Shown: piece after piece, positions 1 to 64,000 of the stretch
Layout of the letters: the number at the start of each line of letters is the position of its first letter
Numbering within the stretch: the stretch's first letter is position 1
Origin: Candidatus Oxydemutatoraceae bacterium
GTDB taxonomy: Bacteria; Pseudomonadota; Gammaproteobacteria; Poriferisulfidales; Oxydemutatoraceae
Direction of reading: 5' to 3'
Assembly: GCA_965223735.1 (NCBI GenBank)
Contig: OZ245010.1
Coordinates: 146,273-210,272 of the forward strand
DNA: 64,000 nucleotides
Notes under the pieces: model-generated
Told to the model about the DNA's origin: nothing
Seen by the model: the letters and a program-made list of their open reading frames with translations, nothing else
The model's database searches: none
Made by a program: the position numbers and the translations under genes

Positions 1-1
1 T

Positions 2-967
2 CCCTGCTACGTGCTGTATCTCGAGCTCGATCCCGCGCAAGTAGATGTGAACGTGCACCCGTCCAAACTCGAGGTACGTTTTCGCGACCAGCGCCTCGTG
101 CACGATTTTGTCCGGCACGCGGTGGGCGAGATGATCGCGGGTCTGTCGCCCGACACCGCGGTCAATCAGGCCGAGCATCACCGGCGCCTGGTGAACGAGA
201 ACCCACAGGCGGGGCGTCTCGACGATTGGGAGGGTTTTGTATCGGCGACCGCCGGCGCGTCGGTGCCCGACCGGAGAATGCGTGTCTCTGATCGGGGGCC
301 GGTGCCGTCCGATGCATCGATCGGCGCGTTGTCCGGGTCAACCGCGGCGGGTGCGCAGGCGCCGATCTCCGGGGACGTCGAGATGCCGCCGCTGGGGTAC
401 GCGATGTGCCAACTCCACGGCATTTACATCGTCGCGCAGAATCAGGAGGGCATGGTGCTGGTGGACATGCACGCGGCGCACGAGCGCATCACTTATGAAA
501 GGCTCAAGCGCGCATATCAAAATGAAGGCATTCGTTCTCAGCCGCTGTTGGTGCCGGTCAGTCTCGCGGTAGCTCCGGGTGAGGCCGACGTCTGCGAGCG
601 CCACGAAGAATACTTGGAAAAGGTCGGTTTCGAAGCAGACCGCCTCGGTGAAAGCACGCTGGCGTTGCGGCGTGTCCCGGCGATGCTGGCCGGCGCCGAT
701 GCCGAGGCTTTATTCCGCGACGTGCTGTCGGATCTTGTCGAGCACGGTTCGTCGGCCCGGGTCGAGCAGTACTTGAACGAAATGCTTTCGACGATGGCCT
801 GCCACGGTTCGGTGCGCGCCAACCGCCAACTGACGACGGACGAGATGAACGCGCTGTTGCGTGACATGGAAGTCACCGAGCGCAGCGGCCAGTGCAATCA
901 CGGACGCCCGACTTGGGTGCAGTTGGGCGTGGACCAGCTTGATAAATTGTTCCTGCGCGGGCAGTAG
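2..967 (+). CDS. mutL: DNA mismatch repair protein MutL, C-terminal part (5' end lies outside the window)
   Basis: The frame is open from the window edge. The translation reads [27 protein letters not shown], then a long linker and the C-terminal dimerisation region, with stop TAG at 965-967. It is followed by miaA and hfq, as in the classical mutL-miaA-hfq block. Confidence 0.9.
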
Positions 968-974
968 AGCATGG

Positions 975-1934
975 ATGTCTGAAACCGCACCGCGTTGCGC
1001 AGTCTTCCTGATGGGGCCGACCGGCAGCGGCAAGACCGATCTGTCCCTGTGCCTGTGCGAACTTCTGCCGTGCGAGATCATCAGCGTTGATTCGGCGCTG
1101 GTTTACAGGGGTATGGATATCGGCACCGCGAAGCCCGGCGTTGAAGCGCGCCGGGGCGTGCCGCACCACCTGATCGACATTCTCGACCCGTGCGAGATGT
1201 ATTCTGCGGCGGCGTTCAGGAGATCCGCGCTGGCTTTGATCGGAAAGATCCTGTCGGCGGGCAGGGTGCCGCTGCTGGTCGGCGGAACGATGTTTTACTT
1301 TCATGCGCTCGAACATGGCCTCGACCATATTCCCGACGTCGGCGACGAGGTGAAACGGGAATTGGACGAGGAGGCGCGCGCGGGGGGGCTTCCCGCGCTG
1401 TACGAGGAGTTGCGGCGGATAGACGCGGCGACGGCGCGGCGGCTGCACCCGAACGACTCGCAGCGAATCAGGCGCGCGCTCGAAGTGTATCGTGTCAGCG
1501 GTCGTGCGTTGAGTGAGTTTCAGTCGGGGCGCGGCGGGCGCAAGCTGCTGTTCCCGGTTTTGAAATTCGGGCTGAATTTCAGCGACAGGTCGCTTCTTCA
1601 CGCCGGGCTGCAACGTCGCTTTGACGGGATGCTTGCGGCCGGCCTGATCGACGAAGTCAGCCGTCTTATGTTGCGCGCGGACCTCAACCGCAACCTGCCT
1701 TCAATGCGCGCGGTGGGCTACAGCCAGGTGTGGTCGTATTTGTCGGGAGAATGCGGGCGTGAGGAGATGCGTGCGCAGGTGGTGAGTGCGACGCGCCAAT
1801 TGGCCAAGCGGCAGTTGACTTGGATGCGGAGCTTCGACGGCATCCGCTGGTGCGAAGTTGACCGCGGCGAACCGCGGGCGCTCGCGGCGGTGCTGAAGCG
1901 TGCGGTGATTGAATTTTCCGGGGCAATTACTTAA
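975..1934 (+). CDS. miaA: tRNA dimethylallyltransferase
   Basis: P-loop [13 protein letters not shown] lies near the N-terminus and the sequence is MiaA-like throughout. ATG 975 lies just after the mutL stop. The longer ORF call from 861 overlaps mutL and is unlikely. Confidence 0.9.
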
Positions 1935-1972
1935 AGTGGAACGATTATTGTCACTACCATTTGGGAGAATAC

Positions 1973-2236
1973 ATGGCCAAGGAACAAGTGCTTCAAGACG
2001 TGTTTCTTAATGCGCTTTGTAAGAACCGGGAGATGGTGAACGTCTATCTCATGAACGGGAGCAGACTGCAAGGAAAGGTGGAGGCCTTTGACCGGTTCGT
2101 CGTCATGGTCAGGATCTCTTCCGTAACGCGCATGATCTATAAGCACGCCATTTCAACGATCGCGCCCCTGCGCGCGATGAGTCTGCCGTTCGGAGACGAT
2201 AAAACGCCGGGCAAGGACCGGCAGGCTTCGTCTTAG
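1973..2236 (+). CDS. hfq: RNA chaperone Hfq
   Basis: Sm1-like [23 protein letters not shown] and Sm2 motif YKHAISTI are present. A GGGAGA RBS (1963-1968) precedes ATG 1973. Confidence 0.9.
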
Positions 2237-2241
2237 CGGCG

Positions 2242-3015
2242 GTGATACAGGCGATCCCGGTTCCGGCGTTCAGAGACAACTACTTGTGGTTGCTCACGCG
2301 CGCGGAATCCAAGGCGGCGGCGGTCGTGGACCCCGGAGACGCGGCGCCGGTGCTCGTTGCGCTGGCGGCGGCGGACGCGGCGCTTGAGGCGATCATCATT
2401 ACCCACCATCACGCCGACCATATCGGCGGCGTCAGCGAACTGCTCGGGCGGTTTCCCGGCGCCGAGGTTTATGCGCCGGACGACGACCGCATTGCGGGTG
2501 CGACGCGGACGGTCGGCGAAGGCGACCGTGTGTACGTCGCGTGTCTCGATTGCGACTTTGAAGTGCTGGAAGTTCCCGGACACACTTCAACACATATTGC
2601 GTATTACGGCGACGGCAAACTCTTTTGCGGCGACACGGTGTTTGCCTGCGGCTGCGGACGCCTGTTTGAAGGTACGTCCGAACAGATGCACAACTCGCTG
2701 AGCAAGGTCATGGGCCTGCCGGATGACACCGGGATCTACTGCGCGCACGAATACACTCTGAGCAACATCGCGTTTGCAAAACGGGTTGAGCCCGACAACC
2801 CGGCGCTTCTGGAAAGAGAGCGCGATGCACGGCGTCTGCGCGACGGGGGGCATCCGACCGTGCCGTCGCTGCTGGCGTTGGAGAAGCGCACCAACCCCTT
2901 TATGCGGTTTGACGTTCCCGCCGTGATCGCCGCCGCCGAGCGCCATGCGGGACACCCGCTGGACGGTGCCGCTGCGGTATTCGGCGCCGTCAGGCGCTGG
3001 AAAGATCAGGTGTAG
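2242..3015 (+). CDS. gloB: Hydroxyacylglutathione hydrolase (glyoxalase II, metallo-beta-lactamase fold)
   Basis: N-terminus reads IPAFRDNYLWLL. Metal motif THHHADHIGG is present, and the C-terminal region NPFMR is typical of GloB. Start codon is GTG. Confidence 0.85.
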   Translation: MIQAIPVPAFRDNYLWLLTRAESKAAAVVDPGDAAPVLVALAAADAALEAIIITHHHADHIGGVSELLGRFPGAEVYAPDDDRIAGATRTVGEGDRVYVACLDCDFEVLEVPGHTSTHIAYYGDGKLFCGDTVFACGCGRLFEGTSEQMHNSLSKVMGLPDDTGIYCAHEYTLSNIAFAKRVEPDNPALLERERDARRLRDGGHPTVPSLLALEKRTNPFMRFDVPAVIAAAERHAGHPLDGAAAVFGAVRRWKDQV

Positions 3016-3026
3016 GCGGATGACTG

Positions 3027-3052
3027 GCCGCCCGCTCCGGCGGTTTATTTTT
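3027..3052. terminator. Possible bidirectional rho-independent terminator between convergent gloB and glnS
   Basis: A short GC stem (GCCGCC / GGCGG(T)) around a 6-nt loop is followed by TTTATTTTT. The T-run overlaps the last codons of glnS on the other strand. The stem is weak. Confidence 0.35.
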
Positions 3053-4700
3053 GGGAAAGCCTGGCCCAGGTGTCGCGCAACGTGATCGTGCGGTTGAACG
3101 TCGGCCCGTTGCTTTTGTCGTCAACGCAGAAATAACCGAGGCGTTCAAACTGCCAGCGCCTGCCGGGCGTCGCCCGGGCCAGTGAAGGTTCGACGCGGCA
3201 GTCCGTGAGTGTTATCAGCGACGCCGGATTGAGATGTGCAAGCACGTCGTCGGCCGAGGGAATTTTGGTGTTGAACAGCCGGTCGTACAAATGCATTTCG
3301 GCTTTGCCGGCGTGGGCGGCGGACAGCCAGTGGATGGTGCCTCTGACCTTGCGTCCGTCGAGCGTGTTGCCGCCGCGCGTTTGCGGATCATAGGTGCACA
3401 GCAGCCTGACGACGTTGCCCCGTGCGTCTTTTTCAACCTCGCGGCAGGTGATGCAGTAGGCGTAACGCAGGCGCACTTCGCGTCCGGGGGCGAGGCGGAA
3501 GAATTTTTTCGTCGGCGTTTCCATGAAATCGTCGCGTTCAATGTAGATCACGCGCGAGAAAGGCAGTTTTCTTGTGCCCATCGATGGGTTGTCGGGGTGG
3601 TTGGGCGCTTCGAGTTCCTCGTCCGAGTCCTCGGGGTAATTTTCTATGACGAGTTCAAGCGGCTTGAGTACCGCCAGTGCACGCGGTGCGTGTCTGTTCA
3701 GGTAGTCGCGCACGCAGGTCTCCAGCAGATCCATTTCAATCCAGCTGTCTTTTTTAGTCAGGCCGATGCGTTCGCAGAAATCGCGGATCGCGGCCGCCGG
3801 GATGCCGCGTCGGCGCAGGCCCGAGATCGTCGGCATTCTCGGGTCGTCCCAGCCGTCCACGATGCCCGCGTCGGTCAGTTTTTTGAGGTTGCGCTTGCTG
3901 GTGATCGTATGCTTGAGTTGCAGGCGGGCGAACTCGATCTGCTGGGGGTGATGGATTTTCAACTGCTCGAGGATCCAGTCGTACAGGGGGCGGTGGTCCT
4001 CAAACTCCAGCGTGCACAGGGAATGCGTGACCCCTTCAATCGAATCCGAAAGGCACTGCGTGAAGTCGTAAGTCGGGTAGATGCGCCACTCGTCGCCGGT
4101 GCGGTGGTGTGTTATGTGGCGGATGCGGTAGATCACGGGGTCGTGCATGTTGATGTTCGGAGACGCCATATCTATCTTTGCGCGCAGTACGTGTTCACCT
4201 TCCTTATATTTGCCTGCGCGCATTTGTGAGAACAATTCCAGGTTTTCCTGTACGCCGCGTTCGCGGTACGGCGAGTTGACGCCGGGTTCGGTGAGTGTTC
4301 CGCGCTGCTCGCGGATCTGGTCGGGAGACAGGCTGCAAACGTAGGCTTTTTCCAGCTTGATCAGTTCGGTCGCATAGTTGTACAGACGCTCAAAATAATC
4401 CGAGGCGTAGCACAGTCGGTCCCATTCAAAACCGAGCCACGCGACGTCGCGCTTGATCGCCTCGATATACTCGGTGTTTTCTTTCTCGGGGTTGGTGTCG
4501 TCAAAACGCAGGTTGCATCTGCCCCTGAAGTCCCGCGCCAGACCGAAATTCAGGCACACCGCCTTGGCGTGCCCGACATGCAGGTAGCCGTTGGGTTCAG
4601 GCGGGAAGCGGGTCTGGAGTTTTCCGCCGTGTTTCCCTGCTGAGATGTCATCTTCGATGACCTGGCGGATGAAATTGGTCGGTGTCGGCTCGTTGCTCAT
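3045..4700 (-). CDS. glnS: Glutaminyl-tRNA synthetase
   Basis: 551 aa. The class I HIGH region reads [14 protein letters not shown]. The sequence is GlnRS-like throughout ([18 protein letters not shown]), with a KMSKS-like TSKR segment. Confidence 0.95.
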
Positions 4701-4747
4701 GGGCGCGTTGGCTTTAAGGGCACTTTTGAAGGTGTTATCTTACAGCA

Positions 4748-5590
4748 ATGCGACGCAAAAACAGCACGACGGACACGACGGGCCATCCCGATTTTCCGGT
4801 GCTCGACGGGGACGCGATCAGGCGTGCGTTCACCGACGGCGTCGCACATCGTATTGCGTCACTCGAGATCGTCGAGCAGGTCGGCTCGACCAACGACCGT
4901 CTTTTGTATGAGGTCGATGCGTCCGCTTCCGGGTTCTGTGTGTGCCTTGCCGAGTCCCAGACCGCAGGCAGGGGGCGGCGCGGGCGCAAGGTCTGGTATT
5001 CGCCGAAGAACGGAAACCTCTACCTGTCGGTGCTGCGCCGCAGCCCCACGGCAACGCCGCGACCGTCGGCCTGGCTTGCGCTGACGGCTGCAGTTGAAGT
5101 CACCTCTGCGCTTGCCGCCGATCAGGGTGTCGGCGGTCTCGGCGTCAAATGGCCGAATGATATTTACTGCAACGGCCGCAAGTTGGGCGGCGTACTCGTC
5201 GAGTCAAAAGGCGACCGCTGCGTCGTTGGCTTGGGCCTGAATGTGTGTCTGCCCGCAGACGGCGGGTCTGCGTCGGAGATTGCATGGACGGCGCTCGACG
5301 AAATCCGCCCGTGCGGACTTGACCGTCAGCAATTGGTCGCTTCGATGATCGTCGCCATCGTGCGTGCCTTTGACCGGGTGGAACACGACTGCGCCGCGAC
5401 GCTGATCGAGAACTGGCGGCGGCATGACCTGCTCGCGGGGCGGGAAGTGGCCGTGCTCGCCGGGGGAAAGGCGCTGGCGGGTATCGCGCGCGGCGTCGAT
5501 GAGCACGGCGGACTGCGTGTCGAGCATAAGAATTGCGGCGGAGACGGGCTGCGTGTGTACTATGCGAACGACGTCAGCCTGCGACAGTGA
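4748..5590 (+). CDS. birA: Biotin-[acetyl-CoA-carboxylase] ligase (no obvious N-terminal HTH domain, so probably class I)
   Basis: Contains the BirA signature GRGRRGRKW and the KWPNDI motif. At 280 aa it is shorter than the bifunctional E. coli-type BirA. Confidence 0.85.
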   Translation: MRRKNSTTDTTGHPDFPVLDGDAIRRAFTDGVAHRIASLEIVEQVGSTNDRLLYEVDASASGFCVCLAESQTAGRGRRGRKVWYSPKNGNLYLSVLRRSPTATPRPSAWLALTAAVEVTSALAADQGVGGLGVKWPNDIYCNGRKLGGVLVESKGDRCVVGLGLNVCLPADGGSASEIAWTALDEIRPCGLDRQQLVASMIVAIVRAFDRVEHDCAATLIENWRRHDLLAGREVAVLAGGKALAGIARGVDEHGGLRVEHKNCGGDGLRVYYANDVSLRQ

Positions 5591-6357
5591 AACTACTGCT
5601 TGACGTCGGCAACAGCCGCTGCAAATGCGCCGTTTATAGCAACGGCGATCTGCATCATTATCCGCCGGTGGTGGTCAACGCGGATGACTCCGGTGCGTGC
5701 GTGCCCGGGCAGATGGTTGAGCAGGCGGGCGATGCAGTGACCGCGATTGCGGTGGCGAGCGTGCGCGCCGACGAGTTCAACCGCCGCTTGTGCGATGCGT
5801 TGTCCGAACGCTTCAATGTTCAGCCGGTGCCGGCCGTAACCGGGCGCGCCGCCTGCGGTGTGACGACCGCCTACCGCAACGCCGCGAGCCTCGGGGTTGA
5901 CCGCTTTCTCGCGCTGGTCGGCGCATGGCGCAGGGTCGGCGGCGCCTGCGTGGTCGCCGATTGCGGAACGGCGGCGACAATAGACGCGATCAACGACAAC
6001 GGCGTTCACCAGGGCGGGCTGATCATGCCCGGCCTGTGCCTGTTGCGGGACAGTCTGTCCGGAAGTGCCGATCGCCTGCCGGTGCCCGGCGACGCCGGCG
6101 ATCAAGCGGCTGTCGCTTTGTTCGCGCGCGACACCGGCGACGCGATCGCGAGCGGTTGCCGCAGGATGTTCACCGGTGCGGTGATCACCGCGATGCGTGA
6201 GATGCAGGCGCAACTCTCAGGCGGCGCGGCGTTGCTTGCAACGGGTGGCGACGGTGAAGCGTTGCTTGAAGTGGGGGGCGCCGCCGTTCGGTATTACCCC
6301 CACCTTGTGATCGAGGGGCTCGCCGCTTTTTCTGAGCGTGGCACCGATTGCGGCTGA
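5587..6357 (+). CDS. coaX: Type III pantothenate kinase
   Basis: GTG 5587 overlaps the birA stop (GTGA). The N-terminus VKLLLDVGNSRCK is typical of CoaX (DxGNT/S). The gene sits directly after birA. The longer ORF call from 5533 overlaps birA. Confidence 0.8.
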   Translation: MKLLLDVGNSRCKCAVYSNGDLHHYPPVVVNADDSGACVPGQMVEQAGDAVTAIAVASVRADEFNRRLCDALSERFNVQPVPAVTGRAACGVTTAYRNAASLGVDRFLALVGAWRRVGGACVVADCGTAATIDAINDNGVHQGGLIMPGLCLLRDSLSGSADRLPVPGDAGDQAAVALFARDTGDAIASGCRRMFTGAVITAMREMQAQLSGGAALLATGGDGEALLEVGGAAVRYYPHLVIEGLAAFSERGTDCG

Positions 6358-6410
6358 CGGTGCGTTTCTTTAATATGGCTTCTGATATGACCGCGACCGT
6401 GACAGTGTAT

Positions 6411-6482
6411 GCCGGGGTAGCACAATGGTAGTGCAGCGCATTTGTAATGCGAAGGTTGGGGGTTCAAGTCCTCTCTCCGGCA
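6411..6482 (+). tRNA. tRNA-Thr (anticodon UGU)
   Basis: Hand-folded cloverleaf. Acceptor stem is GCCGGGG/CTCCGGC, D arm GCAC-AATGGTA-GTGC, and anticodon stem-loop GCGCA-TTTGTAA-TGCGA. T arm is GGGGG-TTCAAGT-CCTCT and the discriminator is A. The 3' flank reads CCG, so CCA is not fully encoded. Confidence 0.85.
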
Positions 6483-6552
6483 CCGTTCTCCAGCGGTCGT
6501 TGCGGCTGTGACGGCGTGCGGATCTTTTGAAGCGAAGAGAACGGATCCGGTG

Positions 6553-7083
6553 ATGACCCGCGATATAGCCACAACGCAATGCGACACGACGACGCGGTTT
6601 GTCATGGCCTCTCCGCTCGGCGACCTCGAGATCACATTGTGCGACGACGCGCTGGCGGACATTCGTTATCTTCACTCGCGGCTCCGGGGGCGGAAGGGTC
6701 CGGCGGTGCAGCGCAGTCGATCGGCGCGGCGCACGGCGCGCGATGTTGAATACCAGCTCCGCCGTTATTTCGACGACCCGTATTGGCGCTTTGACCTGAA
6801 ACTCATGCCTTGCGGCACGCCGTACCAGCAGCGCGTCTGGAAATATCTGGCGCGCATTCCGGCGGGGCGGCCGATGACCTACGGCGAGGTCGCCGCGCGC
6901 CTCGGTTCTGGGCCGCGCGCGGTCGGCGGCGCCTGCCGCAGCAATCCGGTTCCGATCGTGATTCCCTGCCATCGCGTGATCGCCGCAAGTGCGGTCGGCG
7001 GCTACTGTGGCAATATGCGGGGCAGGATGCTGCACGCCAAACGCTGGCTTTTGCGGCACGAGCATTCACACAAAGAGGAATAA
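6553..7083 (+). CDS. ogt: Methylated-DNA-protein-cysteine methyltransferase
   Basis: Active-site motif IPCHRV is preceded by YGEVAARLG...RAVGGACRSNP. The start is uncertain (GTG 6508 or ATG 6553). Confidence 0.85.
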   Translation: MTRDIATTQCDTTTRFVMASPLGDLEITLCDDALADIRYLHSRLRGRKGPAVQRSRSARRTARDVEYQLRRYFDDPYWRFDLKLMPCGTPYQQRVWKYLARIPAGRPMTYGEVAARLGSGPRAVGGACRSNPVPIVIPCHRVIAASAVGGYCGNMRGRMLHAKRWLLRHEHSHKEE

Positions 7084-7086
7084 ACA

Positions 7087-7290
7087 ATGAGCGAAGAGAC
7101 ACGGCAGGACATTCGCACCTTGCTGAAGCGTTTCGGGATCAAGGCCGACGAGGGCATCACCGCACACCTCGAGAAAACCGGGGCGGGGCCCGATCTCAGG
7201 TTGCGCCTGACGCTTGAAGAGGTCGGTGATCACGGCGTGGATGCAGCGGCGTTGCCGACGCTGACGCTTGAAGGCATGGTCAGGCGCTGA
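7087..7290 (+). CDS. Small hypothetical protein (67 aa)
   Basis: AGAGGA RBS lies upstream of ATG 7087, 3 nt after the ogt stop. The sequence is plausible and hydrophilic. I recognise no motif. Confidence 0.45.
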   Translation: MSEETRQDIRTLLKRFGIKADEGITAHLEKTGAGPDLRLRLTLEEVGDHGVDAAALPTLTLEGMVRR

Positions 7291-7474
7291 CCATCTGCCC
7301 AGCAGGGTGGCGCAAGCCTGTCCGCCGGAGCGGCCGGCCGTTGCGGCGGGCGTCGGCCGCCCAGGGGAATGTGCGGGCATTCGCGTCAGGGCGGATCAAT
7401 GCGGAAAAACCGCCGCGTATCACTGATGGGGGGTGTGGCTTGTCATCAAAGTGATATGAAAGGCAAGGATTTTT

Positions 7475-7531
7475 ACAGAAGATAGCGTAAAATAAGCGAA
7501 GATAACAGAAGATAAAAGAATATAACAGAAG
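7475..7531 (+). promoter_or_regulatory. Purine-rich, AT-rich phased repeat array upstream of the SBP56 gene
   Basis: ACAGAAG occurs at 7475, 7505 and 7525. GAAGATA occurs at 7478, 7498 and 7508. All spacings are multiples of 10 bp. The array lies about 180-240 bp upstream of ATG 7713. Confidence 0.3.
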
Positions 7532-7712
7532 TTTCAGGGTTCCCAAGTTTTGGGTGCCAGCGCGTGGCGGCGCCTGTTCAGCCTATTTTCTAGTTTTGTC
7601 CTGGACAACCCCGTCTTTTGAGTAGGTGATTGTGTGTAAAATCGCCCGCTCCACTTTTCACGAATTTGCGTACAGCAAAACCAACTGAAATTTGCGCTGA
7701 AGGAGCACAGTG

Positions 7713-9095
7713 ATGAAATTATCTGAACTTATTTCCCGTGTCGGCATCATGCTGTCGGCTGTGGCTTTCACGCTCGCGGCGTCAACGGTTCGGGCTGACG
7801 AGACTTGTATGTCGCCGTACATGGCGAAGATCGTCGGTCAGGAAGACTACGTTTATGTCTGGACGCTGGGTGTTGAAGGTCTCGGCGACGCGCAGGATAA
7901 ATTGGTGACGATTGACGTCAATCCGAATTCCGAAACCTACAGCAAGATCGTTTCGAGTTTATCGGTCGGCGGGCGCAATGAGGCCCACCATTCCGGTTTG
8001 ACCGACGATCGCCATTACCTGTGGGCGGGCGGTCTCGACAGCAGCCATATCTTTGTCTTTGACGTTCACTCGAATCCGCGTGAACCGAAACTGCACAGGA
8101 CCATCAAGAACTTTGTGAAAAAGACCGGCGGTCTGGTCGGCCCGCATACATTCTACGCCATGCCCGGCAGGGTCATGATCAGCGCCCTGTCGAATAACAA
8201 GGACCACGGCGGCCGCACCGGTCTCGCCGAGTACACCAACGACGGGCAGTACATTGCAACGCACTGGATGCCGACCGACAGCGCGTTGCACGGCGCGGTC
8301 AAAAGCGGTAAACACGCCGACGGTTACGGCTACGACGTGCGCGCACTGCCGCGGCGAAACCTGATGCTGACCTCGTCTTTCACCGGCTGGTCGAATTACA
8401 TGATGGATCTGGGGCAGATGATTCAGGATCAGGAGGCGATGAAGCGTTTCGGCAACACGATGGTGGTGTGGGATCTGCACACGCGTAAGCCCAGGAAAGT
8501 GCTCGACGTGCCCGGTGCGCCGCTTGAGATCCGTTGCGCTTGGAACGCACGCCACGATTACTGCTTCACGACCACCGCGCTGACCTCGGAGTTGTGGGTG
8601 GTTTACGCGGACGAAAACGGCGAGTGGCAGGCGAAGAAGAGTGCCGACATCGCCCGCAACGAAGGTGATCCTGAGATCCCGTTGCCGGTGGACATCTCGA
8701 TCACCTCCGACGACAGGGGGCTGTGGATCCAGACCTGGTTCGACGGCAAGACTCGTCTCTTTGACATCACCGATCCGTTCAACGCGAAACAAGTGCACGA
8801 GCATAAGATCGGAGAGCAGGTCAATATGATCTCGCAGAGTTGGGACGGCAAGCGGCTTTATTTCTCTTCGTCGCTGCTCGGCAACTGGGACAGGAAAGAA
8901 GGCAAGGACGATCTTCAGTACGTCAAGCTGTACCACTGGGACGAAGAAAAGAAAAAGATGTCGCTCCAGTTCAAGATCGACTTCCTGAAGGAGAAACTCG
9001 GGCTTCCGCATCAGATGCGTTTCGGCGCGTATTCGTTGTACAGCGAAGCGCCTGTGCCTGGGCCGGAAGTGAAAGTGACGCAACTCACTGACTGA
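7713..9095 (+). CDS. Secreted selenium-binding protein family (SBP56 / methanethiol oxidase-like) protein
   Basis: AGGAG RBS (7701-7705) precedes ATG 7713. A Sec-type signal peptide ends in TVRA|DE. Blocks resemble SELENBP1/MtoX: LVTIDVNPNS...EAHHSG, GLDSSHIFVFD, PLEIRCAW, SWDGKRLYFSSSL and LPHQMRFG. Confidence 0.85.
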   Translation: MKLSELISRVGIMLSAVAFTLAASTVRADETCMSPYMAKIVGQEDYVYVWTLGVEGLGDAQDKLVTIDVNPNSETYSKIVSSLSVGGRNEAHHSGLTDDRHYLWAGGLDSSHIFVFDVHSNPREPKLHRTIKNFVKKTGGLVGPHTFYAMPGRVMISALSNNKDHGGRTGLAEYTNDGQYIATHWMPTDSALHGAVKSGKHADGYGYDVRALPRRNLMLTSSFTGWSNYMMDLGQMIQDQEAMKRFGNTMVVWDLHTRKPRKVLDVPGAPLEIRCAWNARHDYCFTTTALTSELWVVYADENGEWQAKKSADIARNEGDPEIPLPVDISITSDDRGLWIQTWFDGKTRLFDITDPFNAKQVHEHKIGEQVNMISQSWDGKRLYFSSSLLGNWDRKEGKDDLQYVKLYHWDEEKKKMSLQFKIDFLKEKLGLPHQMRFGAYSLYSEAPVPGPEVKVTQLTD

Positions 9096-9146
9096 GCGCG
9101 TGCCGGCTGAGCCCGGCGGCGTATAGCAGACCTTATTTCCACTTGC

Positions 9147-9178
9147 AAGGCCGCTTCCTCCGGGAAGCGGCCTTTTTC
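9147..9178 (+). terminator. Rho-independent terminator of the SBP56 gene
   Basis: A perfect 12-bp stem, AAGGCCGCTTCC (9147-9158) pairing with GGAAGCGGCCTT (9163-9174), encloses a TCCG loop and is followed by TTTC. Confidence 0.7.
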
Positions 9179-9501
9179 ATGCCCGGGATATTCCGTCAGG
9201 TTTTGCGGCCAGCCATTGCCGGCGCGCCGACTGCCTTGATCCCCGTCGTTATTTCATAAGGCTCTGCGGCGGTTGAGGCGGCGGAGCCGCGCCTGTGCAT
9301 TGCCCGGCCTGGATCGTCGATTTCATAAGAGCCTGTAACAGCTGGCGGGCGCGAACCCCTTGGCGTGGTGCGCAAAAAACGCGTTATCGGCCCGCCGCTA
9401 CCGTTTATCGCGTCTTGGTTCCGGTGCGGCGATGTGCGCTTTACATTGCGCGCATGAGAATTTTGGCCCTACAGACGCGAGTCAGTCCAACGTCGCCTGC
9501 C

Positions 9502-10458
9502 ATGGCGCCGATCTGGATGTCGGCCCGGCCCTTGCCCCGAACATTGCTTCTGGCACTGGTCTGGCTGGTCGTTGTCTGCACGATGCATTTCGCCGCCGCG
9601 CAAACCCCCGACCGGGATGTGCGTGCGGGGCAGTCGGAGTTTTCGCGTGCGCAGGTTTTGCGGCCGTCAGACGGATTGCGTGCGGTGCGCAGTCGAGCCG
9701 CCGCGCAAACCCCCGACCAGGATGTGCATGCGGGGCAGCCGGAGTTTTCGCGCGCGCAGGTTTTGCGGCCGTCAGACGGATCGCGTGCGGTGCGCAGTCG
9801 AGCCGCCGCGCAAACCCCCGACCGGGATGTGCGTGCGGGGCAGTCGGAGTTTTCGCGTGCGCAGGTGTTATGGCCGTCAGACGGATCGCGTGCGGTGCGC
9901 AGTCGAGCCGCCGCGCACACCCCCGACCGGGATGTGCGTGCGGGGCAGTCGGAGTTTTCGCGTGCGCAGGTGTTGCGGCCGTCAGACGGATCGCGTGCGG
10001 TGCGCAGTCGAGCCGCCGCGCACACCCCCGACCGGGATGTGCGTGCGGGGCAGTCGGAGTTTTCGCGTGCGCAGGTGTTATGGCCGTCAGACGGATCGCG
10101 TGCGGTGCGCAGTCGAGCCACCGCGCAAACCCCCGACCGGGATGTGCGTGCGGGGCAGTCGGACAGATCGCGTGCGGTGCGCCGTGAGGCCGGCGCCGGG
10201 CGGCGTTCCAATCTCGATGAAAAAGTGGTGGTGCATTCGGACTCGGCGAACGTTCGCAGCCTGATCAAGTTTCTGGCGCCGCGGGGCTGGCGCACCCGCT
10301 TTGACGTCGCCGCGTCCAGGGTGGATCACGCGCTGGTTTTCCATGCTGAAACCACGAGGCGGCGGGCGCTGGATCAACTGTGTTCGAGTTTGGGACTGAA
10401 AGGCATCTTCTATCCCCGCAAACGCATGGTGCTGATCGTCGAGGGGCGTCGGCAATGA
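9502..10458 (+). CDS. Periplasmic/secreted repeat protein, tentatively PilL/TcpQ-like secretin-associated protein
   Basis: A signal-like segment (MSARPLPRTLLLALVWLVVVCTMHFAAA) is followed by 35-aa repeats. The C-terminal ~80 aa (ANVRSLIKFLAPRGWRTRFDV...LGLKGIFYPRKRMVLI) is reminiscent of the TcpQ/PilL C-terminal domain. The stop overlaps the secretin ATG (ATGA). The start is uncertain (9454, 9502 or 9517). Confidence 0.55.
   Translation: MAPIWMSARPLPRTLLLALVWLVVVCTMHFAAAQTPDRDVRAGQSEFSRAQVLRPSDGLRAVRSRAAAQTPDQDVHAGQPEFSRAQVLRPSDGSRAVRSRAAAQTPDRDVRAGQSEFSRAQVLWPSDGSRAVRSRAAAHTPDRDVRAGQSEFSRAQVLRPSDGSRAVRSRAAAHTPDRDVRAGQSEFSRAQVLWPSDGSRAVRSRATAQTPDRDVRAGQSDRSRAVRREAGAGRRSNLDEKVVVHSDSANVRSLIKFLAPRGWRTRFDVAASRVDHALVFHAETTRRRALDQLCSSLGLKGIFYPRKRMVLIVEGRRQ
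9598..10185 (+). repeat. Tandem 105-bp repeat, 5 full copies plus one internally deleted copy
   Basis: GCGCA(A/C)ACCCCCGACC recurs at 9598, 9703, 9808, 9913, 10018 and 10123, an exact 105-bp period. The copies are near-identical and in frame (35 aa: AAQTPDRDVRAGQSEFSRAQVLRPSDGSRAVRSR). Confidence 0.95.
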
Positions 10459-12005
10459 AATCCGCGCGCTTCATCGTTGTCGCAGCCGCGTGCCTGAGCG
10501 TCGCCGTCGGGTGTATGCCGCAGTTTGCGGCGCGAGATGATACCGACGCAGATGTGTCGGCGTTGTCAACGGTTATGTCACAAGAGTCATCGGGGTTATC
10601 CGGGGAGTTGGCCGATCCGCCGGTGTACGTGAGGGCTTTGCACGCGCCGCCGCATCCCGCACTAGCGCAAAAAGTTCACGTCAATTTCTCACCCGGCAAC
10701 GTGGCATTGCACACCGCGATCGTCAAGGCGCTGCCGTTTCTGGTGACGGTCGTCGCCCGCGATCAGATGGTTGACCTGAACGCGCCGGTTTCGGTGCGCG
10801 CGAACGGGGTTGCCGTCGGGACTTATCTCAAACAGCTCGAAGGGGAAAGTGGCTACCGGATTGAATTGCGACCCGACGAGAGCGTGGTTGAAGTGGCGGC
10901 GGTGGTAACGCGCACCTGGAACTTGCCGGCGTTGGCGGGCATGGGGGATTTCAACGCGCGTCTGGGCTTTGGTGATGACGGCGATGATGAAGACGATGGC
11001 GACGTTGAAAGAAGCCACACGATGAGTTCGTCGGTTGCCCACGACGACGATGTGTGGGCGACGGTCGTGGCGCACGCGCATTGCATCCTGGGCATCGGCG
11101 GGTGCGAGTCGGATGAAACAACTGATGCAACTGACGCCGACGCCGAAGTGACGGGCCGTCCGCGCAATGCAGGCACATGGCTGGTCGATAACCGCCGTCT
11201 CGGCACCATCAGCGCGAGCGGCAAGCCGCGGCCGATGGCGCTGCTTGATCAGTGGCTTTCCAAAATGGTCGCCGACAGCCTGCGTTTGGTGCGGCTGGAA
11301 TGCGCGATCCTCGACGTGGCGGTCGATGAGCGGCGTGCGGCGGGCGTTGATTTCGACGCGGTATTCGGCGACGACGAAGATTTCGTCAGGATCACGCGCG
11401 GGTCGGTGGTCTCTGATGACGATGACTCCGGCTGGACGATCGGCACGGTACTCGACGGCGGCCGCTTTGACCTCGACTTTTTTATCCGGCGTCTCGCGCG
11501 CCGCACCGACGTCAAGGTCAAGAGCAGGGCGCGGCTGGTCGTCACCAACGCCGCCACTGCGTATCTGAATACCGGCGAAGTGTTCTCGTATCTGTCCGGT
11601 ATTGAATCGGTGGCGACTGAAGGCGTCGCCACCACTTCATTTGAGCAAACCCGCCTTCAGATCGGCCTCGAACTTGCGGTAACGCCGCGGATCCTCGACG
11701 ACAACGGCCGGATGCTGGTCGAGGTCGTGCCGATCCTGTCTTCGGTGGTGCGCTTTGATGAGCTCGGCGACGGCGCCAACCGTGTCAACACGCCGGTCAT
11801 CTCGTTGCGCCAGATGAGCTCTCAGGCGATTACGCGCAGCGGCCGCCCGGTGGTCATCGGCGGGCTGACCTGGGACCGTCTCGCGTCCGATGAAGAAAGC
11901 CCGGTTGCCGGCACGGTGTTTGAAAAATGGTTTTCGTCGCGCGACAGGAAGACCGAGTCGCGCCAGTTGCTGATCGTGATCACGCCGTGGGAGGTAATGG
12001 TATGA
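10455..12005 (+). CDS. Outer-membrane secretin, lipoprotein type (PilN(R64)/BfpB-like)
   Basis: Lipobox MKSARFIVVAAACLSVAVGC. The C-terminal secretin domain pattern reads LVVTNAATAYLNTGE...IGLELAVTPRILDDNGRMLVEV...TPVISLRQMSSQAITRSGRPVVIGGL...RQLLIVITPWEV. An acidic insert (GDDGDDEDDGD) is present. Confidence 0.85.
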   Translation: MKSARFIVVAAACLSVAVGCMPQFAARDDTDADVSALSTVMSQESSGLSGELADPPVYVRALHAPPHPALAQKVHVNFSPGNVALHTAIVKALPFLVTVVARDQMVDLNAPVSVRANGVAVGTYLKQLEGESGYRIELRPDESVVEVAAVVTRTWNLPALAGMGDFNARLGFGDDGDDEDDGDVERSHTMSSSVAHDDDVWATVVAHAHCILGIGGCESDETTDATDADAEVTGRPRNAGTWLVDNRRLGTISASGKPRPMALLDQWLSKMVADSLRLVRLECAILDVAVDERRAAGVDFDAVFGDDEDFVRITRGSVVSDDDDSGWTIGTVLDGGRFDLDFFIRRLARRTDVKVKSRARLVVTNAATAYLNTGEVFSYLSGIESVATEGVATTSFEQTRLQIGLELAVTPRILDDNGRMLVEVVPILSSVVRFDELGDGANRVNTPVISLRQMSSQAITRSGRPVVIGGLTWDRLASDEESPVAGTVFEKWFSSRDRKTESRQLLIVITPWEVMV

Positions 12006-12868
12006 GTGTGTACAAGCCGGGGATCGAGGTTACTATCGGCGGATGTCGCTGTGTCGTGATATGCGACGCGGTTGCACATACTCTGCCGCCGTCGGATGAC
12101 GTCGTCGTACTCGACCGTCTCGACGGCAGGATGGTGTATTGCGCCTTGTCGTCGCTCAAGTATGCGCGCGAGCGATATCCGGGGCTGCCGGCCTACGGTT
12201 TCTGGCAGGTGCTGCTCAGTTCAGGGTTGGTCGATAAGGCCGGGCGCTTGCAGGCGGTTTATTTTGACGAACGCAACGGTCAATACCTGTATCAGGACGC
12301 CGCGGTCGCCTTTACCGGGGAAATCCGCAACGGCGCATTGCTCGCGAACGGCGGCTATGCGCTCGACCCGTCCGCCGCCCGTGTTATCGCCTGCGAGATC
12401 CGGGACCTGCGCCTGCCGCGCAAAGCCGCGCTGTCTTTTGAGGAACGTGAGCGCGAGCGTGTCGCCCGCAAGTTCAGATTCGCGTCGCGTCTGGCGGCGG
12501 TGGCGGTTTTTCTGAGCGTCGCGCTATTGGCTTACGACGGCAAGCGCCGGTCATACGAAGCCGATCTGCAGGTGGCCCGCGATGCGCTGGAAGTGCGCGC
12601 CGAGGCTCTCGCGGTGCGCAAAGTCGCGTTGCGGGAGACGCGCATCGAGAAATGGCCGGACCAGCACGCCACGCTCGATGACCTGCTGCATTTTGCGATT
12701 GCGCTTGAACGTTTTACGTTGCCCGAGACGCCGCTTGAACACACTGTGTTTGAGGTACGCGTGCCCGACCCGAATATTTATCTGCCGCCGATGGTATCGA
12801 CCATCGTCAGCGGCGTTGAACACCGCCGCGACGGTCTGTTGTCGCTGCGCTGGAGCCGGTCCCGATGA
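12002..12868 (+). CDS. Bitopic inner-membrane assembly protein, hypothetical (position-equivalent to PilO(R64)/GspL/BfpC)
   Basis: ATGA overlap with the secretin stop. A ~165-aa N-terminal domain is followed by one TM (RLAAVAVFLSVALLAY) and an Ala/Arg/Glu-rich coiled-coil-like periplasmic part. I recognise no family motif. Confidence 0.5.
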   Translation: MSVYKPGIEVTIGGCRCVVICDAVAHTLPPSDDVVVLDRLDGRMVYCALSSLKYARERYPGLPAYGFWQVLLSSGLVDKAGRLQAVYFDERNGQYLYQDAAVAFTGEIRNGALLANGGYALDPSAARVIACEIRDLRLPRKAALSFEERERERVARKFRFASRLAAVAVFLSVALLAYDGKRRSYEADLQVARDALEVRAEALAVRKVALRETRIEKWPDQHATLDDLLHFAIALERFTLPETPLEHTVFEVRVPDPNIYLPPMVSTIVSGVEHRRDGLLSLRWSRSR

Positions 12869-13113
12869 GAGTGTTGCCGCTATTGGTTTTTGCCGCCGCC
12901 GCGGGTGTCAGCAGCGGCGTGATGTCTTTCAAGCATACGTCTCAGCTCAGTTATGACAACGCGATGCTCGCGTTGCAGGTGCGTGATCTCGAACGCAAAG
13001 TGGCGGGCTTGCGCAACGGCGGCGTCAGGCCGCGTGTGTTCACCGCCGCCGAACGCCGCGTGCGCCCTCCGGCGGCGCGGGAGTCAAGCCGGGATGGGGG
13101 CCGGCGCCGATGA
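12865..13113 (+). CDS. Small bitopic protein (82 aa), truncated paralog of the next gene
   Basis: ATGA overlaps at both ends. It has an N-terminal TM (LPLLVFAAAAGVSSGV) and a helix LALQVRDLERKVAGL that parallels LALRMNRLEYEVAEL in the 13110 gene. Confidence 0.5.
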   Translation: MRVLPLLVFAAAAGVSSGVMSFKHTSQLSYDNAMLALQVRDLERKVAGLRNGGVRPRVFTAAERRVRPPAARESSRDGGRRR

Positions 13114-13541
13114 AGCCGTTGCTGCTTTTAGTGTCGGCGATGGTGGCCGGGATCGCCGCCGGTGTCGCGTTGTTCGTGTATCTGCCGTCGCCGGAGAGCG
13201 ACACCGATGCGCTCGCGTTGCGAATGAACCGTCTTGAGTACGAAGTGGCCGAATTGCTCGAATGCCCGTTGGCGTCGCCGACTTACGATCATTGGGAGCA
13301 CTTTGAGCGCCATCTCGACACGTACGAAAACCTGAAGTTCAACCGCCTGCCGCCCGACAAAGCCGGCGTGTCCGAGTTCGGGGGTGAGCAGTGGGGCGGG
13401 GTCATGAGCGGGCCGACGCTCGATCTGCTGATTGCCGCGCGCATCGCGCAGACGCTGGTGCCCGTGTATTTCGATCGCGTCGCCGTCGAGGGCGAGGTCG
13501 CGCAGATGACTTTTTATGTGCTGGGTGCACGGGAGGATTGA
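13110..13541 (+). CDS. Bitopic protein (143 aa), PilO/GspM-like topology
   Basis: An N-terminal TM (LLLLVSAMVAGIAAGVALFV) is followed by a coiled-coil segment and a ~80-aa C-terminal domain. The assignment rests on topology and position only. Confidence 0.5.
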   Translation: MKPLLLLVSAMVAGIAAGVALFVYLPSPESDTDALALRMNRLEYEVAELLECPLASPTYDHWEHFERHLDTYENLKFNRLPPDKAGVSEFGGEQWGGVMSGPTLDLLIAARIAQTLVPVYFDRVAVEGEVAQMTFYVLGARED

Positions 13542-13542
13542 G

Positions 13543-14199
13543 ATGCGAAAACTCTTTGCAATCGGCCTGTGGGTCTCGTGCGGCTGTCTGCACGCGGCCG
13601 GGCCGCCCGGGGTCACGACGCAGGTGGATACCCGGGCGGTGAGCGGGGCAGCGGTGTTGCAGCCGGAGGGCATATTGCGGCATACCGTGTCGGCGCAGTT
13701 GCGGACCGGCGAAGTGGCAGTGCTGCTCGAGCATCTGCAAAGCCAGCACGTCTATTTGAAACATCTCGACAACGTGCGCCGCGCCCTCGAGAAGGAGCTG
13801 TCGATCGTCAGGTTGATGAATGAGTGCGGCCGCTTCGGCAGCGCGTGTACCGGGCGGGGCATCACTGTAAAACCGGCGCCCGAGGAACCGCCGTTGCCGG
13901 AACCATTGCCGGAACCATTGCCGGAAGAAGAAGCGCCGTTGCCGGAACCGTTGTCGGCGCCGCCCGCACCGTTGCCGCCGGTGAGTGAACTGCCTGTCGT
14001 CGCCGGGATCTACCGCGACACGGCGTCGCTGATCTATCGGGGGCGTCGCGTCGAGGTGCGCGAAGGGGTGAAGGTCGGGCCGTTCACGGTGGCGGCGGTG
14101 ACGCTGGACCGGATTGATCTCGACTGGGCGGGCGGGTCGGTGACATTGCCGGTGCAATGGCATTCACGGGCGGCTGTCGATCAGAGCCGCGAGTTTTGA
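13543..14199 (+). CDS. Periplasmic protein with Pro-rich spacer and PilP/GspC-HR-like C-terminal domain
   Basis: GGGAGGA RBS precedes ATG 13543. The signal peptide is MRKLFAIGLWVSCGCLHAAG. The spacer reads PEEPPLPEPLPEPLPEEEAPLPEPL. The C-terminus VVAGIYRDTASLIYRGRRVEVREGVKVGPFTVAAVTLDRIDLDW resembles the secretin-docking beta domain of PilP/GspC. Confidence 0.5.
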   Translation: MRKLFAIGLWVSCGCLHAAGPPGVTTQVDTRAVSGAAVLQPEGILRHTVSAQLRTGEVAVLLEHLQSQHVYLKHLDNVRRALEKELSIVRLMNECGRFGSACTGRGITVKPAPEEPPLPEPLPEPLPEEEAPLPEPLSAPPAPLPPVSELPVVAGIYRDTASLIYRGRRVEVREGVKVGPFTVAAVTLDRIDLDWAGGSVTLPVQWHSRAAVDQSREF

Positions 14200-14213
14200 G
14201 GAGCCGTTCTGTC

Positions 14214-15908
14214 GTGCAGGCGAAATTTCAGGATCTGATCGTCAGGTTGTCGCAGATGCGCGTGATGCCCGCGGCGGTCGCCGCCGCGACCTGTCCGCAG
14301 TCGCCGCAGCAGATCATTGCGAAACTGCTCGACATGGGCGTTCCGTCCGATGCCCTGACACAGGCGCTCGCCGACGTGTTCAGCTATCCGGTCTATGACA
14401 AGGGGCGCCACGGCGAGTTCGAGTGCGCCTGCAAACGCGGGCGCTGGGGATACACCGGCGGTATTTTGTTTGTCGCGTGTCCTTTCGACAGCAGCCTGCA
14501 ACCCGCGGTGCTGTTGCCAGCCGACGCTTACCGGAATTTTACCGGATTCGGCCTGCTGCCGGTCAGTGGGGAGCGCGAAGACGCCGACGCCGATGGTTAC
14601 GACCGCGCACAGGCGGAGAAGATTATTCGCCGATGGCTCGAGCGCGCGATAGCGCAGGGCGCGACTGATCTGCATATCGCGCCGTTGACTGCAAAGTACA
14701 TCCGCGTCAGGACGCGCGTTGACGGACAGCTTCAGACGCTCGACGAAATTCCGGTCAGCGGCGAGGAGACAAGTTACCGGTTCGTATCCAATATGCTGCT
14801 GAAAATGATGAACTGCGCGACCGGCAGTTTTATCAGGCCCGTTGACGGGCGCTTTGAGTATCAGGCGCGCGGGCGATGCGTCGAAGTGCGGGTTGCGATG
14901 CGTCCGGTCAGTATTCAGGGGACGCCTTCGCAGGCTTTTTATCTCAGGCTTTTAGGTGCACGCGGCGACGCCGGGCTGAAATCTTTTTCGGAACTGGGAT
15001 TTTCGACGCGCGCGCAGGCCGTGTTCACTGATATTCGGCGCCTGAGCCAGGGGCTGGTGCTGATCACCGGGCCGACGGGATCGGGAAAATCGACAACCCT
15101 GTATGCCAATCTTGCAAGGATCGTCAACGACGACCCCTGGCGTTCGGTGCAGACGCTCGAGGATCCGGTCGAGTTCGACATCCGCGGCATCGACCAGACG
15201 CAGATCAACGAAGACATCGGCATGGGTTTTCACGATGGCCTGAAGGCGCTGATGCGCAGCGACGTTGACGTGATCCTGGTCGGTGAGATCCGCGACCCGG
15301 AAACCGCGAGGTTGGCGATGCGGGCTAGCCTGACCGGGCACCTGGTGTTCGCGACGGTGCACGCCAGGGACGCGCTGTCTGTCGTCGAGCGGATGCTCGA
15401 CCTCGGCGTCAATGCCAAAGCGTTGGCGCTGGTGCTGTCGGCGGTGTTTGCGCAAAGGCTGGTGCGTAAGGTATGCCGTGCGTGTTCGAGCGAAGTCGTG
15501 TTTTCGGAATGCGGCGAAAGCGGCCGTTACGCCGATCTGTTTTCACCTGAGGATAAGTTGCGGACGGCGTGCGCGCAGGGGTGCGCGGTGTGCGACCGCG
15601 GGTATCGCGATCGGCGTGTCGTCGTCGAATGCATCCGCGTCAGCCGGTGCCTGGCGCAGGCGATCGCGGTCGGCGAAAGCGTGGCGGTGCTTGAGAAGAT
15701 TATCGCGCGCGAAGGTGAGGAGACGCTGTGGCATAACGCCGCGTCTCTGGTCAGGCGCGGTGAGACCACGCTCGCCGAATGTGAAAAGCACCTGTCGCTT
15801 CGATGGAATCGAAATCAATCTGAGACGGGTGCGGATGATCTTTTGAACGAGACCACGCAGTTGGCCCCGAAACCGGCCGTTCAACCGGCCATCAATAACC
15901 ATGTCTAA
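14214..15908 (+). CDS. GspE/PilB-family assembly ATPase
   Basis: Walker A GPTGSGKST, Walker B DVILVGEIRD and His box TGHLVFATVHA are present. A tetracysteine CRAC...CAVC motif and an N-terminal T2SSE_N-like segment also occur. GAGGAG RBS lies upstream of GTG 14214. The ORF call from 14157 overlaps the previous gene. Confidence 0.9.
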   Translation: MQAKFQDLIVRLSQMRVMPAAVAAATCPQSPQQIIAKLLDMGVPSDALTQALADVFSYPVYDKGRHGEFECACKRGRWGYTGGILFVACPFDSSLQPAVLLPADAYRNFTGFGLLPVSGEREDADADGYDRAQAEKIIRRWLERAIAQGATDLHIAPLTAKYIRVRTRVDGQLQTLDEIPVSGEETSYRFVSNMLLKMMNCATGSFIRPVDGRFEYQARGRCVEVRVAMRPVSIQGTPSQAFYLRLLGARGDAGLKSFSELGFSTRAQAVFTDIRRLSQGLVLITGPTGSGKSTTLYANLARIVNDDPWRSVQTLEDPVEFDIRGIDQTQINEDIGMGFHDGLKALMRSDVDVILVGEIRDPETARLAMRASLTGHLVFATVHARDALSVVERMLDLGVNAKALALVLSAVFAQRLVRKVCRACSSEVVFSECGESGRYADLFSPEDKLRTACAQGCAVCDRGYRDRRVVVECIRVSRCLAQAIAVGESVAVLEKIIAREGEETLWHNAASLVRRGETTLAECEKHLSLRWNRNQSETGADDLLNETTQLAPKPAVQPAINNHV

Positions 15909-15922
15909 AAGGAGCAGGAAAA

Positions 15923-16405
15923 ATGCGACACTCAATTACGTCCGTGAGGCGCATACGGCGTCAGCGCGGGTTTTCAGTGCTAGAAATCTTAATCGCGACC
16001 GTGTTGATCAGTTTACTGGTCACAAGTGGTCTTTATTACGCCAACGTCGGCGACAAGGCCGACACGGTCGATATTGCAACGTCCAAAGCCGTACTCGTCG
16101 TGCGCTTCCCTGAAGCGTTGCTGTCGGTGTATGCGAAAAAGCAGACGTTGCTGGGCGCGTCGGAGGGCGACCTGACCAAGACCGGTTCGGTGCGGACGGG
16201 CATTCCGGCGACGTGGGAAGTCGCTGGCGGCGACGATAAGCCGACGGCCACCGCGCTGAGCGTCAAACTGACGTTTGAAAAAAGCGAGGTGGTGGAGGTG
16301 CTCAAGACGTATCTGGACGACAGCAAGGATACGACGCTGGTCAGCGAGGTTGCCGTTGACTCCGACAACGGCAAGGTCTTGACGGTCACCTACAGGCTTG
16401 AATAA
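15923..16405 (+). CDS. Type IVb-like major pilin candidate
   Basis: The long basic leader MRHSITSVRRIRRQRG|FSVLEILIATVLISLLV has Gly at -1 and Glu at +5. The protein is 160 aa, and an AAGGAG RBS is present. Confidence 0.8.
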   Translation: MRHSITSVRRIRRQRGFSVLEILIATVLISLLVTSGLYYANVGDKADTVDIATSKAVLVVRFPEALLSVYAKKQTLLGASEGDLTKTGSVRTGIPATWEVAGGDDKPTATALSVKLTFEKSEVVEVLKTYLDDSKDTTLVSEVAVDSDNGKVLTVTYRLE

Positions 16406-17571
16406 TGGCTGCGTGGACGATCCGGTACTGGGGCGACGACGGTCTGTGCGGGAAAGTGGTCGCGGCTGATTCCAAAGCCTCGGCGCTGGCGCTTGCCGAC
16501 GTGCCGTCGTCGAGGGTGGTGAAGATCACGCGCCGCTGGCTGCTTTCGGCGGACGGCGTCGTCGCCTCGGTCTTGTCGGGCCCTTCGGCAAGGACCCAGA
16601 TGTTGTTTCTCGCGCGTGCGTTGGCGCTTTTTGCCGGCGGCGGCGCGGGTCTGGTCAACCGCCTGATCGTGTCGCTGCCCGAGTTGAAGCGCCTTGCAGG
16701 AAAACGGTTTCAGGCCTTGCGCGATGACCTTGAACTCAGCGCGAAACTTCGGTACCTGGGTTTCGGTCCCGAGATTGTTTCGATCATTGAGACCGGCGAG
16801 AAGACCGGGCGGCTGACACAGGCGATTGAAATTGCCCTGGCCTACCTCAAGCAGAATGCCGAGATTGCACAAAAGAACTCAAAGCAATTTTTGTTCGGGA
16901 CATTGCTTATCATCGCAAGTCTGTCTTTGTTCTTTTTATTGCCGTTGTTGCTTGCCGATCCGATAGACACCCTGCGTAATTTACGCGGCATCGAGGTTAA
17001 CTTGACGGCGGCGACTTACGTGTTGCTGTTTGTCAGGGCGGCGGTCAGGGATTACTGGTGGCTCCTGTGCGCAAGCCTCGGCGCGGCGCTTTTTCTGGTG
17101 TGGAAATTCCGCTATGCGCTTTCGCGCGTTCCGCCTTTCAGCGTGTTCGGTGCTCTCGAAAAGACCAGGCGCTCGATCCGTTTTTTGATCGTGTGGCGCG
17201 CGTTCCGGGTTGCCGGAATTCCTCTGGAGGAACAGACGGCGACGCTGGCCGCCGCGCTTGGCGCACGTGCTTCGGCGTACGTGCTCGAGCGTTTGAGGCG
17301 CGGCGAGTCGTTGACCGACACGTTGGACCGGCATTTCTTCAGCCCGACGTTGGTGCTGGCGGTTGCGGGTTTGTCGCAGGTCGGCGTCGAGCCGTTTTCG
17401 AGGATCGTCGATGTGCTTTTGGTATCCCTGCGCGAAGAACAGCAGGTGGGGGTGTCGCGTGTCGCCACCGCGATGTATGTGCTGGGGGCGGCGTTGGCGA
17501 TGGGCACGATCGCCTTGGTCGCCCTGGGCCTGATCTTCCCGATCATGAGCGCTTCGGCGGGGGTGTCGTGA
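16405..17571 (+). CDS. GspF/PilC-family inner-membrane platform protein
   Basis: 388 aa. Two T2SSF-like repeats (…IIETGEKTGRL…, …RLRRGESLTDTL…) are separated by TM segments. The start overlaps the pilin stop (TAATG). Confidence 0.85.
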   Translation: MAAWTIRYWGDDGLCGKVVAADSKASALALADVPSSRVVKITRRWLLSADGVVASVLSGPSARTQMLFLARALALFAGGGAGLVNRLIVSLPELKRLAGKRFQALRDDLELSAKLRYLGFGPEIVSIIETGEKTGRLTQAIEIALAYLKQNAEIAQKNSKQFLFGTLLIIASLSLFFLLPLLLADPIDTLRNLRGIEVNLTAATYVLLFVRAAVRDYWWLLCASLGAALFLVWKFRYALSRVPPFSVFGALEKTRRSIRFLIVWRAFRVAGIPLEEQTATLAAALGARASAYVLERLRRGESLTDTLDRHFFSPTLVLAVAGLSQVGVEPFSRIVDVLLVSLREEQQVGVSRVATAMYVLGAALAMGTIALVALGLIFPIMSASAGVS

Positions 17572-18017
17572 TGACACGGGCGGGGTTCACCGTGATTGAA
17601 ATGCTCGCCGTGCTGGTGCTGGCGAGTGTGCTCTATGCGCTGTTGTTCATCAATTATGACGCGCGTTGGCAACCGGTTGCGTTTGCTTCGAGCACGGTGC
17701 AGGCAAGGCTGTGGTCCGACGCGGCCGAGATTGAACGCCGCCGGGGTGCACTGCGGTCGGGCACCGCTGACGCCGGTGTCGCACTTCGGCGCAGCGATGT
17801 AGCGCCCGCACGGACGCTGTTCGGCGGCGCCTACCGCATCACCGCGACGACCCACACTGCGGTCGTGTCCTTTGACGTGCCGTTTGAAGCGCACGGCGGC
17901 GGCCTCTTCACTGCGGATCACGAGGCGGGCGGCACGGTGCGTGTCATGCCGACCGTGCTTGCGCCGACGGCGCCGATGCAGGAGAAAGTGTTGCTGTATC
18001 GGGAGGCGATTCGGTGA
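17571..18017 (+). CDS. Minor (pseudo)pilin with short leader
   Basis: Class III signal MTRAG|FTVIEMLAVLVLASVLYALLF. The start overlaps the platform stop (TGATG). Confidence 0.75.
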   Translation: MTRAGFTVIEMLAVLVLASVLYALLFINYDARWQPVAFASSTVQARLWSDAAEIERRRGALRSGTADAGVALRRSDVAPARTLFGGAYRITATTHTAVVSFDVPFEAHGGGLFTADHEAGGTVRVMPTVLAPTAPMQEKVLLYREAIR

Positions 18018-18955
18018 AACGGTTTTTGGCGCAGGGCCGCGCGGCGGTGCGGGGGTTCACCTTGATTGAGGTGTTAGCTGTCGTGTTGCTGCTGAGTCTG
18101 CTCGCGACCGGCTACTACGGGCCGCAGTTGCTGTCTGAGACCCGGCGCATCAAGCGGATGCAGGCGGATGTCATCGCGCAGGAGATCTCGTCGCTCGGCG
18201 GCGCCGCGCAGGCGCATACATTGGCGAACGCCGGCGTCTGGCCGCGTCAGGATCATGATTGCCGGCAGGCGTACCAGGCGCTGACCGATCGGTTGCCGAG
18301 CGAGGCGTTCAGCCGCGACACCGCTTTTTACAGAGGACGCGCGCAGGAGGGTGCGCCGCAGTTTGCGCCCTCCGGTGAGCAGGCGTATATCGGGCGCTAT
18401 TACTTCGATTGCAGCGAGAATACGCAGGGCGAGCGCACTTTGTTCCGGGTGCGGCTGATCCTCGGCGGGGACGCTGCGGCGTGGGCCGAGTACATTGCAA
18501 ATCAACTGCCGAATTCGATTGTGACGGGCGGCGCCGAGGTACACGGTCTCGAGGTCGGCTGGCCACCGCCGTTAGCGTTGCCCGCGTTCGATGCGTTTGT
18601 CGCGAAGAATGACCCGGTATTTGAGGCGGACCTCGACGTGGATGGCCATTCAATCCTGGACGTCGGTGAGGTCATCCTCAGCAGCGGGCAGACGCTCGCG
18701 AGTTCATTGCAGTATGCGGGCATCGCCGCGCCCGGCAATGTTGTGGATAAACCCGGCTGTCCTCCGGGGCTGGCGCCGCAGGTGGTGACCGTGCCGGTCG
18801 AGGTCAGTCACACGGACACGCAGCCGATCACTTATTTCCGCACCTACGCTTCGGATATCGGCTCGGCATGGCGTATCAAGAGCGTGGTGTACGGCGCGCA
18901 CGGACAGTCCCACGACGGGCATGTGCGCGTCAGCGTGTTTACCTTGTGTTCATAA
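18014..18955 (+). CDS. Large minor pilin (313 aa), PilV-like candidate tip or adhesin subunit
   Basis: Class III signal MKRFLAQGRAAVRG|FTLIEVLAVVLLLSLL. GTGA overlap with the previous stop. Confidence 0.75.
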   Translation: MKRFLAQGRAAVRGFTLIEVLAVVLLLSLLATGYYGPQLLSETRRIKRMQADVIAQEISSLGGAAQAHTLANAGVWPRQDHDCRQAYQALTDRLPSEAFSRDTAFYRGRAQEGAPQFAPSGEQAYIGRYYFDCSENTQGERTLFRVRLILGGDAAAWAEYIANQLPNSIVTGGAEVHGLEVGWPPPLALPAFDAFVAKNDPVFEADLDVDGHSILDVGEVILSSGQTLASSLQYAGIAAPGNVVDKPGCPPGLAPQVVTVPVEVSHTDTQPITYFRTYASDIGSAWRIKSVVYGAHGQSHDGHVRVSVFTLCS

Positions 18956-18967
18956 AGGAGGTGTGTG

Positions 18968-19651
18968 ATGCGCATTAATTTGTATCAATTGGCTGCCGTC
19001 GCCGGGTTGCTGGCGTGTGGCTGGGCTGGCGGCGGCGAAGTTCTGGCGCCGCCGCTCGGGCGCTGCATAGCGGCACTGGCGGATGAGGGACAGTTCGGTA
19101 TCGAGACCTGCCGGGCGCAGCAAAAGCGCGAGGTGATCAGGCCCGGCGTGAATCGATGCGCGGCTTCGTCGCACGTTGTGCAGGGGCGGATCCGTTGCGG
19201 CAAGAGCGACGCGGCGACCACCGACGCAAACACCGGCACCAGTTTCAAGCTCTACCATCCGACCTTGAGTGCGCCGGTCTCGATCGGTGGCGTCAATAGT
19301 TTTTACGCTGGCAGGCACGCGGGAAAGAATAACCGTTTCCAAGTCCGGCTGCGCGGCGATAACAAACTTGCGGTCGCGGAAAAATCCACCGCTTCGAGCG
19401 AGGGCAATAACTGTATATTCCAGCCGGATGCCAATCAGTGCACCATCAGCACTAATTTTACCGGCAGGCGGCAGAAACAGACTCGGCGCTTTACCGCCTA
19501 CAAGTTGCAACTCGACGGCTTGCTGGTCGAAGAGGCCGTACAGACCAGACGGTGCGTGGTCTGTTCACCCTTCGGGTGTGCCGTTTCCTGCCTGAGGTAC
19601 GGCTTTTCTCCGCCTTCGCCCCCGACGGCAAAATTGTATCCGTGGAATTGA
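18968..19651 (+). CDS. Cys-rich predicted lipoprotein, hypothetical
   Basis: AAGGAGG RBS precedes ATG 18968. Lipobox MRINLYQLAAVAGLLAC is present. There are 13 Cys by my count of the 227-aa product. I recognise no family. Confidence 0.5.
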   Translation: MRINLYQLAAVAGLLACGWAGGGEVLAPPLGRCIAALADEGQFGIETCRAQQKREVIRPGVNRCAASSHVVQGRIRCGKSDAATTDANTGTSFKLYHPTLSAPVSIGGVNSFYAGRHAGKNNRFQVRLRGDNKLAVAEKSTASSEGNNCIFQPDANQCTISTNFTGRRQKQTRRFTAYKLQLDGLLVEEAVQTRRCVVCSPFGCAVSCLRYGFSPPSPPTAKLYPWN

Positions 19652-19657
19652 ACCGGC

Positions 19658-19686
19658 TTCCGTTTTGTTCCGTGGAGTGCTATTTT
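19658..19686 (+). promoter_or_regulatory. Possible rnpB promoter (extended -10)
   Basis: TGCTATTTT (TGn plus TATTTT, 19678-19686) lies about 6-8 nt upstream of the inferred RNase P RNA 5' end. The -35 element is weak. Confidence 0.3.
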
Positions 19687-19690
19687 GCAC

Positions 19691-20062
19691 GCGCGAGTCG
19701 GCTGAACGGTCGCCGCGCGGTCGTGCGACGGCCGGGCGGAGGAAAGTCCGGGCTCCATAAGGCAGGGTGCCAGGTAACGCCTGGAGAGCGCGAGCTCATG
19801 GAAAGTGCCACAGAAAATACACCGCCCGGCTTGTCGGGTAAGGGTGAAATGGTGCGGTAAGAGCGCACCGCGCCGGTGGCAACATCGGCGGCAGGGTAAA
19901 CCCCACCCGGTGCAAGGCTGAATAGGGAAGCCGTTCCGGTCTCCGGAGCCGTGTCGTCTGCACGGCGGGCTTCCGGGTAAGCCGCACGAGGCGCGTGGCG
20001 ACATGTGTCCCAGATGGATGACCGTTCTCGACAGAACCCGGCTTATAGGCCGACTCGTTCTT
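19691..20062 (+). ncRNA. rnpB: RNase P RNA, bacterial type A
   Basis: Universally conserved blocks are present: GGAGGAAAGTCCGGGCTCCATAAGGCAGGGTGCCAGGTAACGCCTGG, GGTAAGGGTGAAATGGTGCGGTAAGAGCGCACC and ACAGAACCCGGCTTAT. P1 pairing links 19693-19702 with 20049-20058. Ends are approximate to within a few nt. Confidence 0.92.
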
Positions 20063-20120
20063 TTAACTCACTGAATCTCAAAATTTTTCTTTCCCTATCG
20101 GGATTTCCCGGGGGATTTCA

Positions 20121-20194
20121 GCCGTGTGGTGTGAAAAAGTGGAAAAAAATAGTTTTTTTATATATGATAGTGGTAATTAGTGGGAGAAGAACGG
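20121..20194 (+). promoter_or_regulatory. dcw (mraZ) promoter/operator region with GTGG(G) direct repeats
   Basis: GTGG occurs at 20126, 20139, 20170 and 20180 (the last two 10 bp apart, AGTGGTAATTAGTGGG), flanking an AT-rich TATATGAT -10-like element. This resembles the reported MraZ-box repeat arrangement. Confidence 0.35.
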
Positions 20195-20659
20195 GTGGCT
20201 GTTCCGACATTCAAGGGTGTCAATCAGGTCAGTGTCGATGCCAAGGGGCGTATGGCGATGCCTTCAAAGTACCGGCAGATACTGCACGACCATTGTCAGG
20301 GGCAACTCATTATCACCGCCGACCGCGATGGTTGTCTGTTGGTGTACCCACTGCCGCAGTGGCCGGCGATTGAAGACCAACTGGTGAAACTGCCGAACAC
20401 CAGCAAGCCGGCGCGTTTCATGCAGAGGATTGTTCTCGGATATGCGACCGACTGTGTAATGGACTCACACGGTCGCTTCCTGTTGCCGCCGATGTTGCGC
20501 GAGTTTGCACGCATCAGCAGGCAAGCCGCCCTGATCGGGCAGGGACGGAAGTTCGAACTCTGGGATTACCAGAGTTGGAGCAGGCAGCGGGATGCCTGGA
20601 TGAAAAAAGAAAGTGACACAACGGAAGTGCACGAGGTTTTAGAAGCAGTTCGCCTGTAA
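20195..20659 (+). CDS. mraZ: Transcriptional regulator MraZ
   Basis: FKGVNQVSVDAKGRMAMPSKYR and a second SpoVT/AbrB-like repeat (DSHGRFLLPPMLREFA) are present. The start is GTG 20195 (RBS GGGAGAAG) or GTG 20180. Confidence 0.85.
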   Translation: MAVPTFKGVNQVSVDAKGRMAMPSKYRQILHDHCQGQLIITADRDGCLLVYPLPQWPAIEDQLVKLPNTSKPARFMQRIVLGYATDCVMDSHGRFLLPPMLREFARISRQAALIGQGRKFELWDYQSWSRQRDAWMKKESDTTEVHEVLEAVRL

Positions 20660-21604
20660 GTGAGTGATGGCCGGTCTCACGCGATGGTGCAGGCAAACGG
20701 CAACGGGCACCGGCCGGTGCTGCTCATGGCGGTTCTCGACGGCCTGCGGATCGTCCCCGACGGCTTTTACATTGACGCCACTTACGGGCGCGGCGGCCAC
20801 AGCGCGGCGATTCTCGAGCGTCTCGGGCCGGGCGGGCGCCTGCTCGCGTTTGACAAGGACGCCGAAGCCTGCGTGCACGCGCGCGCGCGGTTTGCGGATA
20901 ATCCGCGTTTCGACGTTCGTCACGAGTCCTTCACGCGCATCGCGCAATTGCGGGAGATGGGGATGACGTCGCCGGCCGGTATTTGCTTTGATCTCGGCGT
21001 GTCGTCACCGCAACTCGATAACGCGCAGCGCGGGTTCAGTTTTCTGCACGACGGTCCTCTCGATATGCGCATGGACATCACGACCGGTGTCGGCGCCGCC
21101 GAATGGCTGAATACTGCATCCGCGCGTGAGATTGAACATGTACTCAAAGAGTATGGGGAAGAACGCCAGGCGGCAAAGATCGCCAATGCCATCTCGAGTG
21201 GCCCCCCCCTCCGGACCACCTGGGAATTGGCGAACCTGGTTGCGAGTGTGTCGGATCGCCGGCCTTCCGGCAAGCATCCGGCCACTCGCACCTTTTTGGC
21301 AATAAGGCTTTATATCAATCGCGAGCTCGAGGAACTCCGGGAGGCGCTTGCAACCGCGGTGACCCTGCTGTGCAGCGGCGGGCGCCTCGCGGTGATCAGC
21401 TTTCATTCGCTTGAAGACCGCATCGTCAAGCGTTGCATACACGAACACAGCACCCCCCGGTATTCGCAGTTAACCGGGCAACCGCTGCCCGACGCCGGTG
21501 CGGTGCTGCGCAAGATCGGCAGGCCGGCGCGGGCGAATGCGCGTGAAGCTGTGACCAACCCGCGTTCGCGCAGTGCGCTGTTGCGGGTGGCGGAGAAAAT
21601 ATGA
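20660..21604 (+). CDS. rsmH: 16S rRNA (cytosine1402-N4)-methyltransferase
   Basis: Motifs HRPVLL, DATYGRGGHS and GVSSPQLD are present. The gene is positioned after mraZ. Confidence 0.9.
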   Translation: MSDGRSHAMVQANGNGHRPVLLMAVLDGLRIVPDGFYIDATYGRGGHSAAILERLGPGGRLLAFDKDAEACVHARARFADNPRFDVRHESFTRIAQLREMGMTSPAGICFDLGVSSPQLDNAQRGFSFLHDGPLDMRMDITTGVGAAEWLNTASAREIEHVLKEYGEERQAAKIANAISSGPPLRTTWELANLVASVSDRRPSGKHPATRTFLAIRLYINRELEELREALATAVTLLCSGGRLAVISFHSLEDRIVKRCIHEHSTPRYSQLTGQPLPDAGAVLRKIGRPARANAREAVTNPRSRSALLRVAEKI

Positions 21605-21617
21605 AGGAGCGTTGCCG

Positions 21618-21902
21618 GTGCGGCGTAAGCGAATAGCGTTGGTGTTGCTGGTGGCGGTGGTGATCTCCTCATCTTTCGGCGTCGTGATAACCCGGCATCA
21701 CGTACGCATGGCATTCATTCATTCCGAGGAGTTGCTCAGGCAGCAGGACGAACTGCATCTGCGTTGGGAAAGCCTGCAACTTGAGCACGGCGCGTTGCTT
21801 ACTGAAAGCCGGGTTGAGACCATCGCTAAAAACCGACTCGGCATGAAAACGCCAGCGCGCGATGAGATCGTAACCCTGATGGTGGAGGGCGGCGAAATAT
21901 GA
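21618..21902 (+). CDS. ftsL: Cell division protein FtsL
   Basis: GAAGGAG RBS precedes GTG 21618. It is a small bitopic protein (RRKRIALVLLVAVVISSSFGVV) followed by a leucine-zipper-like segment, positioned between rsmH and ftsI. Confidence 0.75.
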   Translation: MRRKRIALVLLVAVVISSSFGVVITRHHVRMAFIHSEELLRQQDELHLRWESLQLEHGALLTESRVETIAKNRLGMKTPARDEIVTLMVEGGEI

Positions 21903-23611
21903 TCGCAACGCGCGACGACCGGACCAGTAGCGGACGGCGGCTTTTTGCGCTGCTGGTTTTCATTGCGGCGGCGTTGGCGCTGTTGGGGCGCGCGGTGCAT
22001 TTACAGCATTACCAGCGCGGAGAGATGCAGCGCGAAGCCGACAATCGTCATCTGCGCACGGTCGTGATCCCGGCGCACCGGAACATGATCACCGACAGGA
22101 ACGGTGAACCGCTTGCGATCAGCACGCCGGTATATGCCGCGTCGGTCAATCCCGCCGAATTTGATTTTGACGGCGACGCGGTTCGGCGGCTTGCGGATAC
22201 GCTCGATCTCGACGCCGCCGCGTTACGGGCGCGGCTCGAGCGAAGGAAAAACAAGCACTTCGTTTACGTCAAGCGCCATATCAATCCGAGCGTCGGGGAG
22301 AAAATACGCGCTCTGGAATTGCCGGGGGTTGATCTGCTGCGTGAATACCGGCGCTTTTATCCGATGAGCGAAGCCGCCGCGCACCTGATCGGGGTTACCA
22401 ATATAGACGACGTCGGCATCGAGGGGATTGAAAAAGAGTTCGAAAACGTCTTCCGCGGCATTCCCGGTAGAAAGCGTGTGCTGCGCGACCTTTACGGGCG
22501 CCCGGTCGAGCACGTCGAATTGATCTCGGCGCCGAAGCCGGGCAGGCGGCTGGCGCTGACGGTGGACCGCAACATTCAATATCACGCCTACCGCGCGTTG
22601 AAAACCGCGGTGAAAAAGCACAATGCGCGTTCGGGGTCGGCGGTGTTGATGGACGTGCAGAGCGGCGAGATCCTGGCAATCGTAAATCAGCCTTCCTTCA
22701 ACCCGAATACGCGTGAATTCATCCCGGAACACCGGCGCAACCGGGCGCTGACCGACGAATTCGAGCCGGGCTCGACGGTTAAGCCGTTCGTCGCGGCGTC
22801 TTTGCTCGACGGCGGACATATTTCGCCGGATGCGACGATTGACACTGCGCCGGGCTATTACAAGATCTCCGGCGGAACGATCGTCGATATCAACAATTAC
22901 GGTGCGCTGACGTTGCCCGAGGTCATTATCAAGTCGAGCAACGTCGGCATCAGCAAGGCGGCGGCGATGATGCCCGCCGGGCAGTTGTGGCGGAACCTGC
23001 GAAAGCTGGGATTCGGGCAGATACCGGGTACCGGTTTTCCCGGTGAAGCCGCCGGCAGGCTGCCGCACTACATCGACTGGCGCGACCTTGACCGAGCGGT
23101 CCTGTCGTACGGCTACGGAATGTCGGTTTCGCTGTTGCAACTGGCGTACGCCTACACCGTGTTTGCCAACGAGGGCTGGCGTCCGCCGCTGAGTTTGGTG
23201 AAGGGGGTGCAGGCGTCGCAAAAAACGCAGGTGTTCTCGCCTGAGACGGCGCGCACGATGAGGCGTATTCTTGAACAGGTTGTCGGCGGTCAGGGTACCG
23301 GTCGGCGCGCCAGGGTGGAAGGTTTCACCACCGCCGGTAAGACCGGCACCATTCACAAGAACAGAAGCGGCTCGTATATAGAGGAGGAATACCTGTCGCT
23401 GTTCGTCGGTTTTGCGCCGGTGCGAAACCCGCGCCTGGTGGCGGCGGTGATGATTGACACGCCGGTGGGCGGCGAGTACTTCGGAGGCGCGGTGGCGGCA
23501 CCGGTGTTTTCCGAGATTATGAAAAACGGATTGAGGCGTCTCGGCATTCCCGAGGATGAGTTTTCTCCCCGGACGCATGGCTATGCGCAGTACAAGCCGG
23601 CAGATGAATGA
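21899..23611 (+). CDS. ftsI: Peptidoglycan D,D-transpeptidase FtsI (PBP3)
   Basis: STVKP (SxxK), SSN and KTGT motifs are present. ATGA overlap with ftsL. Confidence 0.9.
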   Translation: MIATRDDRTSSGRRLFALLVFIAAALALLGRAVHLQHYQRGEMQREADNRHLRTVVIPAHRNMITDRNGEPLAISTPVYAASVNPAEFDFDGDAVRRLADTLDLDAAALRARLERRKNKHFVYVKRHINPSVGEKIRALELPGVDLLREYRRFYPMSEAAAHLIGVTNIDDVGIEGIEKEFENVFRGIPGRKRVLRDLYGRPVEHVELISAPKPGRRLALTVDRNIQYHAYRALKTAVKKHNARSGSAVLMDVQSGEILAIVNQPSFNPNTREFIPEHRRNRALTDEFEPGSTVKPFVAASLLDGGHISPDATIDTAPGYYKISGGTIVDINNYGALTLPEVIIKSSNVGISKAAAMMPAGQLWRNLRKLGFGQIPGTGFPGEAAGRLPHYIDWRDLDRAVLSYGYGMSVSLLQLAYAYTVFANEGWRPPLSLVKGVQASQKTQVFSPETARTMRRILEQVVGGQGTGRRARVEGFTTAGKTGTIHKNRSGSYIEEEYLSLFVGFAPVRNPRLVAAVMIDTPVGGEYFGGAVAAPVFSEIMKNGLRRLGIPEDEFSPRTHGYAQYKPADE

Positions 23612-25128
23612 GCGTCCCGTCGGAGCTTGCCCCCCGGAAATTTCCCCCCAGGGAGCTGAGTATGCTGCTTGATGGATTGACTGCGGCAAAAGTGCAGGGC
23701 GGCGTGCCGGTTCACGGTCTCGCCGGTCACAGCCGCGAGGTGCGTTCGCGTGATTTGTTCGTCGCCCTTCGGGGACGGTGCTTTGACGGGTTTGAATTTT
23801 TACCCGAGGTGGCCGCGCGCGGTGCCGTGGCGGCAGTCTGCGACGCCACGGCCTCAACCCGGGACGCGGCGGTTGACATCCCGGTGATACCCGTCGCGGA
23901 ACTCGCGCACAAGATCGGGGTGATCGCCGATCGTTTTTTTGCCCATCCGTCCGCGGACATGCGAGTGACCGCCGTTACCGGCACCGATGGCAAGACCTCG
24001 GTGGCGCATTTGATCGCTGAAGCCCTGCGGCTCAGGCACGGCGACTGCGGCCTGATCGGCACGCTGGGTTACGGGCGTTTTGACGAACTGCACCCGGGCG
24101 CGACGACGACGCCCGACGCGATCCGGATGCACCGGGAACTGCACTCGCTGAAAGCACAGGGGATTTTCGACGTTGTGCTCGAAGCGTCTTCTCACGGGCT
24201 CGATCAGGGGCGTCTCGTCGGCGTTGACGTTGACGTGGCGGTATTCACCAATCTCGCCCGCGACCATCTCGACTATCACGCGTCGCACGCGGAGTATGCG
24301 GCGGCCAAGGATAAGCTGTTTGCGCCCGGCGCGCTTGGGTGTGCGGTGATCAATGTCGGCGATCAGTTTGGGCGCGGACTCGCGCGACGGTGCCGGCGGC
24401 ACTGTGAAGTTACCACTTACGCACTCGATGGGGATGCCGGGTCCGGCGCCGGGGCTGACATCGCCGCCGTCGAGGTCGCGAGCGGTCCCAGCGGCCTCAC
24501 GGTCAGGTTACGCGCGCGCGGCGAGACCGCGGTGATTGAAAGCGCCCTGATCGGGCGCTTCAATGCGGCCAACCTGCTCGCGGCGTTTGCAGCGCTGCTC
24601 GTGCGGGGGGCCTCACCCGCCGAGGCGGCGAGGCTGTTGTCGCGTGCCCGCCCGGTGCGCGGGCGAATGCAGCGCATCACCGTCGCCGGCCGTCATGCGG
24701 TCGTTGATTACGCGCACACGCCGCACGCGCTCGAAAGCGTTTTACGCGCGTGCCGTGAGATCACTGCGGGGCGATTGTTGTGCGTGTTCGGTTGCGGCGG
24801 CGACCGCGACCGGGGCAAGCGCGCGTTGATGGGTGAAGCCGCTTCGCGCTTGGCCGACTTTGTGGTGATCAGCGACGACAATCCCAGAAGCGAAGATCCG
24901 GCGGGCATCGTTGCGGATATTGAGGGCGGTGTCGTCGCGGGTGCCGCGGTTGAAGTGATCCACGATCGTGCGCAGGCAATCCGCCGCGCGTTGTCCCTCG
25001 CCGCGCCCGGCGACTGTGTGGTGATTGCCGGCAAGGGGCACGAGATATTTCAGACGGTCGGCGGCGAGCGTCTGCCGTTTGACGACGCGCAGGTCATTCG
25101 CGCTGCGGCGAAGGAGACGAACGCGTGA
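23608..25128 (+). CDS. murE: UDP-N-acetylmuramoyl-L-alanyl-D-glutamate-2,6-diaminopimelate ligase
   Basis: Mur ligase P-loop VTGTDGKTS and a DNPR motif near the C-terminus are present. Position in the dcw cluster fits, and the start overlaps the ftsI stop. Confidence 0.9.
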   Translation: MSVPSELAPRKFPPRELSMLLDGLTAAKVQGGVPVHGLAGHSREVRSRDLFVALRGRCFDGFEFLPEVAARGAVAAVCDATASTRDAAVDIPVIPVAELAHKIGVIADRFFAHPSADMRVTAVTGTDGKTSVAHLIAEALRLRHGDCGLIGTLGYGRFDELHPGATTTPDAIRMHRELHSLKAQGIFDVVLEASSHGLDQGRLVGVDVDVAVFTNLARDHLDYHASHAEYAAAKDKLFAPGALGCAVINVGDQFGRGLARRCRRHCEVTTYALDGDAGSGAGADIAAVEVASGPSGLTVRLRARGETAVIESALIGRFNAANLLAAFAALLVRGASPAEAARLLSRARPVRGRMQRITVAGRHAVVDYAHTPHALESVLRACREITAGRLLCVFGCGGDRDRGKRALMGEAASRLADFVVISDDNPRSEDPAGIVADIEGGVVAGAAVEVIHDRAQAIRRALSLAAPGDCVVIAGKGHEIFQTVGGERLPFDDAQVIRAAAKETNA

Positions 25129-26492
25129 GTTGGCTCGCGCTCAGCGAGATCAGTTTGATGTTGGGCGGTGTGTTGCACGGCGAGGATCGCATGGTGTGCG
25201 GCGTCGGTATCGACAGCCGCAGCCTGCGGGCGCGGGAACTGTTCATCGCCCTGCGCGGAGAGCGCTTTGACGGCCATGATTTCGTTGTCGCGGGCGGCGA
25301 GCGCGGCGCTGCGGGTGCGATGGTCGAGCGCGGCGTGGATGCGTCGTTGCCGCAGATACTGGTCGAGGATACGTTTGCAGGACTGACCGATTTCGCCGCC
25401 GCCTGGCGCGGGCGTTGCCGTCCGGCGATGGTCGCGTTGACCGGCAGCAACGGCAAAACCACGACCCGGGCGATGCTGGTGTCGGTGCTTGGGCGGCGCC
25501 TGAAGGTGCTGGCGACGCACGGCAACCTGAACAACCACATCGGTGTGCCGCTGACCTTGCTCGCTTTGCGCGAAGAGCATCAGGCGGCGGTGATTGAACT
25601 CGGCGCCAGCCATCCCGGTGAAATTCTGCGTCTCGGTGAACTGGTGCGGCCTGCGGTGGCTCTGGTGCTCAACGCCGGACCCGCGCATCTCGAAGGTTTC
25701 GGCAGCGTTGACGGTGTTGCCCGCGCCAAGGGCGAGTTGTTTGAAACCCTGCCCGAAGACGGCGTCGGTGTTGTCAATGCCGACGACGCTTATGCCGACT
25801 ACTGGTGCGATTTGCTGAAGCGGCGGCGCACGGTCACCTTCGGGCTTGATTGCGCCGCCGGGGTTGACGTCGGCGGGCGGCTTTCGGATCGGGGAATGGA
25901 GATTGTCATTGAAGGCGAGGCGAGGTGTTTGCATCCGGCACTGCCCGGCAGGCACAACTTGCGCAACGCGCTGGCCGCCGCTGCCGTTGCCTACAGCCTG
26001 GACGTCGGTTTTGACGACATCATCGCTGGTCTCGAAGCAGTGCGGGCGGTACCGGGGCGCCTGTGCGCGCTCGCGGGCGTCGGCGGGATGCAGTTGCTCG
26101 ACGACAGTTATAACGCCAACCCAGGATCGCTCGAAGCGGCGCTTGAGACGCTCGGTGAATATGGCGGCGAGCGCTGGCTCGTGTTGGGCGACATGGCTGA
26201 ACTCGGCGCCGACGCAATGCGTTGGCACATCAAGGCCGGGCGTTGCGCCGCGCGCTGCGGTGTTGCGCGTCTGTTTACGCTGGGTGCGCTGTCGCGTGCG
26301 GCGGCGGACGGGTTTGACGGCACGGCCGAATGTTTCGATTCGTGCGAGGCGCTGATCGCGCGCCTGGCGGCGGCGTTGCGCGAAACCGACGCGCCGGGCG
26401 TGACGATATTGGTCAAGGGGTCGCGTTCGGCGCGCATGGAACGGGTGGTGCAGACGCTGTCGGCGCCGTACGAGGAGAGCCGCAAATGCTGA
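25125..26492 (+). CDS. murF: UDP-N-acetylmuramoyl-tripeptide-D-alanyl-D-alanine ligase
   Basis: Mur ligase P-loop LTGSNGKTT is present. GTGA overlap with murE, and dcw position fits. Confidence 0.9.
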
Positions 26493-27568
26493 TGTACTTC
26501 GCTGAATATCTAACGCAGTTTCACAGCGGGTTCAACGTGTTCCAATACATCACGCTGCGCGGCGTGATGGGTGTGCTGACCGCGCTCCTCGTCAGCTTTA
26601 TCGCCGGGCCTTTCATTATTTCCAAACTGACGCATCTGCGGATCGGGCAGAATATCCGCGACGAGGGTCCCGCGTCGCATATCGTCAAGAGTGGCACGCC
26701 GACGATGGGCGGTTCCCTGATCCTGGTCGCAGTCCTGTTGAGCACCGTTTTGTGGGCCGACGTGTTCAACCGTTACGTGATCCTCACCCTGTTTGCATTG
26801 CTGCTGTTCGGCGTTATCGGCGGCGTTGACGACGTGCTCAAGCTGCGTCGGGGCGACAGCGGGGGGCTCGCGATCCGGCATAAGTTCCTGTTGCAGTCGG
26901 TCGTCGGCATGATTGTCGTGTTCGCGATCTACCGCACCGCGGAGTTGCCGGCGGAGACGCAATTGGTCGTGCCGTTCGTCAAGGAACTGATGATCGACAT
27001 GGGGCCGTGGTTCATGGTACTCGCCTATTTCACGATCGTCGGGTCGAGCAACGCGGTCAACCTGACCGACGGTCTCGACGGCCTTGCGATCATGCCGACG
27101 GTGCTGATCGCGGCGGCGCTCAGTGTCTTTGCCTATGCCAGCGGACACGCCGCTTTTTCCGAATATCTCACAATTCCCCATTTGCCGATGGCCGGGGAAC
27201 TCGTGGTCTTTTGCGGGGCGGTCATCGGGGCGGGACTTGGTTTCCTGTGGTTCAACACGTATCCGGCGCAGGTGTTCATGGGCGACGTCGGCTCGATCGC
27301 GCTGGGCGCCGCAATCGGAATCGTCGCCGTGCTGGTGAGGCAGGAACTGGTGTTTGCGGTGATGGGAGGCATCTTCGTGATCGAGACCCTGTCGGTGATC
27401 ATTCAGGTGGCGTCTTACCGGATGACCGGCAATCGAGTGTTCCGTATGGCGCCGATACACCATCATCTTGAACTGCACGGCTGGGCGGAGCCGAAGATCA
27501 TCGTGCGCTTCTGGATCATCACGGTAATCCTGGTGCTGATCGGGCTGGCTACCCTGAAGATCAGGTAG
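26486..27568 (+). CDS. mraY: Phospho-N-acetylmuramoyl-pentapeptide transferase
   Basis: N-terminus reads [38 protein letters not shown] and the MAPIHHHLE(L) motif are present. The ORF call from 26330 overlaps murF. Confidence 0.95.
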
Positions 27569-27575
27569 GGACGCG

Positions 27576-28928
27576 ATGCGCGATGACGCAATGAAAACAC
27601 TGGTGGCGGGACTTGGTGAAACCGGCGCCTCGGTCGCGCGGTTTTTGCATCGCCGTTCAAAACCGTTCATGGTCGCCGACGACGGACTGCAATCGTCGGC
27701 CTGCACTGAGTTTACAAAGCTGTATCCTGAAGCTGAAGTTCGTCTCGGCGACTTTGACGAACGTTTCTTTCTCGGCGCGGATGAGATCGTGCTGAGTCCC
27801 GGTGTGCCGCTGAAGGCGCCGGCGGTGCAAACCGCGCTTGCGGCGGGGATTCCGGTGATCGGTGATATTGAGTTGTTTGCGCGCACGCTCGCCGCCACCG
27901 AAGCCGTCCGCAGGCCGGTGATCGCGGTTACCGGCTCAAACGGCAAGAGTACGGTGACGACGCTGGTCGCCGACATGGCCGCGTGCGCGGGACTGAAAGC
28001 CGCGGCGGGCGGCAATCTAGGGCCGCCGGCGCTCGACCTGATTGACGACGGGGAGCGGGTTGACCTGTATGTGCTTGAATTGTCGAGTTTCCAGTTGGAG
28101 ACGACGTATTCGCTCACGCCCGAGGCGGCGACGGTCCTGAACGTCAGTCAGGACCATTTTGACCGCTACAGCTCACTCGCCGACTACGCGAAAGCAAAGC
28201 AGAGAGTGTATCGCGGTTGCCGCACCGCGGTGTTGAACCGTGAAGAGCCGTACCGGTTTGAGATCGAGCCCTCTTCCGAAGTCATCAGTTTCGGTCTCGA
28301 TGCCGCGAGCAAAGGACGGTTCGGCGTTGTGCCGACGGGTGACGGCGACGCGATTGCATACGACGCGCAGATATGGCTCGCCTGCCGCGAACTCGGGCGG
28401 TTGCCCGGTGACAGCGGCGTTCTGAACGCGCAGGCCGCGCTGGCGCTCGGTTACGCCGCTGGCTTGCCACGAGCGGCGATGGTCGAGGCGTTGCGGCGTT
28501 TCAAGGGACTGCCGCATCGTCTGCAACCGGTCGGCACGCTTGACGGCGCGACCTGGATCAATGACTCGAAAGCGACCAATGTCGCCGCCGCGGTGGCGGC
28601 GCTCGCAAGCGTCGGGCGCCCGTGCGTGTGGATTGCGGGAGGCGACGGCAAGGGCGCGGATTTTTCACCGCTGTGCGCGGCGGCGGGCAAGGTACGTGAG
28701 GCGATCCTGATCGGGCGCGACGCACCCGCGATCGCCGACGCGGTGTCGGCGACGGTGCGAGTGCAGTTTGCAGAGAACTTCGAGGATGCCGTAACCCGCG
28801 CGCGCGCGGCGGCGATGGAAGGCGACTACGTGCTGTTGTCGCCGGCGTGTTCCAGTCTCGATATGTTTTCAAGCTACGTCGAAAGAGGTGATCGCTTCGT
28901 GCGCATCTTTCAGGAGTTGGCGTCATGA
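27576..28928 (+). CDS. murD: UDP-N-acetylmuramoylalanine-D-glutamate ligase
   Basis: Motifs GLGETG and VTGSNGKSTV are present, and dcw position fits. ATG 27576 or 27591. Confidence 0.9.
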   Translation: MRDDAMKTLVAGLGETGASVARFLHRRSKPFMVADDGLQSSACTEFTKLYPEAEVRLGDFDERFFLGADEIVLSPGVPLKAPAVQTALAAGIPVIGDIELFARTLAATEAVRRPVIAVTGSNGKSTVTTLVADMAACAGLKAAAGGNLGPPALDLIDDGERVDLYVLELSSFQLETTYSLTPEAATVLNVSQDHFDRYSSLADYAKAKQRVYRGCRTAVLNREEPYRFEIEPSSEVISFGLDAASKGRFGVVPTGDGDAIAYDAQIWLACRELGRLPGDSGVLNAQAALALGYAAGLPRAAMVEALRRFKGLPHRLQPVGTLDGATWINDSKATNVAAAVAALASVGRPCVWIAGGDGKGADFSPLCAAAGKVREAILIGRDAPAIADAVSATVRVQFAENFEDAVTRARAAAMEGDYVLLSPACSSLDMFSSYVERGDRFVRIFQELAS

Positions 28929-30130
28929 GTTTGCGGCCGTTGCGTCCGGGGTTTCATCGCCCGCGCGTGTACGTGGGCAGTATCTGGGTGGATACGCCGA
29001 TGGTATGCCTGTTCGCGGTGCTGTGCGTGCTCGGCCTGGTCATGGTCGCGTCGGCCTCGATGGAATTTGCCGATCGCCATCAGGGCGACGCCCTGTATTT
29101 TCTGAAACGGCAGTTTGTTTTCATCCTCCTCGCGTCGTTGATCGGCGCAACGGTTTACCTGAGGCCGTCTGACTTCTGGTTCCGCAACAGTTTTTACATA
29201 TTGTTCGCATGTATTGCATTGCTGTTTGTCGTGCTGATCCCGGATATCGGCAGGGAAGTCAACGGCAGCCGCCGCTGGCTTGATTTGCAAATGTTCACTG
29301 TGCAGCCGTCGGAGACGGCAAAACTTGCGGTCGTCATCTTCCTCGCCGATTACGTCGCTCGCCGTCGTCGGGAGGTGCGTACTATGTCCGGGGGCTTTTT
29401 CAAGCCGCTGGGCGTGGTGATGCTTGTAGCGCTGCTGATCTTTCTTGAACCGGACTACGGCACGGCGGTGATTCTGGTGGGAATTTCGTTCGCCGTGTTG
29501 TTTCTTGCGGGCACAGGGATCCTGCGATCGCTGTTGCTGCTCGTCGGGGGCGGAATACTGGCGGCGCTTGCGGCAGTTGCGGCGCCGTATCGATGGGAGA
29601 GAATCAAGGCGTTTCTCGACCCGTGGAGCGATCCGTTTGAGGGTGGGTATCAATTGACGCAATCGCTGATCGCGATCGGCAGCGGCGGTTGGTTCGGGCA
29701 GGGGTTGGGCGGCGGTATTCAGAAACTGTTCTATCTGCCCGAGGCGCATACTGATTTTATCTTTGCGGTGATCGCCGAGGAACTCGGCTTCGTCGGCGTT
29801 TGCGCCGTAGTTCTCGTGTATCTTGGGATTTTGTGGCGCTGCTTTGGTGTTGCCGAACGCGCCGAGCGCCGGGGACTTTGCGCCGGCGCGTTCTTTGCCT
29901 ACGGCATGGGGGTGTGGCTCGGGGCTCAGGCGTTCATCAACATCGCGGTGGCGATGGGGTTGCTGCCGACCAAGGGCATCACGCTGCCGGCGGTCAGCGT
30001 CGGCGGCAGCAGCCTGATGGTGGTGTTCGTCGGGCTTGCGATCGTGCAGCGTATCCACCACGAGGCATGTTGCGAAGACACGTTGCTGATGCGCCAGTAC
30101 CGGATGAGGAAAAACGATGCCGCGCGATGA
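28925..30130 (+). CDS. ftsW: Peptidoglycan glycosyltransferase FtsW (SEDS family)
   Basis: Polytopic SEDS sequence with PSE..K, EAHTDFIFAVIAEELG and LPTKGITLP motifs. ATGA overlap with murD. Confidence 0.9.
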   Translation: MSLRPLRPGFHRPRVYVGSIWVDTPMVCLFAVLCVLGLVMVASASMEFADRHQGDALYFLKRQFVFILLASLIGATVYLRPSDFWFRNSFYILFACIALLFVVLIPDIGREVNGSRRWLDLQMFTVQPSETAKLAVVIFLADYVARRRREVRTMSGGFFKPLGVVMLVALLIFLEPDYGTAVILVGISFAVLFLAGTGILRSLLLLVGGGILAALAAVAAPYRWERIKAFLDPWSDPFEGGYQLTQSLIAIGSGGWFGQGLGGGIQKLFYLPEAHTDFIFAVIAEELGFVGVCAVVLVYLGILWRCFGVAERAERRGLCAGAFFAYGMGVWLGAQAFINIAVAMGLLPTKGITLPAVSVGGSSLMVVFVGLAIVQRIHHEACCEDTLLMRQYRMRKNDAAR

Positions 30131-31208
30131 ATACGGACCGCGGGTGATGATCGCTGCCGGCGGCACCGGAGGCCATGTGTTCCCGGGCATCGCGGTGGCG
30201 CGGCGTTTGCGCGAGCGCAACATCGGCGTCGTCTGGCTGGGCAGCGACGGAAGCTTTGAAGCCGATCACGTGGCGCGCGCGGGACTGGCGTTTGAAAAGA
30301 TCAACATCCGGGGGTTCCGCCGCCGCGGCTGGCTGTCGTGGCTGACCGCGCCGTGGCGGCTGAGCTTTGCACTGTTGCAGGCGTTGAGGATCCTGCTCCG
30401 GTGCAAGCCGGACCTGGTGCTCGGCTTCGGCGGGTTTGCGGCGGTGCCCGGCGGGCTGATGGCGCTGGCGCTGAACATTCCGTTGCTGATACATGAGCAG
30501 AACGCGGTCGCGGGTCTGGCCAATAAATTGCTGGCGCCGTTCAGTCGGCGCGTGCTGCTCGGTTTTCCGGAGGCGATCGTCCGGCGCAATGCGCAGTGGG
30601 TGGGTAATCCCGTGCGCCCGGACATCGCCGCCTTGCCGGCGCCCGCGCAACGCCTCGAAGGCCGCGGCGGACGGTTCAGGCTGCTGGTCGTCGGCGGCAG
30701 CCGCGGAGCGGCGGTGTTCAACGAGGTCGTGCCGCAGGCGCTCGCCGTACTCGCCGTCGACTGTCGTCCGCAGGTCAGGCAACAGGCTGGGCGCGGCAAG
30801 GTTGAAGCCGCGCGCGTCACCGCCGCGCGCGCCGGCGTTGACATTGAACTCTTTGAGTTCATAGACGATATCGCCGCAATGTATGCGTGGGCGGATCTCG
30901 TGCTGTGTCGCGCCGGTGCGTCGTCGGTGGCCGAGGTCGCCGCCGCGGGTGTCGCCGCGGTATTCGTGCCGTATCCCTTTTCAGTTGACGACCACCAAGT
31001 TGCCAACGCGCGGTTTCTGGTCTCCCGGGATGCGGCGATGCTGATCTTGCAGCCTGAATTCACGCCGCGGGCGTTTGCCAAAATGCTCGAGCGCTTTGTC
31101 AGTTCGCGCGACGAACTCCTTCGCCTTGCGGTGAACGCGAGGCACCTGGGGCGGACGCAGGCCGACGTTGCGGTCGCCGATCTGTGCGTGCAGGCCATGG
31201 AGAGGTGA
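30117..31208 (+). CDS. murG: UDP-N-acetylglucosamine-N-acetylmuramyl-(pentapeptide) pyrophosphoryl-undecaprenol N-acetylglucosamine transferase
   Basis: AAGGTGGHVFPG motif is present and dcw position fits. Confidence 0.9.
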   Translation: MPRDEYGPRVMIAAGGTGGHVFPGIAVARRLRERNIGVVWLGSDGSFEADHVARAGLAFEKINIRGFRRRGWLSWLTAPWRLSFALLQALRILLRCKPDLVLGFGGFAAVPGGLMALALNIPLLIHEQNAVAGLANKLLAPFSRRVLLGFPEAIVRRNAQWVGNPVRPDIAALPAPAQRLEGRGGRFRLLVVGGSRGAAVFNEVVPQALAVLAVDCRPQVRQQAGRGKVEAARVTAARAGVDIELFEFIDDIAAMYAWADLVLCRAGASSVAEVAAAGVAAVFVPYPFSVDDHQVANARFLVSRDAAMLILQPEFTPRAFAKMLERFVSSRDELLRLAVNARHLGRTQADVAVADLCVQAMER

Positions 31209-32629
31209 TGGCCGGGCATACCGACATGCCTCATCAGGTAGGCGTCATTCACTTCGTCGGCATCGGCGGCGTCGGCATGAGCGGGATCGCCGAGGTGTTG
31301 GTAAATCTCGGCTATCAGGTGCAGGGCTCGGACATTGCCGACGGTGTCGCGGTACGGCGATTGCGCGCGATGGGTGTCAGGGTCTTTACCGGCCACACTG
31401 CGGATAATGTACGCGCCTGCGGTGTCATCGTCGCTTCATCCGCAATCCCCGAAGACAACCCCGAGGTCTGTGAAGCCAGGCGCTGGCGTATTCCGGTGTT
31501 GAAACGCGCCCAGATGCTGGCGGAATTGATGCGGTTTCGTTTCGGCATCGCAATCGCCGGCACTCACGGCAAGACGACGACCACCAGTTTGGTGGCGGGG
31601 CTTTTGTCGGAGGCCGGGTTTGACCCGACCTACGTGGTCGGCGGCAAGGTCGAGCGGTTCGGCGGCGGTGCGGGTCTGGGGCGAAGCCGTTACTTGGTGG
31701 TCGAGGCCGACGAAAGCGATGCGTCATTTCTGCACCTCGATCCGGTGATGGCGGTGGTGACCAACGTCGATAACGATCATCTCGTTGCGTACGGCGGGGA
31801 TTTTGAGCGGCTCAAGCGGGCGTTTCAGGACTTTCTGGCTAACCTGCCGTTCTACGGTACCGCCATCGTGTGTCGTGACGATCCGGTGTTGCGTGAACTT
31901 TCTCTTGTGGTGCCGAGGAATTTTGTGACTTATGGTTTCAGCGAAGACAGCGACATCCGCGCGTCCGACGTACGGGTTGAAGGAATGTCGAGCATTTTCA
32001 GGGTCAATACGCGGTGGTGCGAAGACGAAGTTGAGCTCAGGCTGAACCTGCCGGGCAGTCACAACGTTTTGAACGCGCTCGCGGCGTTCGGGGTATGCCA
32101 TGAACTCGGCGCCGACGAACGCACGGTCGGCGATGCGTTGGCGCAGTTTGAAGGCATCAGTCGGCGTCTTCAGGTTCACGGGGAGATTCGTGCGGGTGCC
32201 GGTTCTGCGCTGGTGGTCGATGATTACGGTCATCATCCGGCTGAGATCGCAGCGACACTGGAGGCCGTGCGCGCGGCGTGGCCCGCACGACGCGTGGTGC
32301 TGGTTTTTCAACCGCATCGCTACACGCGCACGCATCAGTTGTTTGACGATTTTGTCGCCGTGCTGGGTGGTGCCGACCGTCTGGTTCTGCTCGACGTGTA
32401 CCCGGCCGGGGAGGCCCCGATCGCGGGCGCTGACGCGCGTGCCTTGTGCGACGCGATCGGGAAAACCGGTGCGGTTGAGCTGGCGTACGCGGGTGCGTTG
32501 CAGGATGTGCCTGCGGAGATCTCACGAATCGCCGCCGCCGGAGACCTTGTACTGACGATGGGGGCGGGCTCGATCGGCGCCCTCGCGCCGACGCTGGTAA
32601 AGGAGCTGAACTGCAATGATGCGGCTTGA
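31208..32629 (+). CDS. murC: UDP-N-acetylmuramate-L-alanine ligase
   Basis: Motifs HFVGIGGVGMSGIAEVL and AGTHGKTTTTS are present. The start overlaps the murG stop (TGATG). Confidence 0.9.
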   Translation: MAGHTDMPHQVGVIHFVGIGGVGMSGIAEVLVNLGYQVQGSDIADGVAVRRLRAMGVRVFTGHTADNVRACGVIVASSAIPEDNPEVCEARRWRIPVLKRAQMLAELMRFRFGIAIAGTHGKTTTTSLVAGLLSEAGFDPTYVVGGKVERFGGGAGLGRSRYLVVEADESDASFLHLDPVMAVVTNVDNDHLVAYGGDFERLKRAFQDFLANLPFYGTAIVCRDDPVLRELSLVVPRNFVTYGFSEDSDIRASDVRVEGMSSIFRVNTRWCEDEVELRLNLPGSHNVLNALAAFGVCHELGADERTVGDALAQFEGISRRLQVHGEIRAGAGSALVVDDYGHHPAEIAATLEAVRAAWPARRVVLVFQPHRYTRTHQLFDDFVAVLGGADRLVLLDVYPAGEAPIAGADARALCDAIGKTGAVELAYAGALQDVPAEISRIAAAGDLVLTMGAGSIGALAPTLVKELNCNDAA

Positions 32630-33518
32630 TTGTGACACCGCAAATCTGAGCGGAAGTTTGCAGTTTGATTGCGAACTCAGCGAGTGGAATTCCTGGCGCG
32701 TCGGCGGACGCTCGGATTGCTTTTACGTGCCGTCCGGGGTCGGGGACTTCGCGTTTTTTCTGGGGCATTGCGTCGGCGACAGGTCGGTAACCTGCATCGG
32801 GCTTGGCAGCAATCTGCTGGTGCGTGACGGCGGTGTGCGCGGTATCGTGGTGTCGCTGAAAGACGGCTTTGAGGAAATTACGGACTCGGGCGGTGTCGTG
32901 TATGCGCAGGCCGGCGTCACCTGTGCCGGGCTCGCGCGTTACTGTGCCCGGTACGGTCTCGAAGGCCTGGAGTTTATCGTCGGCGTGCCGGGCACCGTCG
33001 GCGGTGCATTGGCGATGAACGCCGGCGCCTTCGGGGGGCAGATCTGGGAGCGCGTGATCGCGGTGGACACGATAAACCGTGCGGGTCGCGTGCACACCCG
33101 CGAGGCGGAGGATTTCGAGGTCGGTTACCGCACGGTGGAACTGCCCGGCGAGGAATGGTTCGTCGCGGGGCGCTTTAAACTCTCTCCCGGCGCCGCGTCT
33201 GGCAGGTTGAAGAGGCGCATTGCGGAATTCCTGAAGCAGCGCAGGGCGACGCAGCCGATAGGGCAGCGCAGCTGCGGTTCGGTTTTCAAAAATCCCGGCG
33301 ACGATCACGCGGCGCGGCTGATCGAGAAATGTGATCTCAAGGAACACGCCATCGGCGACGCGCAGGTGTCGGCCAGGCACGCCAACTTCATTATCAATCG
33401 GGGCAACGCCAGCGCCGCCGAGATCGAGGCGTTGATCTGTCATGTGCAGGCAACTGTCGCGCGGAAAACCGGTGTTGAGTTGCGAACCGAGGTCAGGATC
33501 ATTGGAGAAAAAATCTGA
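32616..33518 (+). CDS. murB: UDP-N-acetylenolpyruvoylglucosamine reductase
   Basis: FAD-binding GLGSNLLVRD and the C-terminal SCGSVFKNP motif are present. Confidence 0.9.
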   Translation: MMRLDCDTANLSGSLQFDCELSEWNSWRVGGRSDCFYVPSGVGDFAFFLGHCVGDRSVTCIGLGSNLLVRDGGVRGIVVSLKDGFEEITDSGGVVYAQAGVTCAGLARYCARYGLEGLEFIVGVPGTVGGALAMNAGAFGGQIWERVIAVDTINRAGRVHTREAEDFEVGYRTVELPGEEWFVAGRFKLSPGAASGRLKRRIAEFLKQRRATQPIGQRSCGSVFKNPGDDHAARLIEKCDLKEHAIGDAQVSARHANFIINRGNASAAEIEALICHVQATVARKTGVELRTEVRIIGEKI

Positions 33519-34477
33519 TGTATGAGATCAAAACAGAAACAGCGGCGAAGACCTTCGGTCGGGTCGCCGTGCTGATGGGTGGCTGGTCGCAGGAGCGGGA
33601 CATCTCATTGCGCAGCGGCGACGCCGTATTGTCGGCGCTCAAATCCGTCGGCGTTGACGCCTTTGCGGTGGATCTCAAAGGCGGCGCCGAACTCGCCGGT
33701 CTCGGCCGCGAGCGGTTTGCACGTGCGTTCATCGCGCTTCACGGCAGGGGCGGTGAAGACGGTGTCGTTCAGGCGGTGCTTGAAGCCATGCGTATTCCCT
33801 ATACCGGCAGCGGCGTGCTCGCCTCGGCGCTGGCAATGAACAAGTTGATGAGCAAGCGGCTGTGGAAACAGATGGGGCTGTCAACGCCGGACTTCATGGA
33901 GCTCGCAAGCGGCTTTGTCCCCGGGGACGTGGTCGAGATGCTGAGTCTGCCGCTGGCGGTCAAGCCTGCACTCGAGGGATCGAGCCTCGGTGTCAGCCGG
34001 GTCAACAGCGCCGATCAGCTGCAGCAGGCCTGGGTCGAGGCGTCGCGCTACGAAGGCCCGGTAATCGCCGAGCGCTGGATAGACGGCGAGGAGTATGCCG
34101 TCGGTATTCTTCGCGACCGCGTGTTGCCGCCGGTGAAACTCGAATACGACAACCACGTGTTCTATGACTACCAGGCGAAGTACGAAGACAACGGGACTCG
34201 CTACCTGTGTTCCGACGGTTTGTCGCCGGGTGAGACCGCGCGCTTGCAGTCGCTGTCTTATCTTGCGGCCGACGCTTTGGTCGTTACCGGTTGGGGGCGT
34301 GCCGACCTGAGGCGCGACGCGAACGGTAAATTCTGGCTGCTCGAGGTCAATACGTCTCCCGGAATGACTGGCCACAGTCTGGTGCCGAAGGCGGCGCAGG
34401 CCGACGGCATGGATTTTGAGCAGACCGTGCTTGAAGTTCTGTCGACCTCTCTGGACGGCGGAGGATGCGATGAATAG
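33518..34477 (+). CDS. ddl: D-alanine-D-alanine ligase
   Basis: Motifs HGRGGEDG, EGSSLGVS and EVNTSPGMT are present. 1-nt overlap with the murB stop. Confidence 0.9.
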   Translation: MYEIKTETAAKTFGRVAVLMGGWSQERDISLRSGDAVLSALKSVGVDAFAVDLKGGAELAGLGRERFARAFIALHGRGGEDGVVQAVLEAMRIPYTGSGVLASALAMNKLMSKRLWKQMGLSTPDFMELASGFVPGDVVEMLSLPLAVKPALEGSSLGVSRVNSADQLQQAWVEASRYEGPVIAERWIDGEEYAVGILRDRVLPPVKLEYDNHVFYDYQAKYEDNGTRYLCSDGLSPGETARLQSLSYLAADALVVTGWGRADLRRDANGKFWLLEVNTSPGMTGHSLVPKAAQADGMDFEQTVLEVLSTSLDGGGCDE

Positions 34478-35237
34478 TGCGGCAAGCAGGATGTGGCGTA
34501 CCGGCGCGCCGGTGTTTATCGGTCTCTCGCGCGTCCTCGAGCGGTTGCTTTTCGCCGCCGCCGTGCTGGCACTGGCCGCGAGCGCGTTCGTTTATCACCG
34601 GCATTGGATGCCGGTGCTGTTTCCGGCGATCAGCCATATTCAATTGCAAGGGCAGTTTGTTCACATCGACCGTTTTGAAGTCGAGTGGCTGGTGCGAAGC
34701 AATATCAACGGTCACTTCTTTGACGTCAATCTGCATACTCTCAAACGCGCGCTCGAGGCCATGCCGTGGGTCAGGCGAGTGCGCGTCGAGCGGGTGTGGC
34801 CGCAGACTCTGCTGGTCGAACTCGAAGAGCACGACGTCGCGGCGCGCTGGGGAGTCGATGCGCTGCTCAGCACCGAAGGCGTGGTGTTTGCCCCGGATCG
34901 GATCAGCGCCGCCGGCCTTGTGATGCTGCATGCGTCGGCGGGCATGGAATTGGCGGTGCTCGAGAAGTACCGCAGGGCGCGTGAGTTATTGGCTGCCGTC
35001 AACGGTGCGGCGATCAGGGCGCTCGGCGAAGACCGTCATGGTTCATGGCGCCTGATACTCGACAACGGCATTGCCGTAAAACTCGGCGATACGCATTGGG
35101 AAAGCCGGCTCAGGCGCTTTGTCGGCGCCTGGCGCAACGGTCTGTACGCGCAGGCCACGCGCATTCAATGCATTGACGCCAGGTATCCGAACGGTCTGGC
35201 CGTGGTCTGGAAAGACCGGCGGGGGGATTGCGAATGA
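34470..35237 (+). CDS. ftsQ: Cell division protein FtsQ
   Basis: Bitopic protein with a POTRA-like segment (…WVRRVRVERVWPQTLLVELEE…). It is positioned between ddl and ftsA, and its ATG overlaps the ddl end. Confidence 0.8.
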   Translation: MNSAASRMWRTGAPVFIGLSRVLERLLFAAAVLALAASAFVYHRHWMPVLFPAISHIQLQGQFVHIDRFEVEWLVRSNINGHFFDVNLHTLKRALEAMPWVRRVRVERVWPQTLLVELEEHDVAARWGVDALLSTEGVVFAPDRISAAGLVMLHASAGMELAVLEKYRRARELLAAVNGAAIRALGEDRHGSWRLILDNGIAVKLGDTHWESRLRRFVGAWRNGLYAQATRIQCIDARYPNGLAVVWKDRRGDCE

Positions 35238-36481
35238 AGTCAATCGGGATGAAGGCCGAGCGGCAGATACTGACCGCGCTCGACATCGGCACCAGCAAGA
35301 CCGCCGCAATCGTCGCCGCAACCGCTGAAGACGACGGCGTCGAGGTGCTGAGCGTCGGCACCTGCCCGTCCGGCGGCCTGAAGAAAGGCGTGGTGGTTGA
35401 TATCGAGGAAACGGTGAATTCAATCCGCTGCGCGGTCGAGGAGGTCGAGCTGACCGCGGAAGTGAACGTTGACAAGGTCTATGTCAGCATCTCCGGCAGC
35501 CATATCAAGAGTTTCAACTGCGAGGGGATGGCGCCGATCAAAGACAACGAGGTCAGCGAACTCGATATAGACCGCGCGATAGAAACGGCGCAGGCGATGC
35601 AGTTGCCCGCCGATCAGCAGGTGTTGCACGTGTTGCCGCGGGACTTCTCGATCGACGGGCAGAGCGGCGTCAAGAACCCGATCGGGATGTCGGGCTATCG
35701 CCTGCACGCGAACGTGCACATGGTCACCGGCGAAAAGCATCCGATCAACAATATCATTAAATGCGTCAGGCGCTGCAATCTCGAGATCGCGGACTTCGTC
35801 CTCGAGCAAATTGCATCGGGTCGGGCGGTGCTCGACGCGGATGAAAGCGAACTCGGCGTCTGCCTGCTCGACATCGGCGGCGGCACTACCGATATCGCGG
35901 TGTTCAGCAAGGGCACGGTCACGCATACCGCGGTGATACCGATCGCCGGCGACCACGTGACCAATGATATTGCAATCACGTTGCGCACGCCGGCCAAAAA
36001 CGCCGAGGAAATCAAATTGAAATACGGTTGTGCGCTCAAGCAGTTTGCGGGTGAGGAGGAAACGATTGAAGTTCCGAGCGTCGCCGACAGGCCTCCGACG
36101 CGCTTGCGGCGGCGTTCGCTGGCCGAGGTGATACAGCCGCGTTACGAGGAACTGTTCAACCTGGTGCGCAGGGAACTCAATGAGAAAGCGATTGAAGACC
36201 TGATCGTGGCGGGGTTTGTGCTCACCGGCGGCAGCTCTAAGATGGAAGGCGTTCTCGATCTCGCTGAAAACATATTCAACGCGCCGGTGCGTATCGGCAA
36301 GCCGCAGACCGGCGTTACCGGTCTGGCGGAGATCATCAGCAACCCGATCTACGCAACGGGCATCGGCCTTTTGCACTCCGCGGCCGAAATGTCGGCCGCT
36401 TCCCGACGCGGCAAACTTCCCGGGGTCGGCGTCGGTCGCATCTGGGGCAAATTCAAAAACTGGTTTCAAAGAAATTTCTAA
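35234..36481 (+). CDS. ftsA: Cell division protein FtsA
   Basis: Actin-fold motifs LDIGTSK and LDIGGGTTDIAVF are present, along with a C-terminal amphipathic helix (WGKFKNWFQRNF). ATGA overlap with ftsQ. Confidence 0.92.
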   Translation: MKSIGMKAERQILTALDIGTSKTAAIVAATAEDDGVEVLSVGTCPSGGLKKGVVVDIEETVNSIRCAVEEVELTAEVNVDKVYVSISGSHIKSFNCEGMAPIKDNEVSELDIDRAIETAQAMQLPADQQVLHVLPRDFSIDGQSGVKNPIGMSGYRLHANVHMVTGEKHPINNIIKCVRRCNLEIADFVLEQIASGRAVLDADESELGVCLLDIGGGTTDIAVFSKGTVTHTAVIPIAGDHVTNDIAITLRTPAKNAEEIKLKYGCALKQFAGEEETIEVPSVADRPPTRLRRRSLAEVIQPRYEELFNLVRRELNEKAIEDLIVAGFVLTGGSSKMEGVLDLAENIFNAPVRIGKPQTGVTGLAEIISNPIYATGIGLLHSAAEMSAASRRGKLPGVGVGRIWGKFKNWFQRNF

Positions 36482-36500
36482 CCACTAAAGGAGAACCGTC

Positions 36501-37715
36501 ATGTTTACAATTATTGACAAATCCACGCACAGCGCTGTAATTAAAGTCATCGGTGTCGGTGGCGGCGGCGGCAACGCGCTTGAGCACATGATTGATAAGG
36601 GTATCGAGGGGGTCGAGTTTATTGCGACCAATACCGACGCCCAGGCTTTGAGCAGGAGCAAAGCGCCTTCGACTTTGCAGCTGGGAGAAAGCGTCACTCA
36701 CGGGCTCGGCGCCGGCGCTGATCCGGCACTTGGGCGCGAGGCTGCGATCGAGGCGCGTGAAACCCTCCAGGCGACACTCGAGGGAGCCGACATGGTGTTC
36801 ATTGCCGCGGGCATGGGCGGCGGCACCGGCACCGGCGCGGCGCCGGTGATTGCCGAGATTGCGAGCGACGTCGGCAGCCTGACCGTGGCGGTGGTGACCA
36901 AACCGTTCCCGTTCGAGCGCGAGCGGCGTATGCAGGTCGCGGAAACCGGTATTGAGGAGTTGAACAAACGTGTCGATTCGTTGATCACGATCCCCAACGA
37001 GAAGTTGATTACGGTGCTGGGCAAGGAGCGGCCGATGATCGAGGCGTTCAAGGAAGCCGACGACGTGCTGTTCAGCGCGGTGCAGGGCATCGCCGAGCTG
37101 ATTACCCGTGAAGGGCTGGTCAATCTTGACTTTGCCGACGTCAAAACCGTGATGCTGAAAACCGGCATGGCGATGATGGGCACCGGTTGCGCGGAAGGTG
37201 AGAACCGCGCGTACGAGGCTGCGCACGCGGCGATCAACAACCCTCTGCTCGAGGACGTTGACCTGACCAATGCGTGCGGCGTCCTGGTGAACATCATGGC
37301 CGGTAACAGCCTGACGATGGGCGAGTTTGAGGAGATTGGTCTGTGCATGTCGCAATTGGCGGCGCCCGATGCCAGCGTCGTTATCGGCACGGTGATTGAC
37401 GAGAACATGGGGGATGCGCTCAGAGTGACGCTGGTCGCCACCGGGCTTGGGGGCGCCGCCGGCAGCGTCAGCGATGGCGCCGCGGCGGCTGCAGAGACAA
37501 TCGCGATCCTGCCGTCGCCCGAGCTGGCGTCCGGGGTATCCGCATTGACGCCCGAGCCGGCGCCGGTTCAGACGCCGGACTACGTCGCTTACGACGCACC
37601 GGCGGTGAGGCGCCGGGCGAACGGCATCGGAGACGATCAGTGCGACGGCGACGATCAGGAGGAATACGGCAAGTATCTGGACATCCCGGCATTTCTTCGC
37701 CATCAGGTGGATTGA
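36501..37715 (+). CDS. ftsZ: Cell division protein FtsZ
   Basis: Tubulin signature GGGTGTGAAPVIA and VIGVGGGGGNA are present, with the conserved C-terminal peptide DIPAFLR. An AAAGGAG RBS precedes the start. Confidence 0.97.
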   Translation: MFTIIDKSTHSAVIKVIGVGGGGGNALEHMIDKGIEGVEFIATNTDAQALSRSKAPSTLQLGESVTHGLGAGADPALGREAAIEARETLQATLEGADMVFIAAGMGGGTGTGAAPVIAEIASDVGSLTVAVVTKPFPFERERRMQVAETGIEELNKRVDSLITIPNEKLITVLGKERPMIEAFKEADDVLFSAVQGIAELITREGLVNLDFADVKTVMLKTGMAMMGTGCAEGENRAYEAAHAAINNPLLEDVDLTNACGVLVNIMAGNSLTMGEFEEIGLCMSQLAAPDASVVIGTVIDENMGDALRVTLVATGLGGAAGSVSDGAAAAAETIAILPSPELASGVSALTPEPAPVQTPDYVAYDAPAVRRRANGIGDDQCDGDDQEEYGKYLDIPAFLRHQVD

Positions 37716-38035
37716 TCACGCGGCACGGGGGTAAGTGACTGGATTCCGGTTCAGGGATCAAAGCGCCGGGAGATGTCCCTACCTGGTTCCGGACGTTTTG
37801 ACTTTGAGCGCGGTAAACGTTGTTTGCGGATAACCGGTAACGGCTGAACGGCGTGCCGACCCGCCGGTCGGCCGTCGTGTGTCCCCGTTTGGAGGCAGCT
37901 ACCCGGCTCAGACCGAAGGTGAGTGTTCCCGGCTGAAAACTTTTTTGCCGCGATGGCGCCGGTGGTTGTGCCGGGCGTCCGGCGGCGGCTGTTCCGAACG
38001 CCGCCGATGAGCGCCGTGTGCGGTTACCGGCGCTG

Positions 38036-39514
38036 CTACCGCCCGGTAAATTCCCTGTCCGCCCACGCTGCGGTCGCTCCCGGTGAAATTTCCTGTCGGG
38101 AACGCCGGTCCATAACGACCAGGATCAGGCACGACCAGCATAAGGCATACGGCGCAAATAGGAATCTGCCCACTCTTACTATATTGTCGTTCGGCACCAG
38201 AAGTTGTAGCGTGATAAAAGCTATCAACCCAGCGACAAACAAGACATCGTAAAAAATACCGGAATGCCCTTTCAACGCTTTGGCAATGGCAAATGACGTA
38301 GCCCCGGCAAATGCCAATGCCGTTAAAACACTCAACACTTTCGCTATTGTGTAATGTTTTCCCAATCCGATGGTAAAGAAGCTGTAGAAAAAATCAAGCA
38401 CACGTAAGACCAAAACATACACCCCTTTCAAAATGCTGAGTAGTTCCACGGGGGAGGTCAAGAAGCCAGCACCTACTCTTGAAGGAAGTCCTACTATTGG
38501 CCCTAATAGCAGACTTTCCAATGGCTGGCGTTTTTCTTTCAGATATTCCGCGTACAACGGATCATGCAATATCCACTCGTAAGCGATCATCTTGGTCAAG
38601 ATCCCCAGCGTATAGCAGGCATAAAACCCGATGAAGTAGAACAAAACACACGACAGCGCCTGCTTTGTTCTTTCGGACGTGCGCAGGTGGGGGCCATAAC
38701 CAAAATACGTTATGACCGCGATCAGCGGCATGATGAGAACCGTGTGGCCGTCAAACAGCCACAGGTAATTTGACGCCATGCCCGCGATAAAGCAAAAGAC
38801 GTTAAGCACCCGCGGCGATGCGTGTTTAGCTATCAACACAGTCAGTATGACCGCCGATAGGACCGACCACAGATAGTTCAAGCCGGTGACTATGCTTAAG
38901 TATCGGATGCCTGAGAAGAAAAAACCGAAGACGATCAACGGAGAAAGTATCAGAAACGCCCTCGGGCTGAGTTGCAACAGAAGGATTGCCAGCAGCAAAT
39001 AAGCAAAATAAACGGCGGTTTTTATGAATTCCCGGATTTCAAAGACCGAAAAATAGCGTAGTGCAATCGCATAGACCGCTTTGGTTCCCCACCAATATTG
39101 GGATTTGATCCATAACAGACGTGGTTCGGCGTCTTCCACCGTCATTTTTTTCAGTTTCTGGCAGGGGTCAATGCGGTCAAGGGATTTCGGGGGATGCGCT
39201 ATCTTTATCATTACGGCATCAACAATCAGGTTCTTCGCCTCATTCCGTGCTCCGCCCAATACAGTCTGCGATATTTCGCAGTCATCCCATGGTGCTTTGC
39301 CTCTCAGGTTTTCTATCGGGGAGAACTCCCTGGACAGAGGTATGAATTCAGTCGAATCCGGCAGGTTGCCTTCCTTGTAAGCCGTGTTGAACCGCTGTTT
39401 TGCCAGATCATAAGGGATCTGATTGCCCAGGTAATGCAGAAAACAACACAGCACAATACCCGACACGGCAACTCCGGCATACGTGATAAACGAATTTAAC
39501 AGGGAGCTTCGCAT
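38036..39514 (-). CDS. Polytopic membrane protein, uncharacterised (candidate GtrC/GT-C-like glycosyltransferase)
   Basis: 492 aa. One N-terminal TM is followed by a ~125-aa hydrophilic domain and at least 10 hydrophobic segments. G+C is markedly lower than the surroundings. It lies directly downstream of a GT2 gene on the same strand. The last ~20 codons run into high-GC flanking DNA. Confidence 0.6.
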   Translation of the reverse strand: MRSSLLNSFITYAGVAVSGIVLCCFLHYLGNQIPYDLAKQRFNTAYKEGNLPDSTEFIPLSREFSPIENLRGKAPWDDCEISQTVLGGARNEAKNLIVDAVMIKIAHPPKSLDRIDPCQKLKKMTVEDAEPRLLWIKSQYWWGTKAVYAIALRYFSVFEIREFIKTAVYFAYLLLAILLLQLSPRAFLILSPLIVFGFFFSGIRYLSIVTGLNYLWSVLSAVILTVLIAKHASPRVLNVFCFIAGMASNYLWLFDGHTVLIMPLIAVITYFGYGPHLRTSERTKQALSCVLFYFIGFYACYTLGILTKMIAYEWILHDPLYAEYLKEKRQPLESLLLGPIVGLPSRVGAGFLTSPVELLSILKGVYVLVLRVLDFFYSFFTIGLGKHYTIAKVLSVLTALAFAGATSFAIAKALKGHSGIFYDVLFVAGLIAFITLQLLVPNDNIVRVGRFLFAPYALCWSCLILVVMDRRSRQEISPGATAAWADREFTGR

Positions 39515-39580
39515 TTTCGTTAGCTCTATGCCGCTATACAGGAGTCAGTTTGACGCGGCAGATGGATCAGGAAAAACGCA

Positions 39581-40744
39581 TCAGCCTTTGACTGGTTTCT
39601 GTGTGGAAAGTAAAGTCAGTAGAAAACCGGAAAAAATAATCTGCAGACCGGTGATCAATAACGTAATGGAAGGGATCAAGACACGCGACCTCATTTCATG
39701 ATCGATTTCCACCATTTGCGCCCATATAAAAACACTCCACGCGCTTCCCGCTCCTCCGAGTAGAAGCAAAGTAAAGCCCAGTGAAAGAATCGTTACAAAA
39801 ACACGGTGCTTTTGAAATTTTTCCAGCCATTGAGTTTCATCGGTCAAGCCGATGTTTTCATAAAAAATTTTTGCCAGTAATGAAAAAATAATGATCTGCA
39901 ATCCGCAAGTAAAACTCCCTGATCCGAGCATCAGAGTGTAAAGTCCAAACCTGTTTTCTGAAACGTCCATTAGAGCGATCGTCATTGCCAGGATGCCCGC
40001 GAGGGACAAAATGCAACCCGGGTATAAAAACAACCAGCGGGGAGAGAGTGTCAAAAGCAGGATCAGGTGACGCCACCCGTCCCTCCAGGTTCTCAAGTGC
40101 GAAGAGCGGCTGGGGTCAATTTCAGGGTGCTGCATTACCGGCACCTCGGTGATACGCATGTTTCTCTGGATAGCCTTGACCACCATTTCACTTGCAAGCT
40201 CCATTCCCGGGCACTGCAACGAAAGCGCGCGCACGCTTTTTGCGCTGAACGCGCGTAGTCCGCAATGAAAATCGCCCACCGGAGAGGAAAAAAACAGTTT
40301 TCCGATGCCAGACAGCAGCGGGTTGCCGATGTAACGATGCAAAAATGGCGTCGGGGGGCCTGCAAACGAGGGTGTGAACCGATTGCCGATCACAAAATCA
40401 TAACCGTTTTGCAGTTTCTCCCAAAATGGTTCCAGCGAGCTGAGATCATGCGCTCCGTCAGCGTCTCCCATTATGATGAATTGTCCCCGTGCCATTTCGA
40501 TCCCCGCGATGATGGCTCTACCGTAACCTCTGTCCTCGACGTGAATGACGCGCCCCCCCGCTTCCTTTGCCAATCCGGCTGAGCAGTCGTCACTGTTGTT
40601 GTCGGCTATCAGAATTTCCCCGTGAATTTTATTTCTCTCCAGGAACCGTTGTCCCCGGCGAACACAGTCGGCGATCCCTCCCTGCTCGTTCAGGCAGGGG
40701 ATCAGGATCGTCAGCTCAGGGGATTCAGGAGAAGGCATATTCAT
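39581..40744 (-). CDS. GT2-family polyprenyl-phosphate glycosyltransferase-like protein (GtrB/ArnC/DPM1-like) with 4 C-terminal TM segments
   Basis: Motifs LTILIPCLNE, ILIADNNSDD and IIMGDADGAHD (DxD) are present, with four hydrophobic helices after residue ~270. The start is ATG 40744 or 40738. The ORF call from 40867 adds an implausible N-terminus. Confidence 0.8.
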   Translation of the reverse strand: MNMPSPESPELTILIPCLNEQGGIADCVRRGQRFLERNKIHGEILIADNNSDDCSAGLAKEAGGRVIHVEDRGYGRAIIAGIEMARGQFIIMGDADGAHDLSSLEPFWEKLQNGYDFVIGNRFTPSFAGPPTPFLHRYIGNPLLSGIGKLFFSSPVGDFHCGLRAFSAKSVRALSLQCPGMELASEMVVKAIQRNMRITEVPVMQHPEIDPSRSSHLRTWRDGWRHLILLLTLSPRWLFLYPGCILSLAGILAMTIALMDVSENRFGLYTLMLGSGSFTCGLQIIIFSLLAKIFYENIGLTDETQWLEKFQKHRVFVTILSLGFTLLLLGGAGSAWSVFIWAQMVEIDHEMRSRVLIPSITLLITGLQIIFSGFLLTLLSTQKPVKG

Positions 40745-41106
40745 TCCATTATGAATATAACGTGAATAAACCGGTTGGGGCCTTCCGGATGGTGTCTTTG
40801 TGCCGGGCATATTACTGTTTAATGCTGGGGAGGCGCAACTTTTTTGTACCCTCCTCGCACGCCGCACGCTTATTGAGGTTTAAGGGTAACTGTTTGATTT
40901 TAAGTAACTTTGAGCCGGATGACGACCCAGGGACGCCCTGAAGGGAAGGTGCCGGGGGCAGTTGCGAAGGGAGCGGTCGGGGTCGGAACTTTGCCAAAAT
41001 GCTCCGGTATTGTTAGAATTACGGCCATATCACTTGATCGCAATCAAATTTTCCAGCTGTACAGACTGGTTACCCGGTTGTATGGAAACGATCTTAGGTA
41101 AAAGTC

Positions 41107-42024
41107 TTGATAAAACAAAGGACTCTGAAGAATTCAATCCGTGCAACCGGCGTCGGATTGCATACCGGGAAAAAAGTATATCTCACGTTGCGCCCGGCGG
41201 TTTCCAACACCGGCGTGGTTTTTCGTCGCGTTGATCTTGACGAACCGGTTGATATTCCGGCCCGCGCGGAAAATGTGGTGGATACGATGCTATCCACGAC
41301 GCTCGGCAAAAACGGCGTGCGTGTTTCCACGGTCGAGCATTTGCTGTCGGCGGTTGCGGGCCTCGGCATCGACAATTTGTACGTTGACGTGAGTGCCGAG
41401 GAAGTGCCGATCATGGACGGTAGCGCGGGTCCCTTCGTATTCCTGTTACAGTCTGCAAGTGTTGAAGAGCAGGATGCCCCGAAAAAATTCATCCGCATCA
41501 AAAAGGCCGTCGAGGTCGTTGACGGCGATAAGTGGGCGCGTTTCGTGCCCTCCAAGAGCTTCAAGGTCAGTTTTTCGATTGATTTTGACCATCCGATCTT
41601 CCGCAACCGCCCGCAGATCGTTTCTATCGACTTTTCAAAGACTTCTTTTATCAAGGAAGTCAGTCGCGCGCGTACTTTCGGTTTTCAGAAAGAGTATGAA
41701 AAGCTGCTCGCCGCAAACCTTGCGCTCGGCGGCAGCCTGAACAATGCGATCGTGGTCGATGACCACCGCATTCTGAACGAAGACGGCCTGCGCTATGAAG
41801 ACGAATTTGTCAAGCACAAGGTCCTTGACGTGATCGGAGACATCTATTTGCTCGGCAACAGCCTGATCGGCGCGTTTGAAGGGCATAAGTCGGGACACTG
41901 CCTGAATAATCGATTGCTCAGGAAGCTTCTCAAAGAGACGGCGGCCTGGGAGGAGATCATCTTTGATGGAAGCGAGGAACCCCCTCCGCTCGTTTTCACG
42001 TCGGTCGCTAAAAGCCGTTATTGA
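41107..42024 (+). CDS. lpxC: UDP-3-O-acyl-N-acetylglucosamine deacetylase
   Basis: N-terminus [31 protein letters not shown] is nearly identical to the E. coli LpxC N-terminus. Start codon is TTG. Confidence 0.95.
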
Positions 42025-42070
42025 AGGTGCGCGGGCGCGGCGCTGTTCGCTGCGATGGACGAGGTCACGG

Positions 42071-42376
42071 CTATTTTTCGGCGCCGGGGACCGGAAATCG
42101 AGACGCGCGCACGGTCGCTTTCCTGAATCGGCGTTGCAACTCCGCCCCGAATTCCTCATTCAGTTGCGTCAATATTTCATGCTGCTGGTAATTGATCGGC
42201 GTCGTGAATACGGCGTCGTCGGTAATTAAAGCAACCGATGTCGCGTCGTATCCCCCAACCCAGCAATGTTCTGCGAGGTATTGCGGCAGCCGGCTGCGTG
42301 CGCTGGCGGTCATGCGTTCGAGCAATTGCGCGTGTTGCAACAGGTTTTTGTCAGCGAATGAGTGCAGTTTTTTCAT
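42071..42376 (-). CDS. DUF721/DciA-like small protein
   Basis: 101 aa, on the opposite strand between lpxC and the M23 peptidase/secA. This is the position of the DUF721 gene in Pseudomonas-type synteny as I recall it. The weak sequence impression only allows a tentative call. Confidence 0.5.
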   Translation of the reverse strand: MKKLHSFADKNLLQHAQLLERMTASARSRLPQYLAEHCWVGGYDATSVALITDDAVFTTPINYQQHEILTQLNEEFGAELQRRFRKATVRASRFPVPGAEK

Positions 42377-42587
42377 TGTCTTTGTCGCGGGTTGGTCAGT
42401 TTATACGGCGGTTGTATCAACGTCTGACGGCGTACTGCACGAAGTTATCTACCGAATGGTACGCCGGGCTGCGCAACGGTGGCCGTCGTTGCCGGCGCGC
42501 CGTTCTGGCGCGGCGGCGGGTTCTGCACTTGCAGTGTAAACGTTTGTATGCCGCCGTTGCGACCCGGGCTAAGGCCCTGCCTGTACG

Positions 42588-43583
42588 GTGCGCCGTCTGG
42601 GTGAGGCACCGGTGCGTCGGTCTGTACCGTGGTTCGTGCACCGCCGTCGCCGCCGTGTGCGTACGGTGCATCGTGTATTTGAAAGAGATCGCTGGGCGCT
42701 CTCAGCGGCGCTATCTGCGGATGGCCGCGCCGCGTTCCACTTGGCGTTTGTCGGCGCGTCGGTTGCCGCATTCGTTGTATTCGCGCTGGCGGGGGGCTAT
42801 TTCGTCGGCGCCGAGTGGGGACGTGAGACCTTGCGCGCTCAGTGGCAGGACGAGATCGAGGAGCAGCGACGCCTCCTGTCTGAAGACAGCGCCGTGTGGG
42901 GTGCCGAGCTGGCGTTGCTGACCGGGAAGATCGGCCTGTTTGAAGCGCGCCTGACGCGCCTTGACATTCTCGGCAGTCAATTGGTCGATCTTTACGGTCT
43001 GGATCAGGAGGAGTTCAACTTTTTGAGCGGACCCGGCATCGGCGGCAATGCCGCCGATGGGCACGGTATTGACAGCCTGCGCATGACTTCCCTGATGAAG
43101 GGGCTCGATGCACGCATCAAGGCGCGTGAATTGCAGTTGTCCATCCTCAAGGAAGTGATCGGCAAGGACGAGTTGGCGAAGGAGATGAGGCCGGTGGGCT
43201 GGCCGGTCAGCACGGGAGGCTGGCTGTCTTCCAAATTCGGCTATCGCATCAGCCCGTTCAGCGGGCGGCGCGAGTATCATTCCGGCGTTGATATCGCCGG
43301 CGTTGAGGGCATGCCGATCTATGCGGTTGCCAGCGGCGTTGTGAAGTACGCGCGCAAGTTCAAAAACTACGGCAATCTGGTCGAGATTGATCACGGCAAC
43401 AGTTACAGCACGCGCTACGGCCATAACCAGATCAATCTCGTCACCGAAGGGCAGGTCGTCAAGCAGGGCGACATCATTGCGTTGCTCGGTAACACCGGGC
43501 GCTCCACCGGCCCGCATCTGCACTTTGAAGTTTTGAAAGACAACCGCCAAATCAATCCTCGGAAATATCTTTTTTCGCGCTGA
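42588..43583 (+). CDS. M23-family metallopeptidase with N-terminal TM and coiled coil
   Basis: Motifs HSGVDIAG (HxxxD) and GPHLHFEV (HxH) are present. TM is FHLAFVGASVAAFVVFALAGGYFV. The start is uncertain (GTG 42588 or GTG 42666). Confidence 0.8.
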   Translation: MRRLGEAPVRRSVPWFVHRRRRRVRTVHRVFERDRWALSAALSADGRAAFHLAFVGASVAAFVVFALAGGYFVGAEWGRETLRAQWQDEIEEQRRLLSEDSAVWGAELALLTGKIGLFEARLTRLDILGSQLVDLYGLDQEEFNFLSGPGIGGNAADGHGIDSLRMTSLMKGLDARIKARELQLSILKEVIGKDELAKEMRPVGWPVSTGGWLSSKFGYRISPFSGRREYHSGVDIAGVEGMPIYAVASGVVKYARKFKNYGNLVEIDHGNSYSTRYGHNQINLVTEGQVVKQGDIIALLGNTGRSTGPHLHFEVLKDNRQINPRKYLFSR

Positions 43584-43684
43584 GCCTTTTGGAGCGCTTT
43601 TCCCGCTTTCGAGCAGGTGCCGTAAACAACCGGCGCCGTTTTCGCTACACTATGCGTCGGTTACCCTGATCAACACGTTTCGTC

Positions 43685-46654
43685 ATGGCAAATTTCCTTA
43701 AAAAACTGCTGCCCAGCCGCAACGAGCGGTTGATCAGGCGCTACGCGAAAACGGTTGACGCCGTCAACGCCTTCGAGGACGGCTGTCGCGCTTTGAGCGA
43801 CGCCGAGTTGCGTGCAAAGACCGACGAATTCCGCACCCGCCTGACGCAGGGGGAATCAAAGCAGGCGTTGTTGCCGGAAGCGTTTGCAGTCGTCAGGGAG
43901 GCGGCGGACAGAACGCTCGACATGCGTCACTTTGACGTGCAATTGATCGGCGGCATGGTGCTCAACGACGGCAAGATCGCCGAGATGCGCACCGGCGAAG
44001 GCAAGACGCTGGTCGCAACTCTGCCGACTTATCTCAACGCACTCGACGGCCGGTCGGTGCACGTGATCACGGTCAACGACTATCTCGCCCGGCGCGACGC
44101 CGACTGGATGGGCAAGGTCTATGAGTTTCTCGGTCTCGACGTCGGCGTCATCGTCTCCGACCAGAGCCCCGAAGAACGCAAGGCCGCTTACACCGCCGAT
44201 ATCACCTACGGCACGAACAATGAGTTCGGATTTGATTATCTGCGCGACAATATGGTGTTGATGCCGGAATACCGCGTACAACGCGGCCGCCATTTTGCGA
44301 TCGTTGATGAAGTTGATTCGATCCTGATCGACGAGGCGCGCACTCCGCTGGTCATTTCCGGCCCGGTTGATGATAAGCCCAAGCTGTATCAGCACGTGAA
44401 CAAGGTGGTCGGTCGGTTGAAACCGGCGCTTGAAGAAGACGGCGACGGTGATTACACAACCGAAGAAAAATCCAGGCAGGTGTTTTTGACCGAACAAGGC
44501 CATGAGCGCATTGAGGAACTGCTGGCGGCCGATAAGCTGCTGGTACCCGGGGACAGCCTCTACGATCTGACCAACGTCGGCCTGCTGCATCACGTGAACG
44601 CCGCCTTGAGGGCGCGTGCGCTGTTTCAGAAGAACGTTGACTACCTTGTCCGCAACGGGCAGGTCCTGATCGTCGATGAATTTACCGGGCGGGTGATGTC
44701 AGGGCGACGTTGGTCGGAGGGGCTGCATCAGGCGATCGAGGCGAAGGAGGGGGTGCGCGTACAAAGCGAGAACCAGACGCTTGCCTCAATCACGTTCCAG
44801 AATTATTTCAGGCTTTACGACGCTTTGTCCGGCATGACCGGAACCGCCGACACCGAAGCGTATGAATTCCACGAGATCTACAGTCTCGAGGTCGTGGTCG
44901 TTCCCACGCATAAGAAAATGGTGCGGGAGGATTTCGGCGACCTCGTTTATATCACGGCAAAGGAGAAGTATGACTCGATCATCGCCGACATCCGGGACTG
45001 CATCGGCAGGGGGCAGCCGATATTGGTCGGCACCGCCTCGATCGAGGTGTCTGAGTATCTGTCCGGTCTGCTGGATCAGGAGAAACTCCCCCACCAGGTG
45101 CTGAACGCAAAGCAGCACGAAAGCGAGTCGCGTATCATCGCCAACGCCGGATGCCCGAAAACAGTGACGATTGCAACCAACATGGCCGGGCGCGGCACCG
45201 ACATCGTGCTCGGCGGCTCGCTCGACAATGAACTCGCCGAAATGGGCGATGGCGGTGACGCGGACCAGGTCAAAGTCGACTGGCGCGTGTGCCACGAAGC
45301 GGTGGTCGCGGCGGGCGGATTACACATCATCGGCACTGAACGCCACGAGTCGCGGCGCATCGACAACCAACTGCGCGGGCGCTCCGGGAGGCAGGGTGAT
45401 CCCGGGTCGAGCCGTTTTTATCTGTCGCTGGAAGACAGTCTGATGCGGATCTTTGCCGGCGACAAGGTCAAGTCGATCATGGGCAAGCTCGGCGTACAGC
45501 CCGGTGAAGCGATCGAACATCCGTGGGTGACGCGCGCGATAGAAAACGCGCAGAGCAAAGTCGAAGGACATAACTTTGATATCCGCAAGTCTTTGCTTGA
45601 ATACGATGACGTTGCGAATGAGCAGCGCAAGGTGGTTTATCAGCAGCGCGACGAGTTGCTCGACTCCGACGGCGGCGGCGACAGCATTGAAGTGATCGTG
45701 CCCGACGTGATCGGCGATACCGTTGACCGCTACCTGCCGCTGGACGTGGTCGAGGAGGATTGGGACGTCGAGGAGCTTGAGAAAGTGCTCGAGAAGGATT
45801 TCGCTCTGTCATGCCCGGTCGCGCGATGGCTGAAGGACGGCGGGGGGCTTGAACCGGAAGCAGTGGCTGAGAGAGTCGTTGCGCAGGCGCGTGAAGTGTG
45901 CTGCGCCAAGCAGGATGCGTTCGGCGAGCAGCGGCTGAACCAGATTGAAAAGATCCTGATGTTACAGGTGCTCGACATGCACTGGAAAGAGCATCTCGGG
46001 GCGATGGATTACCTGCGGCAGGGGATCGGTCTGCGCAGTTTTGCACAACGCAATCCTCGTCAGGAATACAAACGCGAGGCATTTGAAATGTTTGAAGCCA
46101 TGTTGCAGCGCGTGCGTTACAGTTTTGTCTCCCGCTTGCTTTCAATGCAGGTGGAAGTGGCGAAGGGGGAGGTCGAGGTCGAACCACCCGCTCAGCCGCG
46201 TGAAGTGGTTTACCGCCACGACCGCGCCGCCGACGTGCTGCACCCGTCCGGTATGGGGGCGGTGGCTGCTGCGGCGCCCGGGGCACCGGCGGAGGCGCCG
46301 GCGGCAGGGGGGCCGGCCTCGCCAGCCCGCCGGTCGGCGGCGCCGTCCCCTGCGCGCAGGGTGGCACAACGCGACGGCAGGAAAGCGCTCAGAAAGGCAT
46401 TCAGGAAAGCGTCAAAGAGGTTGACGACCGAGCAGATGCGCGCGGTGGCTGAGATGATGTCTGCGGGCAAGCCGATGAATGAGGCGATAGCCGCGGTTGC
46501 CGGCGAGACGGCGGAGGGGCAGGGCGGCGGGCAACCTCCGGCGGGCGAGGTTCTTCGGACGGTGCGTCGCAGCGGACCGAAGATCGGTCGCAACGACCCG
46601 TGCCATTGCGGGTCGGGCAGAAAGTATAAGCAATGCCATGGCAAAAGCGCCTGA
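43685..46654 (+). CDS. secA: Preprotein translocase ATPase SecA
   Basis: MRTGEGKTL Walker A, the [19 protein letters not shown]-type motif, [10 protein letters not shown] and the C-terminal zinc motif [14 protein letters not shown] are present. The C-terminal linker is unusually long and rich in Ala, Pro and Arg. Confidence 0.95.
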
Positions 46655-47867
46655 CCCGAAGATACTCGGGACGCAGCCGTTGCCCGTCGCCGGCGTCAGG
46701 CTCGCGGCGGGCGCCGCGGATTTGCGCTATATACAACGCGACGACGTTGCACTGATCGAGTTGTGTGAAGGTGCGACGGCGGTCGGCGTGTTTACGCGCA
46801 ACCGTTTCAAGGCCGCTCCCGTGATTGTCGCGCAGGCGCATTTGGCTGAATGTCCGCCACGTTATCTGCTGATCAACGCCGGCATCGCCAATGCCGGTAC
46901 CGGTGCGCAGGGGATTGCCGACGCGGAACGCTGTTGCAGTGCATTGGCGGCGTTCGGCGGAGTGCTGCCCGAAGCGGTGCTGCCGTTCTCAACTGGCGTC
47001 ATCGGCAGCCGCCTGCCGGCCGACAAGATCGAGGCCGTGTTGCCCGGTCTGCTGGCGGCTTTGTCCGAAGACGGCTGGCGCAACACGGCGCGCGCGATGA
47101 TGACTACGGATACCCGGCCGAAATTGGAGGGGGTCTCGCGCGTGTGCGGCGACGGCGGTTCACCGGTGACGATCACCGGCGCCGCCAAAGGCGCCGGCAT
47201 GATCCGCCCCGACATGGCGACAATGCTGGCGTTCATTGCGACCGACGTTCAATTGTCCGGCGCCGCTGCGCGGCGTCTGCTCGCCGATGCCTGCGAGACC
47301 TCGTTCAATGCGATCACCGTCGATGGCGATACTTCGACCAACGATGCATGCATGTTGCTCGCAAGCGGGCGTTCGGGTGTTCAATTTTCAGCGCTAGACG
47401 AGGATGGGCGTGCGGCGTTCGCCGCCGCGTTGTTACAGGTGATGCAGGGGCTCGCGCAGTCGATCGTCAAAGACGCCGAGGGCGCGTCGCGGTTCGTCAC
47501 GATCAAGGTTGAAGACGCGGCTGACACGGAAGCGGCGCGTGCCGTTGCGATGACGGTGGCGAATTCGCCGCTGGTCAAGACCGCGCTGTCGGTGGGCGAC
47601 CCGAACTGGGGCAGAGTGCTCGCCGCAATCGGGCGGGCGCCGGCAGACGTCGATATGGACAACGTGGACTTTTACTTTGGCGACCATCAGGTCGTGTCGG
47701 GCGGTGCATTGGACGCCGCCTACACCGAACAGCGGGGGCTGGAGGCGCTGGCCGGCGACGAGATCCTGATCCGTATTGCACTCGGCATGGGGGATGCGTC
47801 GGCACAGGTGTGGACGTCGGACCTGACCGCTGATTACGTCAGGATCAACGCTGACTACCGTTCCTGA
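46638..47867 (+). CDS. argJ: Bifunctional glutamate N-acetyltransferase / amino-acid acetyltransferase ArgJ
   Basis: [20 protein letters not shown] carries the autoprocessing Thr motif. ATG 46638 lies 17 nt inside the secA 3' end. The ORF call from 46497 is an upstream extension. Confidence 0.9.
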
Positions 47868-47994
47868 ACAAAGAGCAGCGGACGCGGGTGTGATTTTGTT
47901 CCGTTGGCGCTTTTTCGCCCGGCATCGTGTTTCTGAATGAGGAGCGGTGAACGAGGTTCATGGCCCGCCGGGCGGCTGTTGAACGTTTCCGAAA

Positions 47995-48948
47995 ATGCCG
48001 GTTGAGCCAATCCACGTCGTGCTGGGTGTCATCGTACGCGATGGGCGGGTGCTGGTCGCATGGCGCGACCGCCGGCGCCATCAAGGCGGATGCCTAGAGT
48101 TTCCCGGCGGCAAGGTCGAGCCGGGGGAGTCGCCGGAGCAGGCGCTGCACCGCGAACTGATGGAGGAGGTCGGAGTTGACGCCGAGGTCGGCGCGCCGGT
48201 CATCCGCCTCAGCCATGACTACGGCGACCGCAGGCTGTTGCTCGACGTACGCGAGGCGTACATCGACGTTGATCCGGCAGCCGCCGAAGGCCGGGTGATC
48301 GAGTGGCGTCCGATCGGGGCTTTGTCGCCGCACGAATTCCCGCCCGCAAACCGCGCGATTCTGAACGCGCTTAAATTGCCGCATGAATACGCGATCACGC
48401 TGGCGTCTCCGCCTGAAGCGAGGTCGGCCGCGTCGGTCGCATCGCTCGAACGCCATTTTGAGCAACTGCTCGCGAACGGTGTTCGCCTGGTCGTGTTGCG
48501 GGCGAAAGGTCTGGACGACGAATATCACCGACCGCTTGCACGGCGTCTTGCCGGGCGGGCACGTGCGGCGAAAACGCAACTGTTGCTGCACGACCGGCCC
48601 GGGCAGGTCGAGGCGCTCGGCGCGGCCGGCGTTCATCTGAGTCAGGCGGCGTTCGCGCAAGTCGGGAATATGCGGCCGGTGTCGTCCGACCGTTGGTTTG
48701 CAGTGTCGTGTCATGACGCCGATGAAGTGCGCCACGCCGAAGCCGCGGGTGCCGACTTCTGCGTGCTTGGCCCGGTCAGGGCGACGCCTGGTCACGAAGC
48801 GCCGCTTGAGTTCAGCGCTTTCGGGAACATCGTCGCGCGCGCGAACATACCGATTTATGCACTGGGCGGGATGGAGCGCGAAGATCTTGCTGAAGCGCGT
48901 GCATACGGTGCTCAGGGCATTGCCGGCATTCGTTGCTTTGCCATGTGA
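47995..48948 (+). CDS. mutT: Nudix hydrolase (MutT-like) fused to a thiamine-phosphate-synthase/TenI-like domain
   Basis: Nudix box GGKVEPGESPEQALHRELMEEVGV lies in the N-terminal third. The C-terminal TIM-barrel-like part has VSCHD...GADFCVLGPV...IPIYALGGM. Confidence 0.8.
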   Translation: MPVEPIHVVLGVIVRDGRVLVAWRDRRRHQGGCLEFPGGKVEPGESPEQALHRELMEEVGVDAEVGAPVIRLSHDYGDRRLLLDVREAYIDVDPAAAEGRVIEWRPIGALSPHEFPPANRAILNALKLPHEYAITLASPPEARSAASVASLERHFEQLLANGVRLVVLRAKGLDDEYHRPLARRLAGRARAAKTQLLLHDRPGQVEALGAAGVHLSQAAFAQVGNMRPVSSDRWFAVSCHDADEVRHAEAAGADFCVLGPVRATPGHEAPLEFSAFGNIVARANIPIYALGGMEREDLAEARAYGAQGIAGIRCFAM

Positions 48949-48996
48949 TAGGCTTGAACCGTGTCGAATCGTTCACACAGCGATGATGATTTATTA

Positions 48997-49258
48997 GGGA
49001 ATTATGTACATCAATCTACAAATCGCGTATAAGTTGACAGCATATAAATCCGCTAATGAAAATACACCGGACAACCCGCTACCGCCTGCACTCCCGGACA
49101 CGCGCGTGTGCTCATCATGACAACGCGGATATTAACGCCGCGTTGAATATCCCGGCCTCCAGGAATGAGGCTTCCGGACGTGGGGGCGGCGGGGTTACCC
49201 GGCCTGTGAAACGTCAAATGGGTACTCAAGTCCTTGTGGATTTAAGTATATAATTCCC
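48997..49258 (+). mobile_element. Degenerate IS remnant (IS200/IS605-type tnpB 3' end) bounded by short inverted repeats
   Basis: GGGAATTAT (48997-49005) is the reverse complement of ATAATTCCC (49250-49258). The interior has lower G+C and contains the TnpB-like fragment below. Confidence 0.5.
49056..49253 (+). pseudogene. TnpB (OrfB) C-terminal fragment
   Basis: The 65-aa ORF contains HHDNADINAALNI, which resembles the RuvC-III D(R)DxNAAxNI motif at the extreme C-terminus of TnpB/IS605 OrfB. The rest of the ~400-aa protein is missing. Confidence 0.5.
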
Positions 49259-49263
49259 ATCTA

Positions 49264-50712
49264 TTGAAAGGTTCAATCAGCAATTCATATTCCGGCGGCG
49301 TCCAGGCTGGTCGTCGGGGTCTGCAGCAAGACCGGCTCGCCGGCGCCGCGTTTTCGGGGTTCACCCCGGACGCTTCCGCGCGCGGGGCTGACGCGGAGCT
49401 GGAAGGCCGGCGCGCGTGTCTGCTGTCCGTGGATTTCGGGCGACGTCTGCGCGATGATGCGCCGCCGCTCAGGGAATTTATCGAACTCGCAAAAGGCGCC
49501 GGCGTCGAGATCTGCGATCTATACCGCGTCCACCGCGCACGTCCTGCGCCCCGCTACTTCATCGGCAGCGGCAAGGCCGAGGAAATCCGGTGCCGTTTTG
49601 AGCAAAATGGCGTCAGGTTGCTGATTGTCAATCACGACCTGTCGCCGAGCCAGGAACGCAACCTGGAACAACTGTGCCGTGCGCGTGTGCTCGACCGCAG
49701 CGGGCTGATCCTCGACATCTTTTCGCAGCGTGCGCGTTCGCACGAAGGCAAGTTGCAGGTTGAACTCGCGCAACTCGACTACCTCTCGACGCGCCTGGTG
49801 CGCGGCTGGAGCCATCTCGAACGGCAGAAGGGCGGCATCGGTCTGCGCGGTCCGGGTGAGAAGCAGTTGGAAACCGACCGCCGCCTGATCGGCAAACGCA
49901 TGGCTGAGATCGGCAAGCGCCTTAACCGCATCAAATCGCACCGGCGCTTGGGACGGCGGATGCGCAGCAAGCACAATCTGCCGACGATCGCGCTGGTCGG
50001 TTACACCAACGCTGGCAAGACCGCGTTGTTCAATTCGCTGACGGCGTCGTCGGCCTATTCCGCCGACCAGCTGTTCGCGACACTCGACCCGATGATGCGT
50101 CGGCTCGAACTCGGCGGCGGCGCCGGGGCCGGCAATGGGACGGGAAGCGGCGCCGTGACCATGGTGCTCAGCGACACGGTCGGTTTTATTTCAGATCTGC
50201 CACATACCTTGATCGAGGCGTTTAACGCGACCCTGCTCGAAGTGTGCGAAGCCGATCTGCTGCTGCACGTGGTGGATGCCGCCGACGCCGAGCACGCCGA
50301 GTATCAGCGCGAAGTTGAGCGGGTGCTGCATACAATCGGCGCACACGATATCCCGTGTCTGACTGTGTTCAATAAATCTGACTTGACGCAGCGACCGGCG
50401 GCGGTCGTGCGCGACGGCGAAGGACGGCCGGTGTCGGTGACATTGTCGGCGTACACCGGCGAAGGTGTGGAGGCGTTGAAGCGTGCGCTTGCCGAACTCG
50501 TGGCGCCGCGCACGCGCTGTTATGAGGCGCGAATTCCGGCGGACGGCGGAGGGTTGCGCTCCTTCGCCTACGCCAGCGGCGAAGTGGTGCGCGAGGAGTA
50601 TCTGTGCGGAGAAGGCTGGTACCTGCAATTGCGTCTCGCGGACAATGCCGCGGGCGGTCTGCTCAAGCGCGCCGGCGAGCTCGGGTGCGCGCTGGAGTTG
50701 TCGGAATTGTGA
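49264..50712 (+). CDS. hflX: GTPase HflX
   Basis: HflX N-domain elements (RYFIGSGKAEEI, LSPSQERNLE, GGIGLRGPGEKQLE) are present. G motifs are GYTNAGKT, DTVGF and NKSD. The only upstream in-frame start is TTG 49264, 6 nt from the IS remnant, so the first ~45 aa and the start are uncertain. Confidence 0.85.
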   Translation: MKGSISNSYSGGVQAGRRGLQQDRLAGAAFSGFTPDASARGADAELEGRRACLLSVDFGRRLRDDAPPLREFIELAKGAGVEICDLYRVHRARPAPRYFIGSGKAEEIRCRFEQNGVRLLIVNHDLSPSQERNLEQLCRARVLDRSGLILDIFSQRARSHEGKLQVELAQLDYLSTRLVRGWSHLERQKGGIGLRGPGEKQLETDRRLIGKRMAEIGKRLNRIKSHRRLGRRMRSKHNLPTIALVGYTNAGKTALFNSLTASSAYSADQLFATLDPMMRRLELGGGAGAGNGTGSGAVTMVLSDTVGFISDLPHTLIEAFNATLLEVCEADLLLHVVDAADAEHAEYQREVERVLHTIGAHDIPCLTVFNKSDLTQRPAAVVRDGEGRPVSVTLSAYTGEGVEALKRALAELVAPRTRCYEARIPADGGGLRSFAYASGEVVREEYLCGEGWYLQLRLADNAAGGLLKRAGELGCALELSEL

Positions 50713-50775
50713 AGCGGTGTCGGCGGCACTTTCATTCTCAGATCATCTCAGGCTGAACACGCGCCTTTTACCGGC

Positions 50776-50821
50776 AGAGATTGAATGCCGATAACGTTAG
50801 AGATTGAATGCCGATAACGTT
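50776..50821 (+). repeat. Perfect 23-bp tandem duplication
   Basis: AGAGATTGAATGCCGATAACGTT at 50776-50798 is repeated exactly at 50799-50821, in the hflX/PP2C intergenic region. Confidence 0.95.
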
Positions 50822-50895
50822 ATTGAGTTTTCCTGTCTGTGTTCATCTGTGTCATCTGCGGACAATTTTGCTGAGCTGATCAACCTGCAAGCGCC

Positions 50896-51672
50896 ATGAT
50901 TGCAACCCGACAATACGCGGCGGGCCAGATTCTCGGTGAGCGCCGCGAGCAGCAGGACGCTTTCGCGGTTTATGACGAAGCGGCCGAACTGGGGCCGGAG
51001 AAACCTCATCTGCTGCTTTTGCTGGCCGACGGCATGGGAGGGCATGTCGGCGGGGCTGTTGCCGGTTCGATGGCGGTGCAGGCATTTATGGATCATTACA
51101 GGCAAGCCGGGGGATCGGTCGGCGATCGTTTGCGCGGCAGTCTGGAGGAGGCCAACGGCGCTTTGGCCGCTGCCGTTCGCAAGTCGCCCGAATTGAGCAG
51201 CATGGGGTGCACGCTGGTCGGTGTAACAATCACCGACGCGGGTATTGAATGGGTCAGCGTGGGAGACAGTCCGCTCTGGCTTCTCGGGAAAGAACGCATG
51301 CGCCGCCTCAACGCCGACCATTCGCTGGCGCCTGCATTGGCTGCGATGGTGGAGGCGGGTAAGATGACCGCCGAGGAAGCCGCCGCCGACAGGCGGCGCC
51401 ACATCCTGCAATCAGCAGTGATGGGGGACGCGCTCAGGATCGTCGATCAATCCTCTCGGCCGGTGCTCCTTCGGGGAACGCACGATAAGCTGATCCTGGC
51501 CAGCGACGGGCTGGAGACGCTTTCCGACGGGGAGATCGCCTCGATCGCCATCGAGGAAAACTCTCCGCGGGCTTGTGTGAATTTACTGCTGGATGCGGTT
51601 CAGAAGAAAGCGAAGCGGGGACAGGACAATACTTCGGTTGTCGTTTTCGCCCCGAACTCTGTTGACAAATAA
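50896..51672 (+). CDS. PP2C-family Ser/Thr protein phosphatase
   Basis: Motifs QDAF, LLLLADGMGGH, LILASDGL and DNTSVVVF are present. Confidence 0.8.
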   Translation: MIATRQYAAGQILGERREQQDAFAVYDEAAELGPEKPHLLLLLADGMGGHVGGAVAGSMAVQAFMDHYRQAGGSVGDRLRGSLEEANGALAAAVRKSPELSSMGCTLVGVTITDAGIEWVSVGDSPLWLLGKERMRRLNADHSLAPALAAMVEAGKMTAEEAAADRRRHILQSAVMGDALRIVDQSSRPVLLRGTHDKLILASDGLETLSDGEIASIAIEENSPRACVNLLLDAVQKKAKRGQDNTSVVVFAPNSVDK

Positions 51673-52282
51673 GCTCTTCCGCATTGTGTTGGGTTTTGAC
51701 GGGAAGTGGCCATTCGGCATTCCGGATAACCTGCCAACGTATGGAAAACAGCGTCGATGGGGGTGCTTATGAGATAGCCTTGGCTGATACCGGCGCTCCC
51801 GGCGATCAGCGGCCGGGGCATTTCAAGGTGGCTGTTCCCACGGCGTCGAGCAGGGCCGGCCCATCGCTGACGTTCAATTGGCCGACGCCGGCGTCGGCGC
51901 CCGACCAGCAACTTCGCTGCCAACATGCCTGTTGCGTGCGGCATGAATCAGCGTGTGTCGCCGAAGCAGTCGTGCGACCTGATCGATGCGCCGCGTTCAG
52001 GCAACGCCCTGGTCTCGTTCAGGTTCCCGTCGCATGCTGCCTCGGGCCGGCGGAAATTTGCCGGATGTTTCCGGCGCAGGTCACGTTCATCGGCAGCAGC
52101 AGGGGGGGGCATATTTTTCTGCAGTGTTTCGTGCATCGTGCGCGTCGGGGTTGCGGCAAACAGGCGGGGCATATTGCTTTCCGAATCTCCATCCGTCATG
52201 TATGGCAGGGTTGCTTCAAGCCCCGATATTCGGCCCAGTCGAAATACTTTATCGGTTATTTATGTGCCGTGGCCGCCGGGAG

Positions 52283-53287
52283 TCACGCCCCGGTCAGCGT
52301 TTTGACATGGACGGTTGCCGATTTCGCCAATCCCGGCAGGTTGTAACCCCCTTCTAGCACTGACACCAAACGCCCTTTGCAGTGCCGGTCGGCGATGTCC
52401 ATCACCATTTTTGTCAGCGCGACAAAGCCGTCGTCGGTAATGTCGAAGCACCCCAGCGTATCGTCCTTGCGGCTGTCGAAGCCGGCGGAGACAACCACCA
52501 GGTCGGGACTGAAAGACTTCAGTGTCGGCAGCAGATACCGGTCGAATGCCGTCAGAATGTCGCGGTCGTCGGCGCCACAGTCGAGATGGACGTTGACGTT
52601 GTAGCCTTCGCCTTTGCCCGCGCCCCGGCGACGCGGGTCGCCGGTGCCGGGATAAGCCCGGTGGTCGTGCGTTGAGAAGAACAATACCGACGGGTCCTCG
52701 TAGAAAGCCGCTTCGGTGCCGTTGCCGTGATGATAATCCCAGTCAACGATCAGTATTCTCTCCAGACCGTAAGCCACCTGAGCGTGGCGTGCTGCGATCG
52801 CCACCGTGTTGTAGAAACAGAACCCTCTCTCCTTTCCGGTGTTCAGGGCGTGGTGGCCGGGCGGGCGGGTGACGCAGAAGGCGTTGTCGAGCCGGCCTTT
52901 GCACACGGCGTCGATCGCCGCGACACCCGCAGCGGCGGCGGTCATCGCCACCTTGTGGCTATGCCCGTAGCGTCGCCTGACCGAGGCAAGGTGTGCGTCG
53001 GTATGAATGTGCAGCACCTGCGGCTCGACCTGGTCGAGCGGTTTGATCCCGATGGTTTTCTGAAGCAGGCCGTGTTGTGCAAGGCTTTCCATGATCCTGC
53101 TGAAGCGCTGGGGCGACTCCGGATGTCCCGGTTCGAGCCAATGCTCGAGGAACAGCGGATCATAGGCGAGCCCGGTACGGGCCGGCTTTACATGAGGCCG
53201 GTCGGGCCGGGCAGATGTCCCTGCGGTAGAAGCGTCGCCGAGCATCAGCCCGGAGATCATTCCAAGAAAATCTCTTCTGTTCATCAA
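52283..53287 (-). CDS. Histone deacetylase-family (HDAC/acetylpolyamine amidohydrolase-like) enzyme with twin-arginine signal peptide
   Basis: The N-terminus MMNRRDFLGMISGLMLGDASTAG carries a Tat motif (RRxFL). Catalytic and zinc motifs are RPPGHHA, DWDYHHGNGT, SAGFDS and EGGY. Confidence 0.85.
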   Translation of the reverse strand: MMNRRDFLGMISGLMLGDASTAGTSARPDRPHVKPARTGLAYDPLFLEHWLEPGHPESPQRFSRIMESLAQHGLLQKTIGIKPLDQVEPQVLHIHTDAHLASVRRRYGHSHKVAMTAAAAGVAAIDAVCKGRLDNAFCVTRPPGHHALNTGKERGFCFYNTVAIAARHAQVAYGLERILIVDWDYHHGNGTEAAFYEDPSVLFFSTHDHRAYPGTGDPRRRGAGKGEGYNVNVHLDCGADDRDILTAFDRYLLPTLKSFSPDLVVVSAGFDSRKDDTLGCFDITDDGFVALTKMVMDIADRHCKGRLVSVLEGGYNLPGLAKSATVHVKTLTGA

Positions 53288-53584
53288 GGTTCATTATCCC
53301 GCTGTGGATCAGGAGTGTTTTCAAACAGCCCACTCAGGCGGGATGTCATTCATAAACATGATACGCCCGATAGTTTTATTTTATCGGATCAACTGCGGTT
53401 GCCTGTTGCGGCCCCGGCGATTGGTGTCATCAGGCGGCGCCCGTTGGGATCAATGCCTTCATAAAGCCGGATCAGCCCGAGGCAGCAGATATTCGGCGTC
53501 ATGCAAAATCAGTTAATGTATAGTTTGTACTGGCCTTATTCATTATTCATTCAGGCCCAATTTCCTACGACAGGAGGGCGCACC

Positions 53585-55288
53585 GTGGCAGGTCTGCTAT
53601 CCAAGGAACGTATTGTCGCCGGCCCGGGCTTCAACCGCTGGCGGGTGCCGCCGGCATCCGTTGCGATTCATCTGTGCATCGGCTCGGTTTACGCTTGGAG
53701 CATCTACAACCCGGCGTTGATCAAGGTGCTCGGTGTCGCGACCAGCGCGGCGGACGACTGGAACTTGCGCGAAGTGGTCTGGATCTTCACGGTGTCGATC
53801 GTGTGCCTGGGATTTGCAGCGGCGTTTGCCGGCAGGTGGCTCGAAACCGTGGGGCCGCGCAAGGTCGGCGTGATGGCGGCTTGTCTCTGGGGTGGCGGTT
53901 ATATTGTCGGCGGCATCGGCATTACGCTGCATCAGTTATGGCTGGTTTATCTGGGCTATGGCGTAATCGGCGGTTGCGGTCTGGGGCTCGGCTACGTCTC
54001 TCCGGTGGGCACCCTGATCCGCTGGTTCCCGGACCGGCGCGGTATGGCCACCGGGATGGCAATCATGGGGTTCGGGGGAGGCGCCATGATCGGGGCGCCG
54101 CTGAAGGAGTTTTTGATCAAGCTTTTCTACGAGGCGCCTCAATACTTGGGAACGGTTGATGTGGTCAATCTGGTTACCCGTCTGGGTCGTCGGTTTGCTG
54201 AGGTCGGCGGAGAACTCAGGGAAGTCGTCGTGGTGGGGGCCAACGAGGCGGCGCAGATGGTGGTGCCCGGGGCCGAAGGAGTTTATGTGGTGGGCACCGG
54301 TTCGGTCGGAGTGGCGCAGACTTTTTTCCTGATCGGGCTGATCTACTTCCTGGTGATGATGATCGCGGCGTTCGCGTATCGCGTCCCGGCGCCGGGTTGG
54401 CGACCTGAGGGATGGGAGCCGCCGAATGAGGAAATGGCGGCGCGGCGAATGATCAGTCACAACGACGTCGATATTGATCAGGTGTTGAAAACCCCGCAGT
54501 TTTATCAGCTGTGGGTCATTCTGTGTTTTAACGTTACCGCCGGCATCGGGGTTATCGGCGTTGCCAAGACCATGATGAGCGAGATCTTCGGCACGACATT
54601 GCCCGGCATCGTTGACGGCGCGTTTGCCGCCACTTATGTTTTGATGATCAGCGTGTTCAACATGGTGGGGCGTTTTATATGGGCGAGCGCGTCCGACAAG
54701 CTGGGGCGGCGAAACACCTACTGGATATTTTTCGCGGTCGGGATTTTGCTGTATCTGTCGATCCCGTTGACCGCGCAGCAGGTGAACCTTCATCCCTCGG
54801 TCTTCTGGCTGGTGGTTTTTTACGCGGCGACCATGATCATCTTTACTTTCTACGGCGGCGGTTTTGCAACAATCCCGGCGTACCTTGCCGATCTGTTCGG
54901 CATCCGCTACGTTGGCGGCATCCACGGGCGCCTGTTGACCGCGTGGAGCGTCGCCGGCGTCATCGGTCCGTTGGCGATCACTTCACTCAGGAACAACACG
55001 ATGTTGAGCGAGATCCGTACAATGGTCGGGAAGATCTCGCCGAAAAAATTCATTGAAACTTTCGGCACCGGAGTTGAAGAATTGGAAATACTGGTCGAAA
55101 GCAAAACCGTGACGATTGCAAAACTTATGGAGATTGCACCGCCCGGCACGGTTGACCCGACGCCTTCGTTGTATAACACGACAATGTATTTGATGGCGAC
55201 GTTGTTGTTCATTGCCCTGATCAGCAACGCCCTGATGAAGCCGGTGCACGGGAAACATCACATCAAAGAACTGATCCCCGGCGAGTGA
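53585..55288 (+). CDS. MFS transporter, oxalate/formate antiporter (OFA)-like family
   Basis: AGGAGGG RBS lies 6 nt upstream of GTG 53585. NRWRVPPASVAIHLCIGSVYAWSIY is typical of the OFA N-terminus. The protein has about 12 TM segments with a long central loop. Confidence 0.75.
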   Translation: MAGLLSKERIVAGPGFNRWRVPPASVAIHLCIGSVYAWSIYNPALIKVLGVATSAADDWNLREVVWIFTVSIVCLGFAAAFAGRWLETVGPRKVGVMAACLWGGGYIVGGIGITLHQLWLVYLGYGVIGGCGLGLGYVSPVGTLIRWFPDRRGMATGMAIMGFGGGAMIGAPLKEFLIKLFYEAPQYLGTVDVVNLVTRLGRRFAEVGGELREVVVVGANEAAQMVVPGAEGVYVVGTGSVGVAQTFFLIGLIYFLVMMIAAFAYRVPAPGWRPEGWEPPNEEMAARRMISHNDVDIDQVLKTPQFYQLWVILCFNVTAGIGVIGVAKTMMSEIFGTTLPGIVDGAFAATYVLMISVFNMVGRFIWASASDKLGRRNTYWIFFAVGILLYLSIPLTAQQVNLHPSVFWLVVFYAATMIIFTFYGGGFATIPAYLADLFGIRYVGGIHGRLLTAWSVAGVIGPLAITSLRNNTMLSEIRTMVGKISPKKFIETFGTGVEELEILVESKTVTIAKLMEIAPPGTVDPTPSLYNTTMYLMATLLFIALISNALMKPVHGKHHIKELIPGE

Positions 55289-55366
55289 ATTTCCGCGCGA
55301 AGGGTTCCGCAATGCCCCTGTCATCCGAATGGAAGGCGGTTAGGGGGACAAAAGCCTGGCGAAAAC

Positions 55367-55394
55367 TTGAAGCGACGGCGTTTTTTGGTAGAAT
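55367..55394 (+). promoter_or_regulatory. Sigma70-type promoter candidate for hflK-hflC
   Basis: TTGAAG (55367-55372), a 16-nt spacer, then TGGTAGAAT (extended -10, hexamer 55389-55394), about 67 nt upstream of ATG 55461. Confidence 0.45.
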
Positions 55395-55460
55395 GTCACC
55401 TTTCCATCAAAATTGAACAAGCGCTGGTCAGAGCGCCTCTTTGAAATTTGGAGTGAACGA

Positions 55461-56687
55461 ATGCCTTGGAATCAGCCGGGTGGCGAGAACGGAGACCAAC
55501 GCAGACCGGACCGCGACCCCGGGCGCGGTCCCCGCCGTGATTCATGGGGCGGCGGTGATCAGCCGCCCGACCTCGATGAGATTTTCAGGAAACTGTTCGG
55601 CGGGTTGAATCGTCTGCTCGGTGGCGGTACGAGCGACGGCGGTGGTGGTGGTGGCAGACAGCGTGGCCCGCGCGGCAAATTCGGTTCACTCGGCACCAGC
55701 GCCGTGGTCATTATCATCCTGGTGGTGTGGGCGCTGTCGGGCATCTACATCGTCGGCGAAGGAAATCGCGGCGTGGTTCTGCGCTTCGGAGCCTATCAAT
55801 ACATAACCACCCCCGGGCCCCATTGGCGTATTCCCTATCCGATTGAGACCGTCGAAAAGGTCGATGTTGACCGGGTCCGTTCGGCGCAGAACAAGACGCA
55901 CATGCTGACCGAGGACGAGAACATCGTCGATGTCGAATTGGCGACGCAATATCGCGTCAAGAACGCGGCGGATTATTTGTTCTATGTGCGTTTGCCCGAT
56001 GCGTTTGACACGTCGGTCAATCAATCTGAGGGCACTTTGTTCCAAGTGATGGAGAGCGCCTTGCGCGAGGTGGTCGGCAAGAGCGAGATGGACTTTGTTC
56101 TCGGCGAGGGACGCGCTGAGATTGCCGCAGGAATGCGGGATCTGATGCAGAAGACGCTCGACGATTACCGTTCCGGCCTTGAAGTGGTCAGCGTGAACCT
56201 GCAACAGTCGCAGCCGCCGCAGGCGGTGCAGGATGCATTCGCCGACGCGATCAAGGCGCGCGAGGATGAGATCCGTTTCATCAATGAAGCCGAAGCCTAT
56301 GCCAACGGCATTATTCCGCAGGCGCGCGGACAGGCGGCGCGGATGACCGAGGAGGCGACGGCTTATCGTGCGAAAGTAACCGCGAACTCCGAAGGTGAGG
56401 CCGACCGCTTTTTGAAGCTGTATGAGGAATACCGCAAGGCGCCGGAGGTTACGCGCGAGCGCCTGTACTTGCAGGCAGTCGAATCGGTGTTGTCGAACAG
56501 CAGCAAGGTTATGATGGACGTTGATGGCGGCAACAGCCTTTTCTATCTGCCGATTGACAAAATACTCGAGGGCAGGGACAGGACGACGGTGCCGGATGAC
56601 GCCTCGCAGCGCAACACCGGAGAGGCGCCGCCGCTCAGGGAGCGTGTGCAGTCGGGAGTCCAGCGGCTTCGCCAAGGCAGGAATTGA
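55461..56687 (+). CDS. hflK: FtsH protease modulator HflK
   Basis: N-terminus MPWNQPGG...DLDEIFRKL parallels E. coli HflK. A TM and an SPFH/band-7 domain are present. Confidence 0.9.
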   Translation: MPWNQPGGENGDQRRPDRDPGRGPRRDSWGGGDQPPDLDEIFRKLFGGLNRLLGGGTSDGGGGGGRQRGPRGKFGSLGTSAVVIIILVVWALSGIYIVGEGNRGVVLRFGAYQYITTPGPHWRIPYPIETVEKVDVDRVRSAQNKTHMLTEDENIVDVELATQYRVKNAADYLFYVRLPDAFDTSVNQSEGTLFQVMESALREVVGKSEMDFVLGEGRAEIAAGMRDLMQKTLDDYRSGLEVVSVNLQQSQPPQAVQDAFADAIKAREDEIRFINEAEAYANGIIPQARGQAARMTEEATAYRAKVTANSEGEADRFLKLYEEYRKAPEVTRERLYLQAVESVLSNSSKVMMDVDGGNSLFYLPIDKILEGRDRTTVPDDASQRNTGEAPPLRERVQSGVQRLRQGRN

Positions 56688-56691
56688 GCCT

Positions 56692-57561
56692 ATGAACAAG
56701 ATCCTGTTGGCATTGGTCCTGGTCGCGTTGGTGCTTGTGTGGATGTCGGTTTACGTCGTTGACCAGCGCGAGCGGGCGATCCTGTTCAGGCTGGGCGAGA
56801 TCGTGCAGGTCGACATGGGGCCGGGGCTGCACTTCAAGACCCCGTTGATCAACAACGTGCGTACTTTTGACGCGCGTATTCTGACGCTGAACGCGAGGCC
56901 GGAGAGTTTTCTCACGGTTGAGAAGAAGAACGTGACCGTGGATTTCTTTGTCAAATGGCGGATCAAGGACGTTTCGCAGTACTACCGCGCGACCCGCGGC
57001 GAAGAGCGCAACGCGCAGAGCCGCCTGTCCCAGATCATGAAAGACGGTCTGCGCAACGAGTTCGGCAAGCGGACGATACGCCAGGTCGTGTCGGGTGAGC
57101 GCAGCGAGATTATGGACATATTGCAGATCAAGGCAAATAACTTCGCCAAGGAACTCGGCATCGAGATCGTTGACGTGCGCGTAAGCCGGATTGACCTGCC
57201 CGACAACGTCAGCGATTCGGTGTATGAGCGTATGCGCGCCGAGCGCAACCGCGTCGCGCGCGACTTCCGTGCCCGCGGGCAGGAACAGGCCGAGCGCCTG
57301 CGCGCCGAAGCTGACCGCAAGCACACCGAGATTACGGCCAGCGCCTACCGCGAAGCCGAGCAGATCCGCGGTGAGGGCGACGCAAACGCGGCGAGGACTT
57401 ATGCCGAGGCTTACGAAAGAGACCCCGAATTTTATTCCTTCCTGCGCAGCATCAACGCGTACGTGAACTCTTTCAGCGGCAAGACTGATATGCTGTTACT
57501 CGAGCCCGATTCAAAATTCTTCCGTTATTTTTCAGATTCCGAAGGCGGCAACGCCGAGTAA
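56692..57561 (+). CDS. hflC: FtsH protease modulator HflC
   Basis: An N-terminal TM is followed by VVDQRERAILFRLGEI and an SPFH domain. ATG lies 4 nt after the hflK stop. Confidence 0.9.
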   Translation: MNKILLALVLVALVLVWMSVYVVDQRERAILFRLGEIVQVDMGPGLHFKTPLINNVRTFDARILTLNARPESFLTVEKKNVTVDFFVKWRIKDVSQYYRATRGEERNAQSRLSQIMKDGLRNEFGKRTIRQVVSGERSEIMDILQIKANNFAKELGIEIVDVRVSRIDLPDNVSDSVYERMRAERNRVARDFRARGQEQAERLRAEADRKHTEITASAYREAEQIRGEGDANAARTYAEAYERDPEFYSFLRSINAYVNSFSGKTDMLLLEPDSKFFRYFSDSEGGNAE

Positions 57562-57777
57562 AGCGGTTTTCCGGAGAGAAAGAGGCAAACCCCGGCGGTT
57601 CCGCAACAGCCGATGCCTCGCGGCTTTCCTGCATCCGCGGCGGTTCTGCTCCCGGTTGCATTCCGTGTGCTGTTGCCGGGAAACGGCGTCGGGCGCGATT
57701 TCGGCGACGGTGAAAGCTAAGCGCCGGCGGATCCGGCAAACGGGTCATGCGGTCACAGTCGTCCAAGTTGTGTAACT

Positions 57778-58230
57778 TCAATAATCCCGGAACACGTAGT
57801 ATTTTGTCAGGACGAAGTTGATCGAAAAGGTCAGGCAGATGGTGAGTCCTCTTGCGAGCAGCAGGCCGTCCGATGCGCCGAACACCCCGAAGTTCATTTG
57901 GTCGAACGCGAAAATGTCCACCATCACGAACATCGCGATCAGGCTTATCACGAGCGCGCCGAGGCTGGAGAAGAATTTCCGCCATAACGCCGTGACCGGT
58001 GAGTGTCCGGTCAGGTGAAATACGAATTTAAGGGCGAGAAAGAAGTTTATCGTCGTTCCCACGATAAAAGACGCCGTCGTCGCGGCCAGGTAGTTGATTT
58101 CCAAGCGATCCGTCAGAAAATTAAAAACCGCGAGGTCGCAAACGGCGGCCATTCCGCCGACCACCCCATATTGAAAGAATTGCCGGACCCAGCCCCACGC
58201 AGGCGGTTGTGCGGTTTCATCCGGAACCAT
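57778..58230 (-). CDS. GtrA-family membrane protein (polyprenyl-phosphate-sugar translocation family)
   Basis: Four TM segments. RQFFQYGVVGGMAAVCDLAVFNFL and the C-terminal INFVLTKYYVF(R) are typical of GtrA-like proteins. The likely start is ATG 58230. The ORF call to 58377 would overlap lpxB. Confidence 0.7.
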   Translation of the reverse strand: MVPDETAQPPAWGWVRQFFQYGVVGGMAAVCDLAVFNFLTDRLEINYLAATTASFIVGTTINFFLALKFVFHLTGHSPVTALWRKFFSSLGALVISLIAMFVMVDIFAFDQMNFGVFGASDGLLLARGLTICLTFSINFVLTKYYVFRDY

Positions 58231-58360
58231 GGTCCATATCTCCCGTGCGGGTTGAGGCGATCGGTTTTCGGGGAAGCCGGTGTCTGACCGGCCGGGTTGC
58301 AACTGATTAGTATAATTTGTCCGGAAAGAAACCGCTAAGCGTACGTTCAGCGCGACAGTT

Positions 58361-59515
58361 CTATCGGATCGTCGCACCGGTGCCGACCATCCCGCGCACC
58401 AGGTCGGCGAGTTTTTCCACGGCGCCGCCGTCGCCGAGCGCCCGCTTCACCCGATCGAGGTCGCGCCGGATCGTCTGTACGCGCTGCTTGTCTTCGAGCA
58501 TCGCCAGCGCCTGTACGCGGATCGCGTCGGCATTGGCGTCGCCTTGGATCAACTCCGGCGCGACTGTTTTGCCGGCGACGATGTTGACCAGTCCGATACT
58601 CGGCGTTGTCACCAGACGTTTCAGCAGGAAATAGGTTGGCCATGACGTCTTGTAAATAATAATCATCGGTGTGCCGCACAGGGCGAGTTGCAGCGTGGCA
58701 GTGCCGGAGGCGGTGATCGCGAGATCGCTGCCGCGCATCGCCGCTTCGGGGTTTTCGCGGATTAACTCGCAATTGAGATGATGTTTGCGCAGTTGCCGTT
58801 TGACAATCTCCGTCGGAATGCCGGGTGCCGGCAGCAGTGAAAACCGCACCGAAGGCGCGTGCGCCGCAATCTCGGCGGCAGCGTGGCACAGCACCGGCAA
58901 CAGTCGGCGCACCTCGACAACGCGGCTGCCGGGCATCAGCAGCACTTTTTTACCGCCCTCGCCGTTGTTCCTGTCGCGGGGAGGCGGGAGACCGTGCATC
59001 TGATCCACCAGCGGGTGCCCGACGTACCGCACCGGCACACCGGCGTCACGGTAGATTTTTTCCTCGAACGGGAACACCACCGCCATCATGTCGATGCGGC
59101 GGGCAATCGCCCTGATGCGTCCCGCCCTCCATGCCCATACCTGCGGGCTGATATAAAAGAGTGTTTTTACGCCGACGCAGCGCGCGACCTTCGCGAGCCT
59201 GAGGTTGAAGTCGGGATAATCGACCAGCACCAGCAGGTCGGGGATTTCTTCTCTCAGCGCCCGCACCAGGCGGCGGTAGGCGCGTCTGAGTGCCGGGTAG
59301 TGCGCGACCACTTCAAACAGCCCGACCAGGGACAGTTCACTGGCGTCCACCAGTCGGCGCAATCCCGCGTGCTTCATTTCGGACAAGCCCATGCCGAAGC
59401 AGTCGAAACCGTCGGCGTTTTCGCCCGAGTGCAGCGCCCTGATCAAGTCCGCCGCGTGCATGTCGCCCGACGGCTCGCCCGCGACGACCATGATCTTGTA
59501 AGTCCGGCGGTGCAC
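58361..59515 (-). CDS. lpxB: Lipid-A-disaccharide synthase
   Basis: The VVAGEPSGDMHAADLIRAL N-terminus and LpxB-like sequence throughout support the call. The start may be 59515 or 59491. Confidence 0.9.
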   Translation of the reverse strand: MHRRTYKIMVVAGEPSGDMHAADLIRALHSGENADGFDCFGMGLSEMKHAGLRRLVDASELSLVGLFEVVAHYPALRRAYRRLVRALREEIPDLLVLVDYPDFNLRLAKVARCVGVKTLFYISPQVWAWRAGRIRAIARRIDMMAVVFPFEEKIYRDAGVPVRYVGHPLVDQMHGLPPPRDRNNGEGGKKVLLMPGSRVVEVRRLLPVLCHAAAEIAAHAPSVRFSLLPAPGIPTEIVKRQLRKHHLNCELIRENPEAAMRGSDLAITASGTATLQLALCGTPMIIIYKTSWPTYFLLKRLVTTPSIGLVNIVAGKTVAPELIQGDANADAIRVQALAMLEDKQRVQTIRRDLDRVKRALGDGGAVEKLADLVRGMVGTGATIR

Positions 59516-59523
59516 AAGCGAGG

Positions 59524-60636
59524 TCAGTCCAGCGCCGTGATTGCGGCGGCGACGCGCCCGACGTCCGGCTCGGTCAGTTCAGGGAACATCGGCAGCGACA
59601 GGCATTCGCGTGCTATGCGTGCGGCCTGGTCGCAATTGACGTTGCGGCTGACGCCGCGCAACGAGGGTTGCCCGGTCAACGGCAACGGGTAATAGATGCG
59701 GTTGCCTATCCGCGCCTTGTCGAGCGCGGCGCTGATCGCGCCACGCCGCTGTCCGCACAAGACCGTGTATTGATTGAAGACGTGCTCGCATCCCTCGGCG
59801 CAGGCCGGTGTCCGCAGATGCCCTTTCAGGGCGTTGGTGTAAAGCGTCGCGAGTCGTCGCCGCTTGCGGTTGAAAGTTTTCACGTGCCTGAGTTTTACGC
59901 GCAGGATGGCGGCCTGGATCTCGTCGAGACGGCTGTTGTAGCCGATGATCTCGTGGTCGGGGCCGCCGGGACTGCCGTGGTTGCGCAGCAGCCTGACGCG
60001 CTCGGCGAGGTCATGGTCGTCGGTGGTGATCATGCCGCCGTCGCCACAACCGCCGAGGTTCTTGGTCGGGAAAAAACTGTGGCAACCCGCGAGCGACATC
60101 GCGCCGGCGTGACGACCGTTGCGGCGCGCGCCGAATGCCTGTGCGCAATCCTCGATCAGCGCGAGCCCGTGCCGGGCGGCGAGCGCCGACAATGCGTCCA
60201 CGTCGGCAGGGTGGCCGTGTAGGTGCACTGCAATGATCGCGCGGGTTTTTAGCGACAGCGCGCGCTCGGCGCTCGCCGGATCAAGCGTCAAAGTGACGGG
60301 GTCGATGTCCGCGAGCACCGGCACAGCGCCGACGTACAGTATGGCTTCCGCGGTCGCGATGAAAGAGAACGCGCTGGTGATCACCTCGTCTCCCGCGCCG
60401 ACGGAGGCCGCGCGCAGCGCCAAATGCAACGAGTCGGTGCCTGAAGCACAGGCGACGGCTTCGCGGGTGCCGACGAATGAGGCGACCTCGCGCTCGAGCG
60501 TTGCCACTTCTTCGCCGAGTATGAAACGGCCGCTTGCAAACACCCGTGTGATCGCCGCGTCAATTTCCCCCGACAGCGCGCGGTGCTGTTCGCTCAGGTC
60601 AAAAACGGGGATCGGCGGTGCGGGCGAGACGGTCAT
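59524..60636 (-). CDS. DegT/DnrJ/EryC1-family PLP aminotransferase, GnnB-like
   Basis: From ATG 60636 the N-terminus reads MTVSPAPPIPVFDLSEQHRAL...ASGRFILGEEV. The sequence is a sugar aminotransferase type, located between a Gfo/Idh/MocA gene and lpxB. The upstream part of the ORF call is an artefact. Confidence 0.8.
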   Translation of the reverse strand: MTVSPAPPIPVFDLSEQHRALSGEIDAAITRVFASGRFILGEEVATLEREVASFVGTREAVACASGTDSLHLALRAASVGAGDEVITSAFSFIATAEAILYVGAVPVLADIDPVTLTLDPASAERALSLKTRAIIAVHLHGHPADVDALSALAARHGLALIEDCAQAFGARRNGRHAGAMSLAGCHSFFPTKNLGGCGDGGMITTDDHDLAERVRLLRNHGSPGGPDHEIIGYNSRLDEIQAAILRVKLRHVKTFNRKRRRLATLYTNALKGHLRTPACAEGCEHVFNQYTVLCGQRRGAISAALDKARIGNRIYYPLPLTGQPSLRGVSRNVNCDQAARIARECLSLPMFPELTEPDVGRVAAAITALD

Positions 60637-60640
60637 GTCG

Positions 60641-61558
60641 TCAGTGTTTGAGCGTAGCCGATACCCGGATCGCTGCGTCGAGCGCGCGGCGCCCTTCGCG
60701 TCCGCCGACCAGTGGTTGTCGCGTGTCGCGTATGCACGCCAGGAAATGTTCGATTTCGACGAGCAGCGCGTCGGCTTCGGGAAACGATCGCTCGTCGCAT
60801 TTGATGTTTTGCTCGTCGTCTTGGTGACAGGCCGTGCAGCGGTTATTGTACAGGTCAATTGAAAAGTAGCAGTCTTTCTTGAACAGGCGCAATTTGCGCT
60901 CGGTTTTGCGGCTGATGCGGCTCGTCGTGATGTTGGCGGTGCAGCCGTTGGCAAACTCGATCCGGGTGTTGGCGATATCGGTGCCGTGCGACAGGATTTC
61001 GGCGCCGTTTGCCCTGACGTCGGTGATCTCGGACGGCACCAGATGCAGGATGATGTCGAGATCGTGAATCATCAGGTCGAGAATGACGCAGGTGTCTTTA
61101 TTGCGCCTGCCGAGCGGCATCAGCCGCACGCTCTCGACGAACGCCGGGTCGAACGGCAGGTCGCCGAGCGAGAGCAGCGCGGGGTTGAAGCGTTCGATGT
61201 GCCCGATCTGCAGCAGCCTGTGGTTGCGCTCGGCGACTTCAATCAGCTCATCGGCCTGCTCGAGCGAGACCGCCATCGGTTTTTCAATCAGCACGTGCGC
61301 GCCGTTTTCCAGAAAGTCGCGCGCGATCTGGTAGTGTGTCGCGGTCGGCGTTGCGATGCTGACCGCATCGAGTTCTCCCAGTAGTTTCCGGTAGTCGGTG
61401 ACGGGTGCGATAGAATATTTGCCGGCAACCTCACGGCAAACCTTTTCCTCGATATCAACGACCGCAGATAATTCACAATCCGCTATGTGTGCATATTTTT
61501 CAGCGTGGAACTTGCCGAGGTGGCCTGCTCCGATGACGCCGCAATTGAGAGTTGACAT
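60641..61558 (-). CDS. Gfo/Idh/MocA-family NAD-dependent oxidoreductase, GnnA-like
   Basis: From ATG 61558 the Rossmann N-terminus reads MSTLNCGVIGAGHLGKFHAEKY. The stop lies 4 nt upstream of the aminotransferase start. Confidence 0.75.
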   Translation of the reverse strand: MSTLNCGVIGAGHLGKFHAEKYAHIADCELSAVVDIEEKVCREVAGKYSIAPVTDYRKLLGELDAVSIATPTATHYQIARDFLENGAHVLIEKPMAVSLEQADELIEVAERNHRLLQIGHIERFNPALLSLGDLPFDPAFVESVRLMPLGRRNKDTCVILDLMIHDLDIILHLVPSEITDVRANGAEILSHGTDIANTRIEFANGCTANITTSRISRKTERKLRLFKKDCYFSIDLYNNRCTACHQDDEQNIKCDERSFPEADALLVEIEHFLACIRDTRQPLVGGREGRRALDAAIRVSATLKH

Positions 61559-61618
61559 TGGTTTTTCTGGAGCCGCGGTCAATCGCCGCGATGCGGTTTC
61601 TGTCGCCATGGCCGGACT

Positions 61619-62254
61619 ATGATAGCGAAAAAGTGTTTTTCCAGAGATGAGGCGTTGCCGGACTTCGGCGCCGCATTGATCGCCGGTGTCGATGAAGCCG
61701 GGCGCGGCCCGCTCGCCGGTCCGGTCATCGCGTCGGCGGTGATCCTGCCGACGCCGCACCGGCGGCGCAGATACCATGATTCAAAGCAACTCGGCGCCGG
61801 GCGGCGTACGCGCCTGAGCCGCGCGGTCAGGTGTGAAGCGGTGGCCTGGGCGGTGGGGCGCGCCGAGGTCGAGGAGATAGACGAGTTGAACATCGCCGAA
61901 GCCAGCCTGTTGGCGATGGCGCGGGCGTTGGCAGCGCTCGCGGTGACGCCCGATCTGGCGCTGGTCGATGGTAACCGTGTGCCCTACCTTGACCTGCCCT
62001 GTTATGCGGTGGTCGGCGGCGATGACCGTATTGAAGTCATCAGCGCCGCGTCCATAGTCGCCAAGGTTGAAAGGGACGAGGAGATGCTGCAATTGCACGA
62101 GCGTTATCCGATTTATAATTTTGCCTCGCACAAGGGGTATCCGACCAAAGAACACATTCAGAATTTGGACCGATATGGCGTTTGCAGTATTCACAGAAAA
62201 TCATATCGTCCGGTCAGAGAGAGGCTTGCCGCCGGTCGCAACCCCGATGCCTGA
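61619..62254 (+). CDS. rnhB: Ribonuclease HII
   Basis: The GVDEAGRGPLAGPV motif is present, and the position upstream of dnaE fits. Confidence 0.9.
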   Translation: MIAKKCFSRDEALPDFGAALIAGVDEAGRGPLAGPVIASAVILPTPHRRRRYHDSKQLGAGRRTRLSRAVRCEAVAWAVGRAEVEEIDELNIAEASLLAMARALAALAVTPDLALVDGNRVPYLDLPCYAVVGGDDRIEVISAASIVAKVERDEEMLQLHERYPIYNFASHKGYPTKEHIQNLDRYGVCSIHRKSYRPVRERLAAGRNPDA

Positions 62255-62275
62255 GGTTTGCGTGAGAATCACATC

Positions 62276-64000
62276 GTGAGTTTCGTTCATCTGCATCTGC
62301 ATTCCGAGTATTCCCTGTCCGACGGCCTGTTCAGGGTCGAGGATCTGGTCAGCCGGGTTGCCGCTACCGGTACGCCTGCGGTGGCGCTGACCGATGCGGG
62401 CAACCTGTTCGGCGCGGTGAAGTTCTACAACGCCGCGATCAAAAGCGGCGTCAAACCGATCATCGGCTGTGAGTTGATGCTGCCTTTCGACGACAATCCT
62501 GCCACCTTCGGCGCCTCCGGCGTCAGGCAGGACCTCTGTTCGGTCGTTGTGTTGTGTATGAACAATACAGGCTACCGCAATCTGACCCGGTTGGTCACAC
62601 GCACTTACCTCGAAGGACGGGTGCACGAGGGAGGGCTGGCGCGGCGCGAGTGGTTTGAGGAATACAGCGACGGGCTGATCATACTGTCGGGTGGCGTGCG
62701 CGGCGACGTCGGGCGCCTTTTACTCGAAGGCAACGAGGCGAAGGTCGGCAGGGCGGTGAATTTCTGGAAGGACGCTTTTCCCGGGCGTTACTATCTCGAG
62801 GTTTACCGCACCGGACGCGACAACGAGGATGCTTATTTTCAGCGCGTACTGCCGCTCGCGGCGCGCGAACAGTTGCCGCTGGTCGCCACCAACGACGTTT
62901 GTTTTCCGGGGGAAGATAATTTTGACGCCCACGAAGTGCGCGTGTGTATCGCTCAGGGCGGTTATACCCTGAAGGATGTCGCGCGCACGCGCCGCCACAG
63001 CCGCCGGCAATATCTCAAGAGCGTCGCCGAGATGAGCGCGTTGTTCAAGCAGGCGCCGGAGGCGCTGGAAAACGCTGCCGAGATCGCCACGCGCTGCACC
63101 GTGTTTCTCGAGCACGAAGGCATGTTGTTGCCGGATTTCGAGTTGCCGCCGGGCATCACCGAGCAGCAGTACCTGACCGAGCAGGCGACGCGGGGGTTGA
63201 AGCAGCGTCTTGGCACCGGGATGTTTGAGTCCGACGGGACTTACGCGCAAAGGCTCGAGCACGAACTCGGGATCATTCTGGACATGGGGTATGCCGGTTA
63301 CTTCCTGATCGTCGCCGACTTCGTGCGCTGGGCGAAACGGCAGGGTATTCCAGTCGGGCCCGGGCGCGGTTCGGGTGCCGGTTCGCTGACGGCTTATGCG
63401 CTGGGCATCACTGAACTCGACCCGATCAGGTACGGTCTGCTGTTCGAGCGTTTCCTGAACCCCGAAAGAGTTTCGCCGCCCGATTTCGACATTGATTTCT
63501 GTATGGACAACCGCGATCGGGTGATCGAATACGTCGCCGAACGTTACGGGCGCGACAAGGTCTGCCAGATCATCACTTTCGGCCGCCTCGCCGCGCGCCT
63601 GGTGGTGCGCGACGTCGGGCGCGTCCTCGGCAATTCCTATGGTTATGTCGATCAGCTTGCCAAGTTGATACCGGATGAACTGAACATCACGCTCGACGAC
63701 GCGCTGAAGAAATCGCCCGAACTCAGTCAGCAGTATGATTCCGACGACAACGCGCGCGCCATTATCGATATCGGCCGCCAACTCGAGGGCCTGGTGCGCA
63801 ATCCCGGCACGCACGCCGGCGGCGTGATTATCTCGCCGAAGCCGTTGATCGAGTACACCGCGCTGTACCGGGAATACAAGGAGCCGACGGTCGTCACCCA
63901 ACTCGACATGAAGGATCTCGAGGCCGTCGGTCTCGTCAAATTTGATTTTCTCGGTCTCCGGACATTGACCACACTCAACCGTGCGGTCTCGATCATCAGG
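62276..64000 (+). CDS. dnaE: DNA polymerase III alpha subunit, N-terminal part (3' end outside window)
   Basis: GTG 62276 starts the PHP domain (SFVHLHLHSEYSLSDG), and GTHAGGVIISPKP occurs later. The frame stays open to the window edge, which is why it is absent from the ORF track. Confidence 0.92.
   Translation, partial: MSFVHLHLHSEYSLSDGLFRVEDLVSRVAATGTPAVALTDAGNLFGAVKFYNAAIKSGVKPIIGCELMLPFDDNPATFGASGVRQDLCSVVVLCMNNTGYRNLTRLVTRTYLEGRVHEGGLARREWFEEYSDGLIILSGGVRGDVGRLLLEGNEAKVGRAVNFWKDAFPGRYYLEVYRTGRDNEDAYFQRVLPLAAREQLPLVATNDVCFPGEDNFDAHEVRVCIAQGGYTLKDVARTRRHSRRQYLKSVAEMSALFKQAPEALENAAEIATRCTVFLEHEGMLLPDFELPPGITEQQYLTEQATRGLKQRLGTGMFESDGTYAQRLEHELGIILDMGYAGYFLIVADFVRWAKRQGIPVGPGRGSGAGSLTAYALGITELDPIRYGLLFERFLNPERVSPPDFDIDFCMDNRDRVIEYVAERYGRDKVCQIITFGRLAARLVVRDVGRVLGNSYGYVDQLAKLIPDELNITLDDALKKSPELSQQYDSDDNARAIIDIGRQLEGLVRNPGTHAGGVIISPKPLIEYTALYREYKEPTVVTQLDMKDLEAVGLVKFDFLGLRTLTTLNRAVSIIR

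Follow-up and report, generated by a model that had tools for sequence, protein, structure and literature searches.

A conserved twelve-gene locus encoding a type IV filament machine of an unnamed subfamily in a Candidatus Oxydemutatoraceae bacterium

What kind of machine is encoded by the tightly packed genes at positions 9502-19651 of the window (the whole 64-kb stretch of DNA analysed here), and does it belong to a system already described? The initial annotation regarded the genes as an eleven-ORF operon resembling the R64/PAPI-1 thin-pilus cluster and as a candidate for an undescribed system. An ORF scan combined with a junction check revealed twelve rather than eleven co-directional ORFs, and the same 12 genes were obtained from an independent gene call on an identical public contig. 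The genes, designated g1 to g12, and their flanks are as follows.

SBP56-family gene, 7710..9095, plus strand: upstream flank, outside the machine (Pfam SBP56, 1.2e-52)
g1, 9502..10458, plus strand: secreted/periplasmic protein with signal peptide, repeat linker and C-terminal domain
g2, 10455..12005, plus strand: outer-membrane secretin with lipoprotein-type signal peptide (Pfam Secretin, 3.9e-18)
g3, 12002..12868, plus strand: bitopic inner-membrane protein
g4, 12865..13113, plus strand: 82 aa, transmembrane (TM) segment and coiled coil; truncated paralogue of the g5 N-terminus
g5, 13110..13541, plus strand: 143 aa, bitopic, with N-terminal TM segment, coiled coil and C-terminal alpha/beta domain
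g6, 13543..14199, plus strand: periplasmic protein with signal peptide or lipobox, long helix, Pro-rich linker and C-terminal beta domain
g7, 14214..15908, plus strand: GspE/PilB-type hexameric assembly ATPase with N-terminal extension and tetracysteine motif (Pfam T2SSE, 1e-82)
g8, 15923..16405, plus strand: major prepilin (N_methyl, 3.4e-5; TIGR02532 above cut-off)
g9, 16405..17571, plus strand: polytopic inner-membrane platform protein of the GspF/PilC superfamily, very divergent
g10, 17571..18017, plus strand: small minor pilin with the motif MTRAG|FTVIE
g11, 18014..18955, plus strand: large minor pilin, 313 aa (N_methyl, 4.1e-6)
g12, 18968..19651, plus strand: secreted or lipoprotein-like protein, 227 aa, with a strong Shine-Dalgarno sequence, 12 nt after g11
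RNase P RNA (rnpB), 19694..20061, plus strand: downstream flank (Rfam RF00010, 320.7 bits)

The junction check reproduced all seven start/stop overlaps proposed previously, namely ATGA at 10455, 12002, 12865 and 13110, TAATG at 16405, TGATG at 17571 and GTGA at 18014, and detected no internal stops in g1-g12. The four remaining intergenic gaps measured 1, 14, 14 and 12 nt, and AGGAG-type Shine-Dalgarno sequences were located upstream of g6, g7, g8 and g12. Both flanks named in the initial annotation were recovered by Pfam and Rfam searches: rnpB starts 43 nt past the g12 stop and is followed by mraZ and mraW (Pfam), while the SBP56 neighbour was 75-84% identical and syntenic in the genomes L002, L004 and L005 and was absent beside the clusters of more distant relatives. 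Upstream of the locus, the window contains mutL-miaA-gloB-glnS-birA-coaX-tRNA-Thr-ogt, and downstream, the dcw cluster, secA, argJ, hflX and hflKC. The G+C content of the cluster (0.61-0.635) was similar to that of most of the window, in agreement with the core-genome-like composition noted earlier; the locus is chromosomal and core-like. The suggested comparison with related genomes showed that gene order is fully kept, from SBP56 through to rnpB-mraZ, in three further Ca. Oxydemutatoraceae/'uncultured Chromatiales' genomes. In addition, dN/dS was below 1 for 12 of the 12 genes (0.18-0.69), and the core machine genes (0.18-0.26) evolved under constraint comparable to that of the housekeeping gene mraW (0.245). 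Based on the synteny of the twelve-gene block in these three genomes and the purifying selection on every gene, the operon is not a chance arrangement.

Pfam/NCBIfam searches and motifs read from the translations identified all the recognisable parts expected of the machine: a secretin of lipoprotein type, an assembly ATPase of the GspE/PilB type, the platform and three prepilins. The secretin g2 carries a lipobox-like VAVGC, for which its orthologues have the canonical LVSGC. Its best NCBIfam model was MshL (90.8 bits, cut-off 250), followed by PilN-T4b (65.9, cut-off 288), GspD (48.7, cut-off 351) and PilQ (40.9), and its PDB matches, PilQ and GspD, were confined to the C-terminal domain. 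The ATPase g7 contains the Walker A motif GPTGSGKST, DVILVGEIRD, HLVFATVHA and the cysteines CRAC...CAVC, and scored 296 bits with the GspE model (cut-off 630) and 271 with PilB (cut-off 676). Since its PDB matches to PilF, GspE and PilB (approximately 180-212 bits) exceeded that to BfpD (108), and its BLASTP matches to HofB (202 bits) and GspE (199) exceeded that to R64 PilQ (134), g7 is closer to the GspE/HofB/PilB types than to T4bP ATPases. The platform g9 matched Pfam T2SSF (1.2e-7, 32.2 bits, cut-off 25.2), and reached 38 bits with NCBIfam GspF (cut-off 424).

The prepilins g8, g10 and g11 all bear the G|F-x3-E cleavage motif. The g8 leader of 16 residues ends with RRQRG|FSVLE, leaving a mature protein of 144 aa devoid of cysteine, and the position of this gene between those of the ATPase and the platform, pointed out previously, was observed in every relative. 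While g8 and g11 exceeded the Pfam cut-off for N_methyl, g10 fell below it (17.4 vs 21.2 bits) and passed with TIGR02532, the NCBIfam prepilin domain (21.0 vs 16.3); it also weakly matched GspH (19.7 bits, cut-off 80). The C-terminal domain of g11 (approximately 200 aa) was shown by the family alignment to possess the invariant Cys pairs C83/C133 and C249/C312. Solved pilins matched g11 at the alpha-1 helix alone, and the protein was 60-73% identical between Oxydemutatoraceae genomes. It is probably a tip or initiator subunit, and as such a candidate adhesin. One large and one small minor pilin constitute a layout typical of T4b pili (TcpB, CofB, PilV).

Five ORFs (g3-g6 and g12) had previously been left with no motif beyond topology. 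They indeed lack any Pfam family, and g3-g6 lack an NCBIfam match as well; probable roles can, however, now be given to four of them. Among g3-g6, the role of g6 alone is well supported and g4 is clearly paralogous to g5, whereas those of g3 and g5 are proposed from weak fold matches, position and topology. In the AF2 model of g6, the C-terminal domain (152-203) had a pLDDT of about 90, and structural comparison with Foldseek identified the GspC HR domain (3oss_C) as its best match (probability 1.00, TM-target 0.77, rmsd 1.4 A), together with PulC HR (6hcg_e), GspB (4wfw), PilP (2y4y/2ivw/2lc4) and LspC; the small size of the domain kept the E-values at about 0.06. With this GspC-HR/PilP fold, modelled g6 is probably a coupler to the N-terminal domain of the secretin.

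The same AlphaFold and Foldseek approach, recommended for these ORFs at the outset, yielded weak matches alone for g3. The predicted protein (mean pLDDT 70) consists of a cytoplasmic alpha/beta domain (1-130), a long helix that forms the TM segment and coiled coil (146-211) and, on the periplasmic side, a small domain. Its best Foldseek matches were the actin-like fold of 3hrg (E 0.019) and, for GspL, the cytoplasmic domain in 4pht_X (E 0.067), and its profile weakly matched PilN at the TM/coiled coil (E 0.019). Its family comprises 143 representatives among 1.84 billion proteins; 125 members gave no repeatable Pfam match, with 11 single-member hits, the best being T2SSM (E 3.8e-4). The model is weakly GspL-like in fold and resembles GspL in topology, and g3 is probably a GspL/PilM-PilN-like assembly protein tying the ATPase to the periplasmic parts. 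For g5, which is kept at the equivalent position in all relatives, sequence searches of Pfam, NCBIfam and the PDB gave no match and hhalign against E. coli GspM was negative; its topology and position suggest a probable PilO/GspM-like alignment protein. Single-sequence hhalign comparisons of these proteins with E. coli GspL, GspM and GspC and with R64 PilO and PilP were likewise negative. The small g4 shares 41% identity with g5 over 49 aa (pairwise E 3e-7) and is lineage-specific: orthologues are present in L002 and L004, L005 has no intact ORF, and tblastn gave no match in L006, L007, L009, L010 and L012. Its dN/dS was 0.38-0.56.

At the two ends of the operon lie g1 and g12. The linker of g1 is a variable 35-aa tandem repeat (DNA repeat 9592-10163, 105 bp x 5.4). 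The repeats differ or are missing in the relatives, all of which keep the C-terminal domain of approximately 85 aa. Tandem duplications were also seen in L002. No Pfam family matched g1; hhalign aligned it with residues 114-181 of R64 PilL (probability 51%, E 1.6e-4), BLASTP gave a marginal E of 0.013 to the same protein, and the Methylophaga homologue showed a weak STN match. Considering its position and this weak homology, g1 is probably a secretin-associated partner of the PilL/TcpQ type. The terminal protein g12 has nine invariant cysteines and ends with W-N in 3/4 genomes (otherwise W-Q or W-S). It evolves fast (dN/dS 0.22-0.54), its orthologues in L002, L004 and L005 being 37-42% identical, and L015 has a remote homologue in the matching place of its operon (hhalign 88%, E 3.4e-6). 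Pfam and PDB searches gave no match and a word-index search returned g12 itself only; g12 can be put forward as a candidate pilus-associated adhesin or cargo.

To which known system, then, does this set belong? The curated NCBIfam models for T2SS, T4aP, MSH, T4bP and Com all scored far below their cut-offs, in line with the earlier suggestion of a distinct subclass. The likeness to R64/PAPI-1 held mainly for the organisation: R64 PilQ (32% over 311 aa), PilN (E 3e-5) and marginal PilL alone were detectable, while PilO, PilP, PilM, PilR, PilS and PilV had no detectable counterpart in the locus by BLASTP and hhalign. The strong full-length matches that would make it a known R64/PAPI-1 set were thus not found, and its identification as that cluster was rejected. 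With T4b pili in general the locus shares the one-operon layout but has a GspE/PilB-like motor instead.

The locus is a member of an unnamed type IV filament subfamily whose ten genes keep a fixed order, recurring on pQBR103, on a megaplasmid of Methylophaga and on several chromosomes from metagenomes. The claim of an undescribed system could be maintained only in part, as this ten-gene cluster is already on record from megaplasmids of the pQBR and IncP-2 types under the name 'putative type IV pilus' (PMC4989453, PMC7070040, PMC13391042). In more distant chromosomal relatives the cluster lies beside birA-coaX, their ATPase and GlnS being 53-55% and 61% identical, respectively, to the proteins of the window. 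In two relatives, L006 and L016, the operon ends with a gene for a PilT-like ATPase, which suggests that the subfamily includes true, dynamic pili. Furthermore, the pQBR103 relative is on a plasmid typed MPF_I and that of L018 directly follows genes for DotD, TraI, a TraJ-like ATPase and IcmT (Dot/Icm-like, MPF_I transfer), making a link to conjugative thin pili plausible.

Since all four core parts of a type IV filament are present and intact (ATPase, platform, three proteins with class III signals and secretin), we favour, with somewhat better than even confidence, a functional, vertically inherited machine of this subfamily, most likely an adhesive pilus. In the arrangement that we infer, the major prepilin g8 and the minor g10 and g11 would be cut by a prepilin peptidase whose gene would lie in another part of the genome, and the g7 hexamer would sit on the g9 platform, held by the cytoplasmic domain of g3. 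An inner-membrane alignment ring of g3, g5 and g5-derived g4 would be connected through the beta domain of g6 to the N-terminal domain of g2, with g1 assisting the secretin. The minor pilins would prime the fibre, exposing the C-terminal domain of g11 at the tip, and g12, secreted and rich in cysteine, may be a partner of the pilus that acts as an adhesin at the tip or is its cargo. As the operon encodes no retraction ATPase, the pilus would be static or retract without a dedicated motor.

T2SS-like secretion, in which a short periplasmic g8 pseudopilus pushes a folded substrate, most obviously Sec-exported g12, through the secretin, is the chief alternative, although an unlikely one. GspE as the best ATPase model, the GspC and PulC HR domains as the nearest structures to g6, the weak GspL match of g3, a pseudopilin-sized major subunit without disulfide as in GspG, and the failure to find a retraction ATPase in the window would all fit it too, as would g12, a fast-evolving protein with a signal peptide that a distant relative has also retained as the last gene product of its operon. 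Against these stand the presence of two minor pilins only, the GspI, GspJ and GspK set being missing; the shortfall of the Gsp equivalogs (GspE 296/630, GspD 49/351, GspF 38/424); a lipoprotein secretin whose highest scores came from pilus models, MshL and PilN; the PilL/TcpQ-like domain of g1; and relatives with PilT-like ATPases or adjoining conjugation genes, which are features of pili and foreign to T2SS.

DNA uptake is a function of T4a-like and Com pili, and a competence pilus for natural transformation would agree with the compactness of the system, its few minor pilins and a g7 equidistant from HofB/PilB-type and GspE-type ATPases; we nevertheless consider it improbable, because the scanned window ORFs included none resembling comEA, comEC or dprA, the ComGA, ComGB and HofQ models remained far under cut-off, no DNA-binding minor pilin was recognisable, and uptake normally requires retraction, for which no PilT was found here. 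In accord with the list of missing genes in the initial annotation, the scanned non-dcw ORFs of the window yielded no match to integrase, relaxase, T4SS, prepilin peptidase, lytic transglycosylase or PilT families, and its 64 kb no shufflon. This tells against a genuine R64/PAPI-1-type conjugative thin pilus (T4bP), whether a plasmid/ICE leftover or still conjugative. That reading draws on the similar order (PilL-like, lipoprotein secretin, bitopic, PilP-like, ATPase, platform, pilin, then large minor pilin), the weak PilL homology and the MPF_I-associated relatives, but becomes very improbable given the absent Pil counterparts, the PilN-T4b score (66 vs 288), an ATPase nearer GspE and HofB than PilQ and BfpD, the native GC and a chromosomal position kept even where the housekeeping proteins of the compared genomes share only 32-61% identity. 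A non-functional relic, retained by chance or decaying, would accommodate the duplications (g1 repeats, partial copy g4, those in L002), the peptidase gene not found in the window and the small genome (contig 1.85 Mb), yet it is just as hard to believe when no gene is interrupted, dN/dS is below 1 throughout with core genes at housekeeping-like rates, synteny is intact in four genomes and more distant lineages, and a reduced genome has retained 10 kb, indicating selection.

The pilus favoured here would most likely mediate surface, host or cell-cell adhesion of its bearer, a gammaproteobacterium with a small genome from the Ca. Oxydemutatoraceae group. Bacteria related to sponge symbionts thus carry, as a complete and stable chromosomal gene set, a little-known subtype of such machines that has otherwise been met only on large plasmids of Pseudomonas and Methylophaga, under the name of a putative type IV pilus.

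An ORF scan of 9502-19651 identified twelve plus-strand ORFs (g1-g12) in place of the eleven counted in the initial annotation, whose description of a same-strand, tightly packed operon was otherwise borne out. The same twelve genes were obtained by an independent gene call on the identical public contig, and no internal stop was found in any of the ORFs. Inspection of the junctions demonstrated that the proposed start/stop overlaps are all real (ATGA at 10455, 12002, 12865 and 13110, TAATG at 16405, TGATG at 17571, and GTGA at 18014), with the remaining intergenic gaps being 1, 14, 14, and 12 nt, and AGGAG-type ribosome-binding sites were located upstream of g6, g7, g8, and g12. A promoter/terminator scan of the operon gave sites no more numerous than in shuffled sequence. 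The operon consists of g1 (putative PilL/TcpQ-like protein), g2 (secretin), g3 (bitopic protein), g4 (g5-derived fragment), g5 (putative PilO/GspM-like protein), g6 (HR/PilP-fold protein), g7 (ATPase), g8 (major prepilin), g9 (platform), g10 and g11 (small and large minor pilins), and g12 (secreted Cys-rich protein). Its flanks were also as annotated, being confirmed by Pfam and by an Rfam-type RNA match:

7710-9095, SBP56-family gene, upstream flank (Pfam)
9502-19651, plus strand, g1-g12
19694-20061, RNase P RNA (rnpB), downstream flank (320.7 bits)
directly beyond rnpB, mraZ, then mraW (Pfam)

The core-genome-like G+C content likewise held, the values for the cluster (0.61-0.635) being equal to those of most of the window. 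The upstream part of the window carries housekeeping content (mutL, miaA, gloB, glnS, birA, coaX, tRNA-Thr, and ogt), and the downstream part carries the dcw cluster, an M23 peptidase gene, secA, argJ, a NUDIX-ThiE fusion, hflX, hflK/C, lpxB, and others; ogt and the SBP56 gene intervene between the tRNA-Thr at 6411 and the cluster. Based on the native G+C content, the housekeeping flanks, and the conserved position, a recent import or genomic island was rejected.

Several further observations concern the surroundings of the cluster. The start of rnpB lies just 43 nt past the g12 stop (19651-19694) and no terminator-like site was predicted in between, so that transcription reading through from the pilus operon might reach the RNase P RNA. 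Lying between coaX and the cluster (6411-9095) are the gene for tRNA-Thr (TGT), one for an ogt-like methyltransferase (6508-7083), and that of SBP56; the syntenic locus L002 has two additional genes between the tRNA and ogt, and in the distant loci L010 and L012 the cluster comes more directly after birA-coaX, these differences in gene content marking the interval as a variable spot. Elsewhere in the window, a low-GC patch at 38000-41000 (0.48-0.53 versus approximately 0.61), which immediately precedes the ORF 41107-42024 at the distal end of the cell-division block, looks like a foreign insertion and contains the following genes:

38036-39514, minus strand, 492-aa protein without Pfam family
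39581-40867, minus strand, family 2 glycosyltransferase

Pfam and NCBIfam HMM searches recognized the ATPase, the platform, the secretin, and the three prepilins, in line with what had been proposed. The ATPase g7 matched T2SSE (PF00437, 278 bits, E = 1e-82), and the Walker A, Walker B, His box, and tetracysteine (CRAC...CAVC) motifs were present in its translation. The secretin g2 matched PF00263 (66 bits, 3.9e-18) and bears a lipoprotein-type signal, which in the orthologues takes the canonical form LVSGC. The platform g9 is very divergent, with one T2SSF domain (PF00482; 32.2 bits, cut-off 25.2), whereas its homologue on the plasmid pQBR103 has two T2SSF domains. The subunits g8, g10, and g11 scored above the cut-off for N_methyl or TIGR02532, and the class III signal G|F-x3-E is visible in their sequences. 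The generic set of a type IV filament (TFF) system, namely a T2SSE ATPase, a T2SSF platform, subunits with class III signals, and a secretin, is thus present in the cluster.

The classes normally distinguished among type IV filament systems are T4aP, T4bP, Tad, MSH, T2SS, and Com. Among the NCBIfam curated models of named systems, none had its cut-off reached by any component of the cluster, as summarized below.

Scores of cluster components against NCBIfam models of named systems (bits / cut-off in bits)
ATPase g7, GspE: 296 / 630 (best-scoring curated ATPase model)
ATPase g7, PilB: 271 / 676
ATPase g7, ComGA: 203 / 300
Secretin g2, MshL: 90.8 / 250.2 (best-scoring secretin model)
Secretin g2, PilN (T4b), TIGR02520: 65.9 / 287.65
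Secretin g2, GspD: 48.7 / 351
Secretin g2, PilQ: 40.9 / 284
Platform g9, GspF: 38.1 / 424
Minor pilin, GspH: 19.7 / 80

Against solved structures, g7 scored approximately 210 bits with PilF and GspE, 180-193 bits with PilB, and only 108 bits with the T4b ATPase BfpD. BLASTP gave identities of 36% with E. coli HofB (202 bits) and 35% with GspE (199 bits), g7 being placed by such comparative scores. For g11, the pilin alpha-1 helix was the sole match in the Pfam, NCBIfam, and PDB profile searches.

The likeness to the R64/PAPI-1 thin-pilus set that had been noted initially held for the layout and failed for family membership. Both are single operons in which a PilL-like gene stands ahead of the lipoprotein secretin, bitopic and PilP-like proteins precede the ATPase, and a large minor pilin comes last, and relatives of the window cluster are linked to MPF_I transfer genes. 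In contrast to R64/PAPI-1, the pilin gene of the window cluster sits between those for the ATPase and the platform, and no peptidase, transglycosylase, shufflon, or T4SS is linked to it: as the initial annotation had stated, integrase, relaxase, T4SS, prepilin peptidase, lytic transglycosylase, and PilT genes are all absent from the scanned non-dcw ORFs of the 64-kb window, and a shufflon is absent from the ORFs scanned across it. When all proteins of the R64 pil region were compared with the cluster by BLASTP, three were detectable, namely PilQ (32% identity with g7 over 311 aa, core only, 134 bits), PilN (21% identity, E = 3e-5), and a 53-residue stretch of PilL (E = 0.013); homology to PilM, PilO, PilP, PilR, PilS, and PilV was not detectable by BLASTP or, for PilO2 and PilP, by hhalign. 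Unlike R64 PilQ, g7 has a tetracysteine motif of the GspE/PilB type. Given this direct protein comparison, the TIGR02520 secretin score far below its cut-off, and the outscoring of PilQ by GspE and HofB, R64-type membership was rejected.

The MSH system shares with the cluster its secretin model (MshL scoring best), an ATPase of the GspE/PilB/MshE kind, a setting as a chromosomal pilus operon of Gammaproteobacteria, and an adhesive role, which is predicted for the window cluster. The MshL score is, however, far below the cut-off, the gene order (mshIJKLMNEGF-BACD in MSH) and the minor pilin set differ, and NCBIfam and Pfam searches with g1 and g3-g6 recognized no counterpart of MshI, J, K, M, or N. 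As for the type IVa pilus, PilB and PilQ were below cut-off, no Pfam match to PilM, N, O, or P was obtained, and no PilT was found in the scanned window ORFs.

Five ORFs had been described as carrying no motif beyond their topology. The absence of family models was confirmed, since no Pfam or NCBIfam family matched g3-g6 and g1 gave only sub-threshold matches at chance level; fold, paralogy, or weak matches were nevertheless found for g3, g4, and g6. Profile searches of Pfam, NCBIfam, and PDB with g1, g3, g5, g6, and g12 returned nothing significant, apart from a weak PilN match and one borderline match to an outer-membrane-protein coiled coil (E = 0.0019) for g3. An AlphaFold2 model of g6 built on an 11-sequence alignment has a confident C-terminal beta domain (pLDDT of approximately 90), for which the best PDB fold match was the GspC HR domain (3oss_C, probability 1.00, TM-target 0.77, rmsd 1.4 Å), followed by PulC HR, GspB, PilP, and LspC; g6 has no PDZ domain. 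The HR/PilP module docks on the secretin N0 domain in both T2SS and T4aP. Because PilP has the same fold, the HR-type fold predicted for g6 does not separate T2SS from T4P.

The AlphaFold2 model of g3 (mean pLDDT 70) comprises an N-terminal alpha/beta domain, a 65-residue helix in which the TM segment lies, and a C-terminal domain that is small and of poor prediction quality, its top fold matches being an actin-like protein (E = 0.019) and the cytoplasmic domain of GspL in a GspE complex (E = 0.067). These weak fold matches, together with the weak PilN profile match, suggest but do not prove a GspL/PilM-N-like role for g3. The TM, coiled-coil, and alpha/beta layout of g5 is that of PilO/GspM and is conserved across the family; profile searches and hhalign against the single E. 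coli GspM gave this likeness no sequence support. Comparisons by hhalign of the family profiles with single sequences of R64 PilO2 (for g3), R64 PilP (for g6), and E. coli GspL, GspM, and GspC were all negative, and since single-sequence templates have low power, remote homology may have gone undetected.

With 41% identity over 49 aa, g4 is, by its sequence, a truncated paralogue of the N-terminus of g5; three of the four Oxydemutatoraceae loci carry it, and none of the five more distant loci that were compared yielded a match. The terminal protein g12 contains nine invariant cysteines and a signal peptide, which in two genomes has the lipobox LLAC, and is 37-42% identical between genomes where its neighbors are 60-78% identical. 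Although a word-index search returned only the g12 sequence itself, a relative was located through operon position and hhalign: the distant metagenomic locus L015 encodes at the same operon-terminal position a 228-aa protein (hhalign 88%, E = 3.4e-6) that likewise ends in W-N and, judged by sequence, is a remote homologue of g12.

The first protein, g1, combines a conserved 85-residue C-terminal domain with a linker that here comprises 5.4 copies of a 105-bp (35-aa) repeat of 95% identity (9592-10163). In the L002 orthologue, an unrelated 237-bp repeat (3.1 copies) occupies the same place, and the syntenic loci L004 and L005 are without repeats; the linker is therefore hypervariable. The profile of the C-terminal domain aligned with residues 114-181 of R64 PilL at an hhalign probability of 51%, which makes a likeness to PilL suggestive. 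Repeats were also observed elsewhere in L002. At 10626-11591, a 242-bp unit corresponding to the final 81 codons of g3 occurs in four copies (94% identity), which gives rise to three additional in-register ORFs of 81 aa, successive ones overlapping at ATGA, and a 105-bp duplication at 12249-12456 repeats the start and signal peptide of g6. These duplications could be either real copy-number variation or a long-read assembly artefact.

Among 5.8 billion proteins, only 13 relatives of g3 with at least 54% identity were found, and a scan of a genome collection with one genome per species yielded four loci, all in Ca. Oxydemutatoraceae or "uncultured Chromatiales" MAGs. Comparison of the locus in these related genomes demonstrated that the block from SBP56 through g1-g12 is conserved in three of the four (37-84% protein identity), being followed, as in the window, by rnpB-mraZ-mraW in L002 and by mraZ-mraW in L005. 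An HMMER profile search with g3 extended the family to 143 representatives at 50% clustering, nearly all of approximately 290 aa; 125 members examined with Pfam showed no recurring family and just 11 isolated single-member matches. A scan of metagenome contigs with the secretin alignment gave no related locus, and tblastn of plasmids with the ATPase retrieved a 320-kb Methylophaga thalassica plasmid (L006) and pQBR103. Genes like g3 were found on 76 plasmid records (72 Pseudomonas, two Methylophaga, one Stutzerimonas, and one Flagellatimonas), including clinical P. aeruginosa megaplasmids, which have a role in multidrug resistance (PMC7070040).

The clusters of pQBR103/pQBR57, the IncP-2 (pBT2436-like) plasmids, and Methylophaga have the same gene order as the window cluster, namely g1-like, secretin, g3-like, g5-like, g6-like, ATPase, pilin, platform, small minor pilin, and large minor pilin; deviations from this ten-gene order were a 178-aa gene between the secretin and g3 in L015 and two extra genes of approximately 347 aa in L009, another distant metagenomic locus. 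The sequences are very divergent (21-36% identity between the window and the pQBR103 and Methylophaga clusters). Colinear homology was detected on both plasmids for g2, g3 (tblastn E = 8e-14 versus Methylophaga and 4e-10 versus pQBR103), g7, g8, g9, g10 (weak), and g11, and on the Methylophaga plasmid only for g1, g5, and g6 (weak), the homology of the ATPase spanning the entire protein with its N-terminal domain (36% and 30% identity). In RefSeq the accessory proteins are "hypothetical" on both plasmids, as are the secretin and platform in Methylophaga, and Pfam gave no family for the plasmid accessory proteins. Both plasmid clusters lack g4 and g12, and the Methylophaga one additionally encodes another large pilin along with a PilT-like ATPase and a LysM protein; a PilT-like ATPase also stands at the operon end in the distant locus L016. 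The plasmid cluster has been named a putative type IV pilus, with a putative role (PMC13391042; PMC7070040), and is conserved between the pQBR and IncP-2 megaplasmids (PMC4989453; PMC7070040; PMC13391042). No class for pQBR103 was found in the accessible part of the supplements of Denise et al. 2019 (PMC6668835). As a side observation, several radical SAM genes directly follow the cluster in pQBR103 (L007, 15246-21638) and none flank the window cluster; the pQBR papers note joint conservation of the pilus, radical SAM, and chemotaxis blocks (PMC13391042).

In contrast to these plasmid-borne clusters, that of the window is chromosomal, with native G+C content, between housekeeping genes, and whereas pQBR103 was assigned to MPF_I and carries a T4CP-like gene 5 kb upstream, no conjugation linkage was seen for the window cluster among the scanned ORFs. 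This is a difference of context and not of machine. The clearest physical link of the pilus subfamily to MPF_I conjugation systems is found in the distant locus L018, where the cluster lies immediately downstream of the MPF_I transfer genes DotD, T4SS_TraI, a TraJ/DotB-like ATPase gene, and IcmT (1829-4585); a ParM-like gene and an IS605-family OrfB were observed between the two. Other distant relatives have a chromosomal-type context, with the cluster after birA-coaX as in the window in L010 and L012 (the latter also with glnS) and between LPS genes and xseA/guaBA on the 1.6-Mb contig of L015. Relative to the window proteins, GlnS of L012 is 61% identical, and in L010/L012 BirA is 40-43%, CoaX 32-37%, the ATPase 53-55%, and the secretin 48-54% identical. 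A birA-coaX position common to the window, L010, and L012 at such divergence argues, at the level of sequence, for old vertical inheritance over recent import.

The best reading of the cluster is a pilus-assembly machine. A true pilus is favored over a pseudopilus by the T4b-like minor pilins (one small, one large), by the lipoprotein secretin with its PilL/TcpQ-like partner, and by the PilT-like ATPases and conjugation linkage in relatives. The main rival is a T2SS-like secretion machine with g12 as its cargo, to which GspE as the best ATPase model, GspC as the best match of g6, the lack of a retraction ATPase in the window, and the small, cysteine-free major subunit all lend support. The topology of g3 is also GspL-like, with weak fold matches (E = 0.02-0.07) and negative hhalign results for GspL and GspM against single E. 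coli sequences. Unlike a T2SS, however, the cluster has two minor pilins only, whose homology to GspI, J, and K is confined to the common N-terminal helix, g6 is devoid of a PDZ domain, the lipoprotein secretin lacks Secretin_N repeat matches, the gene order is unrelated, and the GspE, GspD, and GspF equivalog scores are far below cut-off.

The remaining explanations are less likely. A conjugative thin pilus in the strict sense would accord with the MPF_I linkage of the relatives and sits poorly with a chromosomal cluster that has no transfer genes among the scanned window ORFs; DNA uptake is also less likely, the ComGA model scoring far below its cut-off. As for a decaying relic, all twelve genes gave dN/dS of 0.18-0.69 (Nei-Gojobori versus L002 and L004), with g4 at 0.38-0.56, g12 at 0.22-0.54, and core machine genes at approximately 0.2 compared with 0.245 for mraW, these values being rough, as dS was 0.4-1.3 (one value 2.5) and near saturation. 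Retention of 10 intact kb in a small genome (1.85-Mb contig) is an argument for the pilus operon being in use.

Type IV filament machines as such are a known kind; the subfamily, which is both real and conserved, is unnamed, and its plasmid members had been noticed and not analysed. New here are the chromosomal, vertically inherited form and its link to the megaplasmid clusters, as well as the fold assigned to g6, the derivation of g4, and the addition of g12. The window locus and its relatives match none of the curated models run, share a fixed architecture, and contain four to five components without a family model; we claim on model scores, pairwise comparisons, and architecture that they form a subclass separate from T4bP, MSH, and T2SS. 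A fuller scenario, which we consider possible though rather doubtful as a whole, is that the window holds the chromosomal form of a separate, unnamed TFF class with its own g1/g3/g5/g6 alignment families, a GspE/PilB-like motor, and a T4b-like operon, which would have passed back and forth between chromosomes and conjugative megaplasmids of the MPF_I type and become fixed in the small-genome Ca. Oxydemutatoraceae relatives, where it would have gained g12 as a new secreted, cysteine-rich partner that serves host association either as an adhesin at the tip or as cargo for secretion.

For comparative work, the family offers a handle in its core of ten genes, to which g4, g12, PilT, and LysM are add-ons. 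A chromosomal version under apparent purifying selection, with no transfer genes nearby, shows that the machine would have a use apart from conjugation. For research on symbiosis, it is a candidate for an organelle of attachment or host interaction in a lineage associated with sponges.

Follow-up and report, generated by a model that had tools for sequence, protein, structure and literature searches.

How did two genes on the minus strand come to lie between ftsZ and lpxC in this genome, and what would their products do? In the window (the whole 64,000-nt stretch analysed here, from contig OZ245010.1 of a Candidatus Oxydemutatoraceae bacterium), a 3,391-bp spacer holding two minus-strand ORFs separates the end of ftsZ (37715) from the start of lpxC (41107). 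FtsZ was used as anchor for comparison, and 80 FtsZ loci were retrieved at 53–59% identity, the best match to the host FtsZ being 59%. In all 76 other gammaproteobacterial loci with both genes the ftsZ-lpxC spacer is just 64–651 bp (median 202, none above 1 kb), and none of the 76 contains a homologue of either cassette gene. The first-pass annotation of this DNA had stated that lpxC normally sits close behind ftsZ in gammaproteobacteria and that a split of about 3.4 kb is unusual, and both points stand. The features of the locus, in window coordinates, are:

36501–37715, plus strand: ftsZ, which closes the dcw cluster and is the left flank of the apparent insertion (404-aa ORF; GC 0.626, GC3 0.770)
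37716–38035, no strand: left spacer, GC 0.644 and host-like, with GC-rich hairpins
38036–39514, minus strand: gene for MP492, a 492-aa polytopic membrane protein with no Pfam, NCBIfam or PDB match (AF2 model made)
39515–39580, no strand: spacer between the MP492 and GT2 genes (66 bp, GC 0.485)
39581–40744, minus strand: gene for a GT2 protein assigned to the GtrB/ArnC/DPMS class, 387 aa (PF00535; D94-A95-D96; four C-terminal TM helices, GT2_TM_C)
40745–41106, no strand: divergent intergenic region upstream of lpxC (363-bp, GC 0.49), with promoter-like sites
41107–42024, plus strand: lpxC, right flank of the apparent insertion (PF03331, E=2.5e-110; GC 0.529, GC3 0.644)

The same gene order is found in a second assembly (Logan, run ERR13602196, locus L084), which is not an independent biological replicate because a read index search places the cassette in one sample only; the same kind of search found no RNA run carrying cassette sequence. 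The MP492 and GT2 genes probably form one transcription unit, and their order and strand are the same in three other loci with the orthologous pair (L001, L002 and L086).

By homology, the first cassette gene encodes a GtrB/ArnC/DPMS-class synthase of polyprenyl-phosphate sugars. The ORF as listed spans 39581–40867; its likeliest true start is the ATG at 40744, giving 387 aa, and the gene call in L084 is 385 aa. The N-terminal GT-A domain matches PF00535 over residues 12–172 (E=8.5e-20; 71.8 bits vs a cutoff of 23.3), and a DxD motif, D94-A95-D96, can be read from the translation within IIMGDADGAHD and is kept in the L001 and L002 orthologues. Four C-terminal hydropathy peaks lie at residues ~242, 275, 314 and 359, and PF26629 (GT2_TM_C) is annotated on the L084 copy, an identical gene, as well as on the orthologues in L001, L002 and L086. 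All seven PDB sequence matches are to ArnC (4.5e-11), DPMS 5mlz (1.8e-9) or GtrB 5ekp/5eke (4e-4). These results agree with the initial description of a GtrB/ArnC-like enzyme whose DxD motif reads DAD and whose C-terminal part has four TM helices. The best NCBIfam matches, all below cutoff, are to AglJ (1e-38), PpgS, dolichyl-P hexose transferase and ArnC. None of the named enzymes qualifies as an orthologue (AglJ 133 vs 325, PpgS 69 vs 370 and ArnC 43.9 vs 529 bits): every NCBIfam equivalog score falls well short of its cutoff, and the sugar is therefore not fixed by orthology. Identity to the GT2s beside MP492-family members is 68% in L001 and 56% in L002, and the neighbouring membrane proteins are less conserved (46% and 38%).

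The second gene product, MP492, belongs to a rare, unnamed family for which neither a known family nor a solved structure gave a detectable match. There are 27 relatives in a set of 5.8 billion proteins, and 92 of 168 sequences examined bear the family core. The predicted topology has 10 TM helices with both the N- and C-termini cytoplasmic, and the charge distribution in 89 family members follows the positive-inside rule. A first periplasmic loop of ~130 aa, after TM1, carries near-invariant H27, N31 and R41 and two near-invariant Cys residues, likely a disulfide; in the family of 89, the conserved polar residues and the Cys pair fall on the predicted periplasmic face. In GT-C enzymes a large first extracytoplasmic loop bears a catalytic acidic residue; in this family the candidate acid, D/E36, occurs in only 72 of the 89. 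MP492 is probably functional, since it retains 17 of 18 family-conserved residues.

Membership of the polytopic protein in the PMT_2, GtrC or GT-C families, which the first pass had proposed to test, did not hold up against HMM searches, hhalign or Foldseek. No Pfam or NCBIfam family matched MP492 at E<=0.01, no Pfam GT-C family model matched any of 23 family members even at E<=10, and the family profile had no match to PDB sequences at E<=10. When the 89-member core was aligned by hhalign with four repeat-bearing GT-C-like core clusters the probability was just 0.6–4.8%, against 80% and 91% for a control PMT_2 cluster with other clusters. The AF2 model of MP492 is confident (pLDDT 82.8, pTM 0.84), with no Foldseek match in PDB or BFVD; the noise level was set by MFS and GPCR structures at probability <=0.2 and TM-score <0.2, while the model of a repeat-bearing PMT_2/PMT GT-C protein, run likewise as a control, retrieved STT3, PglB, EmbB and AftA. 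MP492 as a recognisable GT-C, PMT_2 or GtrC protein is rejected by sequence, profile-profile comparison and fold, in tests that did recognise the GT-C control. As it falls into no known family, it is placed neither among glycosyltransferase families nor among non-glycosyltransferase ones, the latter being the outcome that the first pass named as counting against its reading.

What MP492 might do is better approached through its relatives. In eight of 11 family loci the cluster includes either a DUF2304 partner or a GT2 of the polyprenyl-P type, the latter fused (GT2_TM_C) or split (GT2 with a DUF2304/GacJ-like protein); the other three have no GT2 within 6–7 kb. Tandem arrays of 2–5 MP492-family paralogues are common. 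Among long family members, 54 of 61 have one extra TM helix followed by C-terminal beta-sandwich repeats, and the same repeat is found fused to PMT_2/PMT GT-C cores that score above the Pfam cutoff. The repeat-bearing PMT_2-type GT-C proteins (P0105, P0136 and P0066 among them) have the same overall layout as these long members, with a polytopic core, one more TM helix and then 2–6 periplasmic repeats of ~110 aa from the same sequence family, but the cores are unrelated (profile-profile <5% vs 80–91% for the control, and Foldseek), and MP492 of the window is a short form without repeats. No flippase of the GtrA, Wzx, MATE or SMR types was recognised beside family members in the loci read, nor between ftsZ and lpxC. 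Several family loci also contain methyltransferase, carbamoyltransferase and FemAB-like acyltransferase genes, and in some a polysaccharide-deacetylase-like gene follows the GT2.

Taken together, the reading preferred here, with a probability of roughly 0.6, is that the module was acquired horizontally by a long-branched gammaproteobacterium, that the GT2 makes a polyprenyl-P-sugar, and that MP492 transfers the sugar to an envelope acceptor at the periplasmic face. The GT2, anchored by its four C-terminal TM helices, would draw on a nucleotide sugar to glycosylate polyprenyl (undecaprenyl) phosphate at the cytoplasmic face, like GtrB, ArnC and DPMS, a step for which the class of the enzyme is given by homology and its activity and sugar are inferred. 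The lipid-linked sugar would then be flipped to the periplasmic face by a native GtrA-like protein, by another flippase, or with none dedicated to it. Finally, MP492 would transfer the sugar by means of periplasmic-face polar residues (H27, N31, D36, R41, Y140/W141, K145, S201, D255/H257, D443 and R450 are proposed) and its Cys-bearing first loop, the argument for this step being genomic context, topology and domain architecture. Possible acceptors include LPS O-antigen or core, a capsule-like glycan, and a periplasmic or outer-membrane protein. On context and architecture MP492 is probably the periplasmic transferase that uses the polyprenyl-P-sugar of the GT2; these are the grounds for the word "transferase" because MP492 has no detectable similarity to any glycosyltransferase. 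It would fill the role that GT-C enzymes (GtrC, ArnT, GacL) have in known systems, without detectable kinship to them. The earlier proposal of a donor synthase plus membrane transferase is kept in that it is the best reading of the conserved pairing, but MP492 fits none of the families it proposed to test. Counted for a transferase over a transporter were the paralogue arrays, the periplasmic conserved residues and the repeats common to GT-C enzymes; counted against the preferred reading as a whole were the three of 11 loci without a GT2, the occurrence of D/E36 in only 72 of 89 members, the lack of an integrase, tRNA or direct repeats at the borders, and the AT shift of lpxC and a dciA-like ORF.

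Two of the closest known systems are compared here. In Shigella and Salmonella, phage- or chromosome-encoded GtrA/GtrB/GtrC carry out three-component periplasmic O-antigen glucosylation, and similar systems have been described, the GT-C transferase being the hallmark of three-component systems (Kelly et al., 2024; PMC11127046). The cassette is like these in having a GT2 with C-terminal TM helices directly upstream of a polytopic protein, on the same strand and 66 bp apart; in having a membrane protein that evolves faster than the synthase, as GtrC does relative to GtrB; and in being a compact, apparently mobile and compositionally foreign module, with the L002 locus in an O-polysaccharide-type cluster. 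It differs in that the transferase position is held by a protein not recognisably GT-C, and in having neither a flippase gene nor a phage context; no match was found in viral contigs. The failure of the GT-C comparison lowers the case that the cassette is a Gtr system, not the case that it works like one.

The second comparison is with GacI/GacJ/GacK/GacL of the Streptococcus pyogenes group A carbohydrate GlcNAc side chain, where the DUF2304 protein GacJ is the partner of the Und-P-GlcNAc synthase GacI and GacL, a GT-C enzyme, uses the product (bioRxiv 10.1101/180810). In L087, L089 and L090 a family member adjoins a short GT2, with PpgS as its best NCBIfam match, and a DUF2304 protein of the GacJ/Rv3632 type. 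MP492-family members stand where GacL or Rv3779 would be in those systems. PpgS/Rv3632/Rv3779 is the counterpart system of Mycobacterium tuberculosis, and both GacL and Rv3779 are GT-C enzymes. MP492 is not detectably GT-C, the GT2 of the window is of the fused GT2_TM_C type rather than split, and the hosts here are Gram-negative.

The alternative that fares best, although still unlikely, makes the cassette a module that modifies lipid A (or the inner core), tied to the adjacent lipid A genes and completed by a GtrA-like flippase, resembling ArnC/ArnT or LgmA/LgmB with a non-canonical transferase. ArnC/ArnT (L-Ara4N) and LgmA/LgmB/LgmC (GlcN) are lipid A modification systems. The cassette lies directly upstream of lpxC with a divergent promoter region in common, ArnC is among the nearest solved relatives of the GT2 (E=4.5e-11), and the deacetylase-like gene after the GT2 in some family loci recalls ArnD/LgmC-type amino-sugar pathways. 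The remaining point in its favour is the supposed third component, a gene in the lpxB operon:

57778–58230, minus strand: GtrA-family small membrane protein (PF04138, E=1.9e-16; GC3 0.709, host-like)

The protein is indeed GtrA-like and its gene is near lpxB, but the proposed link to the cassette found no support. It is the last gene of a string running GFO/IDH/MocA oxidoreductase, DegT aminotransferase, lpxB (58361–59515) and gtrA, in a different operon ~17 kb from the cassette. Because of this position and its host-like GC3 it reads as a native gene, with nothing tying it to the cassette; a role as flippase for the lipid-linked sugar is possible. The adjacency to lpxC, the one ground for naming lipid A as the target, is not kept in other genomes. 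There the orthologous pair occupies different chromosomal positions that have no relation to lipid A genes: next to rplU-rpmA-obg, between dinB and ruvX/pyrR-like genes, and (L002) inside an ABC-transporter O-polysaccharide-type locus with Wzm/Wzt. Moreover, the cassette itself has no deacetylase, no ArnA/B/D/E/F genes are near it, MP492 shows no similarity to ArnT/PMT_2, and the GT2 scores 43.9 bits where the ArnC equivalog cutoff is 529. The lipid A target was not upheld, and the position of the inserted module next to lpxC is most likely incidental.

Rather less probable is that MP492 is a flippase or transporter for the polyprenyl-P-sugar, or an accessory factor of the synthase, with the real transferase encoded elsewhere. 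The flippase role is vacant in the loci read, and a protein of 10 TM helices with no GT signature could fill it, but 2–5 paralogues behind a single GT2 would be hard to explain. The large disulfide-type periplasmic loop and conserved periplasmic-face residues also argue against a transporter, as does the absence of a transporter fold above the Foldseek noise, and the C-terminal repeats that the family has in common with GT-C enzymes suggest acceptor binding. A similarly small chance is given to MP492 as a periplasmic-face polymerase, ligase or non-sugar transferase (Wzy- or WaaL-like, or phospho-/acyl-), with proximity to the GT2 reflecting a shared pathway. The residues best conserved on the periplasmic face are His, Arg, Lys and aromatic ones (H27, R41, K145, R450, Y140 and W141) with no invariant acid, a pattern reminiscent of WaaL and Wzy, and the methyl-, carbamoyl- and FemAB-like acyltransferase genes of several loci would also fit. 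However, in the window, L001 and L086 the pair comes without a Wzx or an initiating phosphoglycosyltransferase, the Pfam models for Wzy_C and O-antigen ligases give no match even at E<=10, and neither WaaL nor RodA is among the Foldseek matches listed. The close pairing with a polyprenyl-monophosphate sugar synthase, in a unit of just two genes, suits a monosaccharide donor.

There remains the question of how the pair arrived. The cassette GC, put at 47–48 percent by hand count in the first pass, was computed as 0.489 for the MP492 gene (GC3 0.578, CAI-like index 0.52) and 0.506 for the GT2 gene (GC3 0.566), while the 25 other genes of the window have GC of 0.57–0.67 and GC3 of 0.71–0.80. The cassette values are 0.10–0.20 under those of neighbouring genes. 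In the sliding GC and codon-usage analysis that had been proposed, the window's lowest-GC kilobase is that of the cassette, whose CAI-like codon index is 0.49–0.52 vs 0.64–0.73 for host genes. The cassette is also the top tetranucleotide outlier (0.49 vs a median of 0.18, SD 0.06, or ~5 SD). Composition breaks sharply near 38100, within the 3' end of the MP492 gene, where the 50-bp GC profile falls from 0.72–0.76 at 37950–38049 to 0.44 by 38200. Neither an integrase ORF nor a tRNA target was found in 34–44 kb or at the cassette borders, and direct repeats at the borders are short and at chance level, in keeping with the earlier failure to find either flanking repeats or an integrase. Deviant composition and broken conserved synteny, as expected of genomic islands, are both present. 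The composition, the interrupted ftsZ-lpxC adjacency and the differing sites elsewhere support the horizontal acquisition proposed at the outset, by insertion of the two-gene module into the ftsZ-lpxC spacer. That the genes are instead old and lineage-specific, their low GC due to local AT bias and membrane-protein composition, would suit the lack of mobility genes, tRNA or direct repeats, the AT shift of lpxC and the dciA-like ORF, and the distance of the comparators (best FtsZ identity 59%), but is improbable given the sharp left break, the pair's different loci in other genomes, and GC3 (0.57–0.58) and codon index far outside those of other genes, including the native membrane proteins mraY and ftsW (GC3 0.74–0.78). 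Some residual chance is left for a locally AT-biased region around the cassette.

Measured against ftsZ/ftsA, lpxC is AT-shifted to a degree that equals or exceeds the most extreme of 75 comparators. The LpxC tree puts the host lpxC in the same clade as FtsA, and by phylogeny the gene is native, though unusually AT-shifted. The dciA-like ORF next door is AT-shifted as well. One local consequence of the insertion is that lpxC would now rely on a promoter within the new 363-bp divergent spacer. This contains promoter-like sites, as consensus matches only, for the cassette (minus strand, 40925–40897) and for lpxC (plus strand, 40991–41019, 10/12 with TG).

The last gene of the dcw cluster in the window, ftsZ, is separated from lpxC by a gap of 3,391 bp occupied by two minus-strand ORFs, one for a polytopic membrane protein (MP492) and one for a GT2 enzyme. 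The features of this junction are as follows:

35228–36481, plus strand, ftsA, in the dcw cluster and preceding ftsZ
36501–37715, plus strand, ftsZ, last dcw gene
37716–38035, left spacer, host-like GC of 0.644
38036–39514, minus strand, MP492, 492-aa polytopic protein
39581–40744, minus strand, GT2, 387 aa from the ATG at 40744
40745–41106, right spacer, between divergent genes, GC 0.49
41107 onward, plus strand, lpxC (PF03331, E=2.5e-110)

The real start of GT2 is most likely the ATG at 40744 instead of the GTG at 40867 given in the ORF list; the gene call in a second assembly of the region (L084; Logan, ERR13602196) has 385 aa. That assembly repeats the order M23 peptidase, lpxC, divergent GT2 and MP492, then ftsZ, which argues against mis-assembly. 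By a read index search the cassette is present in a single sample, so L084 does not count as an independent occurrence; the search turned up no RNA run. The divergent spacer contains promoter-like sites for lpxC at 40991–41019 (10/12, with an extended -10 TG) and for the cassette at 40925–40897; both are consensus matches only, and they could drive lpxC and the cassette.

The first-pass annotation described the two genes as lower in GC than their surroundings, and they are. GC is 0.60–0.66 across the dcw genes, compared to 0.43–0.51 over 38200–40200, with the left composition break near 38100. MP492 has a GC of 0.489, a GC3 of 0.578, and a codon index of 0.52, and GT2 a GC of 0.506 and a GC3 of 0.566; in 25 other window genes, including the native membrane proteins mraY and ftsW, GC3 is 0.71–0.80 and the codon index 0.64–0.73. 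The cassette is the GC minimum of the window and also its top tetranucleotide outlier (0.49, vs. a median of 0.18 with SD 0.06).

The adjacency of ftsZ and lpxC, which had been taken as the norm, was found throughout the comparison set. Among 80 gammaproteobacterial FtsZ loci, spacing was measured in the 76 holding both genes; these are distant relatives, the closest FtsZ being 59% identical to that of the window, and in all 76 lpxC lies 64–651 bp downstream of ftsZ on the same strand (median 202), with no homologue of either cassette gene at any of these ftsZ-lpxC loci. Among ~186,000 species-representative genomes the best FtsZ identity is likewise 59%, and the host lineage sits on a very long branch (2.03 substitutions per site for the terminal FtsA branch).

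Horizontal acquisition of the cassette is supported by its composition, its unique position, and the scattered sites of the pair in other genomes. No integrase or tRNA was found near it, nor any convincing direct or inverted flanking repeats marking an insertion, and scans with the family alignment found no relatives of MP492 in viral contigs or in JGI metagenome contigs. The source of the known relatives is almost exclusively a handful of ENA assemblies. The window offers a clear case from nature of a small island, lacking mobility genes, within a highly conserved Gram-negative gene junction; by its insertion lpxC is decoupled from the dcw cluster.

An AT-shifted zone (41107–42376) extends ~1.3 kb past the cassette. 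Here lpxC (GC 0.529, GC3 0.644) is between cassette and host in composition, as is a convergent dciA-like ORF at 42071–42376 (PF05258; GC 0.549, GC3 0.647), and the GC3 deficit of lpxC relative to ftsZ and ftsA is -0.128, vs. a minimum of -0.098 among 75 comparators. Because of this shift, the possibility that lpxC arrived along with the cassette was weighed and, at the resolution available, rejected, since the LpxC and FtsA trees place the window in the same Chromatiales/basal-gamma/Xanthomonadales assemblage, and lpxC is therefore treated as native.

The reading of GT2 as a polyprenyl-phosphate sugar synthase was upheld. It has a GT-A domain (PF00535, E=8.5e-20) with the motif D94-A95-D96, four hydrophobic C-terminal helices, and, in the precomputed annotation of the identical gene in L084, PF26629 (GT2_TM_C); the only related solved structures are ArnC, DPMS, and GtrB. 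Together these features identify it by homology as such a synthase. The top NCBIfam matches are AglJ, PpgS, dolichyl-phosphate hexose transferase, and ArnC, all well under the equivalog cutoffs.

Its partner is not recognisable as a member of the PMT_2, GtrC, or GT-C families suggested for testing. MP492 has no match in Pfam or NCBIfam, and 23 family members scanned at E<=10 matched no glycosyltransferase, polymerase, ligase, or transporter family; the family profile likewise gave no matches to PDB sequences at E<=10. Only 27 relatives of MP492 were found in a set of 5.8 billion proteins, none of the family members is named in any source, and about 90 clusters (at 50% identity) bearing the common polytopic core are among the best 150 of an exhaustive profile search. 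An AlphaFold2 model of MP492 on the family alignment (mean pLDDT 82.8, pTM 0.84) retrieved nothing credible with Foldseek from PDB (best E=0.3, TM-score <0.2, GPCR/MFS noise only) or from BFVD, which would hold phage GtrC-type proteins. The control was P0105, which combines a PMT_2 core significant in Pfam with the C-terminal repeats of the long MP492 relatives; modelled the same way, it gave a poorer model (pTM 0.60), yet retrieved STT3/OST, PglB, EmbB, and AftA at probability 1.00. Compared profile to profile with four clusters of GT-C-like cores that bear the repeats, the 89-member MP core reached probabilities of 0.6–4.8%, where the PMT_2 cluster scored 80% and 91% against two of the others. 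With the sequence, profile, and structural tests of GT-C membership all giving this result, MP492 is not filed as GT-C.

Gene context, co-evolution, paralogue arrays, topology, and domain architecture are the grounds on which MP492 is read as a periplasmic transferase. Context was tallied over 11 loci (the window and ten others), which stands in for a wide co-occurrence statistic. A fused GT2_TM_C protein is encoded directly upstream of the MP492 family member in four (the window, L001, L002, and L086), and a split GT2 and DUF2304 pair is in the same operon in L087 and L089. In L003 a polyprenyl-P-type GT2 is 6 kb upstream, and in L090 DUF2304 is directly upstream with a GT2 nearby; L085, L088, and L091 have no GT2 or DUF2304 within 6–7 kb of the family member. 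DUF2304 is the GacJ/Rv3632 family; its members stimulate GacI and PpgS, Und-P-HexNAc synthases that supply GT-C transferases with their substrates (10.1101/180810). The neighboring GT2s are orthologues of the window GT2 (68% identity in L001, 56% in L002), with membrane proteins beside them 46% and 38% identical to MP492, respectively; a conserved synthase with a variable membrane protein is the pattern of conserved GtrB and variable GtrC. Paralogous copies (three in L001, two in L085, at least four in L087, three in L088, and two in L091) fit acceptor-specific transferases, not a flippase.

Hydropathy, model helices, and the alignment predict 10 TM helices in MP492 with both termini cytoplasmic; region 320–388 is variable, with no conserved TM segment. 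Over 89 members, K+R density is 0.21–0.36 in short loops on the predicted cytoplasmic side vs. 0.00–0.18 on the predicted periplasmic side. The near-invariant residues (H27, N31, R41, C79, C118, Y140, W141, K145, S201, S248, Y250, D255, H257, D443, and R450) all map to the face predicted to be periplasmic or to the first loop of ~130 aa, and MP492 retains 17 of 18 conserved residues, the exception being Q for R139. In 54 of 61 longer members the core is followed by an extra hydrophobic helix and then one to six copies of a ~110-aa repeat, which in the model of the P0105 control forms beta-sandwiches resembling FnIII/Ig arrays. The same repeat is found C-terminal to PMT_2/PMT GT-C cores, and the MP492 family core therefore fills the architectural slot of a GT-C core. 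Overall, we put at roughly 60% the probability that the closest functional counterpart of the module is a Gtr/Gac-type system for glycosylation from lipid-linked sugars, with MP492 as the transferase candidate.

To our knowledge, all characterised systems that modify glycans or proteins of the bacterial envelope extracytoplasmically with a sugar carried on polyprenyl phosphate rely on a GT-C-fold transferase (e.g., GtrC, ArnT, GacL, YfhO, the Emb/Aft enzymes, and PMTs), and GT-C enzymes are at present regarded as the only ones to carry out extracytoplasmic glycosylation from lipid-linked monosaccharides. The GT-C transferase has been called a hallmark of such systems (PMC11127046). Here a conserved donor synthase is paired with a confidently modelled membrane protein without a detectable solved or curated relative, in a family whose longer members carry GT-C-like accessory domains. 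A more tentative proposal, to which we give rather less than even odds, is that MP492 and the ~90 clusters are periplasmic glycosyltransferases of a new structural class, dependent on polyprenyl-phosphate sugars and not related to the GT-C fold. Such a class would have arisen, or been recruited, alongside the GT-C enzymes, with which it shares the donor-synthase partner (a GtrB- or GacI/J-type GT2) and the C-terminal beta-sandwich repeats, putative acceptor binders. If MP492 is the transferase, it would define a new glycosyltransferase family, possibly a new fold, provide a compact two-gene glyco-engineering tool, and account for Pfam-less genes in polysaccharide loci.

Two further parts of the original proposal found no support. 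A lipid A connection, one of those proposed, follows only from adjacency to lpxC, and the orthologous pair is at unrelated sites elsewhere: between ruvX/pyrR-like genes and dinB in L001, beside rplU-rpmA-obg in L086, and within a Wzm/Wzt-type polysaccharide locus in L002. A GtrA-like gene had been named as the third typical component of such a system; it has a host-like GC3 (0.709), is the last gene of a separate string (57778–61777), and nothing ties it to the cassette. In gene order, the string is:

60641–61777, minus strand, GFO/IDH/MocA oxidoreductase
59524–60954, minus strand, DegT-family aminotransferase
58361–59515, minus strand, lpxB
57778–58230, minus strand, GtrA-like ORF (PF04138)

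The GtrA-like protein may be a flippase for a lipid-linked sugar; a scan of the small ORFs beside MP492 family members gave no match to flippase families. The oxidoreductase-aminotransferase pair beside lpx genes is similar to GnnA/GnnB, the enzymes that produce UDP-GlcNAc3N for lipid A with a 2,3-diamino-glucose backbone. It is unusual for such an operon to end in a gene for a GtrA-type protein.

In other genomes, the MP492 family forms head-to-tail arrays of two to at least five paralogues (L087, 7001–16115; L001, 6016–11397; L088, 6791–11398; L085, 3967–7464; L091, 4561–9214). In L087 a GT2, a DUF2304 protein, and a methyltransferase precede five copies of ~700 aa, with 59-aa ORFs between some of them. 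A larger operon recurs in the long-form branch (L089, 4007–9566; similar in L003, 579–9323, and L087, 1187–9115), with genes for a GT2, DUF2304 (GacJ-like), a polysaccharide-deacetylase-like protein, Acetyltransf_6 (FemAB-like), the family member, and a class I methyltransferase; a gene for an LPG_synthase_TM protein frequently lies close by. Such a gene content suggests that a lipid-linked amino sugar is deacetylated and re-modified before transfer.

The ~110-aa repeat is found in the C-terminal regions of P0009, P0011, P0014, and P0105 (e.g., P0105 residues 507–984). It has conserved Cys residues and the motifs FDVY..L.Y.K..C, FFLH..P, GFDNLDF, and LPDYPI..I.TGQ, belongs to no Pfam family, and has a predicted beta-sandwich fold (FnIII/Ig-like Foldseek matches). 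The repeat is very common; the profile search gave 2,470 cluster representatives at E<=1e-3, a figure that mixes core-only and repeat-bearing members. At least five unrelated polytopic cores carry it as a fusion, PMT_2 GT-C enzymes among them. In L003, two Pfam-poor polytopic proteins, at 2180–3676 (498 aa) and 5735–7303 (522 aa), have weak PMT_2 matches (E=0.76 and 0.005) and share a cluster with an MP492 family member; classical-like GT-C candidates and this family can thus co-occur in one locus.
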